A stretch of 64,000 bases of DNA, taken from an uncultured Planctomycetaceae bacterium (GTDB taxonomy: Bacteria > Planctomycetota > PLA2). Positions 1 to 64,000 of the stretch are shown one piece after another. The position numbers and the translations under genes were made by a program. The stretch is taken from assembly GCA_964570285.1 (NCBI GenBank), contig CAZMXP010000008.1, positions 36,659 through 100,658 of the forward strand, given 5' to 3'. Numbering within the stretch: the stretch's first letter is position 1; the number at the start of each line of letters is the position of its first letter. Below the pieces are notes generated by a model. That model was not told where the DNA came from. It saw nothing but the letters and a program-made list of their open reading frames with translations, and ran no database searches.

Positions 1-470
1 TCGTCCGCCGGCAGGTGCCGGACGCGAGGTTCCGCATCGTCGGGTCGAAACCCGCTCCCGAGGTGGTGCGGCTCGGACGCGGCGAGGGCGTCGAGGTGAC
101 CGGCCGGGTCGAGGACGTGCGTCCGCTGCTCCTCTCCTCCGCGGTGAGCGTCGCGCCGCTGCGCCTCGGCCGCGGCGTGCCGAACAAGATCCTCGAGGCC
201 CTCGCCCTCGCGCTGCCGGTGGTCACGACGAGCAACGGGGCCGCCGGGCTGGAAATGCAGGCGTTCGAGGGGGCGGACGTCGCCGACACGCCCTCGGAGT
301 TCGCGGACGCGGTCGTGCGCCGCCTGCGGGCCGCCCGCGCCGGGGCCTCGCGCTTCCCCGGCCACCGCAGGGCGCTCGCGCGCCTCTACCCGTGGAGCGG
401 CCTCGCGCGCATCCTCTCCGAGGCCGTCGGCACGGGGTCCCGGGTGCAGCCCCGGAGGGCCGTGCCGTGA
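1..470 (+). CDS. Glycosyltransferase family 4 (GT1 fold), C-terminal fragment; 5' end lies outside the window.
   Basis: ORF 15..470. The motif ...GVPNKILEALALALPVVTT... is typical of the GT4 C-terminal domain. Codon usage matches the neighbouring genes. Confidence 0.65.
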   Translation, partial: VRRQVPDARFRIVGSKPAPEVVRLGRGEGVEVTGRVEDVRPLLLSSAVSVAPLRLGRGVPNKILEALALALPVVTTSNGAAGLEMQAFEGADVADTPSEFADAVVRRLRAARAGASRFPGHRRALARLYPWSGLARILSEAVGTGSRVQPRRAVP

Positions 471-1339
471 TCCGGCACGCGCTGACGATCGATTTCGAGA
501 GCTGGTACCACGCCGAGAACGTGCGCCCCGTCGCCCCCGTCGCGGAGTGGCCGAGGCTCGACTCCCGCCTGCGGCAGCCCACGGACCTGCTGCTCGAGAT
601 GCTCGCGGCCCGCTCGATCCGGGCCACGTTCTTCGTGCTCGGGGACGCCGCCGCGCGCGAACCCGCCCTCGTCCGGGCGATCGCGGCCGCGGGCCACGAG
701 GTCGCCAGCCACGGCTGGTCCCACGAACTGATCTACCGGCAGACGCCCGGGGTCTTCGCGGAGGAGACTCGCCGGGCGAAGGCGCTGCTGGAGGACCTGA
801 CGGGGGCTCCCGTCTCGGGCTACCGCGCGTCGACGTTCTCGATCACCGACCGTTCCCTCTGGGCGCTCGACATCCTCGCGGCGGAGGGGTTCCGCTACGA
901 TTCGTCGATCGCCCCCGTGCGGCATGATCGCTACGGCATCCCGTCCGCCCCCCGGACCCCCCACTGGCGCGCCCTCGCGGGTGGCGCGCGGATCGCGGAG
1001 TTCCCGGTCTCCTTCGGAAGCCTGCTCGGCGTGCGCCTGCCGGTCGGCGGCGGGTTCTTCCGCCTCCTCCCGGCCCGGTGGACGCGGAGGGCGCTCGAAC
1101 GCTATTCCGGCCGCGGGGAGCCGGCTGGCATCTACCTCCACCCGTGGGAGTTCGACCCGGAGCAGCCGCGGCCGGCCGGGCTGCCGGCGCTCCGCCGCTT
1201 CCGCCACTACGTCGGGATCGCCTCGGCGCGGAGCAAGCTGGGGCTCCTGCTCGACCGGCTGCCGTTCGCCGCGATGGAGGACGTGCTCGCGGACTCCCTC
1301 GGCGACTTCGCGCCGCGGCGCGCGGGGACGATGGCGTGA
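467..1339 (+). CDS. Polysaccharide deacetylase, PEP-CTERM/XrtA-locus subfamily (carbohydrate esterase 4-like).
   Basis: ORF 392..1339, with a likely GTG start at 467 just before ALTIDFESWYH... The NodB-like motifs are ...TFFVLGD... and ...HEVASHGWSHE... The stop overlaps the next gene's start (GTGA). Confidence 0.75.
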   Translation: MIRHALTIDFESWYHAENVRPVAPVAEWPRLDSRLRQPTDLLLEMLAARSIRATFFVLGDAAAREPALVRAIAAAGHEVASHGWSHELIYRQTPGVFAEETRRAKALLEDLTGAPVSGYRASTFSITDRSLWALDILAAEGFRYDSSIAPVRHDRYGIPSAPRTPHWRALAGGARIAEFPVSFGSLLGVRLPVGGGFFRLLPARWTRRALERYSGRGEPAGIYLHPWEFDPEQPRPAGLPALRRFRHYVGIASARSKLGLLLDRLPFAAMEDVLADSLGDFAPRRAGTMA

Positions 1340-2373
1340 GCGACCCTTCGCTGCTCGAGCCCCGGGAGGTGCTGCGGCTGCCGGCCGACCACCCGCCGGT
1401 CCTGCTCGTCGTCATCGACACGGAGGAGGAGTTCGAGTGGGGCGCGGGGTTCTACCGCGAGAAGACGAGCGTGCGCGCGATGCGGGGCATCCCGCGCGTG
1501 CAGGCGGTCTTCGACGAGTTCGGGATCCGGCCGGTCTACGTCGTCGACTACCCGATCGCGACGCAGCGCGAGGCGTTCGAGCCGCTGCGCGCCTTCCAGC
1601 AGGAGGGGCGGGCGGTCGTCGGCACCCACCTCCACCCGTGGGTGAACCCGCCCTTCGACGAGGAGCCGACGCCCCGCAACTCCTATCCCGGCAACCTGCC
1701 TCCGGCTCTGCTCGAGAAAAAGCTCCGCGTGCTCACCGACGCGATCACCGAGACCTTCGGTCGAAGGCCGGATGCGTACAAGGCCGGACGCTACGGGCTC
1801 GGCCCGGGCACCGAGGAGATCCTCGCGCGTCTCGGCTACCGGTTCGATCTGAGCGTCTGCCCGCGCGTGGATCTCCAGCCCGACGACGGGGGGCCCGACT
1901 ACCTCGCGTTCGCGCCGGAGCCCTACCGCTTCGGGCCCGGGGGGCGCATGCTCGAGATCCCGGTCACCGCGGCGTTTGTCGGCCCGCTCGCACGCTGGGG
2001 GGCGCCGCTGCAGCGCGCCGCGCGGCATCCGTGGGGCCGCGCGGCGCGCCTCCCGGCCCTGCTCGCTCGTTCGGGTGCGCTGCGGCGCATCCGCCTCTCG
2101 CCGGAGGGCGTGAGTTTCGAGGACCATCGGAGGGTCACGCGCGCGATGCTCGCCCGCGGCGTGCGGATCCTCACGTTCAGCTTCCACAGCCCCTCGGCGG
2201 CCCCCGGCTTCACGCCCTACGTCGCGTCCGAGGCCGACCTCGAACAGTTCCTTCTCTCCTGCCGCCGATACTTCGACTGGTTCCTCGGCGAACTCGGCGG
2301 CGTGGCGCTGACGCCGTCGGAGATCCATGCGCGATTGGAGGGGGCCACGGGGGTCGGGCTGAGTCGCGCGTGA
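1336..2373 (+). CDS. WalW-like protein of the polysaccharide-deacetylase family.
   Basis: In frame with ORF 1078..2373; GTG start at 1336 overlaps the upstream stop. VLLVVIDTEEEFEWGAGF is characteristic of the WalW-like deacetylase family. Confidence 0.55.
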   Translation: MSDPSLLEPREVLRLPADHPPVLLVVIDTEEEFEWGAGFYREKTSVRAMRGIPRVQAVFDEFGIRPVYVVDYPIATQREAFEPLRAFQQEGRAVVGTHLHPWVNPPFDEEPTPRNSYPGNLPPALLEKKLRVLTDAITETFGRRPDAYKAGRYGLGPGTEEILARLGYRFDLSVCPRVDLQPDDGGPDYLAFAPEPYRFGPGGRMLEIPVTAAFVGPLARWGAPLQRAARHPWGRAARLPALLARSGALRRIRLSPEGVSFEDHRRVTRAMLARGVRILTFSFHSPSAAPGFTPYVASEADLEQFLLSCRRYFDWFLGELGGVALTPSEIHARLEGATGVGLSRA

Positions 2374-2573
2374 GGTGCGGCGCGGCGGCCCGCGGCCGGA
2401 GTGCGAGGTGTCGAGATTCCTGAACAGGCGCGGGCGGGCGGGCCAGGCGCCTCGCGAGGCATCGCGGAATCCCCGCGGCGGCCGGCGCGTTCGGGGTCTC
2501 GCGGCGGTTGTGGTACATCCTTTGCGCTACTCAAGGACGGAACCGCGTTGTGCCGATTCCCCGACAGCCCCCC

Positions 2574-3680
2574 ATGAACAATCCCCCGAGCGCCGCCAGC
2601 CTGGAGAATCCGGCGGATGCCCCCTGCGTGGCGGACGGGGGGGCGGCACTCTCGGTGCGGCCGGCGAAGGAGGGCGACGCCGAGGCGTGGGATGCCTACG
2701 GCGCCCATCACCCGCGCGCGACCTTCTTCCACCAGAGCCGCTGGTGCCGGATCCTGGCGCAGACCTTCCGCCATCCCGTGCGGTCGCTGCTGGTCGAGGG
2801 GGGCGGCGCGATCCGCGGGATCCTCCCGCTCTTCCGCTGCCGCGGCCTGCGCGGGGGGGTCTCCCTCTTCTCGCTGCCGCACACCGTCTATGGCGGCCCG
2901 CTGGCCGACGACGAAGCGGCGGAGCAGGCGCTGCTCGAGGGCGCGCGCAGGCTCGCGCTGGAGGAGGGAGCCCGGCGGATCGAGTTCCGCAACCGCTATC
3001 CCACCTCGCTCGCGCTCGCGCCGCTGGAGGGCTTCGTCACCTTCGAGAAGGAACTGCCGAAGAGCCCCGATCTCTGCTACCGCTCCCTGCCGAAGAAGTC
3101 GCGCGAGGCGATCAACCAGGCCCGCAAGCGGCACAAGCTCGAGGCCGCCTTCTCGACGGACCTCGACACGTTCTACGCCCTGCTCGCGGCCTCCTACAAG
3201 AACCTCGGGACCCCCTTGTTCCCGAAGGTCTTCTTCGAGCGGATCCTCGCGGAGTTCCCGCGCGAGTCGTCGATCCTTCTCGTCCGCCACGAGGGCCACG
3301 CGGTGGCCGCCGTGCTCTCCGTCGTCTTCCGCGGCATCATGATGCCGCTCTACAGCGGCGAGGCGCCGATGGTGGGCCACCTGAAGGCGAACAACTTCAA
3401 GTACCTCGCGCTGATGGAGCGCGCGGTCGAGAGCGGATGCACGCGCTTCGACTTCGGGCGCAGCCGCCTCTCCAACGAGGGGGTCGTCCGCTTCAAGATC
3501 AACCAGGGGTTCGATCCCATCCCGCTGCCCTACCAGGTGGACGGCGCGACGGAGGACCCCGGCAAGGCTGTGGCCGACCCCAACCGCGGCTTCTACGCGA
3601 AGGCCCGGCTGGCGTGGCGGCGGCTGCCCGATGGTGTCGCTCGGTGGGTCGGGCCCCGCCTCGTCCGGTACTTCCCGTGA
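2574..3680 (+). CDS. FemAB-family acyltransferase (GNAT fold) of the kind associated with exosortase/PEP-CTERM loci.
   Basis: ORF 2508..3680. Internal Met at MNNPPSAASL... is the likely start. ...FHQSRWCRILAQTF... matches FemAB-like proteins. Confidence 0.65.
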   Translation: MNNPPSAASLENPADAPCVADGGAALSVRPAKEGDAEAWDAYGAHHPRATFFHQSRWCRILAQTFRHPVRSLLVEGGGAIRGILPLFRCRGLRGGVSLFSLPHTVYGGPLADDEAAEQALLEGARRLALEEGARRIEFRNRYPTSLALAPLEGFVTFEKELPKSPDLCYRSLPKKSREAINQARKRHKLEAAFSTDLDTFYALLAASYKNLGTPLFPKVFFERILAEFPRESSILLVRHEGHAVAAVLSVVFRGIMMPLYSGEAPMVGHLKANNFKYLALMERAVESGCTRFDFGRSRLSNEGVVRFKINQGFDPIPLPYQVDGATEDPGKAVADPNRGFYAKARLAWRRLPDGVARWVGPRLVRYFP

Positions 3681-3696
3681 TTCGCAGGAGTCTCCC

Positions 3697-5019
3697 ATGC
3701 TCAGGATGATTCTCGTACTCGCCCTCTTCGGGGCCGGCACCGTCGCCGGTCTCCAGTCGGCCGTGATCGCGAGCTGCTTCTTCATCTGGAACGACACCTT
3801 CCGCCCCGCCGAGTGGGCCTACTACCACGGGATCCTCCGGCCCGAGACCTTCAAGGCCGTGCACATCGCGACGGCCGTGCTCGCCCTTTCGCTCTTCATC
3901 CGGCCGTGGAAGCGCCGCTGGAACGGGGTGGCCACGGCGATGCTCATCTTCCTCGGCTGGGTCTTCGTCTGCGCGCTGGCGGCGCAGTTCCGCGAGATCG
4001 CGATGGAGAAGGCCGTCACGACGGCGAAGTACATGATCCCGCTGGCGTTCATCTCCGCGACGCTCTGCACGCGGTCGTCCCAGCACCTCTTCCTCTACAC
4101 ACTCGCGGCCTCGGTCGGGATCTGGATGGTCCACCACGGCGTCAACGCGATCGTGGCGAACGAGCCCGAGCCCTACATGGCGATCCGCGGCGGCCAGATG
4201 TCGGACCGCAACGACTTCATGGTCGCGGGGACCGCCTGCATCCCGATGATCCTCTACATCGGGTTCCGGTACGAGGGGCCTGCGCGCAAGTGGGTGCGGC
4301 TCCTCGCGAAGGCCGGCGCCGTCTTCTCGGCCGGCGCGCTCTTCTACAGCGAGTCGCGGGGCGCCGTGGTCGGGTTCTCCGCGCTGCTCCTCTGGTACGC
4401 CGTCTCGACGGGGCGGTTCTTCAAGCGGCTCTTCACCGTGGTGGCCGTCGCCGGGCTCCTCGTCGCCGTCATGCCGGGCTTCGTCTGGGAGCGCATGTCC
4501 ACGATCGAGGTGGGCGAGGATCAGACCGAGTCGTCGGCGGCCAATCGCCTCGTCCACATGAAGACGGCGGTGGACGTGACGCTGGACTACCCCGTGACCG
4601 GGGTCGGTCCGAGCAACTTCCCCATCGTCTCGAGCCGCTACTCGGTCTTCAATGCCGAGCCGCACAGCATCTGGCTGAAGTGCTCCTCGGAGTACGGCCT
4701 GCCGATGCTGGTCTTCTTCCTGCTGCTCGTGGGACGCCTGCTCTTCCGGCTCCGGGCCAGCGCCGCGCTGGCGAGGCGCGCGGGGGACCGGCAGACCGAG
4801 GCCCTCGCCACGACGCTGAACTGCGCCCTCTTCGGATTCCTCGCGACGGGCTCGTTCACGAGCCAGTTCCTGAGCGAGTACATGTGGGCGATCATCGGCC
4901 TCATCGGTGCGTTCCTCGCGACGCCGGTCCAGCACCTCGCCCCGGAGGGCGAACCGGCCGGCGAGGAGCCGTCCCGGTCGGCTGCCGGAGAGCGCCCGGT
5001 CGCCCTGCCTCGCGCCTGA
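3697..5019 (+). CDS. O-antigen ligase-like (Wzy_C) polytopic membrane protein; a putative O-glycosylation ligase of the XrtA-locus type.
   Basis: ORF 3631..5019. ATG at 3697 with GCAGGAG upstream. About 10 predicted TM helices, and a ...HSIWLKCSSEYG... Wzy_C-like motif. Confidence 0.65.
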   Translation: MLRMILVLALFGAGTVAGLQSAVIASCFFIWNDTFRPAEWAYYHGILRPETFKAVHIATAVLALSLFIRPWKRRWNGVATAMLIFLGWVFVCALAAQFREIAMEKAVTTAKYMIPLAFISATLCTRSSQHLFLYTLAASVGIWMVHHGVNAIVANEPEPYMAIRGGQMSDRNDFMVAGTACIPMILYIGFRYEGPARKWVRLLAKAGAVFSAGALFYSESRGAVVGFSALLLWYAVSTGRFFKRLFTVVAVAGLLVAVMPGFVWERMSTIEVGEDQTESSAANRLVHMKTAVDVTLDYPVTGVGPSNFPIVSSRYSVFNAEPHSIWLKCSSEYGLPMLVFFLLLVGRLLFRLRASAALARRAGDRQTEALATTLNCALFGFLATGSFTSQFLSEYMWAIIGLIGAFLATPVQHLAPEGEPAGEEPSRSAAGERPVALPRA

Positions 5020-5040
5020 CGCGAGGGCCTCCCGTTCCCC

Positions 5041-6261
5041 GTGCGCATCCTGACGATCTCCGGCCTGTTCCCGAGCCGGAGTTCGCCGGCTCACGGGGTC
5101 TTCGTCCTCCAGAGGACGAAGGCGCTGCGGGACGCGGGCCATGAGATCCGCGTCCTCGCGCCCGTGCCGTGGGTGCCCCCGGGCCCGGTCCCCGCCCGCT
5201 ACGCCAGGCTGAGGTCCACGCCGCGCGACGAGATCCTCGAAGGGATCCCCGTCCGCCACCCGCGCTACTTCATGGTCCCGAAGATCGGCGTCTACGCGCA
5301 GGATCGGCTCTACGCCCACGGCATCCGGCGGGCGGTCCGCGAGGCGGTAGCCGACTTCCACCCCGACCTGCTCGACGTGCACTACCTCTTTCCGGATGCC
5401 TGCGGCGTGGCGCGCCTGGCGACACGCCTGGGGCTCCCCTACGTCTGCTCCGCGCGCGGCAGCGACGTCAAGGTCCTCGGGCGGATCCCGTTCCTCGCGC
5501 GCCGCATTCGTGGCGCGCTGCTCGGCGCGTCTGCCGTCATCGCCGTCTCGCGCGACCTCGCGGAGACGATGCGCCGTCAGGCCCTGTATGAGGGCGAGAT
5601 CGCGGTGATCCCGAACGGCGTAGACCCCGACGTGTTCCGCCCCCGCAACCGCGCCGAGGCGCGGGGCGCCCTGGGCCTCCCGGTCCGCGGGCGCATCGTC
5701 GTGTGCGTGGGACACGTGGCACCCGCGCACGGGCAGGACCTGATCGTGGAGGCGTTCCAGAGTCCGGACGCGCCCCCGGACGTGACGGCGTACCTGATCG
5801 GGGGCGGCCGGGGGCTCGACGCGATGCGCCGCGAGGTGGCGCGGCGGGGACTTGCGGGACGCATCCACCTGCCGGGCCCCGCGCCGCATGCGCAGATCCC
5901 GCTCTGGTTCGCCGCCGCCGACGCGTCGCTCCATCCCGGTTCGCATGCCGGCTGCCCGAACGCCGTGCTCGAGTCGCTCGCATGCGGCACCCCCTGCCTC
6001 GCGAGCGACATCCCCGAGATGCGCGAGGTGATCGACGCCGACCGTCAGGGAGTGCTCGTCGCGCGGGAGCCCGCGGCGATCGCGCGCGGGATCCGGGCGC
6101 TCCTCGAACGGTCGGCGGCCGCGGAGGTTCGGCCCGCGGCGCCGCGCTCCTGGGGCGACGTGGCGCGCGAGATCACCGCCCTGTTCGAGGGGGTGCGGTC
6201 GCCCGCGGCGGCGAAGGCGCCGCGCTCGCTGTCTCCGCGAACCGGCGGTGCCAGAGGTTGA
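5041..6261 (+). CDS. Glycosyltransferase family 4.
   Basis: GTG start MRILTISGLFPSRSSP... is the N-terminal GT4 motif. ...ESLACGTPCLASDIPEMREV... is the C-terminal GT1 motif. Confidence 0.8.
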   Translation: MRILTISGLFPSRSSPAHGVFVLQRTKALRDAGHEIRVLAPVPWVPPGPVPARYARLRSTPRDEILEGIPVRHPRYFMVPKIGVYAQDRLYAHGIRRAVREAVADFHPDLLDVHYLFPDACGVARLATRLGLPYVCSARGSDVKVLGRIPFLARRIRGALLGASAVIAVSRDLAETMRRQALYEGEIAVIPNGVDPDVFRPRNRAEARGALGLPVRGRIVVCVGHVAPAHGQDLIVEAFQSPDAPPDVTAYLIGGGRGLDAMRREVARRGLAGRIHLPGPAPHAQIPLWFAAADASLHPGSHAGCPNAVLESLACGTPCLASDIPEMREVIDADRQGVLVAREPAAIARGIRALLERSAAAEVRPAAPRSWGDVAREITALFEGVRSPAAAKAPRSLSPRTGGARG

Positions 6262-8173
6262 ACATCATCAGGATCCAGAGCTCCGTCGAGCGGTTGCGCA
6301 GGCCCGACTGGTGCTGGTTCCAGAGCTTCTCGACCTCCTCCCGCCGGAAGAAGTGGCGCGTCCCCTCGCTCTCCAGCAGCAGGTCGCGCGCGTACTCACG
6401 CATCTCGCCGCGCAGCCACTCGGGCAGCGGGACACCGAACCCCATCTTCGGCCGGTAGAGCACCTCCCGCGGCAGGTGCGGCTCCAGCGCCTTCTTGAGG
6501 ATCCACTTCTTCTCGCGGCCCCGGATCTTCATCGACGAGGGCACGCGCGCGGCGAGTTCCATGAATTCGTGGTCAAGCACCGGGCAGCGCACCTCGAGCG
6601 AGACCGCCATGCTCGCGCGGTCGACCTTCACGAGGATGTCCTCGCAGAGGTAGGTCTTGATGTCGAGATAGAGCAGGCGCGAGAGGTGGTCCTCGGCCTG
6701 CGCGGCCGCGTAGTGGTGGCGGAAGAGGTCGATGCTCCGGTGGTCGCCGAGGGCGGCGCGCACCCCGGGCTGCAGCAGTTCGGCCTTCTGCTCCTCCTTG
6801 AACGCGGAGACGGAGTGGAAGTAGGCATCCACCGGATCGCGCGCGAGGTTTCCGAGGAAGGCCTTGCCGCGGAAGACCTGCGGCAGCCAGTCGGCCTTCG
6901 GGTAGAGCTTGCCGACGGCGCCGAAGAGCGGACGGCGCAGCCAGCGGGGGAACCAGCCGCGGACGAGGTTCTCGCGCATGTCGAACCAGTAGCGGCGGTA
7001 GCCGGCGAAGTTCTCGTCCCCGCCGTCGCCCGAGAGCGCGACGGTCACCTTCTCCCGCGCGGTCTTCGAGACGTAGTAGGTCGGGACCGCGGAGGCGTCC
7101 GCGAACGGCTCGTCGTAGTGCCACGCGAGCTTCTCGACGATCGGGATCGCCTCGGGCGTGACCGCGTACTCGTGGTGGTCGGTGGCGAAGCGCTTCGCGA
7201 TGAGGCGCGCGTACTCCGACTCGTCGTAGGCGGCCACGGAGAACGAGATGGACGACGTCTTCACGGGCCCGGAGGAGAGGCCGGCCATGAGGCCGACGAC
7301 GGCGGAGGAGTCGACCCCGCCGCTCAGGAAGGCGCCGAGGGGCACCTCGCTCATCATGCGGATCTTCACGGACTCGCGCAGCTTCTCGACGATCTCCTCG
7401 CCGAGCGCCTCCGCGGACTCCTCGCGGCGCGGGACGAAGGGGAGATCCCAGTAGCAGCTCGTGCGGATGTCGCGCTCGGTGACCACCGCGTAGTGCGCCG
7501 CCGGGAGCTTCCGCACGTCGCGGAAGATCGCGCGCGGCGACGGCACGTAGAGCAGCGACAGGTAGTCGCTCACCGCGGTCGGGTCGATCTCCCGCGGGAT
7601 GCCCGGCACCTCGAGGATCGACTTCATCTCGGAGCCGAACGCGAAGCGCCCCTGGTGCGCGGCGTAGTAGAGGGGCTTCTTGCCGAGGCGGTCGCGGGCG
7701 AGGAAGAGCACGCGCTTGCGCTCGTCCCAGATCGCGTAGGCGAACATGCCGCGCATGCGGCGCACGCTCTCCTCGCCCCACTCCTCCCACGCGTGCACGA
7801 TCATCTCCGTGTCCGAGTTCGTGCGGAAGCGGTGGCCGAGGCGCTCCAGCTCCGCCTTGAGCGCCTCGAAGTTGTAGATCTCCCCGTTGAAGGTGATCCA
7901 GACGGTGCCATCCTCGTTGGAGAGGGGCTGCTGGCCCGTCGCGAGGTCGATGATGGAGAGGCGCCGGTGGCCGAAGCCGACGTGACCCTGCCCCGGCAGG
8001 GCCGAAAGCCCGTGGACCGGCACGTCGGGGCAGGCGGCGCGCGCGTCGGGCCGGTTGAGGAAGTAGCCCTCCTCGTCGGGGCCGCGGTGGACGACCGCGC
8101 GCGTCATCCGCACGAGAACCTCGGGATCGACGGGGCGCCCGTCCCGCTGGTAGAGCCCGGCAATGCCGCACAT
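6173..8173 (-). CDS. asnB: Asparagine synthase (glutamine-hydrolysing)-family amidotransferase; exosortase-A-associated amidotransferase-1-like.
   Basis: MCGIAGLY... gives the class-II GATase Cys2 nucleophile. SGGVDSS PP-loop. Strong RBS GGAGGAAGGAACC upstream of the ATG. Confidence 0.85.
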   Translation of the reverse strand: MCGIAGLYQRDGRPVDPEVLVRMTRAVVHRGPDEEGYFLNRPDARAACPDVPVHGLSALPGQGHVGFGHRRLSIIDLATGQQPLSNEDGTVWITFNGEIYNFEALKAELERLGHRFRTNSDTEMIVHAWEEWGEESVRRMRGMFAYAIWDERKRVLFLARDRLGKKPLYYAAHQGRFAFGSEMKSILEVPGIPREIDPTAVSDYLSLLYVPSPRAIFRDVRKLPAAHYAVVTERDIRTSCYWDLPFVPRREESAEALGEEIVEKLRESVKIRMMSEVPLGAFLSGGVDSSAVVGLMAGLSSGPVKTSSISFSVAAYDESEYARLIAKRFATDHHEYAVTPEAIPIVEKLAWHYDEPFADASAVPTYYVSKTAREKVTVALSGDGGDENFAGYRRYWFDMRENLVRGWFPRWLRRPLFGAVGKLYPKADWLPQVFRGKAFLGNLARDPVDAYFHSVSAFKEEQKAELLQPGVRAALGDHRSIDLFRHHYAAAQAEDHLSRLLYLDIKTYLCEDILVKVDRASMAVSLEVRCPVLDHEFMELAARVPSSMKIRGREKKWILKKALEPHLPREVLYRPKMGFGVPLPEWLRGEMREYARDLLLESEGTRHFFRREEVEKLWNQHQSGLRNRSTELWILMMFNLWHRRFAETASAAPSPPRATAPPRTGR

Positions 8174-8214
8174 GGTTCCTTCCTCCGCGCCCGCGGCGCG
8201 CCGCTAACGAGCCC

Positions 8215-10071
8215 TCATCGGCTGGCCCCGTCCCGCGCTTGACGCGCCGCCGCCCGCTCCCCGTGCGTGCGGAACCAGAGCTCGAGCATCATCAGCGTCC
8301 AGATCATGACGCCGTAGTATCCCGCGTGGCCCGTCCGGTGCAGCTCGAGAATCTCGTCGAGGAAGGCGGGACGCACGATTCCGCGCCCGCGCAGCCCGGC
8401 GAGGCAGTCCGAAGCGAGGGCCTGCAGCGGCTCGTGGGTCCGCAGCCAGACGCCGAACGGCAGCCCGAAGCCGTGCTTCTGCTTCCGGAGGATCTTCTCC
8501 GGCAGGAAGTCCGCGAGCGCCCACTTGAAGAACCAGCGGAGCTGGTAGCCCTTCACCTTCAGGTCGGAGGGCAGCCGCGCCGCGAAGGCGACCATCGCGT
8601 CGTCGAGGAAGGGGTAGGCGACCTCCACGCCCGCGAGCCCGCAGGAGCCGTTGACCTTCACGAGGTCGTTGTCCGCGAGCGTGAACTTCAGATCGAGCGC
8701 GAGCAGCCGGTTCAGGCTCGAGTCGGCGTCCGCGCCGTCGTAGACCTCGCGCGCGAGGCGGATCGGCTCCTCGCGGTCCACCGAGGCGAGGAACGAGGGC
8801 TCGAAGACCCGCTCTGCGCCGAGCATGCGGAGCAGCGTGTAGTTGTAGAGCCGGTCGGGCAGGCGCGTGTTCGCCTGCCGGATGTAGCTGCGCGCCTTGC
8901 GCACGAGCGCGAGCCGTTCGCCGAACGGGAAGCGGCGCAACAGCGGCTCGAGGAGCGCGCGGAAGAGGCGCGGCACGCGCCCGTACACGTCGAACACCCT
9001 CTGGCTCGCGTAGCGCTCGTTGCCGCCGAAGATCTCGTCGCCGCCGTCGCCGGCCAGCATCCTGTGGACGCCGTCGTCGGCCGCGAGGCGCGCGCAGAAG
9101 TAGGTCGGCACCGCCGACTCGTTCGCGAAGGGGTTCCCGTGGGCCGCGGCGATGCGCGGGATCGCGGCGAGCACGTCGTCGGGGGTGACGTAGTACTCGT
9201 GGTGGTCGGTCCCGAAGTGGCGCGCCGCCGTCCGCGCGAACTCCATCTCGTCGTAGCCCTCCGCGGCGAACCCGATCGAGTAGGTCTTCGCGGGCCGTCC
9301 GAGCACCTGCGTCAGGATCCCGGCGACGGTCGAGCTGTCCGTGCCGCCGCTCAGGAAGGCGCCGGCCGCGGCGCTGCCGGCCGAGCGCTCCACGGCCCCG
9401 CGCAGCAGCCCGCGGAACTCGCGCTTGAGTTCCTCGAGGGGGGCGCGGCGCCCCCGGTAGACGGTCCGCCCGAAGAGGGCGCGCTCCGTGCGGCCGTCCC
9501 GGACGTGGAGGTATTCGCCGGGCAGCAGGCGCGACTGCCCGCGCAGCACCGAACGGGGCGCGGGAACCTGATGGAAGAAGACGTAGTCGTAGATCGCCTG
9601 CGGATCGACGCCGCCCCCGCCGGGAAGGCAGAGGGGGGAGGAACCGAACAGCAGGCAGCCCTCCTCGCGTTCGAAGTAGAGGGGGAAGCAGCCGCAGCGG
9701 TCGATCGCGAGGAGCGCCTCGGAGCCGTCGGTCCGGAGGATCGCGGCGGCGAAGAGACCCGTGACGCCGGCGAGCAGGCCCGGGCCGCGGTCGACGAAAC
9801 CCTGGGCGAACGCCGCGGCGCCACCCTCCCGTTCCGCGCGCTGGGCGAGGGCGGCGTCCGCGAACGAGGGGCGACCGACGACCGCGACGAGGAGGTCGTC
9901 GCCTTCGTGGAGAGTCGCGTTGCCGTGCAGGGCGGCGGCGGCGAGACCCGCGGCCGGGCCGAGCTTCGTGCGGACCGCCGCCCCGCCGAACGCCCTCGCG
10001 GCCCGCTCGATGCGCGCGGCACCCTCCGACTCGCCGGCGACGCCGCCGACCCACCCTCCGATGCCGCTCAT
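8215..10071 (-). CDS. Asparagine-synthase-family paralog 2, with the nucleophile Cys replaced by Ser.
   Basis: MSGIGGW... aligns to MCGIAG. SGGTDSS PP-loop. Full-length AsnB architecture. Confidence 0.8.
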   Translation of the reverse strand: MSGIGGWVGGVAGESEGAARIERAARAFGGAAVRTKLGPAAGLAAAALHGNATLHEGDDLLVAVVGRPSFADAALAQRAEREGGAAAFAQGFVDRGPGLLAGVTGLFAAAILRTDGSEALLAIDRCGCFPLYFEREEGCLLFGSSPLCLPGGGGVDPQAIYDYVFFHQVPAPRSVLRGQSRLLPGEYLHVRDGRTERALFGRTVYRGRRAPLEELKREFRGLLRGAVERSAGSAAAGAFLSGGTDSSTVAGILTQVLGRPAKTYSIGFAAEGYDEMEFARTAARHFGTDHHEYYVTPDDVLAAIPRIAAAHGNPFANESAVPTYFCARLAADDGVHRMLAGDGGDEIFGGNERYASQRVFDVYGRVPRLFRALLEPLLRRFPFGERLALVRKARSYIRQANTRLPDRLYNYTLLRMLGAERVFEPSFLASVDREEPIRLAREVYDGADADSSLNRLLALDLKFTLADNDLVKVNGSCGLAGVEVAYPFLDDAMVAFAARLPSDLKVKGYQLRWFFKWALADFLPEKILRKQKHGFGLPFGVWLRTHEPLQALASDCLAGLRGRGIVRPAFLDEILELHRTGHAGYYGVMIWTLMMLELWFRTHGERAAARQARDGASR

Positions 10072-10107
10072 CGCGCCTCCTGCGTCATGTTTCGTCCGGT
10101 TGCAAGG

Positions 10108-11880
10108 TCAATCTTGAATCGCGGCGCGCGCGGCATACTCGAAGGAGATCAGGCGCCCGAGCAGGGGGAGCGGCACGCCCGGCCCGCTCCGCAGGGCGTC
10201 GAGGAAGGCCTCGTAGCGGGCACGGTCGAGCAGCGGCAGCGACGCCATCGACGCCGGCGCGAGCCAGTCCCCCGCACCCCCTGCCCTCCATCGCGCGAGC
10301 AGGGCGCCCTCGTGCGGATCGCGCTCGCGCCTCCACCACTTCGCCTTCGCCCGCCGCACCACCGAGGCGGGCCAGCGCAACGCGCCGGGAAGCAGGCGCG
10401 GCAGATGCCTCGCGCGCAGCGGGAGCGGGGGAAAGCCGCTCGCGAGGGGGACCTGCCGCAGCGGCGCCGCAAGGCCGCCGAGGATCTTCCGCAGCAGGTT
10501 GCCGTGGAGCCGCTCGGCCGACGGGATCCGGTAGAGCACTTCGAGGGGCCGCCGGAGCAGCAGCGGCGAGCTGTTGCCCCAGATCTCGTTCGTCGCGCTG
10601 CCGATCGCCCCTTGCCAGCACTGCATGCGCAGGTGCAGGTAGGCGTGGTCGAAGAGCACCGGCAGCGGCTCGCCGCGTCGCGGCGCGAGGGCCGCCTCGA
10701 GCATCGCGCGGTAGTGTGCCGCGGGATCGGGCGCCGCCGGGAGGAAGGGGGGCACGAGCAGCGCGTGGGTGAACCGTCGCAACAGCGCGCCCGCGACATC
10801 GCCCCCCGTCTTGCCGAGGTGCTGCGACGTCCACCAGTAGTTCCGGAAGACCTCGCCGCCGGAGCCGTTCACGCTCATGCCGTACTCCGCCGCATGCGGC
10901 TCGTGGATCGCGGCGATGGCGGCGTATTCGATGGCGTCGTACTCGCCGTCCACCCGGGCGGCCGCGGCGAGCACGCGCCCGAAGTCGGCCTGCGCCTCGA
11001 GGCCGCGCTCGCGCGGCTCGTGCACGAGCTTCAGCCCGAGGCGACGCGCGAGTTCCGCCGCGATGCGCACGTCGGCGTGGCCGGCGTCGCCGGTCACGGT
11101 CACATCGAAGCTGCGGCCGAGTCCGTGGAGCAGGCCGACGACGAGGCGGGAGTCGAGCCCGCCCGTGAGGTCCGGCAGCAGTCGGGCCGACGCGGGCGCG
11201 AAGGCGTCGAGGCAGGATCGGAGCGCCGAGACGAGCTGCTCCGCGCTGGCCGCGCGCTCCCCGGCGCAGGAGGGCGGGACGAGGCGCGCGGCGTCCTCGT
11301 CGATCGCCACACAGCGACCGCCGCGGAACCGGTAGCGCCTTGCGCCCCCGAGGCGCCTCACGCCCACGAAGGGGGTCCGGTCCCCGAAGAGGGTGCCCGA
11401 GCCGAGGAACTCCCAGAACGAGAGGGGGTCGGGGGGCGCGCGCCGGGCGCGGGCGAGCGCGACGGGAGAGGTCCCGAGAAGGAGGCCGTCCTCCGCCTCG
11501 GCGGCATAGACGTGCAGGCGACCGAAGTGGTCGGGCGCCACGATCAGTTCGCCGCTCGCCGTGTCGGCGTAGACGAGCGCATAGGTGCCGTCGAGGCGGT
11601 CGAGCTCCTCGGGCCCCCTCGTTTCGATGAGGCGCAGCAGGGCGGCGTTGTCGTCGAGGCCGCAGTCGGGGTGGTGCCAGCTCCCCGCGGAGAGGAGCCA
11701 GCCGCCCTTCGAGAGGGCCGGAGCGGCACCGGAGCCGTTGAGGCGTGCGAACATGACGAACCCCGGCCCCTCGGCGGCCACCCGGAGACCTTTCTCCTCC
11801 GTGATGTGCCGGCGCGCGCGCTCGAATCCCTCGGGAGCCGGGCGTCCCGGCGACGGCTGCTCGACGAGAAAGGCACCCAC
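10108..11880 (-). CDS. Asparagine-synthase-like paralog 3 (synthetase/PP-loop domain; no recognisable N-terminal glutaminase nucleophile).
   Basis: ...LTGGLDSRLVVGLL... PP-loop-like motif and overall AsnB_C similarity. GTG start. No Cys near the N-terminus. Confidence 0.65.
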   Translation of the reverse strand: MGAFLVEQPSPGRPAPEGFERARRHITEEKGLRVAAEGPGFVMFARLNGSGAAPALSKGGWLLSAGSWHHPDCGLDDNAALLRLIETRGPEELDRLDGTYALVYADTASGELIVAPDHFGRLHVYAAEAEDGLLLGTSPVALARARRAPPDPLSFWEFLGSGTLFGDRTPFVGVRRLGGARRYRFRGGRCVAIDEDAARLVPPSCAGERAASAEQLVSALRSCLDAFAPASARLLPDLTGGLDSRLVVGLLHGLGRSFDVTVTGDAGHADVRIAAELARRLGLKLVHEPRERGLEAQADFGRVLAAAARVDGEYDAIEYAAIAAIHEPHAAEYGMSVNGSGGEVFRNYWWTSQHLGKTGGDVAGALLRRFTHALLVPPFLPAAPDPAAHYRAMLEAALAPRRGEPLPVLFDHAYLHLRMQCWQGAIGSATNEIWGNSSPLLLRRPLEVLYRIPSAERLHGNLLRKILGGLAAPLRQVPLASGFPPLPLRARHLPRLLPGALRWPASVVRRAKAKWWRRERDPHEGALLARWRAGGAGDWLAPASMASLPLLDRARYEAFLDALRSGPGVPLPLLGRLISFEYAARAAIQD

Positions 11881-12232
11881 GGCTCAGGCTCCCGTCGGCC
11901 GAACGCGGGTCGCCCCGGAGGCGGGAGCGCGGGCGACCCGCGCCCAGCCTCTTCCCGGATGCAACGGGACACCGCCACCCGGAGGGTCGCGCCGGGTGCT
12001 GTCGGGCTCGAACACGGTGGTGGCCAGCTCTTCGCTCCTTCGCCCGGGGCACGGGGCTCGGGCCCGTGCGGGGGGACCATCGCCATTCTGACCGGAATTC
12101 CCCACTCCTACAAATGCCGGGGGTCGGGCCGCAGGCTTCCGGGGGGCCGCGACCCGACGTCGAGGGGCGCGGCCCGCCGCTCCGGCATCGACCCGCGAAG
12201 GGCCGTCGCGGCCCCTCCCAATTTCATGCGCC

Positions 12233-12260
12233 TTGACCGCCTAGAGGAGGGGGCTATGCT
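12233..12260 (+). promoter_or_regulatory. Candidate sigma70-type promoter (TTGACC, 16 nt spacer, TATGCT) about 45 nt upstream of riboswitch copy 1.
   Basis: Motif read directly from the sequence: ccTTGACCgcctagaggagggggcTATGCTtcc. Confidence 0.3.
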
Positions 12261-12304
12261 TCCCGCGGAGACCCGTGCATCGGCATCGCCTCGGCGACGC
12301 AGTG

Positions 12305-12410
12305 CGAAGGCTCCGATAAAGGCAACCCCGGGGGAACCCGGAGGACGCAAAGCTATTAGGGCCCGTTCCCCTTCAGTGCGAAGGGGCGGGGCAGCCAGCT
12401 ACCGAAGAGT
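12305..12410 (+). promoter_or_regulatory. c-di-GMP-I (GEMM) riboswitch-like 5' leader, copy 1, upstream of lipoprotein 12475.
   Basis: Conserved GEMM blocks AAAGGCAAcCC, a GNRA hairpin CCGGG-GGAA-CCCGG, GACGCAAAGCUA, a P3 hairpin CCCCUUC-AGUGC-GAAGGGG, and a 3' ...AGCUACCGA. Collinear with the Vibrio Vc2 aptamer as recalled. A hairpin plus GGAGG RBS follows. Confidence 0.65.
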
Positions 12411-12474
12411 TCACGTACGCGGGCGCGTGCGGGGTGGAGACTCCCCGGGCGCCGTTCGCCGGAGGTAGGAGTCC

Positions 12475-15400
12475 ATGTATTCGATGACGCGCCGGGCGCT
12501 GGCCCGGCTCATCCTGGGGGCCGCCGTGCTCTGCGGCTGCGTCCCGTTCGCGGAGACGACCCCGTCCGGGTCGGCCTCCTCGGTCGGGCTCGTGGTCGAT
12601 GCGGCGTCGCTCTCGGTAGCCGAGGGAGGCACGGCCGTGCTGGGCCTGCGGCTCTCGGAGAATCCCGGTCGTGCCGTCGCGGTGACGGCGAAACTGACCG
12701 GATCGACCGGTCCCTTCGCGATCACGGAGGGTGCGAGCCTTCCGTTCGGCGTCTCGGACTGGGACACCGTGAAGTTCGTCCGCGTGCTCTCGAGCACGGA
12801 CACGAACACGACCCACGACACGACGACGCTGAGGATCGAGGTGGACGGCCGCTTCTTCCTGAGCGTCGGAGTCACCGAGGTGGATGGAGGCACGAGCGTG
12901 CCCCCGCCCGAGCCGCCTCCCGCCGAGGAGCCCCCGGCCGAGGAGCCGCCCGCTCCCGCCCCGGTCCCGCCGGCACCCGTTCCGCCCGTGCCGCCCGTCG
13001 ATCCGGGGGAGCCGCAGGAGGGCGTCACGCTGACGGTGAAGGATGCCTCGGGCATCGGCGCGATCGACTATCCGGTCACCGCGATCATCCCCGTCAGCTA
13101 CGGGATCTACCAGGACACGTCCCGGTTCCGCATCGTGGACGGCCAGGGGAACCCGGTGGCGGCCCAGTTCGAGGTCCTCAACCGCTGGCCGGTGCGCGAC
13201 AACAGCATCCGGCACGTCGTCGCCCACTTCCAGGCTTCCGTCGGCGCCGCCAGCAAGGCCTACTACGCCTTCCAGACGAAGGGCGCCGGGCCCGCGCCGC
13301 AGAAGGCGGTCCGCGTGACCGACGGTTCGGGCGTCGTCACGGTGGACACGGGGGCCCTCAGGTTCACGATCAAGAAGAGCGGCTTCAACCTCTTCGATGA
13401 GGTCTGGCTCGATACGAACGGCGACGGCAGCTACGCCGCCTCCGAGCGCATCGTCGCGCCGAACGGCGATGTCGGCGCCACGCTCACCGATCGCCACGGC
13501 AACAAGCAGCGCGCCAGCGACCGGACCGACCTGCGGGTCGTGATCGAGGAGAGCGGACCGATGCGGAGCGTCATCCGCGTGAGCTCGCTGAGCAAGTTCT
13601 TCAGCGCGAGCGACCACCGCCACGGCTTCGCCGCACGCATCTACGCCTACGCCGGCAAGTCCTTCGTCAAGGTGGACTACCAGCTCCAGAACTCGGCGAA
13701 GAACGCCCGCTACAGCGCCCCTCTCTACTTCGACGACGTGTCGCTGACGCTCCGGCCTTCGCTGACGAGCCCCACCGCCCGCTTCGCGGCGGGCGCGGGC
13801 AACGTCTGGTCGGGCGGCGTCAGCAGCGGCCGCTACCTGCTCCAGAACTCGCTGACCGCGACGACGGTGAATCCCTCGGGAGGAGGCTCCGCCCTCCTCA
13901 CCGGGACCAACGTCGCCGCCGAGGCGTCCTGCGCGTGGGGCGACCTGTCCGACTCCCAGCGCGGCGTCTTCGTCACGGTCCGCCACATGGCGGAGATGTG
14001 GCCGAACGCGCTGGAGGTCTCGCCGGACAACACGGTGACCGTCGGCCTCTGGCCGAAGTACAGCGCGCAGTACCACAACGGCGCGATGACCGAGTCGGGA
14101 CTCTACTGGCTCGAGGACATGCAGCAGGTCTACAAGGAGTCGCTCATCTACTTCCACGGGGCGAACGTCGCCTCGACCGAACTGGACCGTCTCGCGAAGA
14201 CCTTCCAGTACCACCCGATCCCCTTCGTGCCGATCGCGGAGTACGCACGCACGAAGGTCACCCTCGACCTGGGCGGGATCGTGCCGATCACCGAGCCGGT
14301 GGGCGGTACCGACACCCGTCGGATCCTCTTCACGCCTTCCTACTACCGGCAGGAGTCCGTCACGCCGGGGAACACCCGCTACAACTTCGGCTGGATGAAC
14401 TTCCTCGGCGACGTGGCGCGCAAGCGTCCCGGCGGCGCGGGCGGCATCTTCTACAGCTCGAGCCGGATCATCGCGACCGAGCGGGTCGACGAGTGGCTGA
14501 CCGGCGAAGGCGCCGCGATCGGCGAGCTCAACTGCCGTCCCCAGTGGATCGCGGAGTACAAGTATCCCGACGACTACGCGCTCCTCCAGCCGTCGCAGGA
14601 TCCCTACGGCTCGCGTTCGTGGCGCGCGCACGTCACGGGCAGCGAACCCGACCTGCCCAACGTCGTCGACTACCTCCCCGGCACCGGCCACGGCGGCTGG
14701 TCGCCGCGGGACAACCAGCACGGCTGGTTCTACCACGTCGAGGAGTTCTACAACCTCTCCGCGAATCCTTGGATCCGCGACTGGTACGAGTTCATCGGCG
14801 AGTTCCGCAAGACGGAACGCTCCAACCCCGGCCTGTCGAACTGGAGCGTGCTCTCCAAGCAGGGCTGGGAGTCCGTCCGCGGGGAGGCCCACGCGTTCGC
14901 GCATGCGATGCAGGCCTTCCGCGTCACGGGCAACAAGTCGATCATCGAGTGGGCCCGCATGCGGCTCGACAGCTTCGAGTCGCGCTTCGACCCCGAGTGG
15001 GGCATGTTCATGAGCGGCGGAGACTGGGACAACAAGGGCTCGGTCTTCGAGCACGGCTACCTGACCAAGGCGCTGAGCCAACTCTACGAGGAGGCGGAGA
15101 ACGGCGACCGCGAGATCCAGGACCGGACCTTCCACCTCGTGTGGGGGGCCATGGCCTGGAACGACGGCCATGCCACCTTCGGCTACCACGTCACCAACCG
15201 GAACGCCACGGGCTACCCCTACTCCAGCGCCGGCTCGGCGCTGGTCACGGGCGATCCCCACGCCTGGGTGGCGTGGAAGTTCGGCGCCCCCCAGTACCTG
15301 GCCACGGTGAACGGCTACATCGACACGGGCCTGAACGGCGGCAGTCCGCCCTACCACGACATCGCCGACCTGAGGAACTGGACGGGCGGTGCGTGCGGTC

Positions 15401-15768
15401 GGGTGACGCAGTGGGTCCGGAAGTATCCGCCCGTGGCGGACGGCCCTGCGAAGGTGTCCAACCTCTCGGCCCGCACGGCGAGCGGCAAGGTGGAGATCAG
15501 CTTCACGACCCCCGCCACCGCGACGCGCGTGCATGTCGTCTACTCCACGCTCCCGATCTCCGCGACCTACACCAAGGACGCGGCGAAACGGAATCCGTGG
15601 GGCTGCAAGGCGGTCCCGAACACGCTCGTCTGCACGCCCGGTGCGACCCAGTCGCTGCAGTTCGGCGGCGCGCCCTCGGGCAAGACGATCTACGTGGCCG
15701 TCATCATGTTCAACGCGCAGGGGCACATGAGCCCGCTCTCCAACGTGGCGACGGTGACGGCACCGTAG
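12475..15768 (+). CDS. Large secreted lipoprotein (1097 aa) with a Pro-rich linker and multiple beta-rich domains; possibly a polysaccharide-lyase or hydrolase, function unknown.
   Basis: Signal peptide with lipobox LCGC. PPPEPPPAEEPP... linker. RBS GGAGGTAGGAG 8 nt upstream. Long, uniform-codon-usage ORF. Confidence 0.8.
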   Translation: MYSMTRRALARLILGAAVLCGCVPFAETTPSGSASSVGLVVDAASLSVAEGGTAVLGLRLSENPGRAVAVTAKLTGSTGPFAITEGASLPFGVSDWDTVKFVRVLSSTDTNTTHDTTTLRIEVDGRFFLSVGVTEVDGGTSVPPPEPPPAEEPPAEEPPAPAPVPPAPVPPVPPVDPGEPQEGVTLTVKDASGIGAIDYPVTAIIPVSYGIYQDTSRFRIVDGQGNPVAAQFEVLNRWPVRDNSIRHVVAHFQASVGAASKAYYAFQTKGAGPAPQKAVRVTDGSGVVTVDTGALRFTIKKSGFNLFDEVWLDTNGDGSYAASERIVAPNGDVGATLTDRHGNKQRASDRTDLRVVIEESGPMRSVIRVSSLSKFFSASDHRHGFAARIYAYAGKSFVKVDYQLQNSAKNARYSAPLYFDDVSLTLRPSLTSPTARFAAGAGNVWSGGVSSGRYLLQNSLTATTVNPSGGGSALLTGTNVAAEASCAWGDLSDSQRGVFVTVRHMAEMWPNALEVSPDNTVTVGLWPKYSAQYHNGAMTESGLYWLEDMQQVYKESLIYFHGANVASTELDRLAKTFQYHPIPFVPIAEYARTKVTLDLGGIVPITEPVGGTDTRRILFTPSYYRQESVTPGNTRYNFGWMNFLGDVARKRPGGAGGIFYSSSRIIATERVDEWLTGEGAAIGELNCRPQWIAEYKYPDDYALLQPSQDPYGSRSWRAHVTGSEPDLPNVVDYLPGTGHGGWSPRDNQHGWFYHVEEFYNLSANPWIRDWYEFIGEFRKTERSNPGLSNWSVLSKQGWESVRGEAHAFAHAMQAFRVTGNKSIIEWARMRLDSFESRFDPEWGMFMSGGDWDNKGSVFEHGYLTKALSQLYEEAENGDREIQDRTFHLVWGAMAWNDGHATFGYHVTNRNATGYPYSSAGSALVTGDPHAWVAWKFGAPQYLATVNGYIDTGLNGGSPPYHDIADLRNWTGGACGRVTQWVRKYPPVADGPAKVSNLSARTASGKVEISFTTPATATRVHVVYSTLPISATYTKDAAKRNPWGCKAVPNTLVCTPGATQSLQFGGAPSGKTIYVAVIMFNAQGHMSPLSNVATVTAP

Positions 15769-15780
15769 GACCACGACCTC

Positions 15781-16674
15781 TCACACTTCCGCGGGCGGCG
15801 CACACCATGCGCCGCCCGCTCTGTTTTCCCCGGGCGCCGCGGCTCCGGCGCGATCGCAGGTCTGGAGCAGGAGGCACCCGCGGGGACGCTCCGCGAGCAG
15901 CAGCGCGAGGCACTTCGCCACGTAGGTGGCGTCGACGGCGAGCCCCGCGTCCGCGGCGGCGGCCATCGCCGCGCCGGAGCCCGCGCTGGGCTCCCCGTAG
16001 GCGCCCTCGGCGGCGACCACGCGAAGCCTGACGTTGCCGCGCGGACGATCGCGCCCGATCAGCCGCAGCGCGGCGTGCGCGCGCCGCCAGAGGAACCAGC
16101 CGCCGATCCGGTCGGCGACGCGCACGGCGACGACTTCGCAGCGGGCGCCGCGCAGCATCAGGCCCGCGAGGAGGCCGCTGGTCGTCGTGCCGGTGCCGAG
16201 CGGCACGTAGATCCGCTCCGGGATCGCGGCGAGCTCCTGCACCATCGCCGCGTAGCCGAGCGCGCCGCGGGCGCTCGCGCCCCCAGGCGGGATGATGCGC
16301 GTGCCCCGCCGCCAGAGCCTCGCGGTCGCGAGCAGCGCCCCCCCGCTCCCCCCCACCTCGACCACGCGGTCGGCGATCCCCGGCAGCGAGGCGAGCCGCG
16401 CCGACCTCCTCCCCCTGCGCACGATGACGAGATCGCACGCCGCCCCGACGCGCGCCGCGTGGACCGCCGTCGCGTGCGCGTGGTTCGCGCTCAGGCTCGA
16501 GTAGGTGAGCACGCGGCGCGGCGAGCCGGCGAGCAGGAACTCGAGCGCCCGCGCCTTGTTGCCGCCGCAGAGGTCGTCGCGCTTGACGAGCACCGGCAGC
16601 CCGCCGATGAGGAACTCCTCCACCGGCGTCGGCCTCACGCCGAGATCCACGCGCGGGACGGGCCATCCCTCCAT
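15781..16674 (-). CDS. PLP-dependent enzyme of the ACC deaminase / D-cysteine desulfhydrase family.
   Basis: ...VKRDDLCGGNKARALEFLLAG... (the PLP-lysine GGNK motif). Confidence 0.7.
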   Translation of the reverse strand: MEGWPVPRVDLGVRPTPVEEFLIGGLPVLVKRDDLCGGNKARALEFLLAGSPRRVLTYSSLSANHAHATAVHAARVGAACDLVIVRRGRRSARLASLPGIADRVVEVGGSGGALLATARLWRRGTRIIPPGGASARGALGYAAMVQELAAIPERIYVPLGTGTTTSGLLAGLMLRGARCEVVAVRVADRIGGWFLWRRAHAALRLIGRDRPRGNVRLRVVAAEGAYGEPSAGSGAAMAAAADAGLAVDATYVAKCLALLLAERPRGCLLLQTCDRAGAAAPGENRAGGAWCAPPAEV

Positions 16675-16694
16675 GCGCCGCGTATCCTATCCGC

Positions 16695-17015
16695 GTGACG
16701 CCGGTGCGCATCGACGACCCGCCGACGATGAACGTCCTCGGCCTCTTCCTCGCGGCGGCGCTGCGGCGCGGCAGCGCGCCCTTCCCGCGCGGCGCACTCA
16801 CGGTCGACGCGGGCGGCATGCGCGCGACGGTGCGCTTCGAGAGCGACGGCGCGACGGTCACGCGCGCGCCGACCGCGGGCGCCACCACGGTGAGCGCGAG
16901 CCTGCCGCGACTGGTGCGCGCGATCGCCGGGCGCAGCCTCGTCGCGCTGCTGCGCGTGAGGGTGCGCGGCAGCCGCCTCTTCGCGCTGCGGGCGCTCCGG
17001 TGCCTGCGCCCATGA
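16695..17015 (+). CDS. Small hypothetical protein (106 aa), possibly SCP2-like.
   Basis: GTG start. ...MNVLGLFLAAALRRG... Runs up to the downstream oxidase start. Confidence 0.35.
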   Translation: MTPVRIDDPPTMNVLGLFLAAALRRGSAPFPRGALTVDAGGMRATVRFESDGATVTRAPTAGATTVSASLPRLVRAIAGRSLVALLRVRVRGSRLFALRALRCLRP

Positions 17016-18394
17016 GGGAGCGGCTCGAGAGGATCTTCGGCCCGCTCCAGGCGGATGTGGGGGGGCACGGGGGGGACCGGACGGAGAACCGGCCGACGAC
17101 GCCCGCGTTCGTCGTCGAGGCGACCCGGCCTGAGCAGGTCGGCGAACTGCTGAGGCTCGCGAACGAGGCCCGCATCCCGGTGACGCCGAAGGTCACCGGC
17201 CTAAACATCGGCGGCCTCGCGATCCCCGCCGAGGGGGGGATCGTGCTCGACCTGCGCAGGCTCGACGCGATCGAGATCGATCCTCACAACATGGTCGCGT
17301 GGATCGAGCCCGGCGTGAGCTGGCAGCAGCTGAAGGCCGCCGCCGCGGGCCACGGTCTCGCGCTCGGCTACCCGCTCGCGCCGCCGGAGACGAGCGTGCT
17401 CGCCTGCGCGCTGATGGACGGCCTGTCGACGCAGGCGCTCTCCCACGGGAGCTTCGGGGACTGGGTCCACGGCGTCGTCGCCTACCTCGCCGACGGCACG
17501 CGCGTCGTCACCGGCAGCGCCGCCGTGAGTGGCCGCCCCCTCTCCCGCGGGCCGCTGCCCGACCTGACGGGGATGTTCCTCAACTGGTTCGGGTCGAGCG
17601 GCGTCGTCGTGCGACTCGGGCTGATGCTCCTCCCCCTGCGCCCCCACCGATCCCGCGAGGTCATCGCCTGCCCCGACGTCGAGAGCGGCATCCGCCTGAT
17701 GCGCGCCGGCGCGCGCACCGGCCTCTTCGACGACCTCGCCGGGCTGGGCTGGCCCGCGGCCAAGTGGGCGCTCGGGCTCGACCGGCTCGGCCCGCGCGAC
17801 CCGGGCGAGCCCGAACTCTACGTGATGGCCGACTACGGCGCGAACGACCGGCGCGAGTTGCAACACAAGCGCAAGGTGCTGCGTTCGCTCGCGCCGGCGG
17901 AGCCGATCTCGGTCGCGGACCTCGTCGCGCTCGCGCCCGGCCTCGCCCCGTTCGCGGAACTGCCGGCGCGCTTCTCGTTCCTGCTCGACCACGAGGGGCA
18001 GGGGCTCTCGTGGGTGGGCACCTACGGGCCGCTGGAGCGGCTCGAGGAGGGGGCGCGCCGGGGCATCGCGCTGCTGGAGGCGCACGGGCGCCCTCCGCTG
18101 GTCGTGATGCGGCCGATGAAGGGCGGCCACTACGCGGTGCTGCGCTTCATCGAGCGCTTCGACCGCCGCGACGCGGCCGAGACCGAGGGGGTCCGGGGGC
18201 TGAACGTCGCGCTGGGCCGGATGCTGCTCGACCTCGGGTTTGTCCCCTACAAGTGCCCGGCGATCCTCTACGAGGAGGTCTTCGCGCGCATGGACCCTGG
18301 ATTCCGCGAACTGATGTCGCGCCTGAAGCGCGCGGTGGACCCGCACGGGATCCTCAACCCCGACCGCTGGAAGGCGCCTGGGCCCGCCCCGTAG
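17012..18394 (+). CDS. FAD-binding oxidoreductase (FAD_binding_4, GlcD-like).
   Basis: ATG at 17012 inside ORF 16505..18394. ...TPKVTGLNIGGLAIPAEGGIVLDLRRL... is a FAD-binding PCMH motif. Confidence 0.75.
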   Translation: MRERLERIFGPLQADVGGHGGDRTENRPTTPAFVVEATRPEQVGELLRLANEARIPVTPKVTGLNIGGLAIPAEGGIVLDLRRLDAIEIDPHNMVAWIEPGVSWQQLKAAAAGHGLALGYPLAPPETSVLACALMDGLSTQALSHGSFGDWVHGVVAYLADGTRVVTGSAAVSGRPLSRGPLPDLTGMFLNWFGSSGVVVRLGLMLLPLRPHRSREVIACPDVESGIRLMRAGARTGLFDDLAGLGWPAAKWALGLDRLGPRDPGEPELYVMADYGANDRRELQHKRKVLRSLAPAEPISVADLVALAPGLAPFAELPARFSFLLDHEGQGLSWVGTYGPLERLEEGARRGIALLEAHGRPPLVVMRPMKGGHYAVLRFIERFDRRDAAETEGVRGLNVALGRMLLDLGFVPYKCPAILYEEVFARMDPGFRELMSRLKRAVDPHGILNPDRWKAPGPAP

Positions 18395-18409
18395 CCGTGC
18401 CCGGCTATC

Positions 18410-20635
18410 GTGGTGGCGCCAACGATGAGCCCTCGGACATCCCTCCCCGCGCGGCGCCGCCGGCGCGCCGCGCTCCCGGTCCTTCTCGCGCTCCTGTCGG
18501 CGCCCGTCGCGGCGCAGGAGGCGGTGCCGGCCGAGAGGATCGCCGCGGAGGGCGGGGGGGTCCTCTATCGATACGCCTGCGGCGAGACGATCCAGCGCGT
18601 GCTGGTCGTGCGCGGCAGCGCGCGGGAGATGGGGCTCGCGCACGGGCGGCTGCTGCGGGAGGAGGTGCGGCAGTCGGTGCGCGCCTTCCTCGACGAGTGG
18701 GCGATCGGGCGCATGGGGCGCAGCCGCGGGGAGCTCTCGGCGATCTGGACGAGTCTCGCGCCGCACATCCCGCCGCGCTACCACGAGGAGTTGGCCGCGC
18801 TCGCCGAAGGCTCGGGAGTCCCGCTCGACGACCTGCGCCTCGTCCACGCGATCCCGAGCCGCTACCACTGCACCGGCGCCGCCGCGCTCCCCTCCGTGAC
18901 GAGGGACGAGAAGACCTACCACACGAGGTCGCTCGACTACGCCCTCGACATCGGCGACCGCGTTCGCCCCCAGACGAACAGCCTGCTGCTCGTCGCGGTC
19001 CCCGACGACGGGATCGCCCACGCGGTCGTGACCTGGGCGGGGTTTCTCGGCTGCGTCACCGGGATGAACCTCGCCGGGCTGAGCGTCGGCGAGATGGGCT
19101 CGCGCTCGAGCGACGAGAGCTTCGACGGCTTCCCGATGGTGTTCCGCCTGCGGGAGACGCTGCGGAGCGCGCGCGACGTCGGGGAGGCGAAGGAGTGCTG
19201 GCGCGGGGGACCCCGCACCTGCGGCTACAACTTCCTCTTCGCCGACGCCTCGACCGCGGTCGCCGTCGAATGCAACCGCTCGCGCATCGCGTTCTTCGGC
19301 CCCGGCGATCCCGCCGAGAACGTCGAGCCCCACGCGGCGATCGCCGGCATCGTGCGGCGTTCCAACCACTTCGTCGATCCCGGTCTCGCGAGCACGCAGC
19401 GCGATCCCTACGACCCGCGCCGGAGCGCCGCGTCGAGCTGGACCGCCTATGCGCAGCAGGGGGACTTCCTGCGCGAGCGTCGAGGGGAGATCGACGCCGA
19501 AACGATGATCGCGCTGCTTCGCGGCTATCCGCCCACCCACGCCTGCCTGCACCAGGCCGTCCTCTGTCCGGGTGACGCGACGCTCTGGATCTCGCAGGCC
19601 ACCGATCCCGCCACGGACCCTCTGCCCGGGGCGCAGAACCAGCCCTTCTTCCGCTACGACCTGCGCTCCCTCGTCCGCGGGGCCGGCCCCCCCGCGGCAG
19701 CCCTCCGGTACGGGGCGAAGCGCTCGCCGCCGGAGGCGGGTGCCGAGACGGGGCTCGTCGACGGGGAGCGGGCCATCGAGGGGCCGCTCGGCCACGCGCC
19801 TTCGGCCTTCGCATGGCGCCTCGAGCCCCTGCGCTCCCTCGGACCCACGACGATCCATCGGCTGACCTTCCCCTCCCCGGGGCCGAGCGAGCATCCCGAG
19901 AATCTCACCGTCCACGCCGAGTACTACCGCCCCGGCGGCGAGGGTCCCCACGCCTCCGCGATCGTGCTCGACATCCTCGACGGCCGCGCCCACGTCGCGC
20001 GCCTGCTCGCGACCGCGCTCGCGGCGAAGGGCGTCGCGGCCCTCTACCTGAAGCTGCCCTACTACGGCGAGAGGCGGCCCGCGCAGATGGACTTCGCCGC
20101 GATCGACCTGCCCGACGCGGTCGCGGCGCTGACGCAGGCGGTGCGCGACGTGCGGCGGGGTGCCGCATGGCTGCGCTCGCGGCGCGAACTCGACAGGGAC
20201 CGGGTCGGCATCGTCGGCGTGAGCCTGGGCTCGTTTGTCGCGCAGGTCGCGGCCGGCGCGGACGGGTCGTTCCACCGGTGCTGCTTCGTGCTCGGCGGAG
20301 GCTCCATCGCGGACGCGATCTACAGCGGCGGGAGGGAGACGCGCGCCGCGGCGGCGCTCCTCGAGGCCCGGGGCTGGACGAGGGAGAGGGTCGCGGCACT
20401 CCTGGACCCCGTCGAGCCCCTCTCGCAGGCCAAGGGCATCGCGCGGGAGTCGGTCCTGATGCTGAACTGCCGCGAGGACGAGGTCGTGCCCCGCGACTCG
20501 GTCGTGCGCTACTGGGAGGCGCTCGGCCGGCCTGAAATCATCTGGTACGACGGCAACCACTACGGCATGAAGGACCACATCTTCGACGTGCTCGGCCGGA
20601 TCACCGCCCACCTGGCGAAGCCCGGCGGATCCTGA
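18410..20635 (+). CDS. Secreted fusion protein with an N-terminal peptidase-C45 / acyl-CoA:6-APA-acyltransferase-like domain and a C-terminal alpha/beta hydrolase.
   Basis: Signal peptide. ...GSAREMGLAHGRLL... (C45-like). GVSLGSF (GxSxG) in the C-terminal half. Confidence 0.6.
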   Translation: MVAPTMSPRTSLPARRRRRAALPVLLALLSAPVAAQEAVPAERIAAEGGGVLYRYACGETIQRVLVVRGSAREMGLAHGRLLREEVRQSVRAFLDEWAIGRMGRSRGELSAIWTSLAPHIPPRYHEELAALAEGSGVPLDDLRLVHAIPSRYHCTGAAALPSVTRDEKTYHTRSLDYALDIGDRVRPQTNSLLLVAVPDDGIAHAVVTWAGFLGCVTGMNLAGLSVGEMGSRSSDESFDGFPMVFRLRETLRSARDVGEAKECWRGGPRTCGYNFLFADASTAVAVECNRSRIAFFGPGDPAENVEPHAAIAGIVRRSNHFVDPGLASTQRDPYDPRRSAASSWTAYAQQGDFLRERRGEIDAETMIALLRGYPPTHACLHQAVLCPGDATLWISQATDPATDPLPGAQNQPFFRYDLRSLVRGAGPPAAALRYGAKRSPPEAGAETGLVDGERAIEGPLGHAPSAFAWRLEPLRSLGPTTIHRLTFPSPGPSEHPENLTVHAEYYRPGGEGPHASAIVLDILDGRAHVARLLATALAAKGVAALYLKLPYYGERRPAQMDFAAIDLPDAVAALTQAVRDVRRGAAWLRSRRELDRDRVGIVGVSLGSFVAQVAAGADGSFHRCCFVLGGGSIADAIYSGGRETRAAAALLEARGWTRERVAALLDPVEPLSQAKGIARESVLMLNCREDEVVPRDSVVRYWEALGRPEIIWYDGNHYGMKDHIFDVLGRITAHLAKPGGS

Positions 20636-21743
20636 GCCCGCGACGGCGCAACTCCTTCAGGTGGTCTTGGCCGAAGCCCGCCGCGTCCGGCGTGTAGGCG
20701 CCCGCGCGCAACTCCCCTCGGGCCATCGCCGCCGCGACGACCGCGGTGGGATAGCCGGTCGTCTGCTCCATCGCGGTAAAGCCCGTCGCCGGGTCGTGGA
20801 ATTGCAGCATCTCGTAGCGCACGCCGCGGCCTCGCCGGTCGGTGGCCTCGACGCGCAGGATCGCGAGGTCCTTCACGTCGGCCTCGAGGAGGCGCGGGCC
20901 GACGATCGTGTGGAACGCCTCGCGCGGCACGAGGCCGTCGACCGGATCAAGGGAGAGCAGCCCGAGATCGATCATCGCCCGCACCTTCTCGAAGTGGCCG
21001 CGGTAGCGGACCGTCTTGTACTCGTAGGTCTCGAGCCTGCCGCGGTGGCGCCACGGCGCGGTGCTCGTGCCGCCGCTCGTGAAGAAGGCCTCGAGCGGTC
21101 CCAAGCGCTTCGGCCCGTCGTAGGGCTCGACCTCGGTGAATGCCTCCATGCGCCTGAGCCTGCCGTCGCGCAGGATGACCGCCTCTCCCGTGTATTCGTT
21201 CGTCAGCCCCTCGATGCTGAAGAGCAGGCTGTAGCCCAGCGGCCCCCTCGGGACCGTCGGCAGTCCGCCGCAGCGGATGCGCACGTGCCGCGCGCCGTCG
21301 ACCTCGTCGATGGCGATCGCGGCGAGCACGTTGCCGAGCCCGGGGGCGAGGCCGCAGTCGGGAATGATCGACACCCCCGCGCGGCGCGCCGCGCGATCGA
21401 GCGTGAGCGCCTCCTTCACGAGATCGGTGTTGCCCCCGAGGTCGCAGAAGTGGACCTTCGCTTCCAGCGCGGCGCGCGCCAGCGCCGGGTTGAAGCGGTA
21501 GGGCATCGCGCTGACCGCGGCGGCGTGGCCGCGCAGCAGGGCCACGGCATCGGCGCCCTCGAGTCGCCGGGCGACGGCCCTGACGGGAGTGCCCGGCACG
21601 AGGGCGCGCAGCCGGCGCGCACCGCCGTTCACGACCCGTGCCTCGGCGTCGACGAGCGTCACCCCCCCCGCGCCCCCCCACTTCATCAGGTCGTAGGCGA
21701 TCGCGAGGCCCTGGCGGCCCGCGCCCAGCACCGCGTACTTCAT
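20601..21743 (-). CDS. Saccharopine dehydrogenase-like NAD(P) oxidoreductase.
   Basis: True start MKYAVLGAGRQGLAIAYDL (Rossmann) at 21743. The upstream part of the long ORF is GC-frame readthrough. Confidence 0.75.
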   Translation of the reverse strand: MKYAVLGAGRQGLAIAYDLMKWGGAGGVTLVDAEARVVNGGARRLRALVPGTPVRAVARRLEGADAVALLRGHAAAVSAMPYRFNPALARAALEAKVHFCDLGGNTDLVKEALTLDRAARRAGVSIIPDCGLAPGLGNVLAAIAIDEVDGARHVRIRCGGLPTVPRGPLGYSLLFSIEGLTNEYTGEAVILRDGRLRRMEAFTEVEPYDGPKRLGPLEAFFTSGGTSTAPWRHRGRLETYEYKTVRYRGHFEKVRAMIDLGLLSLDPVDGLVPREAFHTIVGPRLLEADVKDLAILRVEATDRRGRGVRYEMLQFHDPATGFTAMEQTTGYPTAVVAAAMARGELRAGAYTPDAAGFGQDHLKELRRRGLRIRRASPGGR

Positions 21744-22639
21744 TTCGCGCGCCTCGTGGCGGCCTCGGGCGGCGGCTGGCAGCGCGGCGCGCCGACGACC
21801 GCCTGCAGCAGGATCAGCGTCGTCGCCTTCTCGGCGGGCAGCCCGAGCACCGCATAGCCGCCGTTCGGGATCGTGAGCGTGCGGCGGGCGGTGGCCGCGT
21901 GGAGTTCGGGTTGCTGCACCTGTCCCCTCATGGCGCCGACGGCGACCTCGCGCACCGCGATCGGACGCACGATGTCGGAGACGACGAGGTCGCAGTCGAA
22001 GGTCAGGAAGTTGCGGTCCGCCGAGAGCGCCGGGGTCCAGCGGAGCGTCGCGCCCACGGTGAGGCTTCCGATGGCCGGATCGACGATGCCGCCGTCGCCG
22101 ACGCGCAGTTCGGAGACGTAGGAGATCCGGCGCTGCACGCGCGCCTCGGCGGGGCAGCGCTCCCGGCCGGTGACGGCGATCCAGCCGAGCGTCTCGCTCG
22201 CGGGCTCGTCGGCGATGCGCTCCCAGAGGCGCCCCCACGCCCCCCCCTCCTCGCCGACCCGTTGGCCGCGCCGCTCGCCGAGCAGCGCCTCCGCGAACGC
22301 GTGCGGCACCGAGACCGCGTAGAGGTCGACGCCGACGTTGACCCCCTCGCCGCCGATCAGGGCGTCGCGCGTGCGCTCGACCCGGAGGAGGTCGTCCGCG
22401 CGGGCGGTCGCCGCTTCCGCCGCGAGGTCGGCGAGCCAGCGCGCCGTATCGTGGCCGCGCCGGGCGACCTCGCGCAGCACGTCGCGCGCGTAGGCCGCGT
22501 CGTCGAGGAGCCGCAGGCCCGCCGCGCGCCGCTCCGCGTCGGGCGAGAGCAGCATCGCCGCGCACTCCTCCGGCAGCGGCGGCGGGAGGTCGGCGCAGAC
22601 GAGTGCGGCGAGGAGCGCGAGGGGGATGGCGCGTCGCAT
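21740..22639 (-). CDS. Secreted hypothetical protein.
   Basis: MRRAIPLALLAALVCA... signal peptide. The stop overlaps the downstream ATG (ATGA). Confidence 0.45.
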   Translation of the reverse strand: MRRAIPLALLAALVCADLPPPLPEECAAMLLSPDAERRAAGLRLLDDAAYARDVLREVARRGHDTARWLADLAAEAATARADDLLRVERTRDALIGGEGVNVGVDLYAVSVPHAFAEALLGERRGQRVGEEGGAWGRLWERIADEPASETLGWIAVTGRERCPAEARVQRRISYVSELRVGDGGIVDPAIGSLTVGATLRWTPALSADRNFLTFDCDLVVSDIVRPIAVREVAVGAMRGQVQQPELHAATARRTLTIPNGGYAVLGLPAEKATTLILLQAVVGAPRCQPPPEAATRRAK

Positions 22640-22679
22640 CGGCCCAGTGGGCCGCGTTCGCGTCATCCCCCGGTCATGG

Positions 22680-23669
22680 CTAGTGGGGCGCCGCCTTCAG
22701 CCCCTCGAGCATCTGCTTCGCCCGCTCGGCGGTCTTGAGCCCCTCGTGCTTCTTCAGGAACCTCTCGAGCTTGTCCGCCACCTCGGCGATCTTCTTCGCG
22801 CGGTTGCCGGCCTCGGCCTTCTCCGCGGCGATCTTGTCGAGCTCCTTGCTCGCCGACATCTCCTTCTTCACCGCGGGGTCCGCCTTCAGCTCCTTTTCAT
22901 GCGTGTCGGCCCATGTCGCGTCGACCGTCCCCTTGAAGTGCTTGCTCACGAGGTCGAGCGCGGCGAAGACGCGGTCGTAGCTTCCGAGCTTCTCGCCCTC
23001 CTCGACCTCGCGCTTCCAGTAGGCGCGGTGCTTCTCGACGCGGCCGATCAGGTAGTGCGCGTCGGCCTCGGCCTCGCGCAGGCCGTCCTTCGCGAGCGAT
23101 TCCGCCGCGCCGAGATCGCCCTTCGCGAACGCGGCCGACGCGGACTTCAGCGCCGCGTCGAGGGGACGCAGGTAGAAGTCCTTCACCTTCTTCAGGTGCT
23201 TCTCGATCTCGCCCTCCGTCAGCGACGCGGGGTGGCCCTCCCACGCGACGGTTCCGTCGGGCGCGACGAGGTAGGCGTGCGGGATGCCGCCGCTGCCATA
23301 GGGCGTCTGCTCGGAGATCAGCCCGACGCTATAGGTGATGCCCTTCTGCGGAACGAAGGGCTCGATCTTCTCCGCATCCTCGCTCGTGATCGCGAGGATC
23401 CTCAGCCCGTCTTTCGCGAAGCTCGCACGGAGCTCGTTGAGGTGGGGGATCGCCCCCACGCAGGGGGGTCACCACGTCGCCCAGAACTCGACGAGCAGGA
23501 GCTTCCCGCGCAGGTCGGCAACGGAGTCGCCCTCGCAGGCGTTGAGCCACTTCGCCACCTTGAAGTCGGGGGCTTCCTTGCCCCGGAGGGACTGCCACTC
23601 CGCGCGAGCCGGACTGGCCGCGAGAAGCGCAAGAGTCGCAACGATTGCCAGTGTGCGCATGGGGCGCAT
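22680..23669 (-). CDS. Periplasmic TlpA/ResA-like thioredoxin-fold protein with an in-frame TGA at the first Cys of the CxxC motif (W-[TGA]-P-P-C); a selenocysteine-protein candidate, with a Lys/Glu-rich helical C-terminal extension.
   Basis: ORFs 23469..23822 and 22680..23459 are in the same frame, separated only by TGA (23469-23471). Read-through gives ...LLLVEFWATW-U-PPCVGAIPHLNEL... A GUGGGGG-CGAU-CCCCCAC hairpin begins 10 nt after the UGA. Signal peptide MRPMRTLAIVATLALLAA. Confidence 0.55.
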
Positions 23670-23706
23670 TCTACAACGGCGCGTCCCTTCGCGCCCCGCG
23701 ACGCCG

Positions 23707-25071
23707 TCACCGCGGGCCGGCCCCCAGCCGGGACTCGGGCAGGCGGATCTCCGCGTCGAAGGCCTCGTTGTCGCGCCAGCCGGCCACCGCGATCGAGCCC
23801 TTCGCGCCGCCGACGGCGGCATTCAGTTCGTCGAGGCTGCGGATCGCGCTCTCGCCGCCCCGCCCGAGGACGTCCCCGCGCCGGATGCCCGCCTCGGCGG
23901 CGGGGCTGCCGGGCGTGACGCCGCGCACGAGCACGCCCTCCGTGGCCGCGTCGAGCCCGAGCCAGCGGCGCAGGTCGGGGGTCAGGTCCACGCAGTCGAG
24001 GCCGAGCGCCTCGGCGGAGGCGGGGGCCGCCTTCGAGGTCGCCCGGTCCTCGGTCGTCACGGAGACGCGGCGCCCGTCGCCCAACTCCACCTCGATGCCC
24101 TCCCCGACGCGGGAGCAGGCAAGCACCCGGGAGAGGTCGGACGCGCTCTCGCACGCCTCGCCGTTCACCGAGACGACGATGTCGCGCTGCTTCAGCCCCG
24201 CACGCTCCGCCGGCGATCCGGCCAGTACCCGCGAGAGCACGACCCCCTTGCCCTTGACGTCGCCGGCGACGACGCCGACGAACGCGCTGCGCACGCGCCC
24301 GAACTCGTCGAGATCGGCCAGCAGCCGGTGGATGAGCGGCCCCGGAAGAAACGTGGACTCGGTGCGCGGCGCCGCGACGGCGGCACTCAGTCGCAACTGG
24401 TCCTCTGCCCACTGCTGCCGCAGCGCCCGCGTGAGCGCGGCCGCCTGCACAGCGCGCGACGCGGCCGCGAAGCGGGTGCCGCGGGGAGCCGGCACGCGGA
24501 GCGCGAGCAGCGTCCCGCCGGGCCCCAGCAGCGCCACCGCCTCCCCCGGCGCCCCCTCCACATCCACGCGCGCCGCCGCGCGCGAGCAGCCCGAGATCAT
24601 CGCCAGCGACGGCGAGTCGCCATACGCGACCGCCAGCGTGCCCGGCTGCAGCCTCGCCCAGTCGCCCTCCGGCGACAGGCCCTCCCCCTCCGGCAGCGTC
24701 GCGATGGCGATGCCGAGGTCGGCGTCGGAGAATGCCACCGTGGCACTCTCCTGCTTGCCGGCGATGCTCACCGTCACCGTCCGGCCGGCGGCGCCGGCCG
24801 ACGCGGGCAGCGCGAGGTACTTCGAGCGCAGGCGCAGGCCGTGGGTCGGCTCCGTCGGGCCAACACGCAGTTCGGGTGAGAGCACGTACATGCCCGGCTG
24901 CTGACCCGTAGGGACAAGGCCGAGGGAGACGTGCGTGCCGGCGAGTTCGACGACCGCCCCCTCCGCGCGGACGACGATCCGGCGCATCTCCTCGCCGAGC
25001 CGTTCGAGAAGGGACTCCTGCGCGCGCGCGGAGGAGGCGAGTACGAGGAGCAGGAGGGCAAGCGTACGCAT
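23707..25071 (-). CDS. HtrA/DegP-like periplasmic protein with two PDZ domains (protease domain divergent).
   Basis: Signal peptide MRTLALLLLVLASSARA. Two PDZ-like segments: ...GVVLSRVLAGSPAERAGLKQRDIV... and ...GVLVRGVTPGSPAAEAGIRRGDVL... No clean GNSGGP. Confidence 0.6.
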   Translation of the reverse strand: MRTLALLLLVLASSARAQESLLERLGEEMRRIVVRAEGAVVELAGTHVSLGLVPTGQQPGMYVLSPELRVGPTEPTHGLRLRSKYLALPASAGAAGRTVTVSIAGKQESATVAFSDADLGIAIATLPEGEGLSPEGDWARLQPGTLAVAYGDSPSLAMISGCSRAAARVDVEGAPGEAVALLGPGGTLLALRVPAPRGTRFAAASRAVQAAALTRALRQQWAEDQLRLSAAVAAPRTESTFLPGPLIHRLLADLDEFGRVRSAFVGVVAGDVKGKGVVLSRVLAGSPAERAGLKQRDIVVSVNGEACESASDLSRVLACSRVGEGIEVELGDGRRVSVTTEDRATSKAAPASAEALGLDCVDLTPDLRRWLGLDAATEGVLVRGVTPGSPAAEAGIRRGDVLGRGGESAIRSLDELNAAVGGAKGSIAVAGWRDNEAFDAEIRLPESRLGAGPR

Positions 25072-25079
25072 GGGAACTC

Positions 25080-25439
25080 CTAGCGAAGAACGAGGTTCTC
25101 GAAGACGACCGGATGGGGTTCGGAGGCGGGGACCGGCTCGGCCGCGGCGGTCGGCCTGACGAAGGCGAGCGTGACGAGCACGCCGGCGGCGAACGCCGCC
25201 GCGTAGCGGAGCAGCGCCAGCGCGGGCCTCGCGCGCCAGCGCGCCCAGATGCGGGCGGGAAGTTCGGGGGGGGCGGGGGGGACCGGATAGGCCTCGAGCA
25301 GCAGCGCGTGTTCGCGCCTCGCCGCCGCGGCGAGCTGCGGCTCGCGCGACATCAGAGACTCCGCCTCGAGGGCGCCCTCCCCGTCGAGCAGGCCGTCGAG
25401 ATAGTCGTGGATGAGGGAGAGGCGTTCGGTTCGGTTCAT
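25080..25439 (-). CDS. Anti-sigma factor (single TM).
   Basis: Immediately downstream of, and overlapping (ATGA), the ECF sigma gene. Carries a TM segment ...LALLRYAAAFAAGVLVTLAFV... Confidence 0.55.
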   Translation of the reverse strand: MNRTERLSLIHDYLDGLLDGEGALEAESLMSREPQLAAAARREHALLLEAYPVPPAPPELPARIWARWRARPALALLRYAAAFAAGVLVTLAFVRPTAAAEPVPASEPHPVVFENLVLR

Positions 25440-25951
25440 GGCCGGTCCTCGCGGAGAAGGGGGGAGAGGCGGTGCGCGAGAATCTCTCGCGCGCGGCGGA
25501 AGCGCTCCTTGGCGGTGCGTTCGCAGACGCCGAGAGCCATGGCGACCTTCTGGTAGGGCAGTTCATGGTGGGCGCGCAGCAGGAAGGCCTCGCGCAGGTC
25601 GCACGGCAGGCGGGCGACCTCCAAGCGGACGCGCTCGCCGATCTCGCGCGCCTCGGCGGCGGAGGGGCCGTCGCCGCCCTCGGGCGCGGGCGCCTCGTCC
25701 GGGGGCAGGGGCCCCGGCCGACGCCTGCGGGCGCCGTCGCGGGCGAGGTTGGTCGCCACGCGGAAGAGCCATGCGCCGAGGGTGCCGTTGACGCCGTGGA
25801 TCGAATCGCGGTGGCGGAGGAAGCGGAGGAAGGTCTCCTGCGTGAGTTCGTCCGCCAGCGCCGCGTCGCCCGTGAGGCGCGCGAGATAGGCGTGCACCGC
25901 CCCCCCGTACTCGGCGTAGATCGCGTCGAACGCGGCGTCCATCCACCCCAA
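25436..25951 (-). CDS. RNA polymerase ECF sigma-70 factor.
   Basis: ...ELTQETFLRFLR... region 2 and ...LPYQKVAMALGVCERTAKERFRRAR... region 4 HTH. Confidence 0.85.
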   Translation of the reverse strand: MGWMDAAFDAIYAEYGGAVHAYLARLTGDAALADELTQETFLRFLRHRDSIHGVNGTLGAWLFRVATNLARDGARRRRPGPLPPDEAPAPEGGDGPSAAEAREIGERVRLEVARLPCDLREAFLLRAHHELPYQKVAMALGVCERTAKERFRRAREILAHRLSPLLREDRP

Positions 25952-26005
25952 TAGACGCTCGCCTCGTCAGCCGAGTGCAGGGTTTCTGCGTAAGATGCGC
26001 GCCCG

Positions 26006-26413
26006 GTGCATCTCCTCTGCGAGACCTTCATCCCTCTGCTGGCGGTGGGGCTACTCTGGGCGGGATTCCGCTCGTCCCGCCCACCGTGGGAGATCTATGG
26101 GGGGTGCCTCGCCGCCGCGGGCCTCGTCTACCTGCTGACCTGGGCCGACCGCCGGCAAGGCTGGTGGGCCGGGTGGGGCCTCGACTTCAGCACCCACGCG
26201 GGGATCGCGACGGTGCTCGTCGTGGCTCTCTCTTTCCATGGCAGGCGCTGGCTTGCCGCGGCGGCGTCCACGCTCGTCGGCTACGCGCTCGTCATGGTCG
26301 ACCTCGGCTACCACACGTGGACCGACCTTGGCTCCTCCGTCGCCGCGGTCGTTCCGCTCGCGCTCGGTTGTGCGCTGGCGGCGCGGGCGGCACGGAGCCG
26401 CCCGCGTGCCTAG
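26006..26413 (+). CDS. Small hypothetical membrane protein.
   Basis: Four predicted TM segments; no recognisable motifs. Confidence 0.35.
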   Translation: MHLLCETFIPLLAVGLLWAGFRSSRPPWEIYGGCLAAAGLVYLLTWADRRQGWWAGWGLDFSTHAGIATVLVVALSFHGRRWLAAAASTLVGYALVMVDLGYHTWTDLGSSVAAVVPLALGCALAARAARSRPRA

Positions 26414-26961
26414 CCGAGGAGCATCAGCACCATGGAGACCCCGACGGGGATCGCCAGGTTGTCGAGTTTGGAGCCCGAGAGCGCCTCGATCACCGTCGCG
26501 GCGGCTCCGCCGGCGAGGCTCAGCGGCCAGCCGAAGAAGATGCGGCACCCGAGCGTCGCCGCGACGAAGCAGGCGAGACTGCCGGCGAGAGAGACCTTCC
26601 CCCAGCGCGGCGACTCGACGTTGGAGCCGACAAGGGCGGCCGAAGGGTCCCCCAGCGCCAGCGCGAGAATCCCGGCCGAGGCGCAGGCGGGAGGGGTCAG
26701 CGTGACGGCGAGGGCGCATCCCGCGAAATAGAGGGTCGAGCCGTTCCAGCCGTGCACGTCCTTCTTGTCGAGGATGAGCTTCAGCCAGCGCAGGAAGGCG
26801 GCTTGCAGCGCGGGCGATCGCGCCCGCGCCAGGTCGATCGCCCCCAGAAGGACGACGAGCACCCAGAGGAGCGTCGCGGCGAGCCACCGATCCAGAGGAG
26901 GGAGCCGGTAGACCAGCACGACGAGAATGCCGGAGGCGTGGAAGAGCTTGCGACTGAGCAC
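26410..26961 (-). CDS. Polytopic membrane protein, possibly of the DGK1/VTE5/dolichol-kinase-like family.
   Basis: Several TM helices; ...HGWNGSTLYFAGCALAV... Weak family assignment. Confidence 0.4.
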   Translation of the reverse strand: MLSRKLFHASGILVVLVYRLPPLDRWLAATLLWVLVVLLGAIDLARARSPALQAAFLRWLKLILDKKDVHGWNGSTLYFAGCALAVTLTPPACASAGILALALGDPSAALVGSNVESPRWGKVSLAGSLACFVAATLGCRIFFGWPLSLAGGAAATVIEALSGSKLDNLAIPVGVSMVLMLLG

Positions 26962-27137
26962 GTACGCTCCTGCTACGCCGTGTCACCCAAAGGGGCCAGC
27001 GGGCGCGCGCCCCCGCACCCCCCGAGATTCACGAACGTACGTAAGTACTTATTTTGCAACATGCTAGCGGTTTTTACGTGATTCTTGCAATCCCGGCACC
27101 TGATTTGCTCGTTTCTAGGGGTAGAGAGAGAAAACCC

Positions 27138-27410
27138 ATGACGAACAACAGAGACAAGAGCGCGAGGCGGCCCACCAGCAACCCGAAGCTCCACGCCATC
27201 ACCTTCTGCACCGACTGCGGCGTCGCGATCCCGGAGCGCGCGATGACCTGTTTCGCCTGCGGCAGCAAGCAGAACCGCGGCGAGAAGACCGTGCAGGTCC
27301 TCTTCTGCGAGAAGTGCGGCAAGGACTTCCCCTCCCAGGCGATGGCGTGCTTCCACTGCGGCCACCTCAACCCGCGCCACCCCTACTTCACGGGCCACAT
27401 CGCCCGGTAG
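27138..27410 (+). CDS. Small double zinc-ribbon protein (two CxxC-N-CxxC pairs).
   Basis: MTNNRDKSARR...CTDCG...CFACG...CEKCG...CFHCG. An AT-rich leader lies at 27000-27137. Confidence 0.5.
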   Translation: MTNNRDKSARRPTSNPKLHAITFCTDCGVAIPERAMTCFACGSKQNRGEKTVQVLFCEKCGKDFPSQAMACFHCGHLNPRHPYFTGHIAR

Positions 27411-28512
27411 CCGTCCGCGCTCCCGGGAGGAGCGCGGCGCCCAGCCGGCGCCGCGTCTCCTCCCATGCGAAGCGGTGGCTGCGCCGCAACCCCCGCTGCC
27501 GCATCGCGTGCCGGGCCCCCGCGTCGCGCGCCACGTCGACCAGCGCCTCGGAGAAGAGGCGTTCGTCGCGCGGGGGAACGAATCGCACCGCCTCCCCCCC
27601 CACCTCCCGGTGCGGGGGAATGTCGCTCGCAACCACCGGACTTCCGCACGACATCGCCTCGAGCAGCGTCAGGCCAAACCCCTCGTAGAGCGACGGGCAG
27701 AGGGTGAGGTCGGCCCGGCGATAGAGCGCTCCGAGTTGCGACTCGTTGGCGGGCCCGTGGAAGTGGATCCGTCCGCCCGTGCCGGTGCTGCGGGCCAAGG
27801 CACCCACCTCCGGCGCATCGGCGCCGCCGCCGCCCGCGATCACGAGATGGTGCTCCGGCAGGGCCGAGGCCGCGCGATCGAAGGCGCGCAGCAGCAGCGG
27901 AAGGTTCTTGCGCCGCTCCATCGAGGTCACGCAGAGGAGGACGGGAGCATCGTTCGGAACCCCCGTGATCGTGTCGCAGCCCTGGAGGGGAAGCGGCCTC
28001 GCGGCGAGCGGGACGATGTCGATGCGGTCGGGGCCGGCGAGACCCAGATCCTCGACCTCGGTGGCCACCGCCATGGTGGGCACGATGATCCGGTCGGCCA
28101 GCCTCGCACAGCGACGCAGCGTGAAGCCGGCCCGCCAGACCTGCCGGCGCCCGTAGAGTTCGGGATGGCGCAGCCGCCCGACGTCGTGGAGGATCGCGAC
28201 CCGCCGGGCCTTGCGCGTGGGGAGCATCAGGTAGTTGGTTGCGACGAAGAGATCGAGGGGCCCAAGCAGCGACTCGGCCTTGGGCCAGGCAAGCAGGTCG
28301 AAGAAGAGCGGGTTCAGCAGGCGCGGAACCCAGTTGTAGCCAAGGGGATAGGGCGTCGGGGGTGCTCCCTCGACGACCCGTCGCCACCCCCCGACAAGCC
28401 CGATAACCTCGTGCTGCGCCTCGCGGAGGCACTCGACAACCATCCCGGTGCACACCCCGATCCCGGTCTTGGCCCTGAGCAGCGGAGTGACGTCGATCCC
28501 AACCCTCATCAC
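27388..28512 (-). CDS. Glycosyltransferase family 4.
   Basis: MMRVGIDVTPLL... N-terminus; ...EGFGLTLLEAMSCGSPVVASDIPPHREV... GT1 C-terminal motif. Confidence 0.8.
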   Translation of the reverse strand: MMRVGIDVTPLLRAKTGIGVCTGMVVECLREAQHEVIGLVGGWRRVVEGAPPTPYPLGYNWVPRLLNPLFFDLLAWPKAESLLGPLDLFVATNYLMLPTRKARRVAILHDVGRLRHPELYGRRQVWRAGFTLRRCARLADRIIVPTMAVATEVEDLGLAGPDRIDIVPLAARPLPLQGCDTITGVPNDAPVLLCVTSMERRKNLPLLLRAFDRAASALPEHHLVIAGGGGADAPEVGALARSTGTGGRIHFHGPANESQLGALYRRADLTLCPSLYEGFGLTLLEAMSCGSPVVASDIPPHREVGGEAVRFVPPRDERLFSEALVDVARDAGARHAMRQRGLRRSHRFAWEETRRRLGAALLPGARTATGRCGP

Positions 28513-28528
28513 AGGCCGGGATGATAAG

Positions 28529-28596
28529 GGATTCCGTCCGCTGAGGCGTGCGGAAGAGGGCAGCGGCGGTGCCTAGGCGGACGGAATCCCTAGATA
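28529..28596. repeat. Inverted-repeat element copy A (GGGATTCCGTCCGC, ~37 nt, GCGGACGGAATCCC, then TAG).
   Basis: 14-bp perfect inverted repeat read directly from the sequence. Confidence 0.5.
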
Positions 28597-28893
28597 GGCG
28601 CAGCGAACGTCGTGGGACGCCGGCCCACTCCTCGGGCCCTTGGGCCGGCGGCCCGGTGCGATCCCCGCCCTCCGGCGGGCCGCCGCAGGTGCAACCCCAC
28701 TCCCCCAGCGCCCGCCCCCCCGCCGCCGGCCAAAGAGTGGCGCCCGCCTGGGAGTTCGTAGTCCCAAGCGGGCGCCGGAGGTAAGGAGGGTCGAGGGGTT
28801 CGTTGTTCTTGGCGGCCATCGCCGCCAGCACAGGGAGATTATTTCGCCCGTCGGGCCATGCAACCAATGCGACTAAATAATCTTTTTTGCGAC

Positions 28894-28967
28894 TAATGGG
28901 ACTCCGGTCGCTGGGAGGTTTTGGAGGGGTGCGGGGACCTGGCCTGGGCGACCGGAATCCCTAGGGA
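28894..28967. repeat. Inverted-repeat element copy B (GGGACTCCGGTCGC, ~36 nt, GCGACCGGAATCCC, then TAG), related to copy A.
   Basis: Same arm consensus GGGAYTCCGKYCGC / GCGRMCGGAATCCCTAG. Intergenic, with no coding potential in the span. Confidence 0.5.
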
Positions 28968-28998
28968 AGAGCGGGAACTGTCACGCCTGCCGCCGGGC

Positions 28999-29832
28999 TC
29001 AGCGCCCGGCTTCCCCCCCCGCGCCCCCCCGGGTGCCACGGACAGGACCACCGGGCACTCCCATGCCACCGTCACGACCGCCGAACATGAAGCCGCCGCG
29101 CTCGCGCATGCTCTCGTCCACGAGCGTCTTCGCGTCGACGGCGGGCATCGTCTCTTCGAGGGCGGTCAGCGTCTCGGTCCTGAGCGTCTCGAACTCCGCG
29201 CGCATCAGTTGGCCCATCTGGTCGCGGGGGAGGTTCTGCCCCTCGACGGACGCGCTGACCCTGCGCCAGAGCCCCGGCATCTTCTCCCGGGCGCCGAGGA
29301 TGACGCCCGCGACGACCTTTTTCTGCTTCTCGTCGAGCCTGCCGATCTTGCTCTCGGAGACGAGGCGGTCGATGTCCTCCACGACGCGCTGCACGCGCGC
29401 CTCCTGCGCGTTGATCTCGTTGGCGACGGTCACCTTCCGCCGGAAGACCTCCATCTCCTGCGGATCGAAGTCGGCGGCCGGGTCCGTCGACGGCGCGTTC
29501 CCGGGCGCCTCCGCGGCCGGGGAGGCGTGCTCCTGCTCCGGACGGGAATCGGCGCCGCTGCGTCCCGAAGGGGCGTTGGGCTTTGTCCCCGCGGCGGCTT
29601 CCGCACCGCCGCCGCTCTCGCGGTTGGCGAGGCGGCGCTCGATGCGATCGAGCCGTGCGGCAAGTTCGGCACGATCCTCGAGTTGGCCATCCGCGACGGC
29701 GGCTGACCTCCCCCCCGAGTTGCTGCGAGCGCTGCTGACCTGGGCCTTGAGGTCCTCCTGCTGCACATAGAGGAGGATCACGAGGCCCAGCGCGGCCGCG
29801 TTGGTGAGGGCGAGAATCGGAACGGCTTTCAT
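28999..29832 (-). CDS. Hypothetical membrane-anchored coiled-coil protein.
   Basis: MKAVPILALTNAAALGLVILLYV... N-terminal TM, then a charged helical region with a Gly-rich C-terminus. Confidence 0.45.
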   Translation of the reverse strand: MKAVPILALTNAAALGLVILLYVQQEDLKAQVSSARSNSGGRSAAVADGQLEDRAELAARLDRIERRLANRESGGGAEAAAGTKPNAPSGRSGADSRPEQEHASPAAEAPGNAPSTDPAADFDPQEMEVFRRKVTVANEINAQEARVQRVVEDIDRLVSESKIGRLDEKQKKVVAGVILGAREKMPGLWRRVSASVEGQNLPRDQMGQLMRAEFETLRTETLTALEETMPAVDAKTLVDESMRERGGFMFGGRDGGMGVPGGPVRGTRGGAGGEAGR

Positions 29833-30566
29833 GAGTGGGTACTCTCCGGGACTTTCGATTGAACACCGGCTGGGGCGTCCCTGTTTCGCGCCTGCCGGAA
29901 ATCGCCTTCCAAGGCTCGTGCGTAGGAGGCGCGGGCCTGCGGGGTTGCGGTCGCTCTCGCGAGAAAGGCCTCGACCTCCACGGCTGCGGCGGCTTCGGGA
30001 AGCAGTCGCGCGCGTTCGAGGCCGTAGGCCCAGCCGGTGGGGAGGGGTTCGGGGACCGGCCGCCGCCCCGCGGCAGCCAGCAGCAGTTCGCCCCGCAGCG
30101 ATCCGCCCGCCACACGTTCGACGACGCTCAGCGCCACCTCCGCCTCGGGATCCCCCTGCGCGATCAGCCGCGTGGCCAGGTCCCGGGCACAGTTCGGGGT
30201 GGCCCGCTCCCGGATCGACGAGCGCATCAGGTCCAGAGCCCGGGCCTCGTCGCCGCGCCAGAGCGCGCAGAGGGCGAGTCCGTGCAGGGCCCGCGCCCGG
30301 GAGCGCGGGACGAGCCCGAGATAGCACTCCTCGGCCGCGTCCACATCCCCATAGGCCTTCAGCAGCAGCTCGGCGCGACGGAGGTTCGCGTCCAGATGAC
30401 GAGGGTCGACCTGGCACGCGTCCTCGAGGGCGGCCCTCACCGCCGCCCAATCGGGCGCCTGCGCAGCCTCTTCCGCCCGCCGAAGGCAGTGGTCGACAAC
30501 AACGCGCGGCGTCGTCGTGCACGATGCGAGCGCAAGCGCGCAGAAGAGAAGGGGAGCCCAACCCAC
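29829..30566 (-). CDS. TPR-like repeat lipoprotein.
   Basis: Lipobox LASC. Helical-repeat composition. The stop overlaps the downstream start. Confidence 0.5.
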   Translation of the reverse strand: MGWAPLLFCALALASCTTTPRVVVDHCLRRAEEAAQAPDWAAVRAALEDACQVDPRHLDANLRRAELLLKAYGDVDAAEECYLGLVPRSRARALHGLALCALWRGDEARALDLMRSSIRERATPNCARDLATRLIAQGDPEAEVALSVVERVAGGSLRGELLLAAAGRRPVPEPLPTGWAYGLERARLLPEAAAAVEVEAFLARATATPQARASYARALEGDFRQARNRDAPAGVQSKVPESTHS

Positions 30567-30632
30567 TCCCCCATCCTAATCGGAGGTCCCCGTGCCGTTG
30601 TCCCCCCCCCAGGAACCCCCTAGAATGCCCCC

Positions 30633-31757
30633 ATGAATCCGCTCAGAGCGCTCCTCCTCGCCCTACTGACTCTTCTCGTCGCTGCCTGCAGCGGCGACGA
30701 GAAGAGTGACGAGTTCCGGGTGGGGGTCATCCTCCCGATGACCGGCCAGACCGCGACCTACGGCGAGGAGTCGTGGAACGGCATCCAGATGGCGCTCGAC
30801 GAGCTGAAGGCCGAGGGGTTCGACTGCGTGCTGACGCTGCGCGACGACAAGTCGCTGAAGACCGACGCCGGCAACCAGGCCAAGTACCTGATCGAGAACG
30901 AGGGGGTCCATGCGCTGCTCGGGTCGGTCCAGTCGAGCAACACCGAGCAGATCGCGCTGGTCGCGAAGGAGGCCGGCGTCCCGCTGATCACGCCGGCGAG
31001 CACGAACGACACGCTGACGAGGAACGGCGGGCCGCTGGTCAGCCGCATCTGCTTCGACGACAAGTTCCAGGGGGCGGTCCTCGCGAACTTCGCGGCGGAC
31101 CAGGGGTGGAAGAGGGCGGTCGCCGTCGTCGACAAGGCGCAGGTCTACTCGACCGGCCTCGCCGGCAACATCAAGACCGTCTTCGTCGCCCGCGGCGGCT
31201 CCTTCCGCGAGGAGTACTACGTCACGCAGGACACCGACTTCGCGAACACGATCCAGAACGTCGCGAACGAGAGGCCCGACGTGATCTTCCTCTGCGGCTA
31301 CTACGCCGAGGGGGGGCTGATGATCCGGCAGGCGAAGGAGAAGTGGGCCGGGATCCCGCTCGTCGCCGGCGACGGCTTCGACAGCCCGAAGCTGGGCGAA
31401 CTCGTCGGCGAGACGAACGCGCAGATCTTCCTCTCCTCGCACTTCGCCGGCGATGCGCCCGACCCGAAGGTGCAGGCGTGGGCGAAGCGCTACAAGGAGC
31501 GCTTCGGCAAGATGCCCGGCGCGATGGCGGGGCTCGGCTACGACGTGCTGAAGGTGCTCGCCGACGCGGCGAAGCGCTGCAAGGACAGGAAGGACCGCGC
31601 CGAACTCGGCCGCGCGATCGCGGCGACCGCCGACTATCCCGGCATCACCGGCCGGATCAGCCTCACGACGCCCGACCGCACGCCGATCAAGGATGCCGTC
31701 ATCATGAAGGTCGATGCGGGGCTCAAGTACTACGCGACGGTGCCCGCGCGGAACTAG
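30633..31757 (+). CDS. livK: Branched-chain amino-acid ABC transporter substrate-binding lipoprotein (LivK/LivJ family).
   Basis: Lipobox LVAACSG; periplasmic-binding-protein type-I fold signature; precedes livHMGF. Confidence 0.85.
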   Translation: MNPLRALLLALLTLLVAACSGDEKSDEFRVGVILPMTGQTATYGEESWNGIQMALDELKAEGFDCVLTLRDDKSLKTDAGNQAKYLIENEGVHALLGSVQSSNTEQIALVAKEAGVPLITPASTNDTLTRNGGPLVSRICFDDKFQGAVLANFAADQGWKRAVAVVDKAQVYSTGLAGNIKTVFVARGGSFREEYYVTQDTDFANTIQNVANERPDVIFLCGYYAEGGLMIRQAKEKWAGIPLVAGDGFDSPKLGELVGETNAQIFLSSHFAGDAPDPKVQAWAKRYKERFGKMPGAMAGLGYDVLKVLADAAKRCKDRKDRAELGRAIAATADYPGITGRISLTTPDRTPIKDAVIMKVDAGLKYYATVPARN

Positions 31758-31768
31758 AGCCCCCCCGC

Positions 31769-32857
31769 GTGCTCGACTACCTGCTGAACGGGCTCGGCCT
31801 CGGCGCGATCTTCGCCTTCATCGCGCTCGGCTACACGATGGTCTACGGGATCATCAAGCTGATCAACTTCGCCCACGGCGAGTTCTTCATGGTCGGAGGC
31901 TTCCTCGGCTTCTTCGCGCTGCGGGACCTCGGCATCGAGCGCGTTGCCCTCCCCGCGCCCCTCCCCATCCTGCTCGCGTACTTCTGCGCGCTGACGGTGG
32001 CCGCCCTCGGAAGCGGCCTCCTCGCCGTCGTCACCGAGCGCATCGCCTACCGCCCGGTGCGCCGCGCCGGGCGCATCGCGGCGCTGATCACCGCGGTCTG
32101 CGTCTCGCTGATCCTCCAGAACCTCGCGATCAAGGCGTGGGGCGCCGATCCGAAGGCGTACCCCGACCCGAAGGTGTGGACCGACGTCGACGACCTGCCG
32201 GCGCGCGCCGGGAGCAACCTCTACGCGCTGCGCGTCGCGACGACCTCGTCGGGGGAGAGGGTCGAGAGCGAGGAGCGGGTCGTCGTCGAGGGGGAGGCGA
32301 TCGATGCGGCGCGGCTGAAGTCGGAGGGGCGCGGGGAGGTCTACCGGAAGGTCACGATCTCCCGCGAGGCGACGCGCGGGTTCGTGATCCTCGCGCTCGT
32401 GCTCTGGACGCCGGTGCTCTGGTTCCTCGTGATGCGGACGCGGATGGGGAAGGCGATGCGCGCCGTCAGCGAGGACCTCGACGCGGCGCGGCTGATGGGG
32501 ATCCCGATCGACCGCGTGGTTGCGTACACGTTTTTCCTCGGCGCGTTCGTCGCCGGCGTCGGCGGCGTCGCCTACTGCGTCACCTACGGCAAGATCGAGC
32601 CCTTCACCGGCTTCGTGCCGGGGCTCAAGGCGTTCATCGCGGCGGTGATCGGCGGCATCGGGTCGATCCCCGGCGCGCTCGTCGGCGGCCTTTTGCTCGG
32701 CATCGCCGAGTCGGTCGTGCCGTACATGCTGCGCGACTGGGCGGGCTGGGGCGCGGCGTTCGCGTGGAAGGACGCGATCGCGTTCGCGCTGCTGATCCTC
32801 TTCCTGCTCGTGCGCCCCACCGGCCTCTTCGGGCGCCCGCTCCGGGTGAAGGTATGA
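31769..32857 (+). CDS. livH: Branched-chain amino-acid ABC transporter permease LivH (carries a ~45-aa charged insertion).
   Basis: GTG start VLDYLLNGLGLGAIFAFIALGYTMVYG... Confidence 0.85.
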   Translation: MLDYLLNGLGLGAIFAFIALGYTMVYGIIKLINFAHGEFFMVGGFLGFFALRDLGIERVALPAPLPILLAYFCALTVAALGSGLLAVVTERIAYRPVRRAGRIAALITAVCVSLILQNLAIKAWGADPKAYPDPKVWTDVDDLPARAGSNLYALRVATTSSGERVESEERVVVEGEAIDAARLKSEGRGEVYRKVTISREATRGFVILALVLWTPVLWFLVMRTRMGKAMRAVSEDLDAARLMGIPIDRVVAYTFFLGAFVAGVGGVAYCVTYGKIEPFTGFVPGLKAFIAAVIGGIGSIPGALVGGLLLGIAESVVPYMLRDWAGWGAAFAWKDAIAFALLILFLLVRPTGLFGRPLRVKV

Positions 32858-33780
32858 GCGGCGAACTCCTCTGGTGGCTCAACCTGCTCGTCGGCGTGGG
32901 CATCTTCACGCTGCTTGCCGTCTCGCTGAACCTGATCAACGGCTTCGCCGGGATGTTCCACCTGGGCCACCACGGCTTCTGGGCGATGGGCGCCTATGCC
33001 GCCGCGTGGCTCACGCGCGAGTGCGCGGGCTCGCTGCCGGGGCCGCTGCTCTACGTGGCGACGCTCGGCTTCGGCATGGCCGTCGCGGCGGCGGGCGGGC
33101 TCGCCGTCGGCATCCCCTGCCTGCGCCTGCGCGGCGACTACCTCGCGATCGCGACGCTGGGTTTCGCCGAGATCGTGCGCATCGCGATCCAGAACCTGCC
33201 GCAGGAGACGCTCGGCGGCAGCCTCGGCATGCCGGTCGCGCGCGTGCTGATGGCGGTCGGGCCCGAGACGATGGTGGCCTTCCGCGGCGTCACGCTTGCG
33301 ATCACGATCATCGCTTGCGCCCTCGTGATCCTGCTGATCCGCAACTACATCCGGTCGGCGCAGGGCCGCCGCCTGCTCGCGGTGGCGCAGGACGAGACCG
33401 CGGCGAGCCTGCTCGGCATCGACCCGACGCGGCCGAAGGTCGTCGCGTTCGTGCTCGGCGCGTCGGTCGCCGGGCTCGCCGGCGCGCTCTTCGCGCACTT
33501 CCAGGGGTTCATCACGCCGCTCGACTTCCAGTTCATGGAGATGGTCAAGATGTTCCTGATCGTCGTGCTGGGCGGCATGGGGTCGCTCTCGGGCTGCGTC
33601 GTCGGCGCGTTCCTCGTCATCGCGACGGAGCAGCTCCTGAACCGCGCGCCGGAGGCGATCGCCGAGTGGTGGCAGGTGGAGTTCCCGCTGCTGCTCGCGC
33701 TGATGATCGTCTTCCGGCCGCAGGGCATCTTCGGGCGGCGGGAGATCGTCGACCTCTTCCGGAGAAAGGCGCGGGCGTGA
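32854..33780 (+). CDS. livM: Branched-chain amino-acid ABC transporter permease LivM.
   Basis: ATGA overlap with livH; MSGELLWWLNLLVGVGIFTLLAVSLNLINGFAGMF... Confidence 0.85.
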   Translation: MSGELLWWLNLLVGVGIFTLLAVSLNLINGFAGMFHLGHHGFWAMGAYAAAWLTRECAGSLPGPLLYVATLGFGMAVAAAGGLAVGIPCLRLRGDYLAIATLGFAEIVRIAIQNLPQETLGGSLGMPVARVLMAVGPETMVAFRGVTLAITIIACALVILLIRNYIRSAQGRRLLAVAQDETAASLLGIDPTRPKVVAFVLGASVAGLAGALFAHFQGFITPLDFQFMEMVKMFLIVVLGGMGSLSGCVVGAFLVIATEQLLNRAPEAIAEWWQVEFPLLLALMIVFRPQGIFGRREIVDLFRRKARA

Positions 33781-34550
33781 GCGACCTGCTCTTCCGCACC
33801 GAGGGGCTCACGAAGCGGTATGGCGGACTCACCGCGGTGAGCCGCGTCTGCCTCGAGCTGCGCGAAGGCGAACTCGTCGGGCTCATCGGCCCCAACGGCG
33901 CCGGCAAGACGACCTGCTTCAACCTGATCACCGGCGCCGACCTGCCCACGGAGGGGTGCATCCGGCTCCGCGGCGCGGACGTGACCGGCACGCGCTCCTT
34001 CGACATGGCGCGCCTCGGCGTCGCGCGCACCTTCCAGAACATCCGCCTCTGGAAGGAGATGAGCGTGCTCGACAACGTGCGCACCGTCTGCGCCGCCGGG
34101 GGGCGGTCGGGCTTCTGGTCCGGCGTCTTGCGCCTCTCCTCCTACCGGGTCGCGGAGCGGAGCATCCGCGAGAAATCGGAAGCGCTGCTCGCGCGGATGG
34201 GACTCGAGGGGGCCGCGGGGGAGATGGCGGCGGACCTCCCCTACGGCGACCAGCGCAAGCTCGAGATCGCCCGCGCGCTCGCGCTCGCGCCGCGGATCCT
34301 GCTGCTCGACGAGCCGGCGGCGGGGATGAACCCGGCCGAGAAGGCCGACCTGATGCACACGGTGCGCGAGATCCGGCGGGAGTTCGGGCTCACGATCCTG
34401 CTGATCGAGCACGACATGAAGTTCGTGATGGGCATCTGCGAGCGCATCTACGTGCTCGACCACGGCGAGGAGATCGCCCACGGGACGCCGGACGAGATCC
34501 GCAGGGACCCGAAGGTGATCGAGGCCTATCTCGGGGGGAGCGCCGGCTGA
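33777..34550 (+). CDS. livG: Branched-chain amino-acid ABC transporter ATP-binding protein LivG.
   Basis: GTGA overlap with livM. Walker A GPNGAGKTT; signature LSGGEQ-like motif. Confidence 0.9.
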   Translation: MSDLLFRTEGLTKRYGGLTAVSRVCLELREGELVGLIGPNGAGKTTCFNLITGADLPTEGCIRLRGADVTGTRSFDMARLGVARTFQNIRLWKEMSVLDNVRTVCAAGGRSGFWSGVLRLSSYRVAERSIREKSEALLARMGLEGAAGEMAADLPYGDQRKLEIARALALAPRILLLDEPAAGMNPAEKADLMHTVREIRREFGLTILLIEHDMKFVMGICERIYVLDHGEEIAHGTPDEIRRDPKVIEAYLGGSAG

Positions 34551-35254
34551 TGCTCACCCTCGAAGGCGTCGATGTCTTCTACGGGCGCGTGCAGGCGCTG
34601 CACGGGCTCTCGATCCGCGTCGAGCAGGGCGAGATCGTCACGCTGATCGGCGCCAACGGCGCCGGCAAGAGCACGACGCTCCGGACCGTCAGCGGGCTGC
34701 TGCGCCTCGCCGCCGGGCGGATGCGCTTCGACGGGGAGGACCTCGCGCGGCTCCAGAGCCACGAGATCGTCGCGCGGGGGCTCTGCCACGTGCCCGAGGG
34801 GCGGCGCATCTTCACCGGGCTCACGGTGCGCGAGAACCTCGACATGGGCGCCTACCGCGTCCGCGACGCCGCGAAGAGGTCGGGGAACCTCGAACGGGTC
34901 TTCTCGCTCTTCCCGCGCCTGAAGGAGCGGATGCACCAGAGCGGCGGCACGCTGAGCGGCGGAGAGCAGCAGATGCTCGCGATCGGAAGGGCGCTGATGT
35001 CGAGCCCGCGGCTGCTGCTGCTCGACGAACCGAGCCTCGGGATCGCGCCGCTGCTCGTGCAGGAGATCTTCCGCGAGATCGGGCGCGTCAACCGCGAGGA
35101 CGGCACGACGATCCTGCTCGTCGAGCAGAACGCGAACATGGCGCTGCGGCTCGCCGACCGCGGCTATGTGCTCGAGACGGGCCGCATCGTGCTCGAGGCC
35201 TCCGCCCGCGCGCTGCTCGAGGACCCGCAGGTGAGGGAGGCCTATCTGGGCTGA
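34550..35254 (+). CDS. livF: Branched-chain amino-acid ABC transporter ATP-binding protein LivF.
   Basis: Walker A GANGAGKST; LSGGEQQML; Walker B LLLLDEPS. Confidence 0.9.
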   Translation: MLTLEGVDVFYGRVQALHGLSIRVEQGEIVTLIGANGAGKSTTLRTVSGLLRLAAGRMRFDGEDLARLQSHEIVARGLCHVPEGRRIFTGLTVRENLDMGAYRVRDAAKRSGNLERVFSLFPRLKERMHQSGGTLSGGEQQMLAIGRALMSSPRLLLLDEPSLGIAPLLVQEIFREIGRVNREDGTTILLVEQNANMALRLADRGYVLETGRIVLEASARALLEDPQVREAYLG

Positions 35255-35306
35255 TCGCGCGCCCTGCGCCCCCCGCACCCCCCAGGCCTCCCGCGCCGGC
35301 GACAGG

Positions 35307-36461
35307 TCAGAAGAAGGCGGACTCCGACTCGACCATCGTCAGGAACCAGTTGTCGAGCGAGTAGGCCTCCTCGGGCAGCGCCTTCGTCCGCGAGATCATC
35401 AGTTCGTAGCCGTTGGAACGCCGGAAGCCGGCCGAGCGGCACGCCGCGCCGATGTGCGGGTCGGAGGTGAGCACCTCGAGCACGTCGGCGCGCTCGCGCG
35501 CGGCGAGGCGGAGGAGGTGGTAGACGGCGGAGCGGGCCGCCTCGTCGGAGGCCGGTCGCGCGAGGTCGAGGACGCGGCAGACGCGGACGTCGCGGTACTC
35601 CTGGCTTCCGACGCGCTCGTGGGTGGCGACGCGCAGCAGGAAGTGGCCGGCGGTCGCTCCCGAGCCGTCCAGCACGCGGAAGGCGCGCCCGCGGACCGCC
35701 GGATTGCGGCGCACGAAGCGCAGCTTCCAGTTGAGGTAGGCGCAGCCCCGCCGCACGTGGGCGCGCGGCGCCCCCGCCGCGTCGACCTCGGGAACATCCC
35801 CGAAGGAGTCCACCTCCTCGAGGGAGAGGCCGGCCGCGGAGGGACGCAGGCGCGCGCGCTGGAGGAGCGACCAGGAGCGCAGCAGGGGATTGGCGCAGGC
35901 GGCGGCCGCCCATGCGAGCGGAGCGCTGCGCACGTGGCGACGCAGGATCGGGCCGCTGCGGAGCGGCATCACCCAGCGGGCCGCGAGGCCCACGTTCGCC
36001 ATGCGGAGCGCGGTCATGAGCCGGTTGGCGTAGGGGGTGGCCCCGTAGGCGCTGAAGGGCAGGTTCCGCGCCGCAAGATGCGCCAGCAGCTCCCGCAGCA
36101 GAAGCCCGCCCACGCCGGCGGCGCGGCGGTCGGGGTGCGAGAAGAGGCTGTGGCCCGTGACGCAGGGATACTCCCGCCCGCCGATGCGCAGCGGCTGGCT
36201 GATCAGCGCCATGCTCGCGACCCGGACGCCGTCGATGGAGAGCGCCGTGGCGACAGGCACGTCGGCGGCCAGGTCGGGGTGGGAGCGCACGAGTTCCCAG
36301 ATCGCCCCCGGCATGAGCTCGACCGCGGCGGGATCGGCGGGCCAAAGGAAGGCCTCGCCGCGCTCCTCGAGTTCAGGGCGCGTGAACGTCTCGAATTCGG
36401 TCTTCATGGCGGCCGGGCGCGGCCCGGGAGCGGCGGGGTCGTCGATCCGTTCAGGAGACAC
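35307..36461 (-). CDS. GNAT-like acyltransferase-family protein (putative N-acyltransferase paired with ACP and FkbH).
   Basis: Overall GNAT-like composition; position immediately downstream of the ACP gene. Weak motif support. Confidence 0.45.
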   Translation of the reverse strand: MSPERIDDPAAPGPRPAAMKTEFETFTRPELEERGEAFLWPADPAAVELMPGAIWELVRSHPDLAADVPVATALSIDGVRVASMALISQPLRIGGREYPCVTGHSLFSHPDRRAAGVGGLLLRELLAHLAARNLPFSAYGATPYANRLMTALRMANVGLAARWVMPLRSGPILRRHVRSAPLAWAAAACANPLLRSWSLLQRARLRPSAAGLSLEEVDSFGDVPEVDAAGAPRAHVRRGCAYLNWKLRFVRRNPAVRGRAFRVLDGSGATAGHFLLRVATHERVGSQEYRDVRVCRVLDLARPASDEAARSAVYHLLRLAARERADVLEVLTSDPHIGAACRSAGFRRSNGYELMISRTKALPEEAYSLDNWFLTMVESESAFF

Positions 36462-36699
36462 CCTTGGAGGCGAGGCAGCGGAAGAGGTCGCCGACGTGCT
36501 GCATCCCCGCCAGTTCCGCGGTCGTAAAGGTGACGCCGAGCTTCTCCTCGAGTTCCATCACGATCACGATGTTATTGACGGAATCCCAATTGTCGACGTC
36601 CTTGGCGGCGAGGGCGTCGTGCACGACCAGATCCGGCTTCCCGAGGACGTTCCGGAAGATCTCCTGGACACGGTCCCGGACGGACGTTTCGGTCCTCAT
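36451..36699 (-). CDS. Acyl carrier protein.
   Basis: 82 aa, ...DVDNWDSVNNIVIVMELEEKLGV..., with a Ser in a DS motif at the helix-2 N-cap. ATG at 36699 overlaps the FkbH stop. Confidence 0.7.
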   Translation of the reverse strand: MRTETSVRDRVQEIFRNVLGKPDLVVHDALAAKDVDNWDSVNNIVIVMELEEKLGVTFTTAELAGMQHVGDLFRCLASKGVS

Positions 36700-38480
36700 C
36701 GGATGCCCTCCTGCGGGACCTTCAGCGAGACCCGGATCGGCAGCGGTTCGGGAGAGTGCCGCTCGACCTCGAGGCTGAAGCGCTGCACGTCCCCGGAACT
36801 CCCCTCTTCCGCGAATCCCATGCGGGGGAAGAGGTCGGCGACCATCTTGTTCTTGGAGCTGGGGCGGTACTGGCCGACGACGCGGGTGCAGCCCAGCTCG
36901 CGCGCACGCTCGCAGAGGAGCGTGATCGTCAGCTCCTCGACCTTGCGGCCGAGAACGCGGCAGCTCATCACCCAGGTGTCCACGACGAGGTCGGTGCCGT
37001 CGCGCTCGGCCACGACGCAGACGACGATGCCGTTGTCGCCCAGCCGGTCGAGCAGCCGGATCGTGAAGGTGAGATGGCGCTCCGACGCCGCGAACCCGGC
37101 GAGGGCGGCATCCCCGTGGCGGTAGGTCGTCAGGTTGAACTGGTTGCTCCGCTGGATGAGCTGGGCGACGCGGGGAAGCGAATAGCGGCTGAACGGGGCG
37201 ACCTCGGCGACCATGTCGAGGTTCTTGAGGTAGGACTCGAGGTCGGCGAACGAGTCGCGAAGCTCCACGCGCTTCACGTTCGCCTTGTACATGCCGACGC
37301 GCTCCAGGTCCTCCTCGGTGAAGTCGGGGGTCTCGAAGAGGTTCCAGCGGGCCAGCGCGCTCACGAACTCGGCGGGATCCTCGGGCATGTCGGGGACCTG
37401 GACCTCCGGCAGCGCCGTGCGGACGAGGTCGCGCTCGAACGGCGAGTCGTCGAGGAAGACGAACGAGTCGAGCCCGAGATCGAGCATCTCGCGGATCCGC
37501 CGGATGTTGCCCGCCTTGTTCTCGTAGTTCGCGATGAACGCGACGATCGCATCCTCCTTCAGCACCATCTCGGGGTGCGTGCGGAAGGCCTCGCGCGCGG
37601 TCTCCTCGTGGTTCTTGCTGCAGACCGCGAGCAGGATGCCGCGGTCCTTGAGCTGCGCGATCGACCGCTGGAAGCGCTGGAAGGCGAGGCCGACGCCGGC
37701 GTCCCCGAGTTCGATCCCGTCCACGCCGTCGTCGCCGAGGATGCCGGACCAGAGCGTGTTGTCGAGGTCGAGCACGACGCACTTCGCCATCGCGCCGAGC
37801 CGCGCGAGGATCACGTCGCTGACGACCTTCGCGAGAGGCGGCAGGAACTTCGGCGAGAGCGCCTGCTTCGCCTGGCACCAGAAGCGTTCGCTCAGCCACT
37901 CCCGCTTGCCGTGGTAGGCGGCCTGGTAGTCGTTGTCGACCACGGCGACCCCCTTGCGCGACGCGGACGCCTCCGCGAGGAGGTCGTTGATGCGCCGCAC
38001 CGCGAACGGGAACGACGCGGGGCACTGCGACGTGTAGTTGCCGAACGGCCGCTCCAGCGGCAGGCAGTAGTTGTGGTGGATGACGGTGACGGAGCCGCCC
38101 TCGAGCAGGCGGTCCCAGTGGTGCACGATCTCCGCCGCGACCGCGCTCGCGAACCCGGGCTTGTCCTGCGCGTCGGCCCACCGGTCCTGCAGCGTCTGCA
38201 CCGCCTGGAAGAGCACGACAAAGACGGGACGATGCGCGTAGAGCCCGCTCCGGGGATCGAGGATCTCCTGGCTGATCTGCCGGAACTCCGCCTCGTAGAT
38301 GTGCGGCCAGCAGCCGCGCAGCTTGAGGACCGCCGCGAGGGTCTGCGTGTAGTTCTGCGTCGCGCAGTCCCCGAGGACGGCGATCCTCGACGAACGCGCG
38401 CACTTCTCCGGGGTGGCTTCGGCCGCCTGCGCGGCCAACTGGGGAATGGAAAGCTCCGCGAGCTTCCAGGCCTGCATCAT
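36696..38480 (-). CDS. FkbH-like HAD-superfamily IIIC phosphatase/acyltransferase.
   Basis: ...KCVVLDLDNTLWSGILGDDGV... (HAD motif I, DxDxT); ...FLDDSPFER... (motif III). C-terminal GNAT-like part. Start MMQAWK with GGAGGA RBS. Confidence 0.7.
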   Translation of the reverse strand: MMQAWKLAELSIPQLAAQAAEATPEKCARSSRIAVLGDCATQNYTQTLAAVLKLRGCWPHIYEAEFRQISQEILDPRSGLYAHRPVFVVLFQAVQTLQDRWADAQDKPGFASAVAAEIVHHWDRLLEGGSVTVIHHNYCLPLERPFGNYTSQCPASFPFAVRRINDLLAEASASRKGVAVVDNDYQAAYHGKREWLSERFWCQAKQALSPKFLPPLAKVVSDVILARLGAMAKCVVLDLDNTLWSGILGDDGVDGIELGDAGVGLAFQRFQRSIAQLKDRGILLAVCSKNHEETAREAFRTHPEMVLKEDAIVAFIANYENKAGNIRRIREMLDLGLDSFVFLDDSPFERDLVRTALPEVQVPDMPEDPAEFVSALARWNLFETPDFTEEDLERVGMYKANVKRVELRDSFADLESYLKNLDMVAEVAPFSRYSLPRVAQLIQRSNQFNLTTYRHGDAALAGFAASERHLTFTIRLLDRLGDNGIVVCVVAERDGTDLVVDTWVMSCRVLGRKVEELTITLLCERARELGCTRVVGQYRPSSKNKMVADLFPRMGFAEEGSSGDVQRFSLEVERHSPEPLPIRVSLKVPQEGIR

Positions 38481-38664
38481 GTCCTCCGGGTCAGAAAGCA
38501 ACCCCCACAACCATCGGCATTTGCGCCACGCGAGTATAGGGCGCGAGACGGCCCCACGCCCCATCCTGGGGAGGGCCGACCAGAAGCCGCGCCGTCGGGG
38601 GGGCGCGGGGGGCGTGGCCCGGAGTGCCGCCGCTCCCGCGACCACGCCCGGCCCTGAAGCGCGG

Positions 38665-39084
38665 CTACGGCTCCATCATCGAGTGGGCACTCTCCCCCGT
38701 CGCGAGCAGGCGGCCCGACTCCTCCTCGACCTTGAGTCGGATCCGGACCGAGCGCACGGCGGCGCTCACCTGCGCCACCGTGGCGGTGAGGCGGAGGCGG
38801 CAGGGGGCGTAGCAGGGGGCGCGGAAGACGAGATCGAGCTTCTGGAGCAGGCTCAGCGAGCCGGGCATCTCGGTCCCCACGAGGCGCGACACGAAGGCCG
38901 CGAGCAGCGCGCCGTGCACGAGCGTGCCGGAGAACCCGCGCGTTCCTGCATAGGCCGCATCGGTGTGCAGCGGGGCATCGTCCCCGCTCAGCTCGATGAA
39001 GCGCCTGACCGTGTCGGGGGTGATCTCGACCTGCAGCACGGCCTCGTCCCCCGCCTTGAGTTCCTCGAGCCGTCGTGCCGTCAT
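38665..39084 (-). CDS. MaoC-like (hot-dog fold) dehydratase.
   Basis: ...ELSGDDAPLHTDAAYAGTRGFSGTLVHGAL... MaoC signature. Confidence 0.7.
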   Translation of the reverse strand: MTARRLEELKAGDEAVLQVEITPDTVRRFIELSGDDAPLHTDAAYAGTRGFSGTLVHGALLAAFVSRLVGTEMPGSLSLLQKLDLVFRAPCYAPCRLRLTATVAQVSAAVRSVRIRLKVEEESGRLLATGESAHSMMEP

Positions 39085-39114
39085 GCCCGCGGATTGTACG
39101 GACCCGCCCCCCCT

Positions 39115-40401
39115 TCAGTTCGACCGGAGCGCGCGGATGGGATCGATCCTCGCCGCGCGGGCGGCGGGATAGAGGCCGCCGGCGACACTCACCAGCGTCG
39201 CGAAGAGCAGCGCGCCCCAGAGCAGCCACGCCGGGAAGTGGAAGACGGCCACGCGGGTCTCCACGCCCTGCGCGCCCGCATAGGCGTTGACGAAGAAGCC
39301 GAGCAGCCACGAGACGGCGCGGCCGAGCGCGAGCCCGCCCAACCCGCCCGCCAGTCCGACGACCAGCGCCTCGACGAGGAAGATCGTGCGGATGTCGCCG
39401 TCGGAGGCGCCGATCGCCTTGTAGACGCCGATCTCGGTCGTCCGCTCCAGCACCGCGACGATCAGCGTGTTGAGGATGCCGAGCCCCGCCACGACGAGGG
39501 CCACCGAGCCGACCGCCGCGAGCAGGATCTCGAGCACGAGGAAGAACCGCTTCATCTCCTCGCTGCGGCCGAGGAGCGTCGTCGTGGCGTATCCGAGTTC
39601 CCGGATGCTCTTCTCGATGCCAAGCACGTGCGACGGCCGCTCCGCGACCACGATGACCTGGCTGTAGCCCTCCCCCTCCGGCCCGTGGCCGCGTTTCAGG
39701 CGGTCGAACGCGCCCCGATAGCGGCTCCCCGGCAGTTCCCGGATCAGCTCGATCGGCAGCAGGACGACATCCCCACCGAGATGGAACGCCTGCGCCGGGG
39801 GCTCGAAGACGCCGGCCACCGTGACCGTCGCCTCGCGCTCCTCGTACTGGAACCGCTCCTCCTCCTCGGGCGTCAGGCCGCGCGCCCGCAGCACGATCGC
39901 CTGCCCGACCGCGTCGGCCGCCCCGCCAAACCCGAGGCGCCGCGCGAGCGCCCCGGCGATCAGCGCCTCCGCGACCGCTCCCCGCTCGAAGAGGCGCCCC
40001 GCGACGAGCAGCCCCCGGAGGTAGCCGAGACCGCCCCCCTCCGACGGGAGCCCCAGCGCGAGCCCGCGCTCCGTGCGGTCTCCGCGGCGGATCTCGATGT
40101 CGGCGAGCCGGAAGTGCGGATAGGCCGCCGCAACGTGAGGCAGTGCGGCCAATCGCGCGATGGTGTCGTCGGTCAGCGGGAGCGTCTCGCCCGGTTGCAC
40201 CTGGATGCGCTGGAGGATCTCCATCTGGCGGAACGACTCCTGGCCCTCGCGCTGCAGCCCGAGCGCGAAGCCCACCATCGAGACGAGCGCGCCGGTGGCG
40301 ATGGCCACGCCTGCCGCCGTGAGGCCCAGGCGAAGCGGCGTCCGCCGCGCCCCTTCGAGCGCGAGCTTCGCGAGGTCCCAGGTCCGCGCCAGCGCCCTCA
40401 T
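39115..40401 (-). CDS. ABC transporter permease, FtsX/LolC/LolE family.
   Basis: N-terminal TM, large periplasmic loop and C-terminal three-TM FtsX domain. ATGA overlap with the upstream ATPase gene. Confidence 0.75.
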   Translation of the reverse strand: MRALARTWDLAKLALEGARRTPLRLGLTAAGVAIATGALVSMVGFALGLQREGQESFRQMEILQRIQVQPGETLPLTDDTIARLAALPHVAAAYPHFRLADIEIRRGDRTERGLALGLPSEGGGLGYLRGLLVAGRLFERGAVAEALIAGALARRLGFGGAADAVGQAIVLRARGLTPEEEERFQYEEREATVTVAGVFEPPAQAFHLGGDVVLLPIELIRELPGSRYRGAFDRLKRGHGPEGEGYSQVIVVAERPSHVLGIEKSIRELGYATTTLLGRSEEMKRFFLVLEILLAAVGSVALVVAGLGILNTLIVAVLERTTEIGVYKAIGASDGDIRTIFLVEALVVGLAGGLGGLALGRAVSWLLGFFVNAYAGAQGVETRVAVFHFPAWLLWGALLFATLVSVAGGLYPAARAARIDPIRALRSN

Positions 40402-41129
40402 CGCCCCCGCGCCCCCTCGAGACCCCCGTCGCGCAGGCGGAGCACGCGACCGCGGAGGCGCCCCGCCGACTCCTCGTCGTGCGTCGCGAGCACGACCGTC
40501 GTGCCGAATTCGCCGTTGATCTCGCAGAGCAGTTCCATCACGGCCTCCGCGTTCGCGCGGTCGAGGTTCCCCGTCGGCTCGTCGGCGAGCAGCAGGCGCG
40601 GGCGGTGGACGATCGCCCGGGCGAGGGCGACGCGCTGCTGTTCGCCCCCGGAGAGCTGGCTCGGACGGTGCCCGGCGCGCGCGCCCATGCCGAGGCGCCG
40701 CAGCGCCTCGCGCGCGAGGTCCCGGCGGAGGTGCGCCTCGGCGCCTTGGATCGTCAGCGCCAGCGCCACGTTCTGCTCGGCGGTCATGCTGGGGATGAGA
40801 TGGAAGGCCTGGAAGACGAAGCCGACCTCGCGGCGCCGGTAGAGCGCCCGCTGCTCCGACGTGAGCGAGCCGAGGTCGCGCCCGCCGACCGCCACGCTCC
40901 CCTCCGAGGGCCGGTCGAGCCCCCCGAGCAGATGGAGCAGCGTGGACTTCCCCGACCCGCTCCTCCCGGTGAGGCAGACGAACTCGCCCGCGGCGATGTC
41001 GAGGTCCACGCGGTCGAGCGCCCGCACGACCGCGGAGCCCACCGCGTAGCAGCGCGAGAGACCCCGCGCGACGGCCAAGGGCCCCTGCGCGCCGGGTGCG
41101 CCGCTCGGCGCGGTCTGCTCCGTAGGCAA
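40398..41129 (-). CDS. ABC transporter ATP-binding protein (LolD/MacB-type).
   Basis: Walker A GRSGSGKSTLL; LSGGEQQRVALARA; Walker B LLLADEPTGNLD. Confidence 0.85.
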   Translation of the reverse strand: MPTEQTAPSGAPGAQGPLAVARGLSRCYAVGSAVVRALDRVDLDIAAGEFVCLTGRSGSGKSTLLHLLGGLDRPSEGSVAVGGRDLGSLTSEQRALYRRREVGFVFQAFHLIPSMTAEQNVALALTIQGAEAHLRRDLAREALRRLGMGARAGHRPSQLSGGEQQRVALARAIVHRPRLLLADEPTGNLDRANAEAVMELLCEINGEFGTTVVLATHDEESAGRLRGRVLRLRDGGLEGARGR

Positions 41130-41195
41130 GGCTCGCGATTCTAGCCCGCGGTGCGAGGGGGCGCCGGCGCCTCGCGGGCCGGCGCCCCCCGGAGG

Positions 41196-43001
41196 TCACG
41201 CGCCGGCGCGTGCGCGCAGGCGCCTGCGCGCGGCGGCGGCGAGCCCCCCGATCCCGAGCAGGACGATCGTCGCGAGGTCCGCGCTGCCCCCGCCGCCGGG
41301 GGCCACCGGCGGCGCGGTCGCCGACGCGGGCGCGTAGGTGACCGAGGCCACGGCGACGCCGCTCGACCACTGGCCGGAGACGTCGCGGAAGCGCGCGTAG
41401 ACGTTCTTGGCGCCCGGGCTGATGCTTCCGCCGTACGCGTAGAGCGGCCAGTTCGCGCGCACCGAGGCGAAGGGCTCCGGCGGCGACCAGACCGTGTTGT
41501 CATTGGAGAAGCTCATCTGCGCGCCCGAACCCATGCCGGCGCCGGGCTGCGTGATGGAGAGCTGCAGGTCGACGGTCAGGTCGGGCGTCTCCGCGGCGCC
41601 GCTGCCGACGCGGACGGTTCCCGCGGGCGTGCCGGAGGCGGGGGGGGGCGCGGGGGGGGGCGTCGGAGGAGGCGTCGGGGAGCTGACCTCGCCCTTGATC
41701 GCGCCGTCGAGCTTCCATCCGGGATTGGTGCCCTCGCCCGCGTACGCGCCGCGGAAGGTCGCCGACCCCTTGGCCGTGCCGTTGAAGTCGCGGGCGTAGT
41801 CCGCGTGCCCGGTGAAGGCGGAGAGGTCGAGCGCGCTCCCTTGGCACTTCCCGGGATGCGGGTAGAAGTCCATCGACCCGAGCGTCGTGCTCGGCTGCTT
41901 CACGTGGAGATAGGCGTTCGCCGTCGTGTCGCTGATGTTGCCCGAGGAGTTCGTGATGCTGCCCGTCGCCCCCCGGTTCGTGAACATCAGGTTGCCCACC
42001 ACGCTGTGCCCCTCGCTGGCCGAGTTCGCGAAGTGGATCGCCCGGTCCATCGAGTAGAACGTGTTGTTGTAGACGTGGGCGAGCTTGAGCGTCTTGTTGT
42101 GGTTCGTGAGGTAGATGCCCGTGCCCGCGCAATCGACGAAGACGTTGTCGTGGATCGCGACGCGCCCCTCCGCCTGGATCAGCGATTCGCGGCCGTTGCG
42201 GCAGAAGAGGTTCCCGTAGACCTCGTAGAGGTCCGAGGAGCCGTTGCCCGAGTCGGGGAACCCGCCGAGCAGCAGATTGGGACGGGGCCCGTCCTCGTTG
42301 GGAAGCGTTCCCTTGATGAAGACGTTGTGGCGGATGATCGTCTTCTGCGGGGTCGTCGGCATGCCGGAGACGCCGGACCGCGAGTTCTGGTGCTTGATCT
42401 GCATGTTGTACCCCTTCGAGTCGAGGAAGAGGTTGTACTCGATCAAGCCTCCGATGAACGGCGCCGCCCCGTCGGAGTTCCCGAAGTAGATGCCGGTGCC
42501 CGCGGCGACGATCGTGTTGCGGCGCACGATCCAGCCCCAGGTGGTCGTCTTCGTCGAGATCCCGACGGTCTGCTGGTGCGCGCCGTGGCCCACGATCGTG
42601 CAGTTCTCGATGCGGACATGGTGCGTGTCGCTGCCCGCCGCGCTGATCCCGAAGATCCCGTCGATGTTCTGGCCGTCGATGACGAGGTTCTCGAGCGCGA
42701 AGTAGCTGCCGGTGCGGATCTCGATCGTGTTGCAACAGACCCTCGGATCGCCGAGGAACCGCGGCTTGGGACCCGTGTCGGGCCCCTTGATCGTGATCCA
42801 CGCGTCCGGCGTGCCGTTCACGTCGCGGATGTTCAGGAGTCCGGTGTAATCGCCCGGTGCAAGGACCAACGTGTCGCCCGGCTTCAAGGTCGAGAGGAGC
42901 GCCTTGTAGTTGGTCTGGTCGGCTTGGATGGTCGCCGCTTGCGCGACGCCCGCGGAACAATATAGGAGAAGGGCCCCGAGGACCCATGCTGTCTTACCCA
43001 T
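41196..43001 (-). CDS. Secreted right-handed beta-helix (pectate-lyase-fold) protein with a Pro/Thr linker and a C-terminal TM-plus-RRR sorting-like tail.
   Basis: Signal peptide MGKTAWVLGALLLYCSAGVAQA. Repeated ...NTI/NCTIVG/NNTF... beta-helix coil motifs. C-terminus ...GGGGSADLATIVLLGIGGLAAAARRRLRARAGA. Confidence 0.65.
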   Translation of the reverse strand: MGKTAWVLGALLLYCSAGVAQAATIQADQTNYKALLSTLKPGDTLVLAPGDYTGLLNIRDVNGTPDAWITIKGPDTGPKPRFLGDPRVCCNTIEIRTGSYFALENLVIDGQNIDGIFGISAAGSDTHHVRIENCTIVGHGAHQQTVGISTKTTTWGWIVRRNTIVAAGTGIYFGNSDGAAPFIGGLIEYNLFLDSKGYNMQIKHQNSRSGVSGMPTTPQKTIIRHNVFIKGTLPNEDGPRPNLLLGGFPDSGNGSSDLYEVYGNLFCRNGRESLIQAEGRVAIHDNVFVDCAGTGIYLTNHNKTLKLAHVYNNTFYSMDRAIHFANSASEGHSVVGNLMFTNRGATGSITNSSGNISDTTANAYLHVKQPSTTLGSMDFYPHPGKCQGSALDLSAFTGHADYARDFNGTAKGSATFRGAYAGEGTNPGWKLDGAIKGEVSSPTPPPTPPPAPPPASGTPAGTVRVGSGAAETPDLTVDLQLSITQPGAGMGSGAQMSFSNDNTVWSPPEPFASVRANWPLYAYGGSISPGAKNVYARFRDVSGQWSSGVAVASVTYAPASATAPPVAPGGGGSADLATIVLLGIGGLAAAARRRLRARAGA

Positions 43002-43334
43002 GAGACTCCTATCGGCGGCGCGCCGCGGCCCGTCGGAGCGCGGAAGAGAGGCGAGGGGAGAGGAATCGGAGCGAATCGTCGCTCGTTGAAACGTCACTGT
43101 GCCGTACCGCGACACGCGGCGAGGATGCGGCGATCGGCCGCGCGCCGCCTTGCCTTTGTCGTCGTCCTCCGCACGCGCACGCCGCCGCCCCGATGTGATA
43201 CGGCCGCGGCCGCGACCGCGCGGCGGCACGCGGTTTCCCGCCGCGAAGTTTCGGGGCGATACTGGACGCCGCATCGCCGAGGGCTATCCTCCTCGCGGAG
43301 GCCGGCTGCATGCCTACCGCCACGGCGGTGCGCT

Positions 43335-43440
43335 GCGAAGGACTCCGATAAAGGCAACCCCGGGGGAACCCGGAGGACGCAAAACTATAGGGCCCGTTCC
43401 CCTTCAGCGCGAAGGGGCGGGGCAGCCAGTTACCGAAGAG
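43335..43440 (+). promoter_or_regulatory. c-di-GMP-I (GEMM) riboswitch-like 5' leader, copy 2, upstream of lipoprotein 43502.
   Basis: About 95% identical to copy 1 over ~100 nt (...CUCCGAUAAAGGCAACCCCGGGGGAACCCGGAGGACGCAAAACUAUAGGGCCCGUUCCCCUUCAGCGCGAAGGGGCGGGGCAGCCAGUUACCGAAG). Followed by a hairpin GGGGAUCCUCCCC and a GGAGG RBS. Confidence 0.65.
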
Positions 43441-43501
43441 TTCGTCGACGCGACGGCGCGGCGGGGATCCTCCCCTCCGGGCTCTCGCTTGGAGGTTAGG
43501 A

Positions 43502-45259
43502 ATGTCCTTGTTCAGTCGCACCCGGGGGTGGACGCGCCGCGCGCTCCCCCTCGTTTCCCTGCTGGCGCTGGCCGCCTGCACGCCGTTCGAGCTGAACGTC
43601 TCGAGCGGCTCGAACGGAAGCGCCGCCGCGCCGCTCTCGTTCTTCCTGCCGTCGACCGGCAGCGTCATCGGCACCGCGCGCGTGCTCTCCGTCTCCGGGG
43701 ACGGCGTCGACCAGGCGGTCTTCGAGCTGGACGGCGAGGCGATCTTCACCGACGAGTCCTCCCCCTTCGAGTGGACGCTCGAGCCGGCCCACTTCCCGGC
43801 GGGCAGCCACACGGTCGGGATCGCGGCGCGCCAGAACGGCGTGCGCCGCAGCGTCTCGTCCCGCGTGACGCTCGAGGCGGTGGCCGGCGAGCCGGCTCCC
43901 GTGCCCCCCGCGCCGGCGCCCGTGCCCCCCGCGCCCCCTGCGCCTCCGGCCCCGCCGCCCGCGCCGACGGTCCAGTTCGTCACGCCCGCGAACGGCGCCA
44001 CGGTCTCGGCGCCGACGGTCCTGACCGTGACGGGCGACGGGGTCACGGCGGCCCGTTTCCATGTCGATGGCGCGGAGAAGTCCTACGACACCTCCGCACC
44101 GTTCCAGTGGACGCTCGATCCGGCCGCCATCCCGGCCGGCTCACGCACGATCCTCATCCACGGGATCTACTCCGGGGGCATGGCGACGCACTCCGTGACG
44201 CTCACGATCGTCGCTCCCGCGCCCGACCCCGCCGTGCCGAGCGACGTGCTCACGGCCATCCAGACGCTGCAGCCGGGCCAGTGGTACGAGATCCCGAACT
44301 CGAAGCTGCGCCCCTTCGCCCCGAACCCGCAGCCGACGGGCGACTTCCGCTCCGTCATCAACGCCTGGTGCAGCGGTGCCTACGACACCAAGCGTGACCA
44401 GTACATCGTCTGGGGCGGCGGCCACGGGGACTACTCCGGCAACGAGATCTATGCGTTCAGCATGAAGACCTTCACGTGGAAGCGCCTCACGGAGCCGAGC
44501 GCCTTCCCGCCCGGCGACCCCAACAACAGCGGCGACAAGGGCGCGCATCCCGACAACGCGCCGATCTCGCGCCACTCCTACGACATGATCGACTACCTGC
44601 CGGGCGCGGACCGGTTCATCTGCGCCGGCGGATTCGGCATCTGGAGGAGCGGCCAGTTCAACGACTTCAACACCTATCTCTTCGACTTCGACACGAAGGT
44701 CTGGTCGATCAAGGCCAAGGTCCCCTGCTACGGAAGCAACACCGCGGTGGGACCCGACGGCCGGCTCTGGATGCAGGGGGACTACGGCGCGAACACGGCG
44801 CTGACGGCCTACGACCCCAAGACGGACACGTGGACCAAGTACGCGCCCTGGGGCGGCTGGCTCAACCCCTACAAGACCTCCGAGATCGACCCCGTGAACA
44901 ACAAGTTCGTGATGGTCGGCAACCAGGAGTGCCGCATCTGGGACCTCAACAACCCGCTCGCCGCCGGCGTGAGGGCGGCCACGACGGGCGCGACCGAGAT
45001 CCAGAACGTCAACTACCCGGGTGTCAGCTACGACCCGGTGGCGAAGAAGATCTTCGCCTGGGGGAGCGGGTCGACGGTCTACAACCTCGACGTGCCCACC
45101 CTCGTGTGGAGCTCGAGGCAGACGACGGGCCGCAACACCACCCCGCCGAAGGCGACGTACAACGGCACGAACGGCCGGATCCGCTACGTCCCCTCGCTGA
45201 AGGTGTTCGTGGTGATCAACCACGTCGACGAGAACGTCTTCGTCTTCAGGAACTCCTGA
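43502..45259 (+). CDS. Secreted lipoprotein with two Ig-like/BIG-like domains, a Pro-rich linker and a C-terminal beta-propeller-like domain.
   Basis: Lipobox LALAAC. Duplicated ...FELDGEAIFTDESSPFEWTL... and ...FHVDGAEKSYDTSAPFQWTL... segments. PAPVPPAPAPVPPAPP linker. Confidence 0.7.
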   Translation: MSLFSRTRGWTRRALPLVSLLALAACTPFELNVSSGSNGSAAAPLSFFLPSTGSVIGTARVLSVSGDGVDQAVFELDGEAIFTDESSPFEWTLEPAHFPAGSHTVGIAARQNGVRRSVSSRVTLEAVAGEPAPVPPAPAPVPPAPPAPPAPPPAPTVQFVTPANGATVSAPTVLTVTGDGVTAARFHVDGAEKSYDTSAPFQWTLDPAAIPAGSRTILIHGIYSGGMATHSVTLTIVAPAPDPAVPSDVLTAIQTLQPGQWYEIPNSKLRPFAPNPQPTGDFRSVINAWCSGAYDTKRDQYIVWGGGHGDYSGNEIYAFSMKTFTWKRLTEPSAFPPGDPNNSGDKGAHPDNAPISRHSYDMIDYLPGADRFICAGGFGIWRSGQFNDFNTYLFDFDTKVWSIKAKVPCYGSNTAVGPDGRLWMQGDYGANTALTAYDPKTDTWTKYAPWGGWLNPYKTSEIDPVNNKFVMVGNQECRIWDLNNPLAAGVRAATTGATEIQNVNYPGVSYDPVAKKIFAWGSGSTVYNLDVPTLVWSSRQTTGRNTTPPKATYNGTNGRIRYVPSLKVFVVINHVDENVFVFRNS

Positions 45260-45538
45260 CCCGGCTCGGGCCGGAACCGGGGCCTCCGCGCGACCGCGCG
45301 GGGGCCCCGCCGCATTTCCGCGGCCTTGGGAGCCTGTCCGGACCATGGCCCTCGTCCACGCTTCGAGGCCGACCGGACCGCGAGAACTCCCGGGGCCGAG
45401 GAAGATGTTGCGTATCCGCAGCCGTTGGGGGAACCTGTCCCGCTCCCGGGGTCGGTTCGGCCGCGGCACCCGGAGCGGCGGGAGAACGCCGCGCGTGTGC
45501 CGCGACGGAGACCCGGGCCAGACGACACCGCACGCACG

Positions 45539-46717
45539 ATGGATTCCAGGGCGCGAGTCGGCGATCGCTCCTCCCGTTCCACGCACGGCGCGGCCGGCAC
45601 CGCCGGCGCGGCGCCGCTGCGCGTCGTGCACGTGGTCCACTCCTTCCGGACCGGCGGCATGGAGAAGGGCATCGTCACCTGCATCCGGAACGCGTCGCCC
45701 GACTTCGAGCACGTCGTCGTCTGCCTCTCCACGACCGGCGAGATGGAGCGCCTCCTCCCCCCGCAGACCCCCCTCCTCGCCCTCGACAAGCCGCTCGGGA
45801 ACTCCGTGCGCTTCCTCTGGAAGCTCTCGCGCGTCCTGCGCTCCCTCGCCCCCTGCGTCGTGCACACGCGCAACTGGGTGGGCATGGACGGCATCCTCGC
45901 CGCGCGCCTCGCCGGGATCCGGGCGGTGGTGCACGGCGAGCACGGGTGGGAGGCGGGCGATGTGCGCGGGGACAACCGCAGGCGCGTCTGGGTGCGGCGC
46001 GTGCTCTCCGCCCGCGTGCGCCAGATCACATGCGTCTCGCGCGACATCGCGACCTGGCTCGCCGAGACGGTGCGCGTGCGCTGCCCGGTGGTCCAGATCT
46101 ACAACGGCATCGACCTGGAGCCGTTCGGCGATGCCGCCGCGGGCGCGCAAGTCCGGGCGGAGCTCGGCCTCGCCCCGGATGCGCCCGTGTTCGGCATCGT
46201 GGGGCGCCTCGACCCGATCAAGGACCACGAGACGCTCTTCCGCGCCCACACGCGACTGCGGGAGAGCGTGCCCGCCGCCCATCTCGTCTGCGTCGGCGAC
46301 GGGGAGGAGCGTGCCCGGCTGGATGCGATCGCCCCCCCCGGCGTGCACATGCTGGGCAGCCGGAGGGACGTGCCGCGAGTACTCGCGGCCCTCGACGGCT
46401 TCGTGCTGACCTCCCGCAACGAGGGCATCTCGAACACGATCCTCGAGGCGATGGCCGCCGGGCTTCCGGTGATCGCGTCCTGCGTGGGCGGGAACCCGGA
46501 GCTGGTCCTGGACGGCGAGACGGGACGGCTCTTCACTCCGGGCGACGTCGAGGGCCTCGCGGTCCTGATGGGGGAGTACGCGGCGAGCCGTGCGCTGCGG
46601 CGCGCCCACGGGGACGCGGGCAGGGAGCGCGTCCGGCGGGAGTTCACGATCCCCGCGATGGTCTCGCGCTACGAGGCGGTCTGGCGCGCTTGCGCCGGCG
46701 TGCCGCGCCCCGCGTGA
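45539..46717 (+). CDS. Glycosyltransferase family 4.
   Basis: Internal ATG in ORF 45326..46717. ...RVVHVVHSFRTGGMEKG... and ...EGISNTILEAMAAGLPVIASCVGGNPELV... Confidence 0.8.
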   Translation: MDSRARVGDRSSRSTHGAAGTAGAAPLRVVHVVHSFRTGGMEKGIVTCIRNASPDFEHVVVCLSTTGEMERLLPPQTPLLALDKPLGNSVRFLWKLSRVLRSLAPCVVHTRNWVGMDGILAARLAGIRAVVHGEHGWEAGDVRGDNRRRVWVRRVLSARVRQITCVSRDIATWLAETVRVRCPVVQIYNGIDLEPFGDAAAGAQVRAELGLAPDAPVFGIVGRLDPIKDHETLFRAHTRLRESVPAAHLVCVGDGEERARLDAIAPPGVHMLGSRRDVPRVLAALDGFVLTSRNEGISNTILEAMAAGLPVIASCVGGNPELVLDGETGRLFTPGDVEGLAVLMGEYAASRALRRAHGDAGRERVRREFTIPAMVSRYEAVWRACAGVPRPA

Positions 46718-46721
46718 AGCC

Positions 46722-48215
46722 TCACGGGCCCCCCGGCGCATCCGGCGCCGGCCGGAGGCGGAGGCGCCCGAGGAAGCGCGAGCACGCCGCGCGGACCCAC
46801 GCGCGCTGCTCCGGGGTCCAGAGATCGAGCCGCCAGGCGACCGCAAGGGCCACGACGCCGAGCAGCGCCTTCCACGCGATGCGCAGCAGGAAGCCGTCGG
46901 GGTTCACGAGCCAGGAGGCGGCGTAGGTGGCCGCGGCCACGAGCGCGAGCAGGCCCAGGGCGCGATAGCGCATCGGGAAGTGGAAGTCGCGGCGCGCCTG
47001 CCACCACGTCACGACGAAGAAGAGCAGCCAGGTGCCGAAGGTCGCCCACGAGGCCCCCCAGACGCCGAAGGAGGGGATGAGCAGGACGTTGAGCACGGTG
47101 CTCGCGATCGCGGTTCCGGTGGAGATGGTCGCGCGGGTGAAGGACCGCTTGTTGATCAGGATGATGTCCGCGAAGAAGTCGCCCAGCGTGCGCGCGGAGT
47201 AGCCCAGCGCGATGAGCGGCACGAAGGCGGACGCCATGTGGAACTCGGGCGCCGCCATGATCGTGACGATCTCGGGGATGAACAGCGACAGCCCGGTCCA
47301 GGCCGCGAGCACGACGAAGACCAGCGCCGTGAAGACCTCGGCCACGCGCCTCTCCCACCCCTTGTGATGCGTCAGCGAGAAGACCTGCGCGCTCCACGCG
47401 CGCACGAAGGGCCCGCCGATCAGGTCCGAGATCAGGAACCCGAACTTGTACGCGAGCGCGAAGACGCCCACCCAGGCGAGGCCCCGGAAGCTCACGACGA
47501 AGAAGCGGTTGGCGAAGTGGACGACGAAGAGGGAGATGCCCCCGAGGATCAGCGGCGCGCTGAACCGAAGCATGCGCCGCGCCGCCTCGCCGTTCCACCG
47601 GATCCCGACCTCGCGCAGGACCGAGCCGGTGAGGTAGACGCAGCCCACGCCGCCCGTGATCAGCTTGCTCAGCACAAACCCCCAGAGTCCCCACCCCAGG
47701 CCGACGATGAAGACGATGTTCAGCGTGAGCGTGACGACCAGATGCACGAAGCAGAAGCCGACGTACCGCCACGCGCGGTCCCGGATGCGGTAGTAGCCGA
47801 GCCCCACCTCCAGCACGGTGCCCCCGATGAGGCTCGCGAACGTGAGCCGCAGCAGCCCGACGTGGTGCGCGCCGTCGAAGGCCCATCCCGCGAGCAGCGG
47901 CGCGGCCAGTACCCCGGCGCCGCTCGCCATCGTGACGATGACGGCCGACGCGATCGTCGCGGTCGAGATCACGCTCGCCTGCCAGGCGGGATCGACGTAG
48001 TCGTGGTAGATCCGCGTCATGCCGCTGCCGATCGCGACCAGCCCGAAGGTGATCGCGGTGACGGCGGTGATCATCTCGATGAGCTCGAGCGTGCCGTAGT
48101 CCTGGGGGCTCAGGTAGTGCGTGTAGATCGGGATCATCAGGAACCCGACGACGCGGGTCGCGATGCTCCCGAGGCTGTAGAGCGCGCTGCTCTTCGTGAG
48201 CGACCTGAGGTCCAT
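46722..48215 (-). CDS. Polysaccharide biosynthesis protein / oligosaccharide flippase (Wzx-like, MOP superfamily).
   Basis: About 12 predicted TM helices; ...LYSLGSIATRVVGFLMIPIYTHYLSPQDYG... is typical of Wzx/PST proteins. Confidence 0.8.
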   Translation of the reverse strand: MDLRSLTKSSALYSLGSIATRVVGFLMIPIYTHYLSPQDYGTLELIEMITAVTAITFGLVAIGSGMTRIYHDYVDPAWQASVISTATIASAVIVTMASGAGVLAAPLLAGWAFDGAHHVGLLRLTFASLIGGTVLEVGLGYYRIRDRAWRYVGFCFVHLVVTLTLNIVFIVGLGWGLWGFVLSKLITGGVGCVYLTGSVLREVGIRWNGEAARRMLRFSAPLILGGISLFVVHFANRFFVVSFRGLAWVGVFALAYKFGFLISDLIGGPFVRAWSAQVFSLTHHKGWERRVAEVFTALVFVVLAAWTGLSLFIPEIVTIMAAPEFHMASAFVPLIALGYSARTLGDFFADIILINKRSFTRATISTGTAIASTVLNVLLIPSFGVWGASWATFGTWLLFFVVTWWQARRDFHFPMRYRALGLLALVAAATYAASWLVNPDGFLLRIAWKALLGVVALAVAWRLDLWTPEQRAWVRAACSRFLGRLRLRPAPDAPGGP

Positions 48216-48497
48216 GGGCTTACCCTAGTTGTCGACCTTCCGCGGGCACGACCGGAGGACGGGACGGGCTCCCCTCCCCCGGAACGCCCCGCGGCCGGCG
48301 GTGGCGGCTCGCGTCCCGCTGTTGCGTTCTCATCGACCCCACCTCTTCGGCCATCTTCGCCGCCGGGGCGAGGATTGCATGGGGGCCCGGGGGCCGAGTC
48401 CCGATGTGAGACGGCGCCGCGACCGGGAGCGAGGCGCGCCGCGCGCTCCCGACCGGTTCCCGGCGCAGCCGATAATGGGGGGAGGAGTGCGAGAGCC

Positions 48498-49598
48498 GTG
48501 AAGATCCTGAACGTCGTCGGGGCGCGCCCCAATTTCATGAAGATGGCGCCGCTCGTGCGCTGCCTGAGGGCGCGCGGCTACGCCCCGATGCTGGTGCACA
48601 CCGGCCAGCACTACGACGACAACATGTCGAAGGTCTTCTTCGACGACCTGCGCATGCCCCCGCCCGACATCCACTGCGGCGTCGGCTCGGGCTCGCACGC
48701 CGAGCAGACGGCGAAGGTGATGGTCGAGTTCGAGAAGATCTGCCTCGAGCACAAGCCCGACCTCGTCGTCGTCGTCGGCGACGTCAACTCGACGCTCGCG
48801 TGCAGCATCGTCGCGGCCAAGCTCTGGATCGCCGTCGCCCACGTCGAGGCCGGCCTGCGCTCCTTCGACATGCGCATGCCGGAGGAGGTCAACCGGCTCG
48901 TCACCGACCGCCTGAGCGAGATCCTGCTGACGCCCTCGCCGGACGGCGACGAGAACCTGCTCCGGGAGGGCGTGCCGCCCGAGCGGATCCACAGGGTCGG
49001 CAACATAATGATCGACTCCCTCTTCGACAACCTCGAGCGCGCCAAGGAGTCGACGGTCCTCTCCGATCTCGGCCTCGAACCGCACGGCTACGGCGTGCTG
49101 ACGCTGCACCGCCCCTCCAACGTCGACGACCCGGAGACGCTGCTGCGGCTCATGGAGGTGCTGCACGAGATCAGCGAGAGGCTCCCGATCGTCTTCTCCT
49201 GCCATCCCCGCACCGCCCAGCGGCTCGAACAGACCCCCGGCTACGGGGGACTGAAGCGGCGCGGCGACGTGAGGGTGCTGCCTCCGCTCGGCTACCTCGA
49301 CTTCCTCAGGCTCTCGTCCCAGAGCCGCCTCGTGCTGACCGACAGCGGCGGCCTGCAGGAGGAGACGACCGCGCTGCAGATCCCCTGCGTCACGCTGCGC
49401 GAGAACACCGAGCGCCCGATCACCGTCACCGAGGGCACCAACACCCTCGTCGGGACCGATCCGAAACAGATCCGCGCCGCCGCCCGCGCCGCCCTCGAAT
49501 CCGACCGCTCCACGCGCCGCGTCCCCGACCTCTGGGACGGCAAGACCGCCGCGCGTATCGTGGACGTCTTCGAGGCTTGGTGGAAGCGCCGTACCTGA
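48498..49598 (+). CDS. wecB: UDP-N-acetylglucosamine 2-epimerase (non-hydrolysing).
   Basis: GTG start with GGGGGGAGGAG RBS. KILNVVGARPNFMKMAPL...HTGQHYD... Confidence 0.85.
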   Translation: MKILNVVGARPNFMKMAPLVRCLRARGYAPMLVHTGQHYDDNMSKVFFDDLRMPPPDIHCGVGSGSHAEQTAKVMVEFEKICLEHKPDLVVVVGDVNSTLACSIVAAKLWIAVAHVEAGLRSFDMRMPEEVNRLVTDRLSEILLTPSPDGDENLLREGVPPERIHRVGNIMIDSLFDNLERAKESTVLSDLGLEPHGYGVLTLHRPSNVDDPETLLRLMEVLHEISERLPIVFSCHPRTAQRLEQTPGYGGLKRRGDVRVLPPLGYLDFLRLSSQSRLVLTDSGGLQEETTALQIPCVTLRENTERPITVTEGTNTLVGTDPKQIRAAARAALESDRSTRRVPDLWDGKTAARIVDVFEAWWKRRT

Positions 49599-50410
49599 TC
49601 ACCGGGGCCGCCGGCATGCTCGGCAGCCGTGCGCTCGCGGGCGCGCCCGAGGGCGTGCGCGCGGTCGGTGCAAGGCGAGCCGACGGAGACCTCGCCGACC
49701 GCCGCTCGGTCGACCGCCTCTTCCGCGCGCTCGGCCCCCTCCGCGGCGTGCTCCACGCCGCCGGTTTCACCGGGGTCGATCGCGCCGAGTCCGAGCCGGA
49801 GCAGGCGCGGCGCGACAACGTCGAGACGACCCGGCACCTCGCCGCCGCCTGCGCGGAGCGCCGGATCCCGCTGCTGCTCGTCAGCAGCGACTACGTCTTC
49901 GACGGCAGCGCCCAGCGCCCCTACCGCGAGGAAGATCCCCCGCACCCCCTCAACGTCTACGGAACAACCAAGCTCGAAGCGGAGCGGGTCGCCTTCGCGC
50001 TGCACCCCAGAGGCACGCTGGTCGTGCGCACCGCGTGGCTCTACGGCCCGGGCTTTCCCGATCGCATCCTCGCGCTGGCGCGGGAGCGCGAGACCCTCGA
50101 GGTCGTCGACGACCAGAGGGGGTCGCCCACCTCGACGGCGGAGCTGGTTCCCGCGCTGTGGGATCTCCTGGGGTCGGGGGTTCTCGGCACCTTCCACGCG
50201 GCCTGCGAGGGCGTGGCCTCCTGGTGCGACGTCGCCCGGGCCTGCCTCGGGGAGGGGCGCGTGCGCGCCTGCACCACCGCGGAGTTCCCGCGCCCGGCCC
50301 GCCGGCCGGCGATGAGCGCGCTCGACTCCGGGAAGCTCGCCGCGCAGCGCGGCCGCCCGCTCCGCCATTGGCGTGAGGCCCTGATGCGGTATCTTGCGGA
50401 TCGCCCATGA
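49580..50410 (+). CDS. rfbD: dTDP-4-dehydrorhamnose reductase.
   Basis: ...[10 protein letters not shown]... Rossmann motif; ...[34 protein letters not shown]... GTG start overlaps the wecB 3' end. Confidence 0.8.
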
Positions 50411-51414
50411 CGACCGTGCTCGTGACCGGCGGCGCCGGGTTCATCGGCAGCAACCTCATCCGGCTGCTGCGCGCGACGCGCCCCGGGTGGCGCGTGGTCA
50501 ATCTGGACCTGCTGACCTACGCGGGCAACCTCGCCAACCTCGAGGGCGTGGAGCAGGAGTTCGTGCGCGGCGACGTCGCCGAGCCCGCGGACGTGCACCG
50601 CGCCTTCGACGCGGCCGGGGAGGGGGCGCTCGTCGTGCACCTCGCCGCCGAGAGCCACGTCGACCGGTCGATCCGGTCGAGCCTCCCCTTCCTGCGCACG
50701 AACGTGCTCGGCACGCAGGTGCTCTTGGACGTGGCGCGGGAGCGCCGCGCGGGCCGCCTCCTGCACGTCTCGACCGACGAGGTCTACGGATCGCTGCCGG
50801 AGGGCGTCTTCGCCGACGAGGGAGCGCGCCTGAACCCGTCGAATCCCTACGCGGCGAGCAAGGCGGCGAGCGACCACCTCGTGCTCGCGGCGGTGCGGAC
50901 CCACGGCGTCGATGCCGTCCTCACGCGCTGCTCGAACAACTACGGCCCCTACCAGTTCCCGGAAAAGGTCGTGCCGCTGATGATCGCGAACGCGCGCGAC
51001 GGGCGGCCGCTGCCGCTCTACGGCGACGGCCTGCACGAGCGCGACTGGATCCACGTGGACGACCACGGCGAGGCGCTGCTCGCGGTGCTGGAGCGCGGGC
51101 GGACGGGCGAGGTCTACAACGTCGCGGGCCGCAGCCACAGGAGCAACCTCGACCTCGCTCGATTCCTGCTCGCGACGCTCGGAAAACCCGAATCGCTGAT
51201 CGCCCACGTGAAGGACCGCCCGGGCCACGACCGGCGCTACGCGCCGGACGGCGGCAAGATCGAGCGCGAGCTCGGCTGGAAGCCGCGGCGGCGGTTCGAC
51301 GAGGCGATGGCGGGCGTCGTGCGCTGGTACGACGGCAACGGGCCCTGGCTCGACAGGGTGCGCAGCGGCGCCTACCGGCGCTACTACGCGGAGCAGTACG
51401 GGGCGAGGGCATGA
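50407..51414 (+). CDS. rfbB: dTDP-glucose 4,6-dehydratase.
   Basis: [21 protein letters not shown]...; [12 protein letters not shown] catalytic YxxxK. Confidence 0.9.
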
Positions 51415-52286
51415 GCGCGCGCAAGGGGATCATCCTCGCGGGCGGCTCGGGCACGCGGCTCTACCCGAGCACGAAGGCGACGAGCAAGCAGCTGCTGCCG
51501 GTCTACGACAAGCCGATGATCTACTACCCGCTGAGCACGCTGATGCTCGCGGGCATCCGCGACATCCTCGTCATCACGACGCCGCGCGACGAGCCGAGCT
51601 TCGAGGCGCTGCTCGGCGACGGCAGCGCGTGGGGCATCGGGATCCGCTATGCGACGCAGCCGCGGCCGGAGGGCATCGCGCAGGCCTTCCTGATCGGCGA
51701 GTCCTTCCTCGGCGGCGCGCCGGTCGCGCTGATCCTCGGCGACAACATCTTCTTCGGGCAGGGGCTCTCGCGCCGGCTGCAGGAGATCTCCGCGCGCACC
51801 GACGGCGCGACGGTCTTCGCCTACCGCGTGCGCGACCCGGAGCGCTACGGCGTCGTCGAGCTGAACGAGGACGGCACCCCCCGCGCGATCGTCGAGAAGC
51901 CGCGGGATGCGCGCAGCAACCTCGCCGTGACGGGCCTCTACTTCTACGACCGCGACGTCTGCGGGATCGCCCGCCGCCTGCGGCCAAGCGCCCGGGGCGA
52001 GCTCGAGATCACCGACGTGAACGCCGCCTACCTCGCCAGAGGCGCGCTCGGCGTCGAGCATCTCGGCCGCGGCATGGCGTGGCTCGACACCGGAACCTGC
52101 GAGTCGCTCTTGCAGGCGACGAACTTCATCGAGACGGTCGAGTCGCGGCAGGGGCTCAAGATCGCCTGCCCCGAGGAGGTCGCGTGGCGCATGAAGTTCA
52201 TCGACGACCGCCAGCTTGCGCGCCTCGCTTCGGAGGCGGGCGAGTGCGCCTACGGCCGCTACCTGAAGGGGCTCCTCCCCGCGTGA
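51411..52286 (+). CDS. rfbA: Glucose-1-phosphate thymidylyltransferase.
   Basis: [38 protein letters not shown]... is canonical RmlA. Confidence 0.9.
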
Positions 52287-52831
52287 GGGCCCGGCAGACC
52301 TCCCTGCCCGGGGTCCTCGTCGTCGAACCGACCCTCTTCCGCGACGCGCGCGGGCACTTCCTCGAGACCTACAGCGAGCCGCGGTACACGGCCCTCGGGC
52401 TCCCTCCACAATTCGCGCAGGACTGCCTCTCCCGCAGCGGCGAGGGCGTCCTGCGGGGCATCCACTACCAGTGGCCGAACCCGCAGGGCAAGCTCGTCTG
52501 GGTGGCCGAGGGCGCCGTGCTCGACGTCGCGATCGACCTGCGCCGCTCCTCGCCGCACTTCGGCAGGTGGGAGGCGCACGAGCTCGACGCCGAGAGCGGA
52601 AGGCAGCTCTGGATGCCGGAGGGTTTCGCCCACGCCTTCCTCGTCACGAAGGCGCCCTGCCTCTTCGCCTACAAGTGCACCCGCCTCTACGATCCGAAGG
52701 GCGAGCGCGCCATCCGCTGGGACGACCCCGACCTCGCGATCCGCTGGCCGATCAGCGGGCCGATCCTCTCCGACAAAGACCGCCGCGCCCCCCTACTCCG
52801 CACCATCCCCCGCCCCCACCTCCCCGAATAG
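52283..52831 (+). CDS. rfbC: dTDP-4-dehydrorhamnose 3,5-epimerase.
   Basis: GTGA overlap with rfbA; ...[18 protein letters not shown]...; ...HAFLVT... cupin motif. Confidence 0.85.
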
Positions 52832-52957
52832 CCCCCCCTTCACTCCCAAAGCGCTGTACGGGTGGTGCGCAAGTCATGTCCTGTCAATCGGTTAGCACGA
52901 GAGGAGTGCGGCAGTCCTGCCGCACCGCTCGGAAGCGCAAGCCTGCGGGACTGACGA

Positions 52958-52987
52958 CCGGGGGCCGCGATCCGCGGCCCCCGGGCC
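52958..52987 (-). terminator. GC-rich terminator-like hairpin (GGGGGCCGCG-AUC-CGCGGCCCCC) about 25 nt downstream of the stop of secreted-protein paralog A; it also sits after convergent rfbC.
   Basis: Perfect 10-bp palindrome read from the sequence. No U-tract, as is usual in high-GC genomes. Confidence 0.35.
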
Positions 52988-53010
52988 CATCAGGCGCGTG
53001 CCCGACACTT

Positions 53011-53892
53011 TCACTCGACAAAGCGCATGCGCCCGTCCTCGCGCCAGCCGTTGGCATCGAGCACGCGGGAAGTCAGACGCTTCTTGTCGGGCTGCAGCAC
53101 GCTGAGGTCGACGCTGTTTGCCGCGTAGGCGTCCCAGTTGGCGTCCATCGTGGTGCCGCTCAGCCCGCCGCCCTTGTACCAGTTGAAGCTAGCGTAGAGC
53201 GGGGAGTACCCCGAGTTGTACGGGGTCGGGGTCGAAATGGTTCCGCGCACGCGCTGGTCGCCCCCCGACGCGGGGCCGATGAGCTGCCCGCCACCCCGGC
53301 ACTCGTATGCGATGCGCATGCCACTCACGCAGTAGCCCTTGAGGCTCATGTTGCCCGAGTCCGCCCTGTCCGGGCCGGCCTTGCCGACGGTGCTTTGGGC
53401 CGCGAGCGCGACGCTGAACTTCGCCTCGCCCACCGCGTTCGCCCGGAGTTCCACGCGCACGGCCCCGATGGTGAAGTCCCGGTTCTGGATGTGCAGCGTC
53501 TTCGCGCTGTTCAGCGTCGCGGTCAGGCTTACCTTGCGGACCTTGTCGCCTCGCTTGTGCACCACCTCCTTCTTGTAGACGACGATGCCGCCGAGCCCCG
53601 CGGCCGCCTTCACGATCGACGCGCGATCCCGGGACGCCGTCCCGCCCGCGTAGACGTCGTTGACGATGGCCGATTCGCCGAGAAGCTGCGGCGTGATCCG
53701 CGTCGCGAGCGCCACGTTCGCGGTGTCGTAGCTGCCCAAGGCGTTCCCCGCGAACCGCGCCCAGCAGTAGCCGCTCTTCTCCGGGTCGCCGTTCTCGAGG
53801 ACCCATTCGTTCCTCTGGTTGGGGTAGCGCTCCGCCGAGGCCATGCCTGCGAGGCAGGCCAGCGCGATCCAGTATCGGTTGAAGTTGCTCAT
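53011..53892 (-). CDS. Secreted hypothetical protein, paralog A of a duplicated family (Cys-containing, Gly-rich).
   Basis: Signal peptide MSNFNRYWIALACLAGMASA. ...SLKGYCVSGMRIAYECRGGGQLIGP... is shared with the partial gene at 63589. Confidence 0.6.
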   Translation of the reverse strand: MSNFNRYWIALACLAGMASAERYPNQRNEWVLENGDPEKSGYCWARFAGNALGSYDTANVALATRITPQLLGESAIVNDVYAGGTASRDRASIVKAAAGLGGIVVYKKEVVHKRGDKVRKVSLTATLNSAKTLHIQNRDFTIGAVRVELRANAVGEAKFSVALAAQSTVGKAGPDRADSGNMSLKGYCVSGMRIAYECRGGGQLIGPASGGDQRVRGTISTPTPYNSGYSPLYASFNWYKGGGLSGTTMDANWDAYAANSVDLSVLQPDKKRLTSRVLDANGWREDGRMRFVE

Positions 53893-54221
53893 CTATCTGC
53901 TCCTTTCGCGGGCAACCCTGCTGGCCGCCTCGATCAGGAAGTGGGGCCAGCCTCCCGTAGTTGCCACGCACACGCATCAATCGCCCTCATGGACGCCCGA
54001 TTCGTGAACCGCTTTCGTCAGACACCCCAAGGGCGCAGCCGGTATGACGTAACCAATTGTAAGTACACGACTTACATGCGCCGGTTGCGACACTCGTGCC
54101 GCAGGGGGAGTGCGGGACGGCGGAGCCACCGATCAAGGAGTTTCCAATCCCCCACCCCGCTCCTCCCTCGAGCCTCCTCCAGCCTCCTCCCGTCCCCCCC
54201 GGTGGGCGAGAATCACGAACG

Positions 54222-55601
54222 ATGCGTCGAGTCGTGCCCCTCCTGCTGCCCCTGCTCGTCTCCTGCACGGCACCAGGAAAACCGGCCGACCTCCCGCCCG
54301 CCCAGCCGCCGGACGGCCGCCTCACGGCGCAGGAGCTGCAGGCGCTGGTCGTCGGCTTCGCCGACCGGGCGATGGAGACCACCGTCGCGGCGACGCAGCG
54401 GCTGATCGACCGCGACCCCTCGCCGGCGATGCGGCGAAGCTGCAGCTTCGCCCGGCTCTACGTGACCTCCCTCGCCTGCTCCTGCGCCGTCCAGAAGAAC
54501 CCCGAAGTGGCGCTCCTCGACATGATCGTCGGCATCTCCGTCCAGCGCTTCATCGTCGACGGCCCGCGCGGCGACGCCCTCTTCCCAGGCGACGCCGCGC
54601 GGGAGATCCGCGCCCACATGCAGGCGCTCGAGGAGGAGGCGTGGCGCCTCGGCGCGCGCGCGCTCGGCGACGAGCAGCGCCGCGATCTCGAGGCGCTGCT
54701 CGGGCAGTGGAAGCGGGAGCACCCGAGCGCCACCTACGTCGGCTTCGTCCGCTTCGAGGACTTCGCGGCGGCGCGCGAGAAGAGCTCCCTCGCCGGCGTC
54801 GAGCGGCGCGGCGTGCTGCGGCTGCTGGCGCCGATCGACGAGACGAACCGGCAGATCGAGGAGACGCGCCTCTTCGCCGAGCGGGCGCTCTTCCTCGCGC
54901 AGCGCGCTCCCTTCCTCGCGCGCTGGCAGGCGGAGGTCTTCGCGTACGAGATGCTCGACGCGCCCGACGTGCGCCGCACGATCGACGCGCTCGCGCGGTC
55001 GGCCGGCGCCGCCGACTCCCTCGCGAAGAGCGCCGCGGGGCTTCCCGCCACGCTCGCCGCCGAGCGCGAGCGGCTGCTCGAGGCGCTCGACGCGCGCGAG
55101 GGGTCGCTGAAGGACCTCGTCGCGGAGTCGAGGCGGACGATCGCCGACGCGCGCGCGCTGGCCGGCGATGCGAAGGAAGTGGGGGCCTCGGGGGAGAGGC
55201 TGACCGCGGCCGTCCGCGAGGCGTCCGAGGCCCTCGGGCGCACGGTCGAGGGGGCGGACCGGCTGATCGCGAACCTCCGCAACGCCGACGCGCCCGGCGG
55301 CGCCGCGTCGTTCGACGTCGAGAAGTACGCCTCCGCGATCGAGCGCCTCACCGCCGCCGCCGAGTCGGCGAACGAGGCCCTCGCGACGACCGAGCGCCTG
55401 CTCGCCTCGCCCGCCTTCCGCGAGCGCCTCGACGAGGTGGACGGCGTCGCCGACCGCCGCCTGAGGGACGTCGAGGCCGCCACGCGCGGCTGGATCGACC
55501 TCGCGACCGTGCGCGCCGTCCAACTCGCCGGCGCGATCCTGCTGCTGCTGCTCGGCTATCGGGCCGCGGCGGCCCGCGTCGCGGCGAAGAAGAGCGCCTG
55601 A
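54222..55601 (+). CDS. Helical lipoprotein with a C-terminal TM anchor, hypothetical.
   Basis: MRRVVPLLLPLLVSCTAPG lipobox. Long Ala/Glu/Arg-rich helical region. C-terminal ...VQLAGAILLLLLGYRAAAARVAAKK. Confidence 0.5.
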   Translation: MRRVVPLLLPLLVSCTAPGKPADLPPAQPPDGRLTAQELQALVVGFADRAMETTVAATQRLIDRDPSPAMRRSCSFARLYVTSLACSCAVQKNPEVALLDMIVGISVQRFIVDGPRGDALFPGDAAREIRAHMQALEEEAWRLGARALGDEQRRDLEALLGQWKREHPSATYVGFVRFEDFAAAREKSSLAGVERRGVLRLLAPIDETNRQIEETRLFAERALFLAQRAPFLARWQAEVFAYEMLDAPDVRRTIDALARSAGAADSLAKSAAGLPATLAAERERLLEALDAREGSLKDLVAESRRTIADARALAGDAKEVGASGERLTAAVREASEALGRTVEGADRLIANLRNADAPGGAASFDVEKYASAIERLTAAAESANEALATTERLLASPAFRERLDEVDGVADRRLRDVEAATRGWIDLATVRAVQLAGAILLLLLGYRAAAARVAAKKSA

Positions 55602-55672
55602 AGACCGCCGGGGTCCGCGGCGCAGGCTGAGGGGGCCGCTCCCTACAATGGGCCGCGAGGATCGGAGGCCGC

Positions 55673-57259
55673 GTGAAAGACCTGGACCGCCTGCGACATG
55701 TGCCGATGGCGCCGACACGGCCCGCCGACGACGCGCGGGCGGAGCGCGACTTCGACGTGGCCCAACTCTTCGACGGGCCGCTCGCGGGTGGAGCGCCGCA
55801 GGAGACCGGCCGAGTCCGCCTGGACGAGAAGGCGCGGCAGGCTTACTTCTGGATCGTGAACCACGGGATCATCAGCCCCTTCTACGACATCGAATATGCG
55901 GGCGAGGCACCCCAGGAGGTGCTGTTCGGCGACAGTCGCGTCGCGGTCCGGTTGCCCTCGGCGCAGAGCTATTCGAGCTACGTGCTGCTGCCCCTGCTGA
56001 CGCTCGCATCGCGGAAGCGGTGCCTCCTCGTCGGCGGGCCGGGACGCGGCAAGACGGTGATCGCCGTCTTGATGGGGCTGCTCGCGGGATACACGCTGAA
56101 GGAGGTGCGGCGCGGCATCCAGCACGGCCAGCCCCAGATGACCGTCGCCGACCTGCTCGGCAGCCCGCTCCCCGCGACGCTGATCAGCGCGAAGTCGCCC
56201 GAGGAGGTGAAGGTCGCGTGGCGATCGTGGCTCGGCATGCGGGTCCGGATCGTGGACGAGTACAACCGCATCCCGACGAAGACGCAGGCGTCCCTGCTGA
56301 CCGTGCTCGCGGACGACTACGCGGAGGTCTTCGACCAGATCTACGAGTGTCGGCCGGCCGCGTGGTACCTGACCGCGAACGACGATGCGGGGGGCGGCAC
56401 CTACCAGGTGATCGAGGCGCTGAAGGACCGCATCGACGTGGTCGTCAAGGCGCTCCACTTCAACCCCCGGTTCCTCGGGGAGCTGTTGGCGCGTCTCGAG
56501 GCGGGCGTCGTCCCCGAGGAACTCGTCCCGCCCGAGATCGTGTTCACCCCGGACGAACTTGACCGCATGGACCGCGAGGTGCGCGCGGTCGCCTTCCCGT
56601 CCGGACTGCGCCGGCGCCTCGAGTTCTTCGCGAGCTGGTTCGAGTACTTCGAGCCCGGCGGGCGCCAGTTCGAGTACATGACCAAGGACACGGTGCGGGT
56701 CGCCGCGCAGGACCTCGACGCGCTCGCGTCGGCCGACTCGGGCAAGGACCCCCGGCTCGACCTCGGCAACCAGACCCGCAACGGCCTCTCGGTGCGGGCG
56801 CTGCTGACCTGCCTCACGTTCGTCAAGGCGCTCGCGTGGTTCCGCGGCGCCCGCGAGGCCACGCTCGAGGACGCGGCGCAGGTGCTGCCGTTCGTCCTGC
56901 ACGAGAAGCTCGAGCCGCGGCTCGACGCGCCCTTCTTCGAGCAGGCGGGGAACGAGGCGCTGCGCTCCGACCGCATCTCGTGGATCCGCCACCTGTTCGA
57001 GTCCTCCTGCCGCGAGTACGACCGGCTCGACCTCGACCGCAACGATCCCGCCGCTCGCCTCCGCGAGGAGATGGACGCGGGTCTCGAGGGAGTCGGCGAG
57101 GCCGAGGTCCAGCGGCGCCTCACGGCCATCGAGCGCACGCTCAAGGAGTGGAGCCGCGGGCGCAAGCTCTACGGGCCGATGTTCGACGACATCCTCCAGC
57201 TGAAGTACCTGCACCAGAGGTACACGAACTTTCTCGCCTGGCTGCGATGGAGCCGCTGA
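55673..57259 (+). CDS. MoxR-family AAA+ ATPase.
   Basis: Walker A GGPGRGKTV; ...RIVDEYNRIPTKTQASLLTVLAD... (MoxR DE-x-NR-x-P-KTQ-x-LL motif). Confidence 0.75.
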   Translation: MKDLDRLRHVPMAPTRPADDARAERDFDVAQLFDGPLAGGAPQETGRVRLDEKARQAYFWIVNHGIISPFYDIEYAGEAPQEVLFGDSRVAVRLPSAQSYSSYVLLPLLTLASRKRCLLVGGPGRGKTVIAVLMGLLAGYTLKEVRRGIQHGQPQMTVADLLGSPLPATLISAKSPEEVKVAWRSWLGMRVRIVDEYNRIPTKTQASLLTVLADDYAEVFDQIYECRPAAWYLTANDDAGGGTYQVIEALKDRIDVVVKALHFNPRFLGELLARLEAGVVPEELVPPEIVFTPDELDRMDREVRAVAFPSGLRRRLEFFASWFEYFEPGGRQFEYMTKDTVRVAAQDLDALASADSGKDPRLDLGNQTRNGLSVRALLTCLTFVKALAWFRGAREATLEDAAQVLPFVLHEKLEPRLDAPFFEQAGNEALRSDRISWIRHLFESSCREYDRLDLDRNDPAARLREEMDAGLEGVGEAEVQRRLTAIERTLKEWSRGRKLYGPMFDDILQLKYLHQRYTNFLAWLRWSR

Positions 57260-58260
57260 TCTCGCGTGCGCTGCGTGAGGCGCTTTCGGCGAACCGCGAC
57301 GCGCTGAACCGGCGCGTGCGCCGCGCGAAGGCGGGCGGCGCGCGCATCGACTCGGCCGCGCTCCTCCGCCACATCGGCGAGCGGGTCGGGCCCGCGGTCG
57401 ACGCGATCCACGAGCGCGCGCCCGGGCGCGTGCCGGCCGCGGTGGCGGAGCTCTTCGAGCTCTCCGTCGAGATCTTCGCGCGTGGACTCGGACGCGCCGA
57501 CGGGTTGCGCCCCGAGGTCGAGCTCGCGTGGCGGGCGCTCCCGCCGCTCGCGGACGCGCTCGCTGCCGCGCCCCGCCTCGTCGCGCGCGACATGATCCAC
57601 GGAGCGCTTCGCCTCGAGCAGGAGGTCACGGGCGCCGCGGCCCGATGGTGCGGGGAGGTCATGCGCACGGCGGAGTTCGCGGCCACGCCCGACGCGCTCC
57701 GCCGCATCGCGCTCGTGCTCGCGTGGACCTGCGGGCTCGCGCACGCGCGGAGCGCGGCTCTCGAGGCATGGCGCACACTCGGGGATCGCGCCGCCGGCGC
57801 CGTCTTCGTCCGCCGCGGCGAGCCCCTGCCGGATCGCGGCGCCCTCGAACGCAGACTTGCCGACCGCTGGTGGAGACCTGGCCCCCCGGGCCCCCCCCGC
57901 ATCGAGATCGCGGCGCGCCTCGGAGGGTCCGCCGCGCTCGGCGGGCCGTTCGCGGCACCGCCGCGCGTGGCGCTATCGGAAGGGGCGCTCTACGCGCTGG
58001 ATGGCGCATCCGCGTGGCGCATACACGCCGACGCCTTCGGAGCGACGCTCCGCCGCTCGAGGATGCCGGCCGGCGCCACGTCACGGACGGAGCCCTTCGC
58101 GGTCCATCGGTCGGGTCGCGTCGGACGCGGGGGCCTCCGGTACGAAGCCCCCCTCCTCGAGGACCCCTCGTCGGCCGCTGCCACCGACGACACGCTCGCC
58201 GTCACGACGGGCCGGAGCTACCGCATCAGCATCGTGGCATGCATCAGCGGGGTCCCGTGA
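57247..58260 (+). CDS. Hypothetical protein (337 aa), translationally coupled between the MoxR and VWA genes.
   Basis: ATG at 57247 overlaps the MoxR 3' end by 13 nt; its stop overlaps the next GTG (GTGA). No recognisable motifs. Confidence 0.45.
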   Translation: MEPLISRALREALSANRDALNRRVRRAKAGGARIDSAALLRHIGERVGPAVDAIHERAPGRVPAAVAELFELSVEIFARGLGRADGLRPEVELAWRALPPLADALAAAPRLVARDMIHGALRLEQEVTGAAARWCGEVMRTAEFAATPDALRRIALVLAWTCGLAHARSAALEAWRTLGDRAAGAVFVRRGEPLPDRGALERRLADRWWRPGPPGPPRIEIAARLGGSAALGGPFAAPPRVALSEGALYALDGASAWRIHADAFGATLRRSRMPAGATSRTEPFAVHRSGRVGRGGLRYEAPLLEDPSSAAATDDTLAVTTGRSYRISIVACISGVP

Positions 58261-59969
58261 GCGAGGGACTCGATGCCCTGCGCGAGTCATGGAGGGCGAA
58301 GTGGCCCGAGGCGCTGCGCGCGTGGAGCCGCTTCTCGCGCCTCTCCGAACCGCAGTGGTGCATGACGGCCCACGAGGAGTCGAACGCGGGCCTTCACGAC
58401 ACCTTCGCGATGTTCCGTCTCGGCGACCGTTCGGTGGTCGTCGGCCTCGCCAGGGTACGGGCCCTCGGGCTGGACGAGTGCGCCACGCAGGTGCTCGCGC
58501 ACGAGGCGGGCCATCACATCCACGTCCCCGGGGATCTCGCCGACGCGGCCCGCATCCACGCGCGCGTGCGCCGGGCCCTTCCCGGAAAGGAGGCGCTGGC
58601 GCCAATGGTCGCAAACCTCTGGGCGGACCTGCTGATCAACGACCGCCTCCAGCGCTCCGCGCGGCTCGACATGGCCGCCGTCTACCGGCGCCTCCGGCCC
58701 GCCGAGGTCGGCGGCGCCTTCGCCGTCTACCTGCGCGCGTACGAGCGGCTCTGGTCGCTGCCGGCCGGGGATCTGGTCGGCCGCAGGGTCTCCGACGAGG
58801 AGGATCTCGACGCCTCGTTCGCAGCCGACCTGGCCCGGAGCCACGCGGCGACGCCGGTCGCGGGGGCCGGGCCTTTCGCCGCCGTCCTGTTCGATCGCCT
58901 GCCCGAGCGGATGCCCGCGCTGCCGGCCTTCGTGCACCTGTGCGCCGATCTCGCGGGGGCGGAGCCGCCGGAGGGCCTTGTCGAGATGGATGCGGACGAG
59001 GAGTCCGAGCCCCGCCACCCCGGGGAGGAGGATCAAGAGGGGGGCGCGGGGGGAGCAGGCACGGCCAAGATCGGGGGACGCAAGAACACGTTCCGGGGCC
59101 CGCGCGACTGGATGGACCTGATGAAGAGCGTCGGCGTCTGCCTGCCGGAGGAGGACCTCGTCGCGCGCTACTACGCCGAACTCGCGCGATCCCACCCGCT
59201 CCGATTCCCGCCGGCCGTCGCCTCGCTCGCGAAGGATGTCGTCCCCGAGGGCGTCGTGCCCTGGGAGCCGGGTTCCGCGGTCTCGCGCATCGACTGGCTC
59301 GCCACGCTCGTGAGGAGCCCCGTCGTGATCCCGGGCGTGACGACCCTCGAGCGCGAAGAGGCCGTCGTCGAGGTGCCCGAGTCTCCCGCACGCCCCCCGG
59401 ATCTCTACCTCGGCGTCGACTGCAGCGGGTCGATGTCGAATCCGGCCTTCACGGTCTCCTACCCGGTGCTCGCCGCCGTCGTCCTCGGGAAGGCCGCGCT
59501 CCGGGCAGGCGCACGCGTGATGGCCACGCTGTCGGGAGAGCCGGGAAGCCACGCCTCGACGCCGGGTTTCGTCCGCGACGAGCGCGCGATGCTGCGCGTG
59601 CTGACCTCCTACCTGGGCACGGGATACTCCTTCGGGGTCGAGCGCCTGCGCGAGACGTTTCTCGCACGGCACGACTATCGCGTGCCGGTGCGCATCTTCC
59701 TCGTCACGGACTCGGACTTCTTCCGCATGCTCGACGCGACGCCCGACGGCTGGGAAGTTGCCGCGAAGGTCGCCGAAGCGGCGGGAGGCGGCGCCGTCGC
59801 CGCGCTCGACCGCTGTCCCGCGGGCACATGGTTGCGCGAGATGAAGGCACTGGACGCCCGGGGGTGGGCGGTGCGGCCGGTGTCGACGGCCGGGGATCTC
59901 GTCGCACTCGCCCGGGCGGCGGGGCGTGACCTCTATGCGCCGCGGGGTCGGCGGGGTCCGGCGAAATGA
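58257..59969 (+). CDS. VWA-domain protein with an N-terminal HExxH putative metallopeptidase domain (DUF2201_N plus VWA-like; MoxR-associated).
   Basis: ...VLAHEAGHHIHV... HExxH motif; MIDAS ...LGVDCSGSMS...; downstream of the MoxR ATPase in a coupled operon. Confidence 0.7.
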   Translation: MSEGLDALRESWRAKWPEALRAWSRFSRLSEPQWCMTAHEESNAGLHDTFAMFRLGDRSVVVGLARVRALGLDECATQVLAHEAGHHIHVPGDLADAARIHARVRRALPGKEALAPMVANLWADLLINDRLQRSARLDMAAVYRRLRPAEVGGAFAVYLRAYERLWSLPAGDLVGRRVSDEEDLDASFAADLARSHAATPVAGAGPFAAVLFDRLPERMPALPAFVHLCADLAGAEPPEGLVEMDADEESEPRHPGEEDQEGGAGGAGTAKIGGRKNTFRGPRDWMDLMKSVGVCLPEEDLVARYYAELARSHPLRFPPAVASLAKDVVPEGVVPWEPGSAVSRIDWLATLVRSPVVIPGVTTLEREEAVVEVPESPARPPDLYLGVDCSGSMSNPAFTVSYPVLAAVVLGKAALRAGARVMATLSGEPGSHASTPGFVRDERAMLRVLTSYLGTGYSFGVERLRETFLARHDYRVPVRIFLVTDSDFFRMLDATPDGWEVAAKVAEAAGGGAVAALDRCPAGTWLREMKALDARGWAVRPVSTAGDLVALARAAGRDLYAPRGRRGPAK

Positions 59970-60538
59970 CGGTCGAGGGCCCCCCTCTCGAGCCCCTGCT
60001 CCGCCGGGCGGCGGAGTGCCCGCCCGGGCTCGTCGAGGCGCGAGCGGCGCCCGACGCCGACGCGGTCCTCGCACTCGTGCACGACGTTCTCGAGGACGCG
60101 GCCGAGGCCGCCCCGCGTGCCGAGGCGCTCGCGTCGCTGCAGCGCGCGATCGCGCCCGATTCGGGCCACCGGCGCCTTGTCGCACTCGCGGCGTGGGTAC
60201 TCGGCGGCGGGACGCTCCGGCGCATTCCGCTGGAGGCCGCGCTCTTCTATCTCGCGGAGGAGCTGGCGGATCGCGCCCCCACACTGGATGCAGCGACCGT
60301 CGTCACGGACCATGACCGCCGGGGTGAGCTCGTTCGTTCGATGCTCCGGGCGCTTGGCCTGCACCCGTCGGGCGAGACGGAGGAGCAGGCGGAGGACCTG
60401 CTCGCGTCGGTCGACAGCCGGGCGAAGCGGGGTGTGCTCGCGCGCGCCCGCGACAGGCTTCGGAGGATCCGCAAGATCCGCGCGGAGATGCGCAAGAAGG
60501 CCGACGAGGAAGCTGCGGCGAGGATGACCGGCGAGTGA
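59966..60538 (+). CDS. Hypothetical protein (190 aa).
   Basis: ATGA overlap with the VWA gene and GTGA overlap with the downstream ligase. Acidic N-terminus, basic C-terminal tail. Confidence 0.45.
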   Translation: MTVEGPPLEPLLRRAAECPPGLVEARAAPDADAVLALVHDVLEDAAEAAPRAEALASLQRAIAPDSGHRRLVALAAWVLGGGTLRRIPLEAALFYLAEELADRAPTLDAATVVTDHDRRGELVRSMLRALGLHPSGETEEQAEDLLASVDSRAKRGVLARARDRLRRIRKIRAEMRKKADEEAAARMTGE

Positions 60539-61947
60539 ACTCCGCCGCCCCTCTCGACTCGTCCCTCCCGCCCGATCGGGCGCGGCGCAACCCCCTGCTC
60601 TCGGAGGCGGGCTGGGCGCATCTGGCCCGCATCCTCGAGGACGAGCATGCTCCGCGCTGGAACGCCGCCCCCGGCGATGGCGTGCAACGGGGCGACCTCG
60701 AAGCGGTCGCCGCCTTCCGGACGAGGATCGCCGACCTCCGGGCGCCAGAGGACGCCAAGCCGCACGAGCAGGTCCTGCGAAGCGTCGCCCATGCGCTCGC
60801 GCAGGTCCCGCTGCTCCGGGAGCGCCTGCGCGAGACCCCCGATCCGTGGCGTCACTGGCACAGGCTGCCCACGACCTCGCGCGAGGACCTCGCCACGCGC
60901 ATGGAAGAGATGGTGCCCGACGATGCCGACATCTCGCGCATCACCGCCCACGAGACCTCCGGTGCCACGGGTCACGCGATCCACGTCCCCACGCACCCGC
61001 AGGCCATCGCGATGGGCCATGTGCTCGTGGAGCGCGTGCTTGCGGCCGTCGGCGCGGGCTTCCGACCCGGGCGGGAGCGCCTGGCCTGCGTGAACCTGTG
61101 CGCGCGCTCCCGCACATGGGTCTTTCCGACCGTCTTTTCGGTCTGGGGCGAGGCCGGTTTCGCGAAGCTCAACCTGGCGGACGCCGACTGGCCCGGCGGT
61201 CGGGAGGCGGCCCGTGCGTTCTTCCGCCACTGGCGCCCGGCCCTCTGGACCGGCGATCCCGTCGCCTTCGCCGAGGCGCTCGCGTGGGATCTGCCGGGGG
61301 AGCCCGTCGCCCTGCTCTCCACCTCGACGGCGCTCGAACGCGCGCTCGCGACCGCGATCGTCGAACGCTACCGCTGCCCCCTGATCGACTGGTACTCCAC
61401 GACGGAGACGGGCCCGATCGCGTGGCGCGCGGCGGGGGACGAGGCGTTCGCGCCGATCTCCCCCGATCTCTTCGTTGAACTCCTCGATGCGGTAGGGAAT
61501 CCCGTCCCGGAGGGCGCGCGAGGGGAGATCACGGTCTCCGGCGGGCGCAACCCCTTCCTTCCGCTCGTGCGCTACCGGACCGGCGACACTGCCCGTTTCG
61601 CCCGCGGCCGTGGGCCGACGCCGCTCCTCGCGGAACTGGAGGGCCGGCGGCCGGTCCGCTTCTCGCGTCCGGACGGGGGGGCTCTGGACGCCGCGGACGT
61701 GGGCCGCGAGTTGCGGTCGCAGGCCGCGTTTGCGCAGCACGCATGCGTCCAGCACGCGGATGGATCCCTCGAGATCCGCATGCGGCCGCTCCGCGGCGTG
61801 GACCTGCCGATCCGCGCGGTCGAGGACCGCATCCGCGACCTGCTGGGTCCGGGTGCTCGCGTCTCCGTGCTGGCCGACCCCACCCTCGGCGCCTCGGCGA
61901 AGGTCGTGCCCTACCGGTGCGAGGCGCCCGCGCAGGAGCGAGGATGA
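60535..61947 (+). CDS. Phenylacetate-CoA ligase (PaaK) / F390-synthetase-like adenylate-forming enzyme with a divergent P-loop.
   Basis: ...AHETSGATGHAIHV... in place of SGTTGKP; ...DWYSTTETGPIAW... (A5-like TE-x-GP); ...RYRTGD... (A8-like) motifs. Confidence 0.6.
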   Translation: MNSAAPLDSSLPPDRARRNPLLSEAGWAHLARILEDEHAPRWNAAPGDGVQRGDLEAVAAFRTRIADLRAPEDAKPHEQVLRSVAHALAQVPLLRERLRETPDPWRHWHRLPTTSREDLATRMEEMVPDDADISRITAHETSGATGHAIHVPTHPQAIAMGHVLVERVLAAVGAGFRPGRERLACVNLCARSRTWVFPTVFSVWGEAGFAKLNLADADWPGGREAARAFFRHWRPALWTGDPVAFAEALAWDLPGEPVALLSTSTALERALATAIVERYRCPLIDWYSTTETGPIAWRAAGDEAFAPISPDLFVELLDAVGNPVPEGARGEITVSGGRNPFLPLVRYRTGDTARFARGRGPTPLLAELEGRRPVRFSRPDGGALDAADVGRELRSQAAFAQHACVQHADGSLEIRMRPLRGVDLPIRAVEDRIRDLLGPGARVSVLADPTLGASAKVVPYRCEAPAQERG

Positions 61948-61987
61948 GTCGCGGCGCCTGGATCCCCACGGGCATGCGCCCCCCGCC

Positions 61988-62557
61988 ATGAACGCGCTGG
62001 AACTCGTGGCGGTCGCGCTGGGCGTGACCAACGTCGTCCTGACAATCCGCCAAAACCTCTGGTGCTGGCCTACGGGCATCGCGATGGTGATCCTCTACGC
62101 GTTCGTCTTCCTGGAGGCACGGCTCTACTCCGACGTGATCCTGCAAGTCATCTATGTGTTCCTTCAGGCCTGGGGCTGGTGGAAGTGGACACACGGGGGG
62201 GATCGGGGGGCGCCTCTCGCCGTGACTCGCGTGACGGGGGCGACCGCGGCGCTCGGACTCGGCGTCGGCGCCGCAACGACCTTAGGGTGGGGCTTCGTGA
62301 TGGAGCGGTGGACCGATGCGGCCCTGCCCTTCGCCGACTCTGCGATCGCCGCGTTCAGCCTCGTCGCGCAGGCGGGCCTCGCCAAGAAGCTCCTCGAGAA
62401 CTGGCTCGTCTGGATCGCCGTGGATGTGCTCGCGGTGGGTGTCTACGCGAGCCGGGAGCTCTACCTGACCTCCGGCCTCTACGCGGTGTTCCTCGTGCTC
62501 GCCACCCTAGGATGGATGGAGTGGAAGAAAACCCTCTCGGGACCGGCGCCGGCCTGA
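61988..62557 (+). CDS. pnuC: Nicotinamide riboside transporter PnuC.
   Basis: ...NLWCWPTGIAMVILYAFVF...QAWGWWKW...; 7-8 TM helices; precedes nadR. Confidence 0.8.
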   Translation: MNALELVAVALGVTNVVLTIRQNLWCWPTGIAMVILYAFVFLEARLYSDVILQVIYVFLQAWGWWKWTHGGDRGAPLAVTRVTGATAALGLGVGAATTLGWGFVMERWTDAALPFADSAIAAFSLVAQAGLAKKLLENWLVWIAVDVLAVGVYASRELYLTSGLYAVFLVLATLGWMEWKKTLSGPAPA

Positions 62558-63579
62558 TCCTCGGGAAGTTCATGCCCCCTCACAAGGGGCATGTGCTGCT
62601 CGCCGACTTCGCGCGCGGCTACGCAGCCGAGCTGACGATCCTCGTCTGCTCCCTCCCCCGGGATCCGATCCCCGGCGCGTTGCGGTTCGCGTGGATGCGC
62701 GAGATGTTCCCCGATGCACGCGTGCTCCACGTGACCGAGGATCTGCCGCAGGCTCCCGAGGAGCATCCGGACTTCTGGCCGATCTGGCGCGACGTGGTCC
62801 TCTCGCGCCTCCCGAGGCCGCCGGAGTTCGTCTTCGCCTCGGAGGCGTACGGCGTGGAGCTCGCGCGGATCCTGGGGGCCAGCTTCGTGCCCGTCGATCC
62901 GGCCCGCGAAATGCGGCCCGTCTCCGCCACCGCCGTGCGCGCCGATCCCCTCGCGAACTGGGAGTTCCTGCCCGGCTGCGTGCGCCCCTACTTCGTGCGC
63001 CGGGTCTGCGTGTTCGGGCCCGAATCCACGGGCAAGTCCACGCTGGCCCGCGACCTGGCGCGCCACTTCCGCACGGTACACGTCTCCGAGCACGCGCGAC
63101 CCCTGCTCGACCCCCGCGCGGGGCGTTGCGAGGAGTCCGACATCGGGCCGATCGCGCGCGGCCAGATCGCCGCGGAAGACGCGATGGCGCGCCAAGCCAA
63201 CCGCCTGCTCGTCTGCGACACCGACCCGCTCACGACCTCGCTCTGGAGCGAGTTCCTGTACGGCCGGGCCCCCTCCTGGCTTCGCGCCGAAGCAGCGCGA
63301 CGCCGCTACGACCTGCACCTGCTCGCCGACATCGATGTGCCCTGGGTGGACGATGGCACGCGCTTCCTCGCCGCCCACCGCCGGGAGTTCTTCGCCCTCT
63401 GCGAGGGGGCGCTGATCGCGAGCGGGCGGCCCTACGTCGTCCTGCGCGGAGACTGGAACGCTCGCTGGGATACCGCTTGTCGCGCCGTGGAGCGCCTCCT
63501 CGCCAAGAAGTGCCTGAGCGCGGCGGAACGAAACAACCGGGGGCCGCGCTCCGCGGCCCCCGGTCCACCCCCAGACTGA
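62512..63579 (+). CDS. nadR: NadR-type bifunctional NMN adenylyltransferase / ribosylnicotinamide kinase (no HTH domain).
   Basis: GLILGKFMPPHKGH (the GxFxPxHxGH nucleotidyltransferase motif); GPESTGKST Walker A of the RNK domain. Start overlaps the pnuC 3' end by 46 nt. Confidence 0.8.
   Translation: MDGVEENPLGTGAGLILGKFMPPHKGHVLLADFARGYAAELTILVCSLPRDPIPGALRFAWMREMFPDARVLHVTEDLPQAPEEHPDFWPIWRDVVLSRLPRPPEFVFASEAYGVELARILGASFVPVDPAREMRPVSATAVRADPLANWEFLPGCVRPYFVRRVCVFGPESTGKSTLARDLARHFRTVHVSEHARPLLDPRAGRCEESDIGPIARGQIAAEDAMARQANRLLVCDTDPLTTSLWSEFLYGRAPSWLRAEAARRRYDLHLLADIDVPWVDDGTRFLAAHRREFFALCEGALIASGRPYVVLRGDWNARWDTACRAVERLLAKKCLSAAERNNRGPRSAAPGPPPD
63538..63563 (-). terminator. Second copy of the GGGGGCCGCG-CUC-CGCGGCCCCC hairpin, about 25 nt downstream of the paralog B stop; it overlaps the last codons of nadR.
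   Basis: Same palindrome as 52958..52987 with a one-nucleotide loop difference. Confidence 0.35.
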
Positions 63580-63588
63580 ACCCTAGTT

Positions 63589-64000
63589 TCAGCGCACGAG
63601 CACGAAGCTGTCGGACTCGGACCAGCCGTTGCCGTCGAGGATGTGGGCCTTGAGCCACTTCCCGTCGGGCTGCTTCGCCTCGATGTCGACCCCCTTCGCC
63701 GCGTAGGCGCTCCAGTTGGTTTTCATGGTCGTGCCGCTCAGCCCTCCGCCCTTGGCCACGTTGAAGCGGGCGACCAGCGGAGATTGTCCCGCGCCGTACT
63801 GGCCCGGTGTCTCGATGGTGCCGCGCACGCGCTGGTCCCCGGCCTCCGTGGGGCCGATGACGCGCCCGCCGCCCCGGCACTCGTAGGCGATGCGCGCGCC
63901 GCTCACACAGTAGCCCCTGAGGCTCATGCTGCCCGAAACCGCCCTGTCCTTGTTCGCGCGATCCACGGCGCTCTGGGCCTCGAGCGCGACGTTGAACCGC
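63589..64000 (-). CDS. Secreted hypothetical protein paralog B (C-terminal part; the gene continues past the window end).
   Basis: ...MSLRGYCVSGARIAYECRGGGRVIGPTEAGDQRVRGTIETP...GGGLSGTTM... is collinear with paralog A residues ~175-293. Confidence 0.6.
   Translation of the reverse strand, partial: RFNVALEAQSAVDRANKDRAVSGSMSLRGYCVSGARIAYECRGGGRVIGPTEAGDQRVRGTIETPGQYGAGQSPLVARFNVAKGGGLSGTTMKTNWSAYAAKGVDIEAKQPDGKWLKAHILDGNGWSESDSFVLVR

Follow-up and report, generated by a model that had tools for sequence, protein, structure and literature searches.

Two near-identical RF01051 (c-di-GMP-I/GEMM-I) leaders, predicted to act as riboswitches, precede two lipoprotein genes in an exosortase-type EPS neighbourhood

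The window, a 64-kb stretch of DNA analysed over its whole length, had a GC content of 71.7%, and its real frames were identified by third-position GC. An EPS gene set of the XrtA/PEP-CTERM type occupied positions 392–11880. Three of its markers scored above their NCBIfam cut-offs, namely the TIGR03006 deacetylase (310.8, cut-off 276.2), the TIGR03019 FemAB protein (267, cut-off 260.35) and the TIGR03108 amidotransferase (837.1, cut-off 816.9). The EPS neighbourhood described in an earlier, sequence-only reading of this DNA was real. The set also held a Wzy_C polymerase-like gene and a GT4 gene. Further along, near the second of the two leaders described below, were found a beta-helix protein, a Wzx-type flippase, GT4 genes, sugar-nucleotide enzymes and an FkbH/MaoC/MacB-type cluster. 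No exosortase gene was detected among the window ORFs scanned, and the window may simply not include it. Two lipoprotein genes, with the features that follow them, are central to this analysis:

12475–15768, + strand: gene 1, encoding a 1097-aa lipoprotein (Cys22), ATG at 12475
15791–15819, + strand: canonical intrinsic terminator, a 12-bp GC stem followed by TCTGTTTTCC (1 found, 0.0 expected)
43502–45259, + strand: gene 2, encoding a 585-aa lipoprotein (Cys26), ATG at 43502
45326–46717, + strand: GT4 glycosyltransferase gene, true start probably further downstream

Named homologues of both proteins came from Planctomycetota MAGs. The lipobox cysteines (LCGC, C22; LAAC, C26), Pro-rich linkers and beta-rich domains that had been read from the sequence were found in both products, and the PEP-CTERM tail was absent from both, the termini being ...VTAP and ...FRNS. 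In protein 1, the signal peptide ended in LCGC, with Cys22 nearly invariant among homologues, and was followed by an N-terminal beta-sandwich, a Pro-rich linker, a PL26-like (PcRGLX-like) body and a C-terminal beta-sandwich. Pfam assigned PcRGLX_2nd (PF21345) at 35.9 bits, above cut-off. Foldseek comparison of the AlphaFold model (pLDDT 81) gave 5XQ3, a PL26 exo-rhamnogalacturonan lyase, as best match (E-value 3.6e-19, about 980 aligned columns, TM 0.57 on the target, identity 12–13%), and the three-part PcRGLX-like architecture of N-terminal barrel, central beta-sandwich and alpha/alpha toroid was recovered by Pfam and fold comparison. A sequence search of protein 1 against the PDB returned nothing, the PL26 link coming from fold comparison only. 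The models suggest that protein 1 is a distant structural homologue of the PL26 polysaccharide lyases and a putative enzyme. Of the surface, adhesion or polysaccharide-acting roles proposed earlier for the pair, the adhesin-like one was not borne out for protein 1. Protein 2 comprised the LAAC lipobox, two Big_7 Ig-like domains (54.3 bits), a Pro-rich linker and a six-bladed Kelch beta-propeller (E-value 4e-08, below the curated cut-off), with a model pLDDT of 85; structure and domain comparison gave no specific enzyme match. The terminator of gene 1 began 23 nt past the stop codon. The interval between the Kelch gene and the GT4 gene was devoid of terminator-like sites, so that the GT4 gene may be co-transcribed with the Kelch gene. 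The order Kelch then GT4 was also found in L189 and on a further contig, that of P0123, where both proteins co-occurred beside Wzy and GT4 genes.

When the entire window was searched against Rfam 15 by cmscan, exactly two matches exceeded the gathering score, both to RF01051 (c-di-GMP-I/GEMM-I; gathering score 35), one at 12311–12406 on the + strand (52.7 bits, E-value 1.8e-07) and the other at 43343–43437 on the + strand (55.3 bits, E-value 4.3e-08). Both were full-length, covering model positions 1–87 of 87, and c-di-GMP-II (RF01786) was not matched at gathering thresholds anywhere in the window. The sequence-only reading had placed two near-identical GEMM-I elements at 12305–12410 and 43335–43440 and had named the RF01051 score as their test; these intervals enclose both matches, and the scores clear the gathering value. 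With the GAG of the P1 3' strand included, the aptamers are:

12311–12409, + strand: aptamer 1, with RF01051 match at 52.7 bits, contact nucleotides and compensatory pairs
43343–43440, + strand: aptamer 2, with RF01051 match at 55.3 bits

All the blocks named at that time were present as well (AAAGGCAA, the GGAA-capped hairpin, GACGCAAA, the CCCCUUC/GAAGGGG hairpin and YUACCGA). Pairwise alignment and an identity matrix placed the two aptamers at 96% identity with four differing positions, two of which formed a linked compensatory change from G-C to A-U at the base of the second hairpin (AAAGCUA...CAGCUACC vs AAAACUA...CAGUUACC). Both aptamer hairpins were recovered by RNAalifold on 8 leaders, with seven pairs showing double (compensatory) changes. 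The first hairpin was GNRA-capped, by GGAA in the window and by GUAA or GAAA in relatives, and an AAA linker joined the two hairpins within an invariant ACGCAAA. The tetraloop receptor in the second hairpin, onto which the GNRA loop docks, is carried by only about half of the GEMM-I family (PMC1950547). The P1 helix (CUC/GAG + CG/CG) was predicted in minimum-energy or constrained folds of all leaders; its strands were invariant or wobble-compatible on both sides, and P1 therefore had no covariation evidence. The aptamers ended 68 and 64 nt upstream of the ATG, on the same strand as the genes and downstream of promoter-like sites, a position in cis. Membership in RF01051 is confirmed for both elements, and sensing of c-di-GMP itself is predicted.

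The nature of the ligand was considered separately. GEMM-Ib aptamers also score as RF01051, and the Rfam match alone thus leaves ligand specificity unfixed; the elements might sense 3',3'-cGAMP, like the GEMM-Ib variants of Geobacter, instead of c-di-GMP. Such cGAMP-selective variants carry A at the position of Vc2 G20. By alignment to the Rfam consensus, the equivalents of Vc2 G20/A47/C92 were 12321/12349/12403 in aptamer 1 and 43353/43381/43434 in aptamer 2, and they lay within the blocks invariant in 8 aligned aptamers (AAAGGCAA, ACGCAAA and AGCCAG.UACCGAAGAG). The G20 equivalent was G at 12321 and 43353 and in all aligned relatives, and those of A47 and C92 were canonical, which argues against cGAMP and makes this ligand highly improbable. 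In Vc2, G20 forms a Hoogsteen pair with one guanine of c-di-GMP (PMC5888326), and G20, A47 and C92 are the nucleotides contacting the ligand (PMC5888326; PMC4744006).

Eight further RF01051 aptamers were found upstream of homologues of the two genes in four other assemblies or metagenomes, for a total of ten aptamers in five assemblies or metagenomes. They include those of the following homologues, given with amino acid identity to the window protein:

L001: PL26-like homologue with RF01051 aptamer, 84%
L003: PL26-like homologue with RF01051 aptamer, 82%
L196 (GCA_012032415.1): PL26-like homologue with RF01051 aptamer, 61%
L009: PL26-like homologue with RF01051 aptamer, 42%
L189: Kelch orthologue with RF01051 aptamer, 80%
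L192 (GCA_021776785.1): both genes adjacent, each with its own aptamer, 48% and 47%

The two L192 aptamers scored 56.8 and 63.3 bits. Conservation of the pairing across lineages strengthens the interpretation of the elements as c-di-GMP riboswitches. It did not extend to many of the homologues of both genes from other lineages, as no riboswitch was found by Rfam at L005–L023 (except L009) and L193–L195, nor by pattern search at L024–L069. A scan of genome contigs with the pattern GACGCAAARCTA...CAGCCAGYTACCGA returned more than 119 GEMM-I loci, mainly from Bacillota, with no close relatives among them.

Each aptamer was located within a 5' leader of roughly 205 nt. The parts of leader 1 (PL26-like gene) and leader 2 (Kelch gene) are:

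12233–12260, + strand: promoter-like TTGACC-16-TATGCT of leader 1 (scan, 1 found, 0.1 expected in shuffles)
12266–12315, + strand: 5' domain of leader 1, MFE -25.6 kcal/mol, z -2.7
12422–12453, + strand: GC-rich hairpin of leader 1, GGCGC..CGGGG-UGGAGACU-CCCCG..GCGCC, with no U-tract after it
12461–12471, + strand: tandem Shine-Dalgarno of leader 1, GGAGGUAGGAG, 3 nt before the ATG
43263–43290, + strand: weaker homologous promoter-like TGGACG-16-TATCCT of leader 2, found by reading and aligned with that of leader 1
43296–43347, + strand: 5' domain of leader 2, MFE -26.8 kcal/mol, z -2.1
43463–43495, + strand: two overlapping hairpins of leader 2
43491–43501, + strand: tandem Shine-Dalgarno of leader 2, GGAGGUUAGGA, directly before the ATG

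The sigma70-like promoter suggested for the first copy was thus the one returned by the scan, and it predicts a transcription start for leader 1 at about 12266–12268. TTGACC-16-TATGCT was also present in the orthologous leaders of L001 and L196, with TTGACT as first hexamer in L003 and a similar TTGCCG-16-TAGCCT in L192. The site of leader 2 had 8/12 matches, which is below the scan cut-off and hence unreported by the scan, and L189 carried TGGACG-16-TATTCT at this position. In leader 1, CGGAG-A-CC (12266–12273) paired with GG-CUCCG (12309–12315), the P1 5' strand, in a closing helix around a conserved UCGC/GCGA hairpin that showed U-A to C-G covariation; in leader 2, CGGAG-G-CC paired with GG-A-CUCCG and enclosed an ACCGC/GCGGU hairpin. 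The closing helix of the 5' domain was kept in all aligned leaders. The short GC hairpins reported downstream of the aptamers were also present, as CGGGG/CCCCG at 12430–12447 and GGGGA/UCCCC at 43463–43475. The lower stem of the leader 1 hairpin was kept, by reading, through a G-C to U-A change in L001. In leader 2, a 9-bp CCUCCGGGC/GCUUGGAGG hairpin at 43474–43495 buried the GGAGG Shine-Dalgarno (SD), which was paired with this hairpin region in about 0.55–0.64 of the ensemble. The GGAGG ribosome-binding sites and the ATG codons at 12475 and 43502, opening ORFs of 1097 and 585 aa, were as first read. The SD form GGAGGU(N)AGGA was common to the homologous leaders, with variants in L192_RGL, L196 and L009. 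Similarity between leaders 1 and 2 reached upstream through the structured 5' region to the -10-like box (GGGCTATGCT / GGGCTATCCT) and downstream to the tandem SD (GGAGGUAGGAG / GGAGGUUAGGA), so that the whole leader of ~240 nt, beyond the aptamer, is homologous.

Such near-identity could reflect a recently copied repeat or a decaying relic and not two working regulators, since the aptamers are 96% identical though the downstream genes are unrelated and the similarity spans from -10 box to SD. Across genes and genomes, the aptamers of the window's lineage were 95–100% identical (aptamer 2 being 100% identical to that of L189, and aptamer 1 95–98% identical to those of L001 and L003), yet only 69–73% identical to those of L192, and the contrast between 96% within the genome and 69–73% to the L192 counterparts fits leader duplication or gene conversion. 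Against decay, the copy-specific G-C / A-U difference was shared with orthologous leaders of a second genome, so that the two copies are older than that split and have survived intact; moreover, in the distant genome of L192 each of the two genes likewise has an aptamer to itself, and the contact nucleotides were all intact. A mere repeat or relic is therefore very improbable. The alignments suggest duplication or homogenisation of the leader within the window's lineage, with both copies maintained intact since then.

Regarding the expression platform, an intrinsic terminator was rejected, as neither leader held a terminator-like site on the + strand; the sole matches were antisense artefacts of the first aptamer hairpin, and the short GC hairpins are not intrinsic terminators. 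Every leader had a GC hairpin of lineage-specific sequence ending 2–9 nt before the tandem SD, and in no leader was a hairpin followed by a U-tract. These hairpins might still be terminators lacking a U-tract, or Rho-entry controls, with regulation being transcriptional and not translational. Their presence between aptamer and SD in every leader, stable though differing in sequence, would be consistent with this, as would the compensatory change between window leader 1 and L001 (by reading) and the marginal complementarity of the P1 3' strand and linker to the hairpin in PL26 leaders of the window's lineage (shuffle fractions 0.05, 0.11 and 0.02). The missing U-tract and the distance of only 2–9 nt from hairpin end to SD argue otherwise, as does the one clear terminator found in the window, after gene 1, which is canonical and has a T-tract. 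Transcriptional control through these hairpins is accordingly regarded as improbable.

The only conserved alternative pairing involved a YGGAG-N-CC(G) element 5 nt past the -10 box in most leaders (12266–12273; 43296–43303), whose complement is the P1 5' strand, (C)GG-N-CUYCG. RNAalifold on two alignments kept these pairs in 8/8 and 7/7 aligned leaders. The changes in this 5' helix were wobble-compatible single changes only, and without true double changes the sequence may be conserved for another reason. The isolated 5' domain was closed by the helix in 8/9 folds, with z-scores from -1.0 to -3.5. In L009, the element was retained despite a promoter distance larger by 23 nt and an unrelated insert, and paired instead with a nearby second, local CUCCG. 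When either state was forced, the 5' helix and P1 were at most about 3.6 kcal/mol apart in 5/8 leaders, and this modelling suggests that the leader core is bistable, with the 5' helix and P1 nearly isoenergetic. A transcription start 2–3 nt further downstream would truncate the 5' element in most leaders, the start being a predicted one.

Several candidate routes from this core to the SD were tried. With P1 or the 5' helix forced in 8 leaders, the change in SD accessibility was inconsistent, and a thermodynamic ON/OFF call was rejected. Long-range contacts between the 5' domain and the site of translation initiation were striking by eye in L001, L003 and L192_Kel, but did not rise above shuffles in 6/8 leaders. 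RNAalifold proposed CUACC x GGUAG as an anti-SD pairing; the aptamer 3' strand (CUACC or CCAGC) was rejected in this role, as its duplex energies were no better than shuffles except in L192_Kel. In a further candidate helix, the UCGC immediately upstream of the SD would pair with the GCGA(A) immediately upstream of P1; it was seen in most leaders, with one apparent compensatory change (window leader 2 vs L189), and its pairing was weak in L003 and L196. Burial of the SD in a local CCUCC/GGAGG hairpin was the default state of the Kelch leaders and of L009, and the 5' element, once released, complements this anti-SD region (shuffle fractions 0.022 and 0.002).

It is highly probable, from the aptamer sequences and their conserved pairing with these genes, that both elements are functional class I c-di-GMP riboswitches acting in cis on the following lipoprotein mRNA, and the direct second-messenger control of both genes put forward in the sequence-only reading is likewise a prediction. 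Aptamer 1 would act on the PL26-like gene (12475–15768) and aptamer 2 on the Ig/Kelch gene (43502–45259), possibly together with the GT4 gene, and the leaders would work without intrinsic termination. In the mechanism we propose, the P1 5' strand (C)GG-N-CUYCG would have two alternative partners. In one state, pairing with YGGAG-N-CC(G) would close the 5' hairpin domain and leave the aptamer not competent for binding; in the other, pairing with the P1 3' strand (CG..GAG) would give the ligand-bound form, and c-di-GMP would tip the nearly isoenergetic balance to P1. The output would most probably be exerted on the initiation of translation, at the tandem GGAGGU(N)AGGA site that closely follows the GC hairpin.

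The direction of the response may be stated tentatively. Activation is the leading possibility, without amounting to a probable one; another output, such as mRNA stability or Rho, is somewhat less likely, and repression slightly less likely still. The lean to activation arises because the SD is buried by default, the released 5' element complements the anti-SD region and the context is an EPS locus; it is a weak lean because the minimum-energy fold of the window Kelch leader in the P1 state keeps the SD hairpin, and with it the buried SD. Activation would fit co-expression of EPS-processing proteins with the EPS locus at high c-di-GMP. Under repression of both genes by c-di-GMP, P1 formation would release the 5' domain, which would then pair with the initiation region or expose the mRNA 5' end to 5'-end-dependent decay, and the secreted lyase-like enzyme, produced at low c-di-GMP, would degrade the matrix or act in dispersal. 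Polysaccharide lyases can indeed serve dispersal. With P1 forced, the SD-to-AUG region paired with the 5' domain in window leader 1, L001, L003 and L192_Kel, and its unpaired probability fell below that of the 5'-helix state in 3 to 5 of 8 leaders (0.29 vs 0.57 in L003), which would point to an OFF switch; the 5' element also sits at the predicted transcription start, so that an opened helix would leave the 5' end single-stranded. On the other hand, in 6/8 leaders the 5' domain matched the initiation region no better than shuffled controls did, the default burial of the SD in three leaders fits an activator better, and the two genes lie among EPS biosynthesis genes and keep synteny with them. 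We consider repression rather unlikely.

The conserved YGGAG-N-CC upstream of the aptamer, at the predicted 5' end, might itself be the real expression platform, an improbable reading. Through its competition with the P1 3' strand for the P1 5' strand, a 5'-terminal stem-loop would open or close on c-di-GMP binding. If true, what is controlled would be neither a terminator nor direct masking of the SD but 5'-end accessibility, acting through mRNA decay or through an SD-like GGAG decoy that titrates the CCUCC anti-SD, and the competitor would bring the affinity of GEMM-I, typically very tight, into the range of c-di-GMP found in cells.

The c-di-GMP-I class has been known since 2007–2008, and knowledge of the class itself is unchanged by what is a fairly ordinary finding. 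What is added is the association with these genes; the platform, lacking a terminator and with a P1 competitor upstream, is a possible variant. In the literature searched, no paper tied GEMM-I to PEP-CTERM loci, polysaccharide lyases or these protein families. Two co-occurring secreted lipoproteins, each with its own predicted GEMM-I riboswitch, in an exosortase-type EPS locus of a poorly studied lineage would link the second messenger to extracellular polysaccharide processing without a protein effector, and two so far uncharacterised protein families become candidates for a matrix-related role. Leaders that have no terminator and carry a conserved P1 competitor ahead of the aptamer would also provide a tractable model for GEMM-I in high-GC bacteria.

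In comparison with known systems, protein 1 resembles PcRGLX of Penicillium chrysogenum (PDB 5XQ3) in overall architecture over about 980 columns, and differs from it in the added lipoprotein signal, N-terminal beta-sandwich, Pro-rich linker and C-terminal beta-sandwich, with 12–13% identity only. The aptamers are of the same class as Cd1 of Clostridioides difficile and Bc1/Bc2 of the Bacillus cereus group, which also control surface or secreted factors, and the window's variant (GACGCAAARCUA ... CAGCCAGYUACCGA) was widespread in Bacillota in the genome contig scan. Cd1 acts through a rho-independent terminator with a U-tract. Bc1 is reported to do the same (PMC11218506); unlike both, the window leaders have no U-tract terminator. 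From Vc2 (tfoY) and Vc1 (gbpA) of Vibrio cholerae, the window leaders differ in their high-GC, probably planctomycete, host lineage and in lacking a terminator, the candidate P1 competitor lying upstream, at the predicted 5' end, and not in the usual downstream platform. PL26-like and Ig/Kelch lipoprotein genes are, in the literature searched, undescribed as GEMM targets. That some Planctomycetes commonly carry GEMM-I riboswitches, and that the class goes with extracellular and membrane functions, had been noted before (PMC1950547). With Vc2 and Vc1 the window elements share the two-hairpin aptamer with its GNRA-capped first hairpin and AAA linker, the conserved G20/A47/C92 equivalents, a P1 formed by the flanks, and a 5'-UTR location, the genes concerned encoding extracellular or membrane proteins.

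The PL26-like and Kelch lipoprotein genes adjoin on one strand in a more distant genome (locus L192, GCA_021776785.1), and each is accompanied by a separate c-di-GMP-I aptamer; the two aptamers share an identity of only 76%.

L192 5831-5925 and 9449-9536, two c-di-GMP-I aptamers

Upstream of riboswitch 1, the window contained an exopolysaccharide (EPS) gene set, and two further groups of genes were located on the minus strand.

392-11880, EPS gene set of the XrtA/PEP-CTERM type
22680-25951, minus strand, ECF sigma factor group (ECF sigma factor at 25436-25951)
36696-43274, minus strand, FkbH-like protein, MaoC dehydratase, MacB/FtsX-type ABC exporter pair and right-handed beta-helix (NosD-like) protein

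The EPS set included a TIGR03006 polysaccharide deacetylase, a TIGR03019 FemAB-family protein, a GT4 and a ligase-like protein of the Wzy_C/DUF5935 kind. It also held three asparagine-synthase-like amidotransferases, and the score of one of these exceeded the TIGR03108 cut-off. The window ORFs that were scanned included no exosortase gene. The ECF sigma factor adjoined a small ORF, a thioredoxin-like protein and a PDZ-domain protein whose matches to DegP/HtrA proteases were only partial and fell below threshold. This group was syntenic in L001, a locus with a PL26-like homologue. The 36696-43274 group lay between gene 1 and gene 2, with the beta-helix gene transcribed divergently from riboswitch 2, and the same gene order was present in L189, the locus of the Kelch orthologue.

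Nearly all homologous leaders kept a tandem Shine-Dalgarno sequence of unusual form, GGAGGU(N1-2)AGGA.

12461-12471 and 43491-43501, tandem Shine-Dalgarno; also present in L001, L003, L189, L192 and L196
L009 3540-3560, local CGGAG/CUCCG pair

Counting this motif together with the 5' GGAG element, each leader has three GGA motifs, an arrangement that might be a binding pattern for a CsrA-like protein. In the leader of L009, another locus with a PL26-like homologue, a second CUCCG occurs 12 nt after the conserved CGGAG; the two pair locally and the 5' strand of P1 (CUUCG) stays free. L009 represents a natural variant in which the proposed competitor helix, formed by the GGAG element and the P1 5' strand, may be disabled.

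The GEMM-I variant of the window (GACGCAAARCUA ... CAGCCAGYUACCGA) was also widespread in Bacillota according to a genome scan with an over-general pattern, often as tandem aptamers, with two copies on one strand about 85–190 nt apart, start to start.

L076, L080, L085, L106, L112, L123, L127, L129 and L142, Paenibacillus and Bacillus genomes listed for the variant

Directly 3' of gene 1, and overlapping the 3' end of a convergent PALP-family gene, was a canonical intrinsic terminator.

15791-15819, 12-bp GC stem followed by TCTGTTTTCC

U-tract terminators are therefore in use by this organism, and the riboswitch leaders, unlike the 15791-15819 site of the same organism, are devoid of them.

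Follow-up and report, generated by a model that had tools for sequence, protein, structure and literature searches.

A TlpA-like planctomycete gene interrupted by an in-frame TGA very probably encodes an exported selenoprotein

Selenoproteins of the UxxC Prx-like and TlpA-like types belong to established families (PMC1794560, PMC13188914). Prx-like thiol:disulfide oxidoreductase selenoproteins (PF00578, UxxC) are listed for Geobacter, Syntrophus, and Desulfotalea (PMC1794560 Table 1, PMC13188914 Table 1), and the catalogued selenoprotein families also include thiol:disulfide interchange proteins, UGC-containing TlpA-family proteins, and VPGUxxT proteins (PMC1794560 Table 1; PMC13188914 Table 1). 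As for Planctomycetes, the selenoprotein candidates of the planctomycete P1 include a "thiol-disulfide isomerase-like thioredoxin" and an AhpC/TSA protein (PMC4807772 S9 Table). For two P1 candidates, the SECIS was missed by bSECISearch (PMC4807772 S9 Table), and planctomycete candidates of the thioredoxin type exist in which this program finds no SECIS (PMC4807772 S9). Full sets of selA/B/C/D genes are present in P1, P2, Gemmata, and Isosphaera (PMC4807772 S8).

Here, a 64 kb stretch of DNA of an uncultured Planctomycetaceae bacterium was analyzed (hereafter, the window; positions are those within it). It is highly probable that the region 23660..22680 of its minus strand is one gene for an exported selenoprotein of the thiol:disulfide oxidoreductase class. 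Genes for the known class of bacterial selenoproteins to which it belongs are routinely split in two by gene callers.

Gene structure and domains of the encoded protein

According to the translation of the minus strand, the reading frame opens with the ATG codon at 23660 and closes with the TAG codon at 22682..22680, and its single internal stop is the TGA codon at 23471..23469, which lies in the context KLLLVEFWATW-[TGA]-PPCVGAIPHLNEL. The complete gene (22680..23660, minus strand) was delimited by translation, Pfam matches, and GC3 phase and comprises 326 codons and the TAG. If the UGA is read as selenocysteine (Sec), it specifies residue 64 and the active-site stretch becomes FWATW-U-PPCVGAIPHLNELR. 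The initial annotation had placed two listed ORFs, 23469..23822 and 22680..23459, in one frame and had named this TGA as all that parts them, which the translation confirmed. The gap of 9 nt (CCC CCC TGC) between the two ORFs arises because the ORF listing resumes at the next start codon, the GTG at 23459. In public gene calls, the gene is likewise split into an ORF of 63 aa and an ORF of 259 aa, and the larger piece has no domain call.

Neither a frameshift nor a second in-frame stop was found in this gene by translation and by a six-frame scan. The GC3 value is 0.90–0.95 both upstream and downstream of the TGA and the coding phase is continuous. The frameshift explanation, already dismissed in the initial annotation because of the unchanged frame, was rejected here as well. 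The six-frame scan revealed this TGA as the sole coding-flanked in-frame stop in the 64 kb (GC content 71.7%). A second candidate of the scan, a stop at 39117, was rejected as an ordinary gene end followed by the next gene. TGA terminates 40 of the 49 genes called in the window and is thus the usual terminator here; therefore, any recoding must be site-specific.

The gene product consists of a signal peptide, a thioredoxin-fold domain with the U64-P-P-C67 motif, and a helical C-terminal domain. The start of the upstream ORF had been given as 23822; the ATG at 23660 is the likelier start, and it is followed by the signal peptide MRTLAIVATLALLAASPARA (23601..23660, minus strand). In this stretch, inspection by eye distinguishes a positive region, a hydrophobic region, and an A-x-A site before EWQS, with the predicted cleavage in front of EW; it is conserved in the homologous loci L029 and L031. 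The N-terminal sequence looks like a cleavable signal peptide, and the protein is therefore predicted to be exported.

For the domain searches, Cys was put in place of the internal stop. Residues 27–116 of the Cys-substituted protein matched the Pfam families AhpC-TSA (PF00578, 52.6 bits at a cutoff of 26), Redoxin (PF08534, 40.5 bits at a cutoff of 26.6), Thioredoxin, and Thioredoxin_8. In this AhpC-TSA/Redoxin (ResA/TlpA-like) fold, helix 1 starts with the CxxC motif, whose first Cys is replaced by the TGA, and the cis-Pro loop position (P127) is invariant. Among the structures in the PDB, the nearest relatives by sequence are ResA, DsbE/CcmG, TlpA, DipZ-C, StoA, and Etrx. An AlphaFold2 model of the full-length Cys homologue P0029 (pLDDT 88) showed similarity with ResA and DsbE in Foldseek, with target-normalised TM-scores of 0.8–0.9.

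As for the C-terminal part, 3D modeling of the window's own sequence in AlphaFold2 shows an all-helical, TPR-like, Ala/Lys/Glu-rich domain of eight helices (22683..23180, minus strand; pLDDT 94.6). It spans residues 161–326, about 165 aa, and not about 110 aa as had been proposed; Lys and Glu make up 25% of the domain and 30% of its last 110 residues. A fold search of the domain against the PDB gave no significant match, the weak ones being the TPR domains of YbgF and BamD, and several Cys homologues have Pfam TPR matches. In addition, positions 173–347 of the NF041382 profile match residues 149–318 (E 3.3e-14). By this profile match, the C-terminal extension is a helical-repeat module common to another curated (seleno)protein family.

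The TGA codon among homologues

Homologues were collected by a tblastn scan of genomes, which gave 28 loci, all from MAGs; with three close relatives at 87% and 94% identity, taken from assemblies in ENA and Logan, the set comprised 31 loci. The alignments continue through the stop codon. At the codon in question, TGA is present in 22 of the 28 scan loci and TGC or TGT in 6, and TAA or TAG in none of them. The three additional close relatives also have TGA, which brings the count to 25 of 31 loci with TGA at exactly the catalytic Cys codon (TGC/TGT in 6/31). The initial annotation had interpreted the TGA as Sec in place of the first CxxC cysteine of an exported TlpA-like thioredoxin and had proposed to see whether homologues carry Cys or TGA there; both were found, and the interpretation is supported by these counts. 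Judged from the codon alignment, the pattern is the standard signature of Sec/Cys pairs.

The Sec forms, with identities of 30–94%, represent three clades of Planctomycetota, and Planctomycetia and Phycisphaeraceae are among them. L002 and L005 are Sec paralogues from a single MAG (OFTM341). The motif variants among the TGA loci include W-TGA-GPC, T-TGA-GPC, Y-TGA-GPC, W-TGA-PPC, and W-TGA-NPC. The six loci with TGC or TGT belong to Verrucomicrobiota (four), Planctomycetota (one), and Chloroflexota (one). One locus of the Sec type, L018, contains an extra TAA seven codons upstream of the TGA and may be damaged. In the 63 codons upstream of the TGA, comparison of the window with close relatives gave 12 synonymous and 3 nonsynonymous differences in one case and 6 and 3 in the other; by this measure, purifying selection acts on this stretch.

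A search with protein sequences returned many close matches of about 259 aa that begin just past the CxxC motif and have no Pfam call; they are ORFs cut by the same stop. More distant full-length matches have WCPPC. According to a profile search over 1.84 billion representatives, the two-domain architecture is that of a large family, most full-length members of which (320–355 aa) have WC[GPA]PC, and a minority of members are cut off at the motif.

Candidate SECIS hairpins, sel genes, and other readings of the UGA

The published bSECIS model describes a hairpin with a loop of 3–9 nt, a stem of 4–16 bp, and a G in the first two loop positions, located 16–37 nt from the UGA and having a dG <= -7.5 (PMC13188914 Fig 2). 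The hairpin GUGGGGG-CGAU-CCCCCAC just past the UGA, pointed out in the initial annotation, is present at 23442..23459 (minus strand). It has a 7-bp stem and a 4-nt loop with G at position two, is separated from the UGA by a 9-nt spacer so that the loop starts 16 nt after the UGA, has a dG of -12.4 kcal/mol, and agrees with the published model in all four respects (PMC13188914). It is nucleotide-identical in L029 and L031. An equally good hairpin occurs at 5% of arbitrary positions in the window, or at 1.5% if the loop is restricted to 16–21 nt, and hairpins of <= -7.5 kcal/mol are found at 24% of background positions. Shuffling of synonymous codons gave p of about 0.04–0.08, and a competing CCCCC/GGGGG pairing exists. 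On its own, the hairpin is weak evidence, since a sequence with 72% GC forms such hairpins by chance too often for it to be statistically unusual.

A second hairpin, GAGCUC-CGUGC-GAGCUU (23419..23435, minus strand), has its loop 39 nt after the UGA, just beyond the range of 16–37 nt, and is common to L001–L004, L029, and L031. At the site equivalent to the first hairpin, L002, L005, L024, L025, and L027 also have hairpins, and L001, L003, and L004 have weaker ones; they differ in sequence and in register against the constant Pro-His-Leu codons.

No Rfam SECIS family was matched, even at E <= 10, and synonymous shuffles gave no difference in excess structure after the UGA between Sec and Cys forms (mean z -0.13 vs -0.25). 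A family-wide consensus structure had 73% of its positions paired as compared with 33–50% in slid controls. As a universal SECIS it was rejected: its 3' helix is kept equally in the Cys forms, so this helix is a by-product of coding, and its two middle helices are complete only in a closely related marine group. In this marine group (L006–L012), a long two-tier hairpin forms completely, and elsewhere it forms in part, with some compensatory changes; it was not treated as the SECIS of the family because the Cys forms keep the 3' helix and the group is closely related. With its apex >37 nt from the UGA, this two-tier hairpin does not fit the standard bacterial model, and it may serve as an example of SECIS heterogeneity. 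No single SECIS structure conserved across the family was found. Heterogeneous SECIS elements across one family are normal in bacteria. The window contains a plausible candidate SECIS.

As for the Sec machinery, neither the 64-kb window nor about 507 kb of related loci yielded selA, selB, selD, or tRNA-Sec. ARAGORN detected no tRNA-Sec in the window or the 28 loci, a regular expression for the SelD motif had no match over the ~507 kb, and Pfam searches of the remainder of the window revealed no sel genes. Such absence is expected, because these are four genes in a multi-megabase genome and the window covers 64 kb.

The Sec/Cys-pair pattern rules out that the gene is a pseudogene, that the TGA is a sequencing error, or that the code has been reassigned. 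A nonsense mutation in a Cys-type TlpA-like gene would agree with the separate 63-aa and 259-aa public gene calls, with the lack of Sec machinery within the window, and with the damaged appearance of the homologue L018. Against this stand the 25 loci with identities of 30–94% in which the stop at the catalytic Cys codon is always TGA and in no case TAA or TAG, the purifying selection on codons of both sides together with the absence of frameshifts, and the coding GC3 signal, intact on both flanks of the TGA. The conservation pattern effectively refutes the pseudogene, and such an origin is very improbable. A TGA shared by close homologues had been regarded in the initial annotation as a sign of a pseudogene; the shared codon argues for Sec instead. 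An error at a TGC or TGT codon is scarcely credible: the contig is metagenome-assembled and one base is enough to turn TGC/TGT into TGA, but TGA is seen throughout in close and distant relatives that were assembled independently (NCBI, ENA, Logan, and JGI). Reassignment of UGA to a sense codon throughout the genome can be discarded altogether, given that 40 of 49 window genes end in TGA and only one TGA in the window is coding-flanked on both sides.

The UGA could also be passed without Sec, either by a near-cognate tRNA (Trp, Cys, or Arg) or by a stop followed by a restart at the GTG at 23459, which would give two polypeptides. With this GTG, a start codon is available 9 nt past the UGA, the SECIS support is statistically weak, and the Sec machinery is known only from other Planctomycetes, with none in the 64-kb window. 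Nevertheless, a product restarted at 23459 would carry neither the signal peptide nor the redox motif, although the two halves of the gene are conserved as a unit; UGA aligned to a catalytic Cys is a hallmark of Sec, with no precedent for Trp or Arg (PMC13188914); and related Planctomycetes have selA/B/C/D (PMC4807772). Decoding of the UGA without Sec is therefore considered unlikely, and its reading as Sec is preferred, the codon at 23469..23471 corresponding to TGA in 25 loci and to TGC/TGT in six.

Gene neighbourhood, proposed function, and comparison with known families

According to GC3 phase and Pfam analysis, the gene lies in a minus-strand run that comprises genes for an ECF sigma factor, a 119-aa ORF, a PDZ protein, the selenoprotein, a 308-aa protein, and a saccharopine-dehydrogenase-like protein. 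The wider window is a region of polysaccharide and envelope biosynthesis. The ECF-type sigma factor (25436..25951, minus strand, 171 aa), one of the neighbours named in the initial annotation, was verified by the Pfam matches Sigma70_r2 and Sigma70_r4_2 (regions 2 and 4) and by a TIGR02937 score of 68.1 bits, above the cutoff of 42.9.

For the anti-sigma factor that had been proposed next to it, a co-oriented 119-aa ORF with one hydrophobic segment was indeed found (25080..25439, minus strand, with a 4-nt overlap with the sigma gene), but its match to NF010501 (putative anti-sigmaE) is weak (E 2e-4) and the Pfam search gave no match. From these features, the ORF product is a putative single-pass anti-sigma factor. 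The DegP-like PDZ protein was upheld in part. This exported 454-aa protein (23707..25071, minus strand) has two PDZ domains (Pfam PDZ_6, PDZ_2, and PDZ) and is collinear, over residues 242–423, with the C-terminal half of DegP/HtrA structures in the PDB. A weak HhoA match extends to residue 105 and the TIGR02037 score is 82.9 bits vs the cutoff of 416, but no trypsin or other protease domain was detected in it by Pfam.

Downstream, the 308-aa exported protein (21740..22666, minus strand) starts 14 nt past the selenoprotein stop, is syntenic in L029 and L031, and has neither a Pfam nor an NCBIfam match, so no family is assigned to it. The interval between the PDZ gene and the selenoprotein gene contains no significant hairpin, and no promoter-like or terminator-like site was found within the operon. 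Relatives with at least 87% identity preserve this gene order, which L001–L005 do not; therefore, the link with the ECF cassette is lineage-specific. The site of the gene behind the ECF sigma factor, the putative anti-sigma factor, and the HtrA-like PDZ protein suggests a role or induction under envelope stress.

A scheme of action can be proposed by analogy. The signal peptide would carry the protein across the cytoplasmic membrane. During its synthesis, the UGA at 23471..23469 would be decoded as Sec by SelB bringing Sec-tRNASec, and SelB would be recruited by an mRNA hairpin just past the UGA, for which the hairpin at 23459..23442 is the best candidate. Once in the cell envelope, the mature protein would most likely function as a thiol:disulfide reductase. 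The U64 selenolate, like the N-terminal active-site residue of ResA, CcmG, and TlpA, may attack a disulfide or sulfenate of the substrate, and C67 would then resolve the selenenyl-sulfide intermediate. Re-reduction of the enzyme could be performed by a membrane electron shuttle of the CcdA/DsbD type, and the helical domain probably docks a partner or substrate.

Reading the region as one selenoprotein gene restores an exported redox enzyme that is now mis-annotated as ORFs of 63 aa and 259 aa, and would identify the organism as one that uses selenocysteine. In addition, the TlpA/Prx-like selenoproteins gain a Planctomycetota clade that is well populated and has many Cys counterparts; with it, Sec could be compared with Cys in the thiol-disulfide chemistry of the envelope, and the variability of bacterial SECIS elements could be studied. 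The existing picture of Sec biology is unchanged by this gene.

The Prx-like selenoproteins share with the window protein the AhpC-TSA/Redoxin fold, Sec as the first residue of UxxC, and abundant Cys homologues, and both were predicted by the same logic of Sec/Cys pairs. The window protein differs from them in the additional helical C-terminal domain of ~165 aa, the motif WATWU[G/P]PC, and the distribution in Planctomycetota. With ResA, CcmG (DsbE), and TlpA (PDB 4nmu, 1st9, 2b1k, 1jfu), residues 24–160 show the best match in sequence and fold, and all of them share export, the placement of CxxC at the N-terminal end of helix 1, and the cis-Pro position. These proteins have a Cys active site and no C-terminal helical domain, and they act in operons for the maturation of cytochrome c or Cu centres, unlike the window gene. 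The scores with the corresponding NCBIfam equivalogs are far below the cutoffs (ResA 71.6 vs 170, DsbE 43.6 vs 123, and TlpA 42.3 vs 230), so orthology and substrate are not assignable from them. The P1 candidates, compared by annotation alone, belong to the same phylum and protein class and are likewise annotated as two adjacent genes split at TGA.

VPGUxxT proteins of type 1 (NF041382) are built on the same general plan: their Trx-like Sec domain is N-terminal, and their C-terminal helical domain of ~170 aa is homologous to that of the window protein. The N-terminal domain and motif differ, being VPGUxxT there and WATWUPPC here, and only the C-terminal domain is matched (52.9 bits vs the cutoff of 350). 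ResA-like WAxxUGC proteins (NF041054) resemble the window protein in the TlpA-like fold, in Sec located just past the WAxx stretch, and in the long (354-aa) architecture (PMC13188914 Table 1); the motif is U-G-C in that family, as compared with U-P-P-C here and U-G-P-C in relatives, and the score is 28.4 bits vs the cutoff of 300.

One could speculate, with rather low confidence, that these proteins form a distinct subfamily in which an exported Sec-TlpA domain and a TPR-like domain of ~165 aa, as in VPGUxxT proteins, make up a combined substrate-holding and reducing envelope factor, wired to the ECF sigma factor and the HtrA-like protein in this lineage and perhaps using heterogeneous SECIS elements. 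None of the NCBIfam models reaches its cutoff for the window selenoprotein and related families are already catalogued; the protein is therefore assigned to an unmodelled subfamily of an already known selenoprotein class.

The active-site dipeptide and additional gene copies

The residue that follows selenocysteine in the selenoprotein of the window is proline (CCC, 23466-23468), resulting in the motif U-P-P-C. The motif U-G-P-C, with GGC at this codon, is found in the closest relatives, L029 and L031 (87% and 94% identity), and in most of the Sec forms; the glycine-to-proline switch in the active-site dipeptide of the window is recent. The same change from GGC to CCC led to the loss in the window of the GGGCC/GGCCC pairing around the UGA.

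Two diverged paralogues of the selenoprotein family (loci L002 and L005) were detected in the metagenome-assembled genome OFTM341, and the active-site codon is TGA in both of them. In the Sec-type homologue L018, an additional in-frame TAA is located seven codons 5' of the TGA (L018:10085-10087); this copy has probably been damaged or misassembled.

RNA hairpins 3' of the TGA in homologues

In the marine Planctomycetota loci L006-L012, a fully paired two-tier hairpin is located approximately 15 to 72 nt 3' of the TGA, in which base pairs form between the Ile-Pro-His-Leu-Asn and the Lys-Phe...Gly-Leu codons. The distance from the UGA to its apex exceeds 37 nt, and some compensatory changes were seen in other clades. 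This structure may be a SECIS of a non-canonical type, or it may reflect lineage.

A further hairpin of 7 bp occupies columns 89-107 of alignment A3 (74-92 nt after the TGA) and spans the I-[IV]-G-V-T-x-E codons, with apparent covariation. The Cys forms keep it equally; the hairpin is a by-product of coding and serves as a warning for SECIS searches in this family.

Gene neighbourhood and other loci of the window

A 183-aa multi-pass membrane protein without a family match is encoded on the minus strand at 26410-26961. In distant relatives (L001:8225-8767 and L004:4552-5097), the gene for this protein is conserved as the neighbour on the upstream side of the selenoprotein gene. An insertion of the cassette of sigma factor, putative anti-sigma factor and PDZ protein appears to have separated these two genes in the lineage of the window.

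Regions 1-11880 and 45626-52831 constitute an envelope polysaccharide locus, which encodes several GT4 glycosyltransferases, a polysaccharide deacetylase with DUF3473, a FemAB-like acetyltransferase, a Wzy-type ligase, a flippase, UDP-GlcNAc 2-epimerase and RmlABCD, as well as three asparagine-synthase-like proteins in tandem (6173-11880). A small lipid or polyketide-like cassette (36451-39084, minus strand) is formed by FkbH-like, acyl-carrier-protein and MaoC-dehydratase genes adjacent to a MacB-type ABC exporter.

Two c-di-GMP-I riboswitch aptamers were identified on the plus strand at 12311-12406 and 43343-43437 (Rfam, 55.3 and 52.7 bits, respectively, both above the gathering score). Each is directly followed by a gene for a large secreted-type protein, namely, one with a PcRGLX-like domain (12475-15768) and one with Big_7 and Kelch domains (43502-45259).

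A cyclophilin-fused sister subfamily

The database homologues P0004, P0006, P0008, P0009 and P0016 (~509 aa each) form a sister subfamily that has the signal peptide of the selenoprotein, together with its Trx-like and helical domains. A C-terminal cyclophilin (PF00160) is fused onto these proteins, and the redox motif has been wholly lost from them (e.g., FWS---PKDAAP).

Follow-up and report, generated by a model that had tools for sequence, protein, structure and literature searches.

In Nod-factor acylation (NodB/NodA/NodF), as in the LpxC/LpxD steps, de-N-acetylation is followed by N-acylation from acyl-ACP, and the modification of envelope polymers is further represented by Dlt D-alanylation (DltA-DltC-DltB MBOAT-DltD) and by O-acetylation with AlgI/AlgJ/AlgX. 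In polyketide loading of the FkbH/OzmB/Tmn16 type, the conserved cysteine of FkbH is what we take to be the carrier of the glyceryl thioester, a role known from OzmB. Glyceryl-S-ACP may also be turned into lactyl-S-ACP, as DH-KR proteins do in providing the starter units of FR901464 and lankacidin (PMC4765723). The only FkbH linked to glycans that was found in the searched literature is encoded by cj1302 in the flagellin glycosylation locus of Campylobacter jejuni, where pseudaminic acid bears an acyl derived from glyceric acid; a strain having this fkbH-domain gene as a pseudogene lacks dimethylglyceric-acid sugars, and for a second strain devoid of these sugars the loss of cj1302 is not reported; the link is circumstantial and the role putative (PMC7099621, PMC3068675).

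The locus described here occupies positions 35307-43001 on the minus strand of the window, i.e. the whole 64-kb stretch of DNA subjected to analysis. The first-pass annotation described it as seven co-directional, mostly overlapping genes and proposed that they constitute one unit for making and exporting an envelope component. The observation itself stands, since gene calls and domain profile searches recovered 7/7 genes, each with the domains ascribed to it; their common direction is correct as well, and only the extent of overlap was overstated, being confined to two of six junctions (ACP gene over the FkbH stop and FtsX/ABC, 4 nt each), the remaining ones having gaps of about 43, 184, 30, and 66-117 nt. 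The whole arrangement is kept in relatives with 76-87% identity, and the common orientation together with close spacing, both seen in this lineage and its 76-77% identical relatives, and the lack of any predicted terminator inside the block make co-transcription of cassette and exporter possible. The single unit, however, did not survive comparative genomics, which divides the region into three parts. With some preference, though not a strong one, we interpret them as three separate things: a C3 acylation cassette for exopolysaccharide (EPS), an ABC-FtsX transporter, and a beta-helix enzyme of the EPS locus. The cassette proper (35307-39084), comprising MaoC, FkbH, ACP, and tandem GNAT, would most likely add a three-carbon acyl to the exopolysaccharide. 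EPS genes, previously placed 30-40 kb upstream, are indeed present, and their position is corrected to 0.4-12 kb of the window, where they belong to an XrtA-type system; the exosortase gene itself was not found within the 64 kb. The window further encodes Wzx, GT4, UDP-GlcNAc 2-epimerase, and rmlDBAC.

The gene at 36696..38480 (minus strand, as for all genes of the block) encodes an enzyme composed of FkbH_N, HAD-IIIC phosphatase, and a C-terminal Cys-bearing domain. Its anticipated identity as an FkbH-like HAD-IIIC enzyme with DLDNTLW was confirmed by curated profiles, with scores of 307.8 bits for TIGR01686 (cut-off 146.65) and 70.3 bits for TIGR01681 (HAD-SF-IIIC, cut-off 35.75), as well as by matches to PF21211 (FkbH_N, 6e-30) and to structure 3SLR of BF1531 (9.5e-74). 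HAD motifs LDLDNTLW (DxDxT), SKN, and DD are conserved over 76 homologues, and Cys507 (WVMSCRV), the putative counterpart of the glyceryl-carrying cysteine, is invariant in 100% of them. The adjacent stand-alone ACP of 82 aa (36451..36699) contains a DNWDS serine motif and exceeds the cut-off of the PP-binding profile PF00550 (21.6 versus 20.8 bits), in line with the original assignment. The MaoC hot-dog dehydratase of 139 aa (38665..39084) scores 49.4 bits against PF01575 at a cut-off of 27; as read from the sequence, its segment FIELSGDDAPLH retains two residues of the hydratase-2 motif, Asp and His, but has Ala in place of the motif's Asn (SGDDAPLH).

Family membership and intact motifs suggest that FkbH would take 1,3-bisphosphoglycerate, the phosphate being stripped by the HAD domain, and that Cys507 would hold the glyceryl and hand it over to the adjacent ACP; conversion of 1,3-bisphosphoglycerate to glyceryl-S-ACP is the activity proposed for this enzyme. 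Based on co-occurrence and on the published DH-KR precedent, MaoC probably removes water from glyceryl-S-ACP, giving enol-pyruvoyl- or pyruvoyl-S-ACP, and lactyl-S-ACP would result where a reductase is also present, as in a MaoC::SDR fusion from Brocadiia (locus L083). No reductase adjoins MaoC in the window, and the final acyl may be glyceroyl, pyruvoyl, or lactoyl. The window thus resembles polyketide loading of the FkbH/OzmB/Tmn16 type in enzyme family, HAD-IIIC DxDxT motif, invariant Cys, and neighboring dedicated ACP, but differs in the lack of PKS or ketosynthase, in the stand-alone tandem GNAT as a partner, and in its EPS locus setting. With the DH-KR systems it shares a hot-dog dehydratase genetically coupled to FkbH-ACP, the fusion in L083 following the same two-step logic, yet the window has a small protein of MaoC type in place of a PKS DH domain, with no reductase beside it.

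The last gene of the cassette (35307..36407) codes for a tandem-GNAT acyltransferase of 366 aa, designated as GNATL and recognized by means of its AF2 model, Foldseek, and a family profile. The conserved start is ATG at position 36407, backed by relatives beginning with M-K/R-T-x-F-E, while GTG at 36461 would give 384 aa. Pfam Acetyltransf_9 is matched below its cut-off (20.1 versus 25 bits) and Acetyltransf_1 by 23 of 40 family members; the family profile nevertheless matches GNAT structures at 1e-8, the AF2 model (pLDDT 94.3) is that of a tandem GNAT, and Foldseek with this model retrieves N-myristoyltransferases (NMT), tandem GNAT 2WPX, and Eis at E about 1e-11, all these similarities being of fold level (TM about 0.5, identity 10-15%). 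R95-x-x-G98-x-G100, corresponding to the R/Q-x-x-G-x-G/A pantetheine-binding loop, is conserved in the family. By fold and by this loop GNATL is a tandem member of the GNAT superfamily despite its sub-cut-off Pfam score. The same fold and motif are equally compatible with acyl-CoA and acyl-ACP donors. No signal peptide was found in GNATL, which is cytoplasmic. Its family encompasses 157 clusters, has no curated family-specific model in NCBIfam, and, like the FkbH-ACP-tandem-GNAT cassette, is the subject of no paper found in the searched literature; for the cassette, the earlier statement that the combination is not a described pathway thus holds to the extent of this literature.

The setting of these genes was compared over 80 FkbH loci, and ACP, MaoC, and MBOAT neighbors were counted in the 56 closest FkbH loci. 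An ACP homologue adjoins FkbH in 55/56 and a MaoC homologue is located near it in 25/56 loci; MaoC goes with FkbH-ACP, not with the exporter. GNATL is present in only 4/80, most loci having MBOAT instead, and in the sister systems (40/56) MBOAT is accompanied by DHHW/AlgX proteins, the partners of the closest FkbH relatives being MBOAT, DHHW/AlgX, or WcbI polysaccharide acyltransferases. In the window, tblastn with MBOAT, DHHW, radical-SAM, and c8 representatives gave no match. The FkbH-ACP-GNAT combination was encountered again in Acidobacteriota and Brocadiia as well as in metagenomic contigs, with gene orders GT4-FkbH-ACP-GNATL (L090, Acidobacteriota), GNATL-FkbH-ACP (L078 and L081), and FkbH-ACP-MaoC::SDR-GNATL (L083), GNATL matches in these four loci being weak (28-46 bits); L007 has FkbH-GNATL, and in L008 a family member adjoins ACP, AMP-ligase, and a PEP-CTERM protein. 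Most informative GNATL loci with readable flanks (L081, L083, L090, L094, and L095) are of polysaccharide type, L006/L007, L010, and L078 being uninformative on setting. In L081, L083, L090, and L094, a NodB-type deacetylase gene is no more than two genes away from GNATL, and other neighbors of the cassette include Wzy_C, GT4, AsnB, and FemAB-like genes, FemAB-like tandem GNATs together with AsnB-type amidotransferases accompanying it in the window, L081, and L094. Comparative loci thereby substantiate the suggested functional trio of FkbH, ACP, and GNAT-type acyltransferase as a real one, tied to envelope polysaccharide genes. In the window, the nearest deacetylase, that of an XrtA system (467..1339, plus strand; TIGR03006, 311.3 versus 276.2), sits 35 kb from the cassette.

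In the proposed scheme, the cytoplasmic GNATL would transfer the C3 acyl from ACP to an acceptor amine; judging by gene neighborhoods, this amine is most likely one freed by de-N-acetylation of an amino sugar on the EPS precursor, the acceptor logic being that of NodB/NodA/NodF, and the distant XrtA-system deacetylase is a candidate source of this amine. Like the Nod pathway, cassette loci bring together, within a glycan pathway, a deacetylase of the NodB family, an ACP of their own, and an N-acyltransferase; they differ from both Nod and LpxC/LpxD in having tandem GNAT instead of NodA or LpxD and a C3 hydroxylated acyl instead of a fatty acid, and the window differs from Nod also in the remoteness of its deacetylase. 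The C. jejuni locus is similar in combining an fkbH-domain gene and a glyceric-acid-derived acyl with glycan biosynthesis, and distinct in sugar, organism, and partner enzymes. Dlt and Alg systems likewise employ a carrier protein bringing the acyl for an envelope polymer, and it is the FkbH sister systems that use MBOAT with DHHW/AlgX, whereas the window has no such gene and its transferase is soluble and cytoplasmic. On predicted functions throughout, the cassette is a variant of known ACP-dependent glycan acylation.

A soluble small molecule may be considered as another product, for instance an amino acid or amine carrying an N-glyceroyl or N-lactoyl group or a compound of tetronate type, perhaps exported by ABC-FtsX. 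Characterized FkbH enzymes all come from PKS/NRPS natural-product pathways, a homologous FkbH-ACP pair resides inside a PKS cluster on Methylosinus pOB3b3, and tandem GNATs include small-molecule N-acyltransferases, e.g., Eis and 2WPX; however, the window yielded neither KS, PKS, or NRPS genes nor tetronate genes in family scans and gene survey, and the polysaccharide-type surroundings described above, the PEP-CTERM protein in L008, and the polysaccharide acyltransferases paired with the closest FkbH relatives make this possibility unlikely. Even less probable is acylation of a protein or peptide amine in an NMT- or FemAB-like manner, with a peptide substituent of XrtA-type EPS or a secreted protein as the target. 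The C-terminal carboxylate of NMT is catalytic, the extreme C-terminus is conserved across the GNATL family, NMTs are its top structural matches, and FemAB-like and AsnB-type neighbors fit a peptide substrate, but the structural likeness does not go beyond fold level, no gene for a possible substrate peptide is conserved beside GNATL, and deacetylase adjacency favors a sugar amine.

Upstream of the cassette, the FtsX/MacB-type permease of 428 aa (39115..40401) and its ABC ATPase partner (40398..41078, start alternatively 41129; PF00005, 3.9e-34) are present as annotated, the permease matching both PF02687 (FtsX domain) and PF12704 (MacB_PCD periplasmic core domain). Their suggested LolCDE membership failed curated cut-offs: the permease is not LolCE because its lolCE score of 62.9 is far below the required 362.45, and it is a single gene rather than two paralogues, while the ATPase reaches 226.9 versus 307.75 for LolD (TIGR02211). 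For a MacB tripartite pump the score is likewise far below cut-off (NF007826, 69.6 versus 966), the ATPase is a separate gene, and no membrane-fusion protein gene is found among annotated neighbors. The pair thus shares with type VII transporters MacB/LolCDE the FtsX permease with MacB periplasmic core and the LolD/FtsE-like ATPase, differing from them in scores and composition. An ABC or FtsX relative lies within 5 kb of FkbH in only 2/80 loci, and orthologues with 48% identity in L096, L097, L099, and L100 remain paired without any other gene of the window set. The ABC-FtsX pair is a self-contained MacB-type transporter and an independent neighbor of the cassette in this lineage.

The most upstream gene (41196..43001) encodes a secreted right-handed beta-helix protein of 601 aa (PF13229, PF05048) with a signal peptide, an Ig-like domain, and the C-terminal tail quoted previously. 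Foldseek with its AF2 model (pLDDT 89.8) reveals PL6 lyases, alginate lyase 6KFN (TMt 0.70), AlgE epimerases, and RbmB at E from 1e-7 to 5e-4 and 12-17% identity, which makes the protein a candidate lyase or epimerase of PL6-like type. It has over 1800 homologues, and its orthologues are encountered in EPS loci, L091 and L092 among them, without FkbH or ABC genes; the protein is assigned to the EPS locus rather than to the cassette. The tail GGGGSADLATIVLLGIGGLAAAARRRLRARAGA (41199..41303, minus strand) proceeds from a Gly-rich stretch to a TM helix, modeled by AF2 at residues 576-600, and an Arg cluster. Its description as resembling a sorting signal but lacking P-E-P was accurate: the PEP motif is absent, TIGR02595 gives 7.5 versus 16 (E = 8.7), GlyGly-CTERM (TIGR03501) and MYXO-CTERM (TIGR03901) are not matched up to E 10, and no curated CTERM model is passed. 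Orthologue tails do pass, P0164 as GlyGly-CTERM (22.3 versus 15.5) and P0240 as MYXO-CTERM (29.1 versus 20), and that of the 84%-identical relative P0158 reaches 18.5 for MYXO, under the cut-off of 20. The window tail is thus similar in three-part build and position to passing orthologues of GlyGly-CTERM/rhombosortase and MYXO-CTERM/myxosortase systems, but has no Cys, and neither rhombosortase nor myxosortase gene was seen within the 64-kb window. We propose that this sorting-signal-type tail holds the protein at the cell surface; nothing points to the lipid anchoring or lipid chemistry envisaged initially, the acyl unit being glyceryl-derived C3.

That all seven genes form one module, making a lipid or envelope component with a glyceryl or acyl modification and exporting it by a LolCDE/MacB-like transporter, or lipid-anchoring the beta-helix protein, appears very improbable, for despite their common direction, short gaps, conserved arrangement, uninterrupted block, and a Planctomycetota locus (L031) where a fused ABC-FtsX gene lies about 6 kb from FkbH-ACP-MBOAT-MaoC, transporter pairs and beta-helix orthologues occur without the other genes of the set, ABC/FtsX relatives are rare near FkbH, Lol scores are far under cut-offs, and no fatty-acyl or lipid enzyme is located beside the trio in the window, the FkbH unit being C3.

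Returning to the C3 acylation cassette for EPS, one may tentatively go further, with slightly more doubt than assurance, and regard FkbH-ACP as a widespread unrecognized acyl-donor pair for envelope polysaccharides having interchangeable transferases, and the tandem-GNAT family as a new class of acyl-ACP-dependent glycan N-acyltransferases acting after NodB-type de-N-acetylation. If so, FkbH-ACP would supply glyceroyl, pyruvoyl, or lactoyl groups from glycolysis to a cytoplasmic tandem GNAT, as in the window, to a WcbI-type enzyme, or to an MBOAT/DHHW set, the latter then representing a Dlt-like pathway with FkbH replacing DltA.

Seven co-directional genes occupy the minus strand between 35307 and 43001 of the window (G+C about 72%), as confirmed by the ORF listing together with a GC3-based gene call, and no terminator-like site was found between them. 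Pfam and NCBIfam scans bore out the domain calls of the first-pass annotation: a 601-aa beta-helix protein with a signal peptide and a C-terminal tail (41196-43001, minus strand as are all that follow; Beta_helix, NosD), an ABC ATPase (40398-41078, or 41129; ABC_tran 3.9e-34), an FtsX permease with a MacB periplasmic core domain (39115-40401; PF02687, PF12704), a MaoC dehydratase (38665-39084; 49.4 against a cut-off of 27), an FkbH enzyme (36696-38480; TIGR01686 307.8 against 146.65, FkbH_N 6e-30), an ACP (36451-36699; PP-binding 21.6 against 20.8), and a GNAT-like protein (35307-36407; Acetyltransf_9 20.1 bits against a cut-off of 25), for which the conserved start ATG at 36407 gives 366 aa rather than 384. 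Their description as mostly overlapping needs correction, as overlaps occur at only two of six junctions, the other gaps being approximately 43, 184 (MaoC-FkbH), 30, and 66-117 nt (beta-helix-ABC).

All seven genes had been read as one module for synthesis and export of a lipid or envelope component. In relatives at 76-87% identity they are found in unchanged order, but this reflects only recent common ancestry, so that more distant comparisons must decide. The FkbH protein used as a probe against 185,579 species genomes revealed 80 loci, spread over many phyla with identities of 26-46%; when the window proteins were compared with the six-frame ORFs of these loci, an ACP relative lay no more than 5 kb from FkbH in 50 of them and a MaoC relative in 22, while an ABC or FtsX relative was encountered only twice. 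Clustering of all neighbors for the 56 closest loci yielded ACP in 55, MBOAT in 40, MaoC in 25, radical-SAM protein in 17, DHHW/AlgX protein in 15, and a 364-aa membrane protein in 11; therefore MaoC often accompanies the FkbH-ACP pair, whereas the ABC exporter does not. A metagenome scan detected permease orthologs (48% identical) in four loci, each with the ATPase adjoining and none with MaoC, FkbH, ACP, GNAT-like, or beta-helix genes within 8 kb; glutamine synthetase, CLC channel, IS200 transposase, and similar genes are found there instead. The ABC-FtsX pair, which scores far under the LolCE, LolD, and MacB cut-offs, is predicted to be a self-contained MacB-type transporter; its identification as LolCDE is rejected on the sub-cut-off LolCE and LolD scores. 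Likewise, the beta-helix protein has more than 1800 strong homologs, and at the three comparison loci L091 (amid Wzy, GT, DegT, and FemAB-like genes), L092 (two copies between three AsnB genes and epimerase-rmlDBAC), and L093 (an unrelated setting) neither FkbH nor ABC-FtsX genes are present. Thus, the proposed module over-reads gene adjacency: the FkbH-ACP-GNAT trio is real and, joined by MaoC, makes a quartet (35307-39084) linked by neighborhood comparisons to polysaccharide genes, but both exporter and beta-helix protein lie outside the pathway as unrelated neighbors, and nothing points to a lipid. Lipid A and ornithine-lipid pathways are rejected as well, no such model appearing in family scans of the seven genes.

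The AF2 model of the beta-helix protein (pLDDT 89.8) matches PL6 chondroitinase and alginate lyases, alginate lyase 6KFN (TMt 0.70), AlgE C5-epimerases, and RbmB, a polysaccharide lyase from Vibrio; on these folds it is best read as a glycan-cleaving or glycan-modifying enzyme of the EPS locus. Its tail (41199-41303) is built of a Gly-rich stretch, a TM helix, and an Arg cluster, and the earlier view of it as resembling a sorting signal but without P-E-P agrees with both the CTERM models and the ortholog C-termini. PEP-CTERM is rejected at 7.5 bits, under the cut-off of 16, and no other CTERM model matches the window tail. Most of the 120 ortholog C-termini have the three-part organization with differing signatures: some (P0164, 22.3 against 15.5) pass GlyGly-CTERM, others (P0240, P0219, and P0176, with 29.1, 27.1, and 21.4 against 20) pass MYXO-CTERM, and the tail of an 84%-identical relative, with 18.5, falls slightly under the latter cut-off. 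The tail sits where orthologs carry a rhombosortase- or myxosortase-type signal, itself matching no CTERM class. No second such tail was detected among 54 window proteins and no gene for a sorting enzyme was seen in the window. Across lineages, beta-helix orthologs (P0157-P0275) end in GlyGly-CTERM, in MYXO-CTERM with GCxC, or in unclassified Gly-rich G-[LIV]-[ED]-x-L tails, and such diversity on one enzyme suggests that sorting signals were repeatedly swapped while the catalytic body remained conserved.

The first 12 kb of the window contain EPS genes of the XrtA/PEP-CTERM system, with TIGR03006 deacetylase, TIGR03019 FemAB-like, and TIGR03108 amidotransferase models above cut-off in 1-12000 and two further AsnB paralogs, while neither an exosortase gene nor a PEP-CTERM protein is present within the 64 kb. 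A Big_7/Kelch secreted protein, GT4, Wzx-type flippase, UDP-GlcNAc 2-epimerase, and rmlDBAC are encoded at 43.5-52.8 kb, and on its other side the seven-gene block borders on a Liv-type ABC importer (30.6-35.3 kb); given the EPS-type genes around it, the block therefore lies inside or beside a polysaccharide locus. L092 (2228-16114) has three AsnB genes, two beta-helix genes, UDP-GlcNAc 2-epimerase, and rmlDBAC in one uninterrupted run, whereas in the window the same blocks (6173-11781 and 48498-52831) are about 36 kb apart, separated by the seven genes, the Liv importer, and unrelated genes, a layout suggesting that the EPS locus was rearranged or received an insertion. Two further minus-strand genes, 53011-53892 and 63589-63999, are paralogous (66% identity over 128 aa); the full-length first copy has a signal-peptide-like N-terminus and no Pfam or NCBIfam match, and the second extends past the window end. 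A 1094-aa protein with a lipoprotein-like N-terminus (12484-15768, plus strand), lacking an NCBIfam match, was considered as a beta-helix paralog and rejected, showing no relation to that protein.

The GNAT-like protein belongs to a family, here GNATL, of which a word-index search found only five relatives and an exhaustive HMMER search 157 clusters of approximately 360-375-aa proteins. No NCBIfam model covers it, and Pfam gives only generic GNAT domain matches, in 23 of 40 members. The AF2 model (pLDDT 94.3) is a tandem GNAT with N-myristoyltransferases, a clavulanate-pathway tandem GNAT, and Eis as best structural matches; the family shares a conserved R-x-x-G-x-G loop and a conserved extreme C-terminus, signal peptide and TM segment are absent, and no match was found on plasmids. 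Among comparison loci, FkbH is immediately upstream of GNATL in L007; in L008 GNATL stands between ACP, AMP-ligase, and ATP-grasp genes on one side and a PEP-CTERM protein on the other; and L094 reads deacetylase-GNATL-AsnB-GT4. Weak matches (28-46 bits) of a distant branch occur in L090 of Acidobacteriota (GT4-FkbH-ACP-GNATL, then deacetylase, Wzy_C, and PMT_2), L083 of Brocadiia (deacetylase-FkbH-ACP-MaoC::SDR fusion-GNATL), L081 (GNATL-FkbH-ACP-deacetylase-FemAB-like), and L078 (GNATL-FkbH-ACP). Thus GNATL is repeatedly found with ACP and an ACP-loading enzyme, and in polysaccharide loci of several phyla also with NodB-type deacetylases.

The pair itself travels more widely. The Niveispirillum plasmid NZ_CP025615.1 (L111, 7806-12286) carries FkbH-ACP followed by a WcbI-family polysaccharide acetyltransferase and SDR, the Rhodobacteraceae plasmid CP049034.1 (L113, 6491-12278) ACP-FkbH-MBOAT-VOC-acyltransferase between sulfotransferase genes, and a Methylosinus plasmid a PKS-linked FkbH-ACP pair; on these variants FkbH-ACP has the look of a portable acyl donor whose transferase can be exchanged. 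An FkbH homolog also occurs on S. meliloti pSymB. In two unrelated FkbH cassettes, one with tandem GNAT and one with MBOAT, the transferase gene is followed by a small gene of the VOC/glyoxalase family (1442-1876 in L006 and 11341-11769 in L113), whose product may be a further accessory enzyme for a C3 keto-acyl intermediate. Among the FkbH loci L011-L066 (for example L046:5634-7091, L056:7125-8528, and L031:12483-14144), MBOAT neighbors are joined in Clostridia by one or two DHHW/AlgX proteins and in Rhodospirillales, Magnetococcales, and Planctomycetota by MaoC, a radical-SAM enzyme, and the 364-aa membrane protein. By analogy, FkbH-ACP-MBOAT resembles a Dlt-type system for envelope acylation in which FkbH takes the place of DltA, and for which no describing paper was found in the searched literature. 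Such a mechanism is rejected for the window, where MBOAT, DHHW, and radical-SAM genes are all absent. Papers found for FkbH together with polysaccharide, capsule, or MBOAT were all on natural products, and the full texts searched tie FkbH with very few exceptions to PKS/NRPS products. The only glycan case comes from C. jejuni, where the flagellin glycosylation locus has an fkbH-domain gene, cj1302, that exists as a pseudogene in one strain without dimethylglyceric-acid-modified pseudaminic acids; a second strain also lacks these sugars with no loss of cj1302 reported, and the modification depends on cj1295 too (PMC7099621, PMC3068675).

The window FkbH is predicted to be catalytically complete: across 76 homologs the DxDxT, SKN, and DD motifs are conserved and Cys507 (MSCR) never varies, and structure 3SLR from Bacteroides fragilis was matched over the N-terminal two-thirds of the protein. 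OzmB/FkbH enzymes remove phosphate from 1,3-bisphosphoglycerate, keep the glycerate bound to Cys in a thioester, and hand it to ACP. The window enzyme would accordingly form glyceryl-S-ACP, and MaoC, in which the Asp and His of the hydratase-2 motif are retained, might dehydrate the 3-hydroxyl to give enol-pyruvoyl- or pyruvoyl-S-ACP. DH-KR proteins of the FR901464 and lankacidin pathways are reported to turn glyceryl-S-ACP into lactyl-S-ACP (PMC4765723); the MaoC::SDR fusion of L083 repeats this two-step logic, whereas in the window MaoC has no adjacent reductase, so that the final acyl group could be glyceroyl, pyruvoyl, or lactoyl. GNATL would then move it in the cytoplasm, most likely to an amine on an EPS precursor exposed by a NodB-type deacetylase. 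Deacetylation followed by acylation is the logic of NodB/NodA/NodF or LpxC/LpxD, to which the proposed reaction is likened. We infer every step from gene content, motifs, folds, and co-occurrence.

Acyl decorations of exopolysaccharides, capsules, and O-antigens govern charge, antigenicity, phage recognition, and biofilm properties, and to our knowledge FkbH chemistry is characterized solely in polyketide and non-ribosomal peptide pathways. The cassette varies known ACP-dependent glycan acylation with a transferase family that is uncharacterized; the finding is plausible, though entirely inferential and not categorically new. If true, it would bring cell-surface glycans within the reach of FkbH chemistry, define a 157-cluster GNAT family without a family-specific curated model, allow a function to be assigned to “HAD-IIIC family phosphatase” genes in polysaccharide loci, and, through an FkbH-ACP donor with swappable transferases, explain glyceroyl, lactoyl, or pyruvoyl substituents in bacteria.
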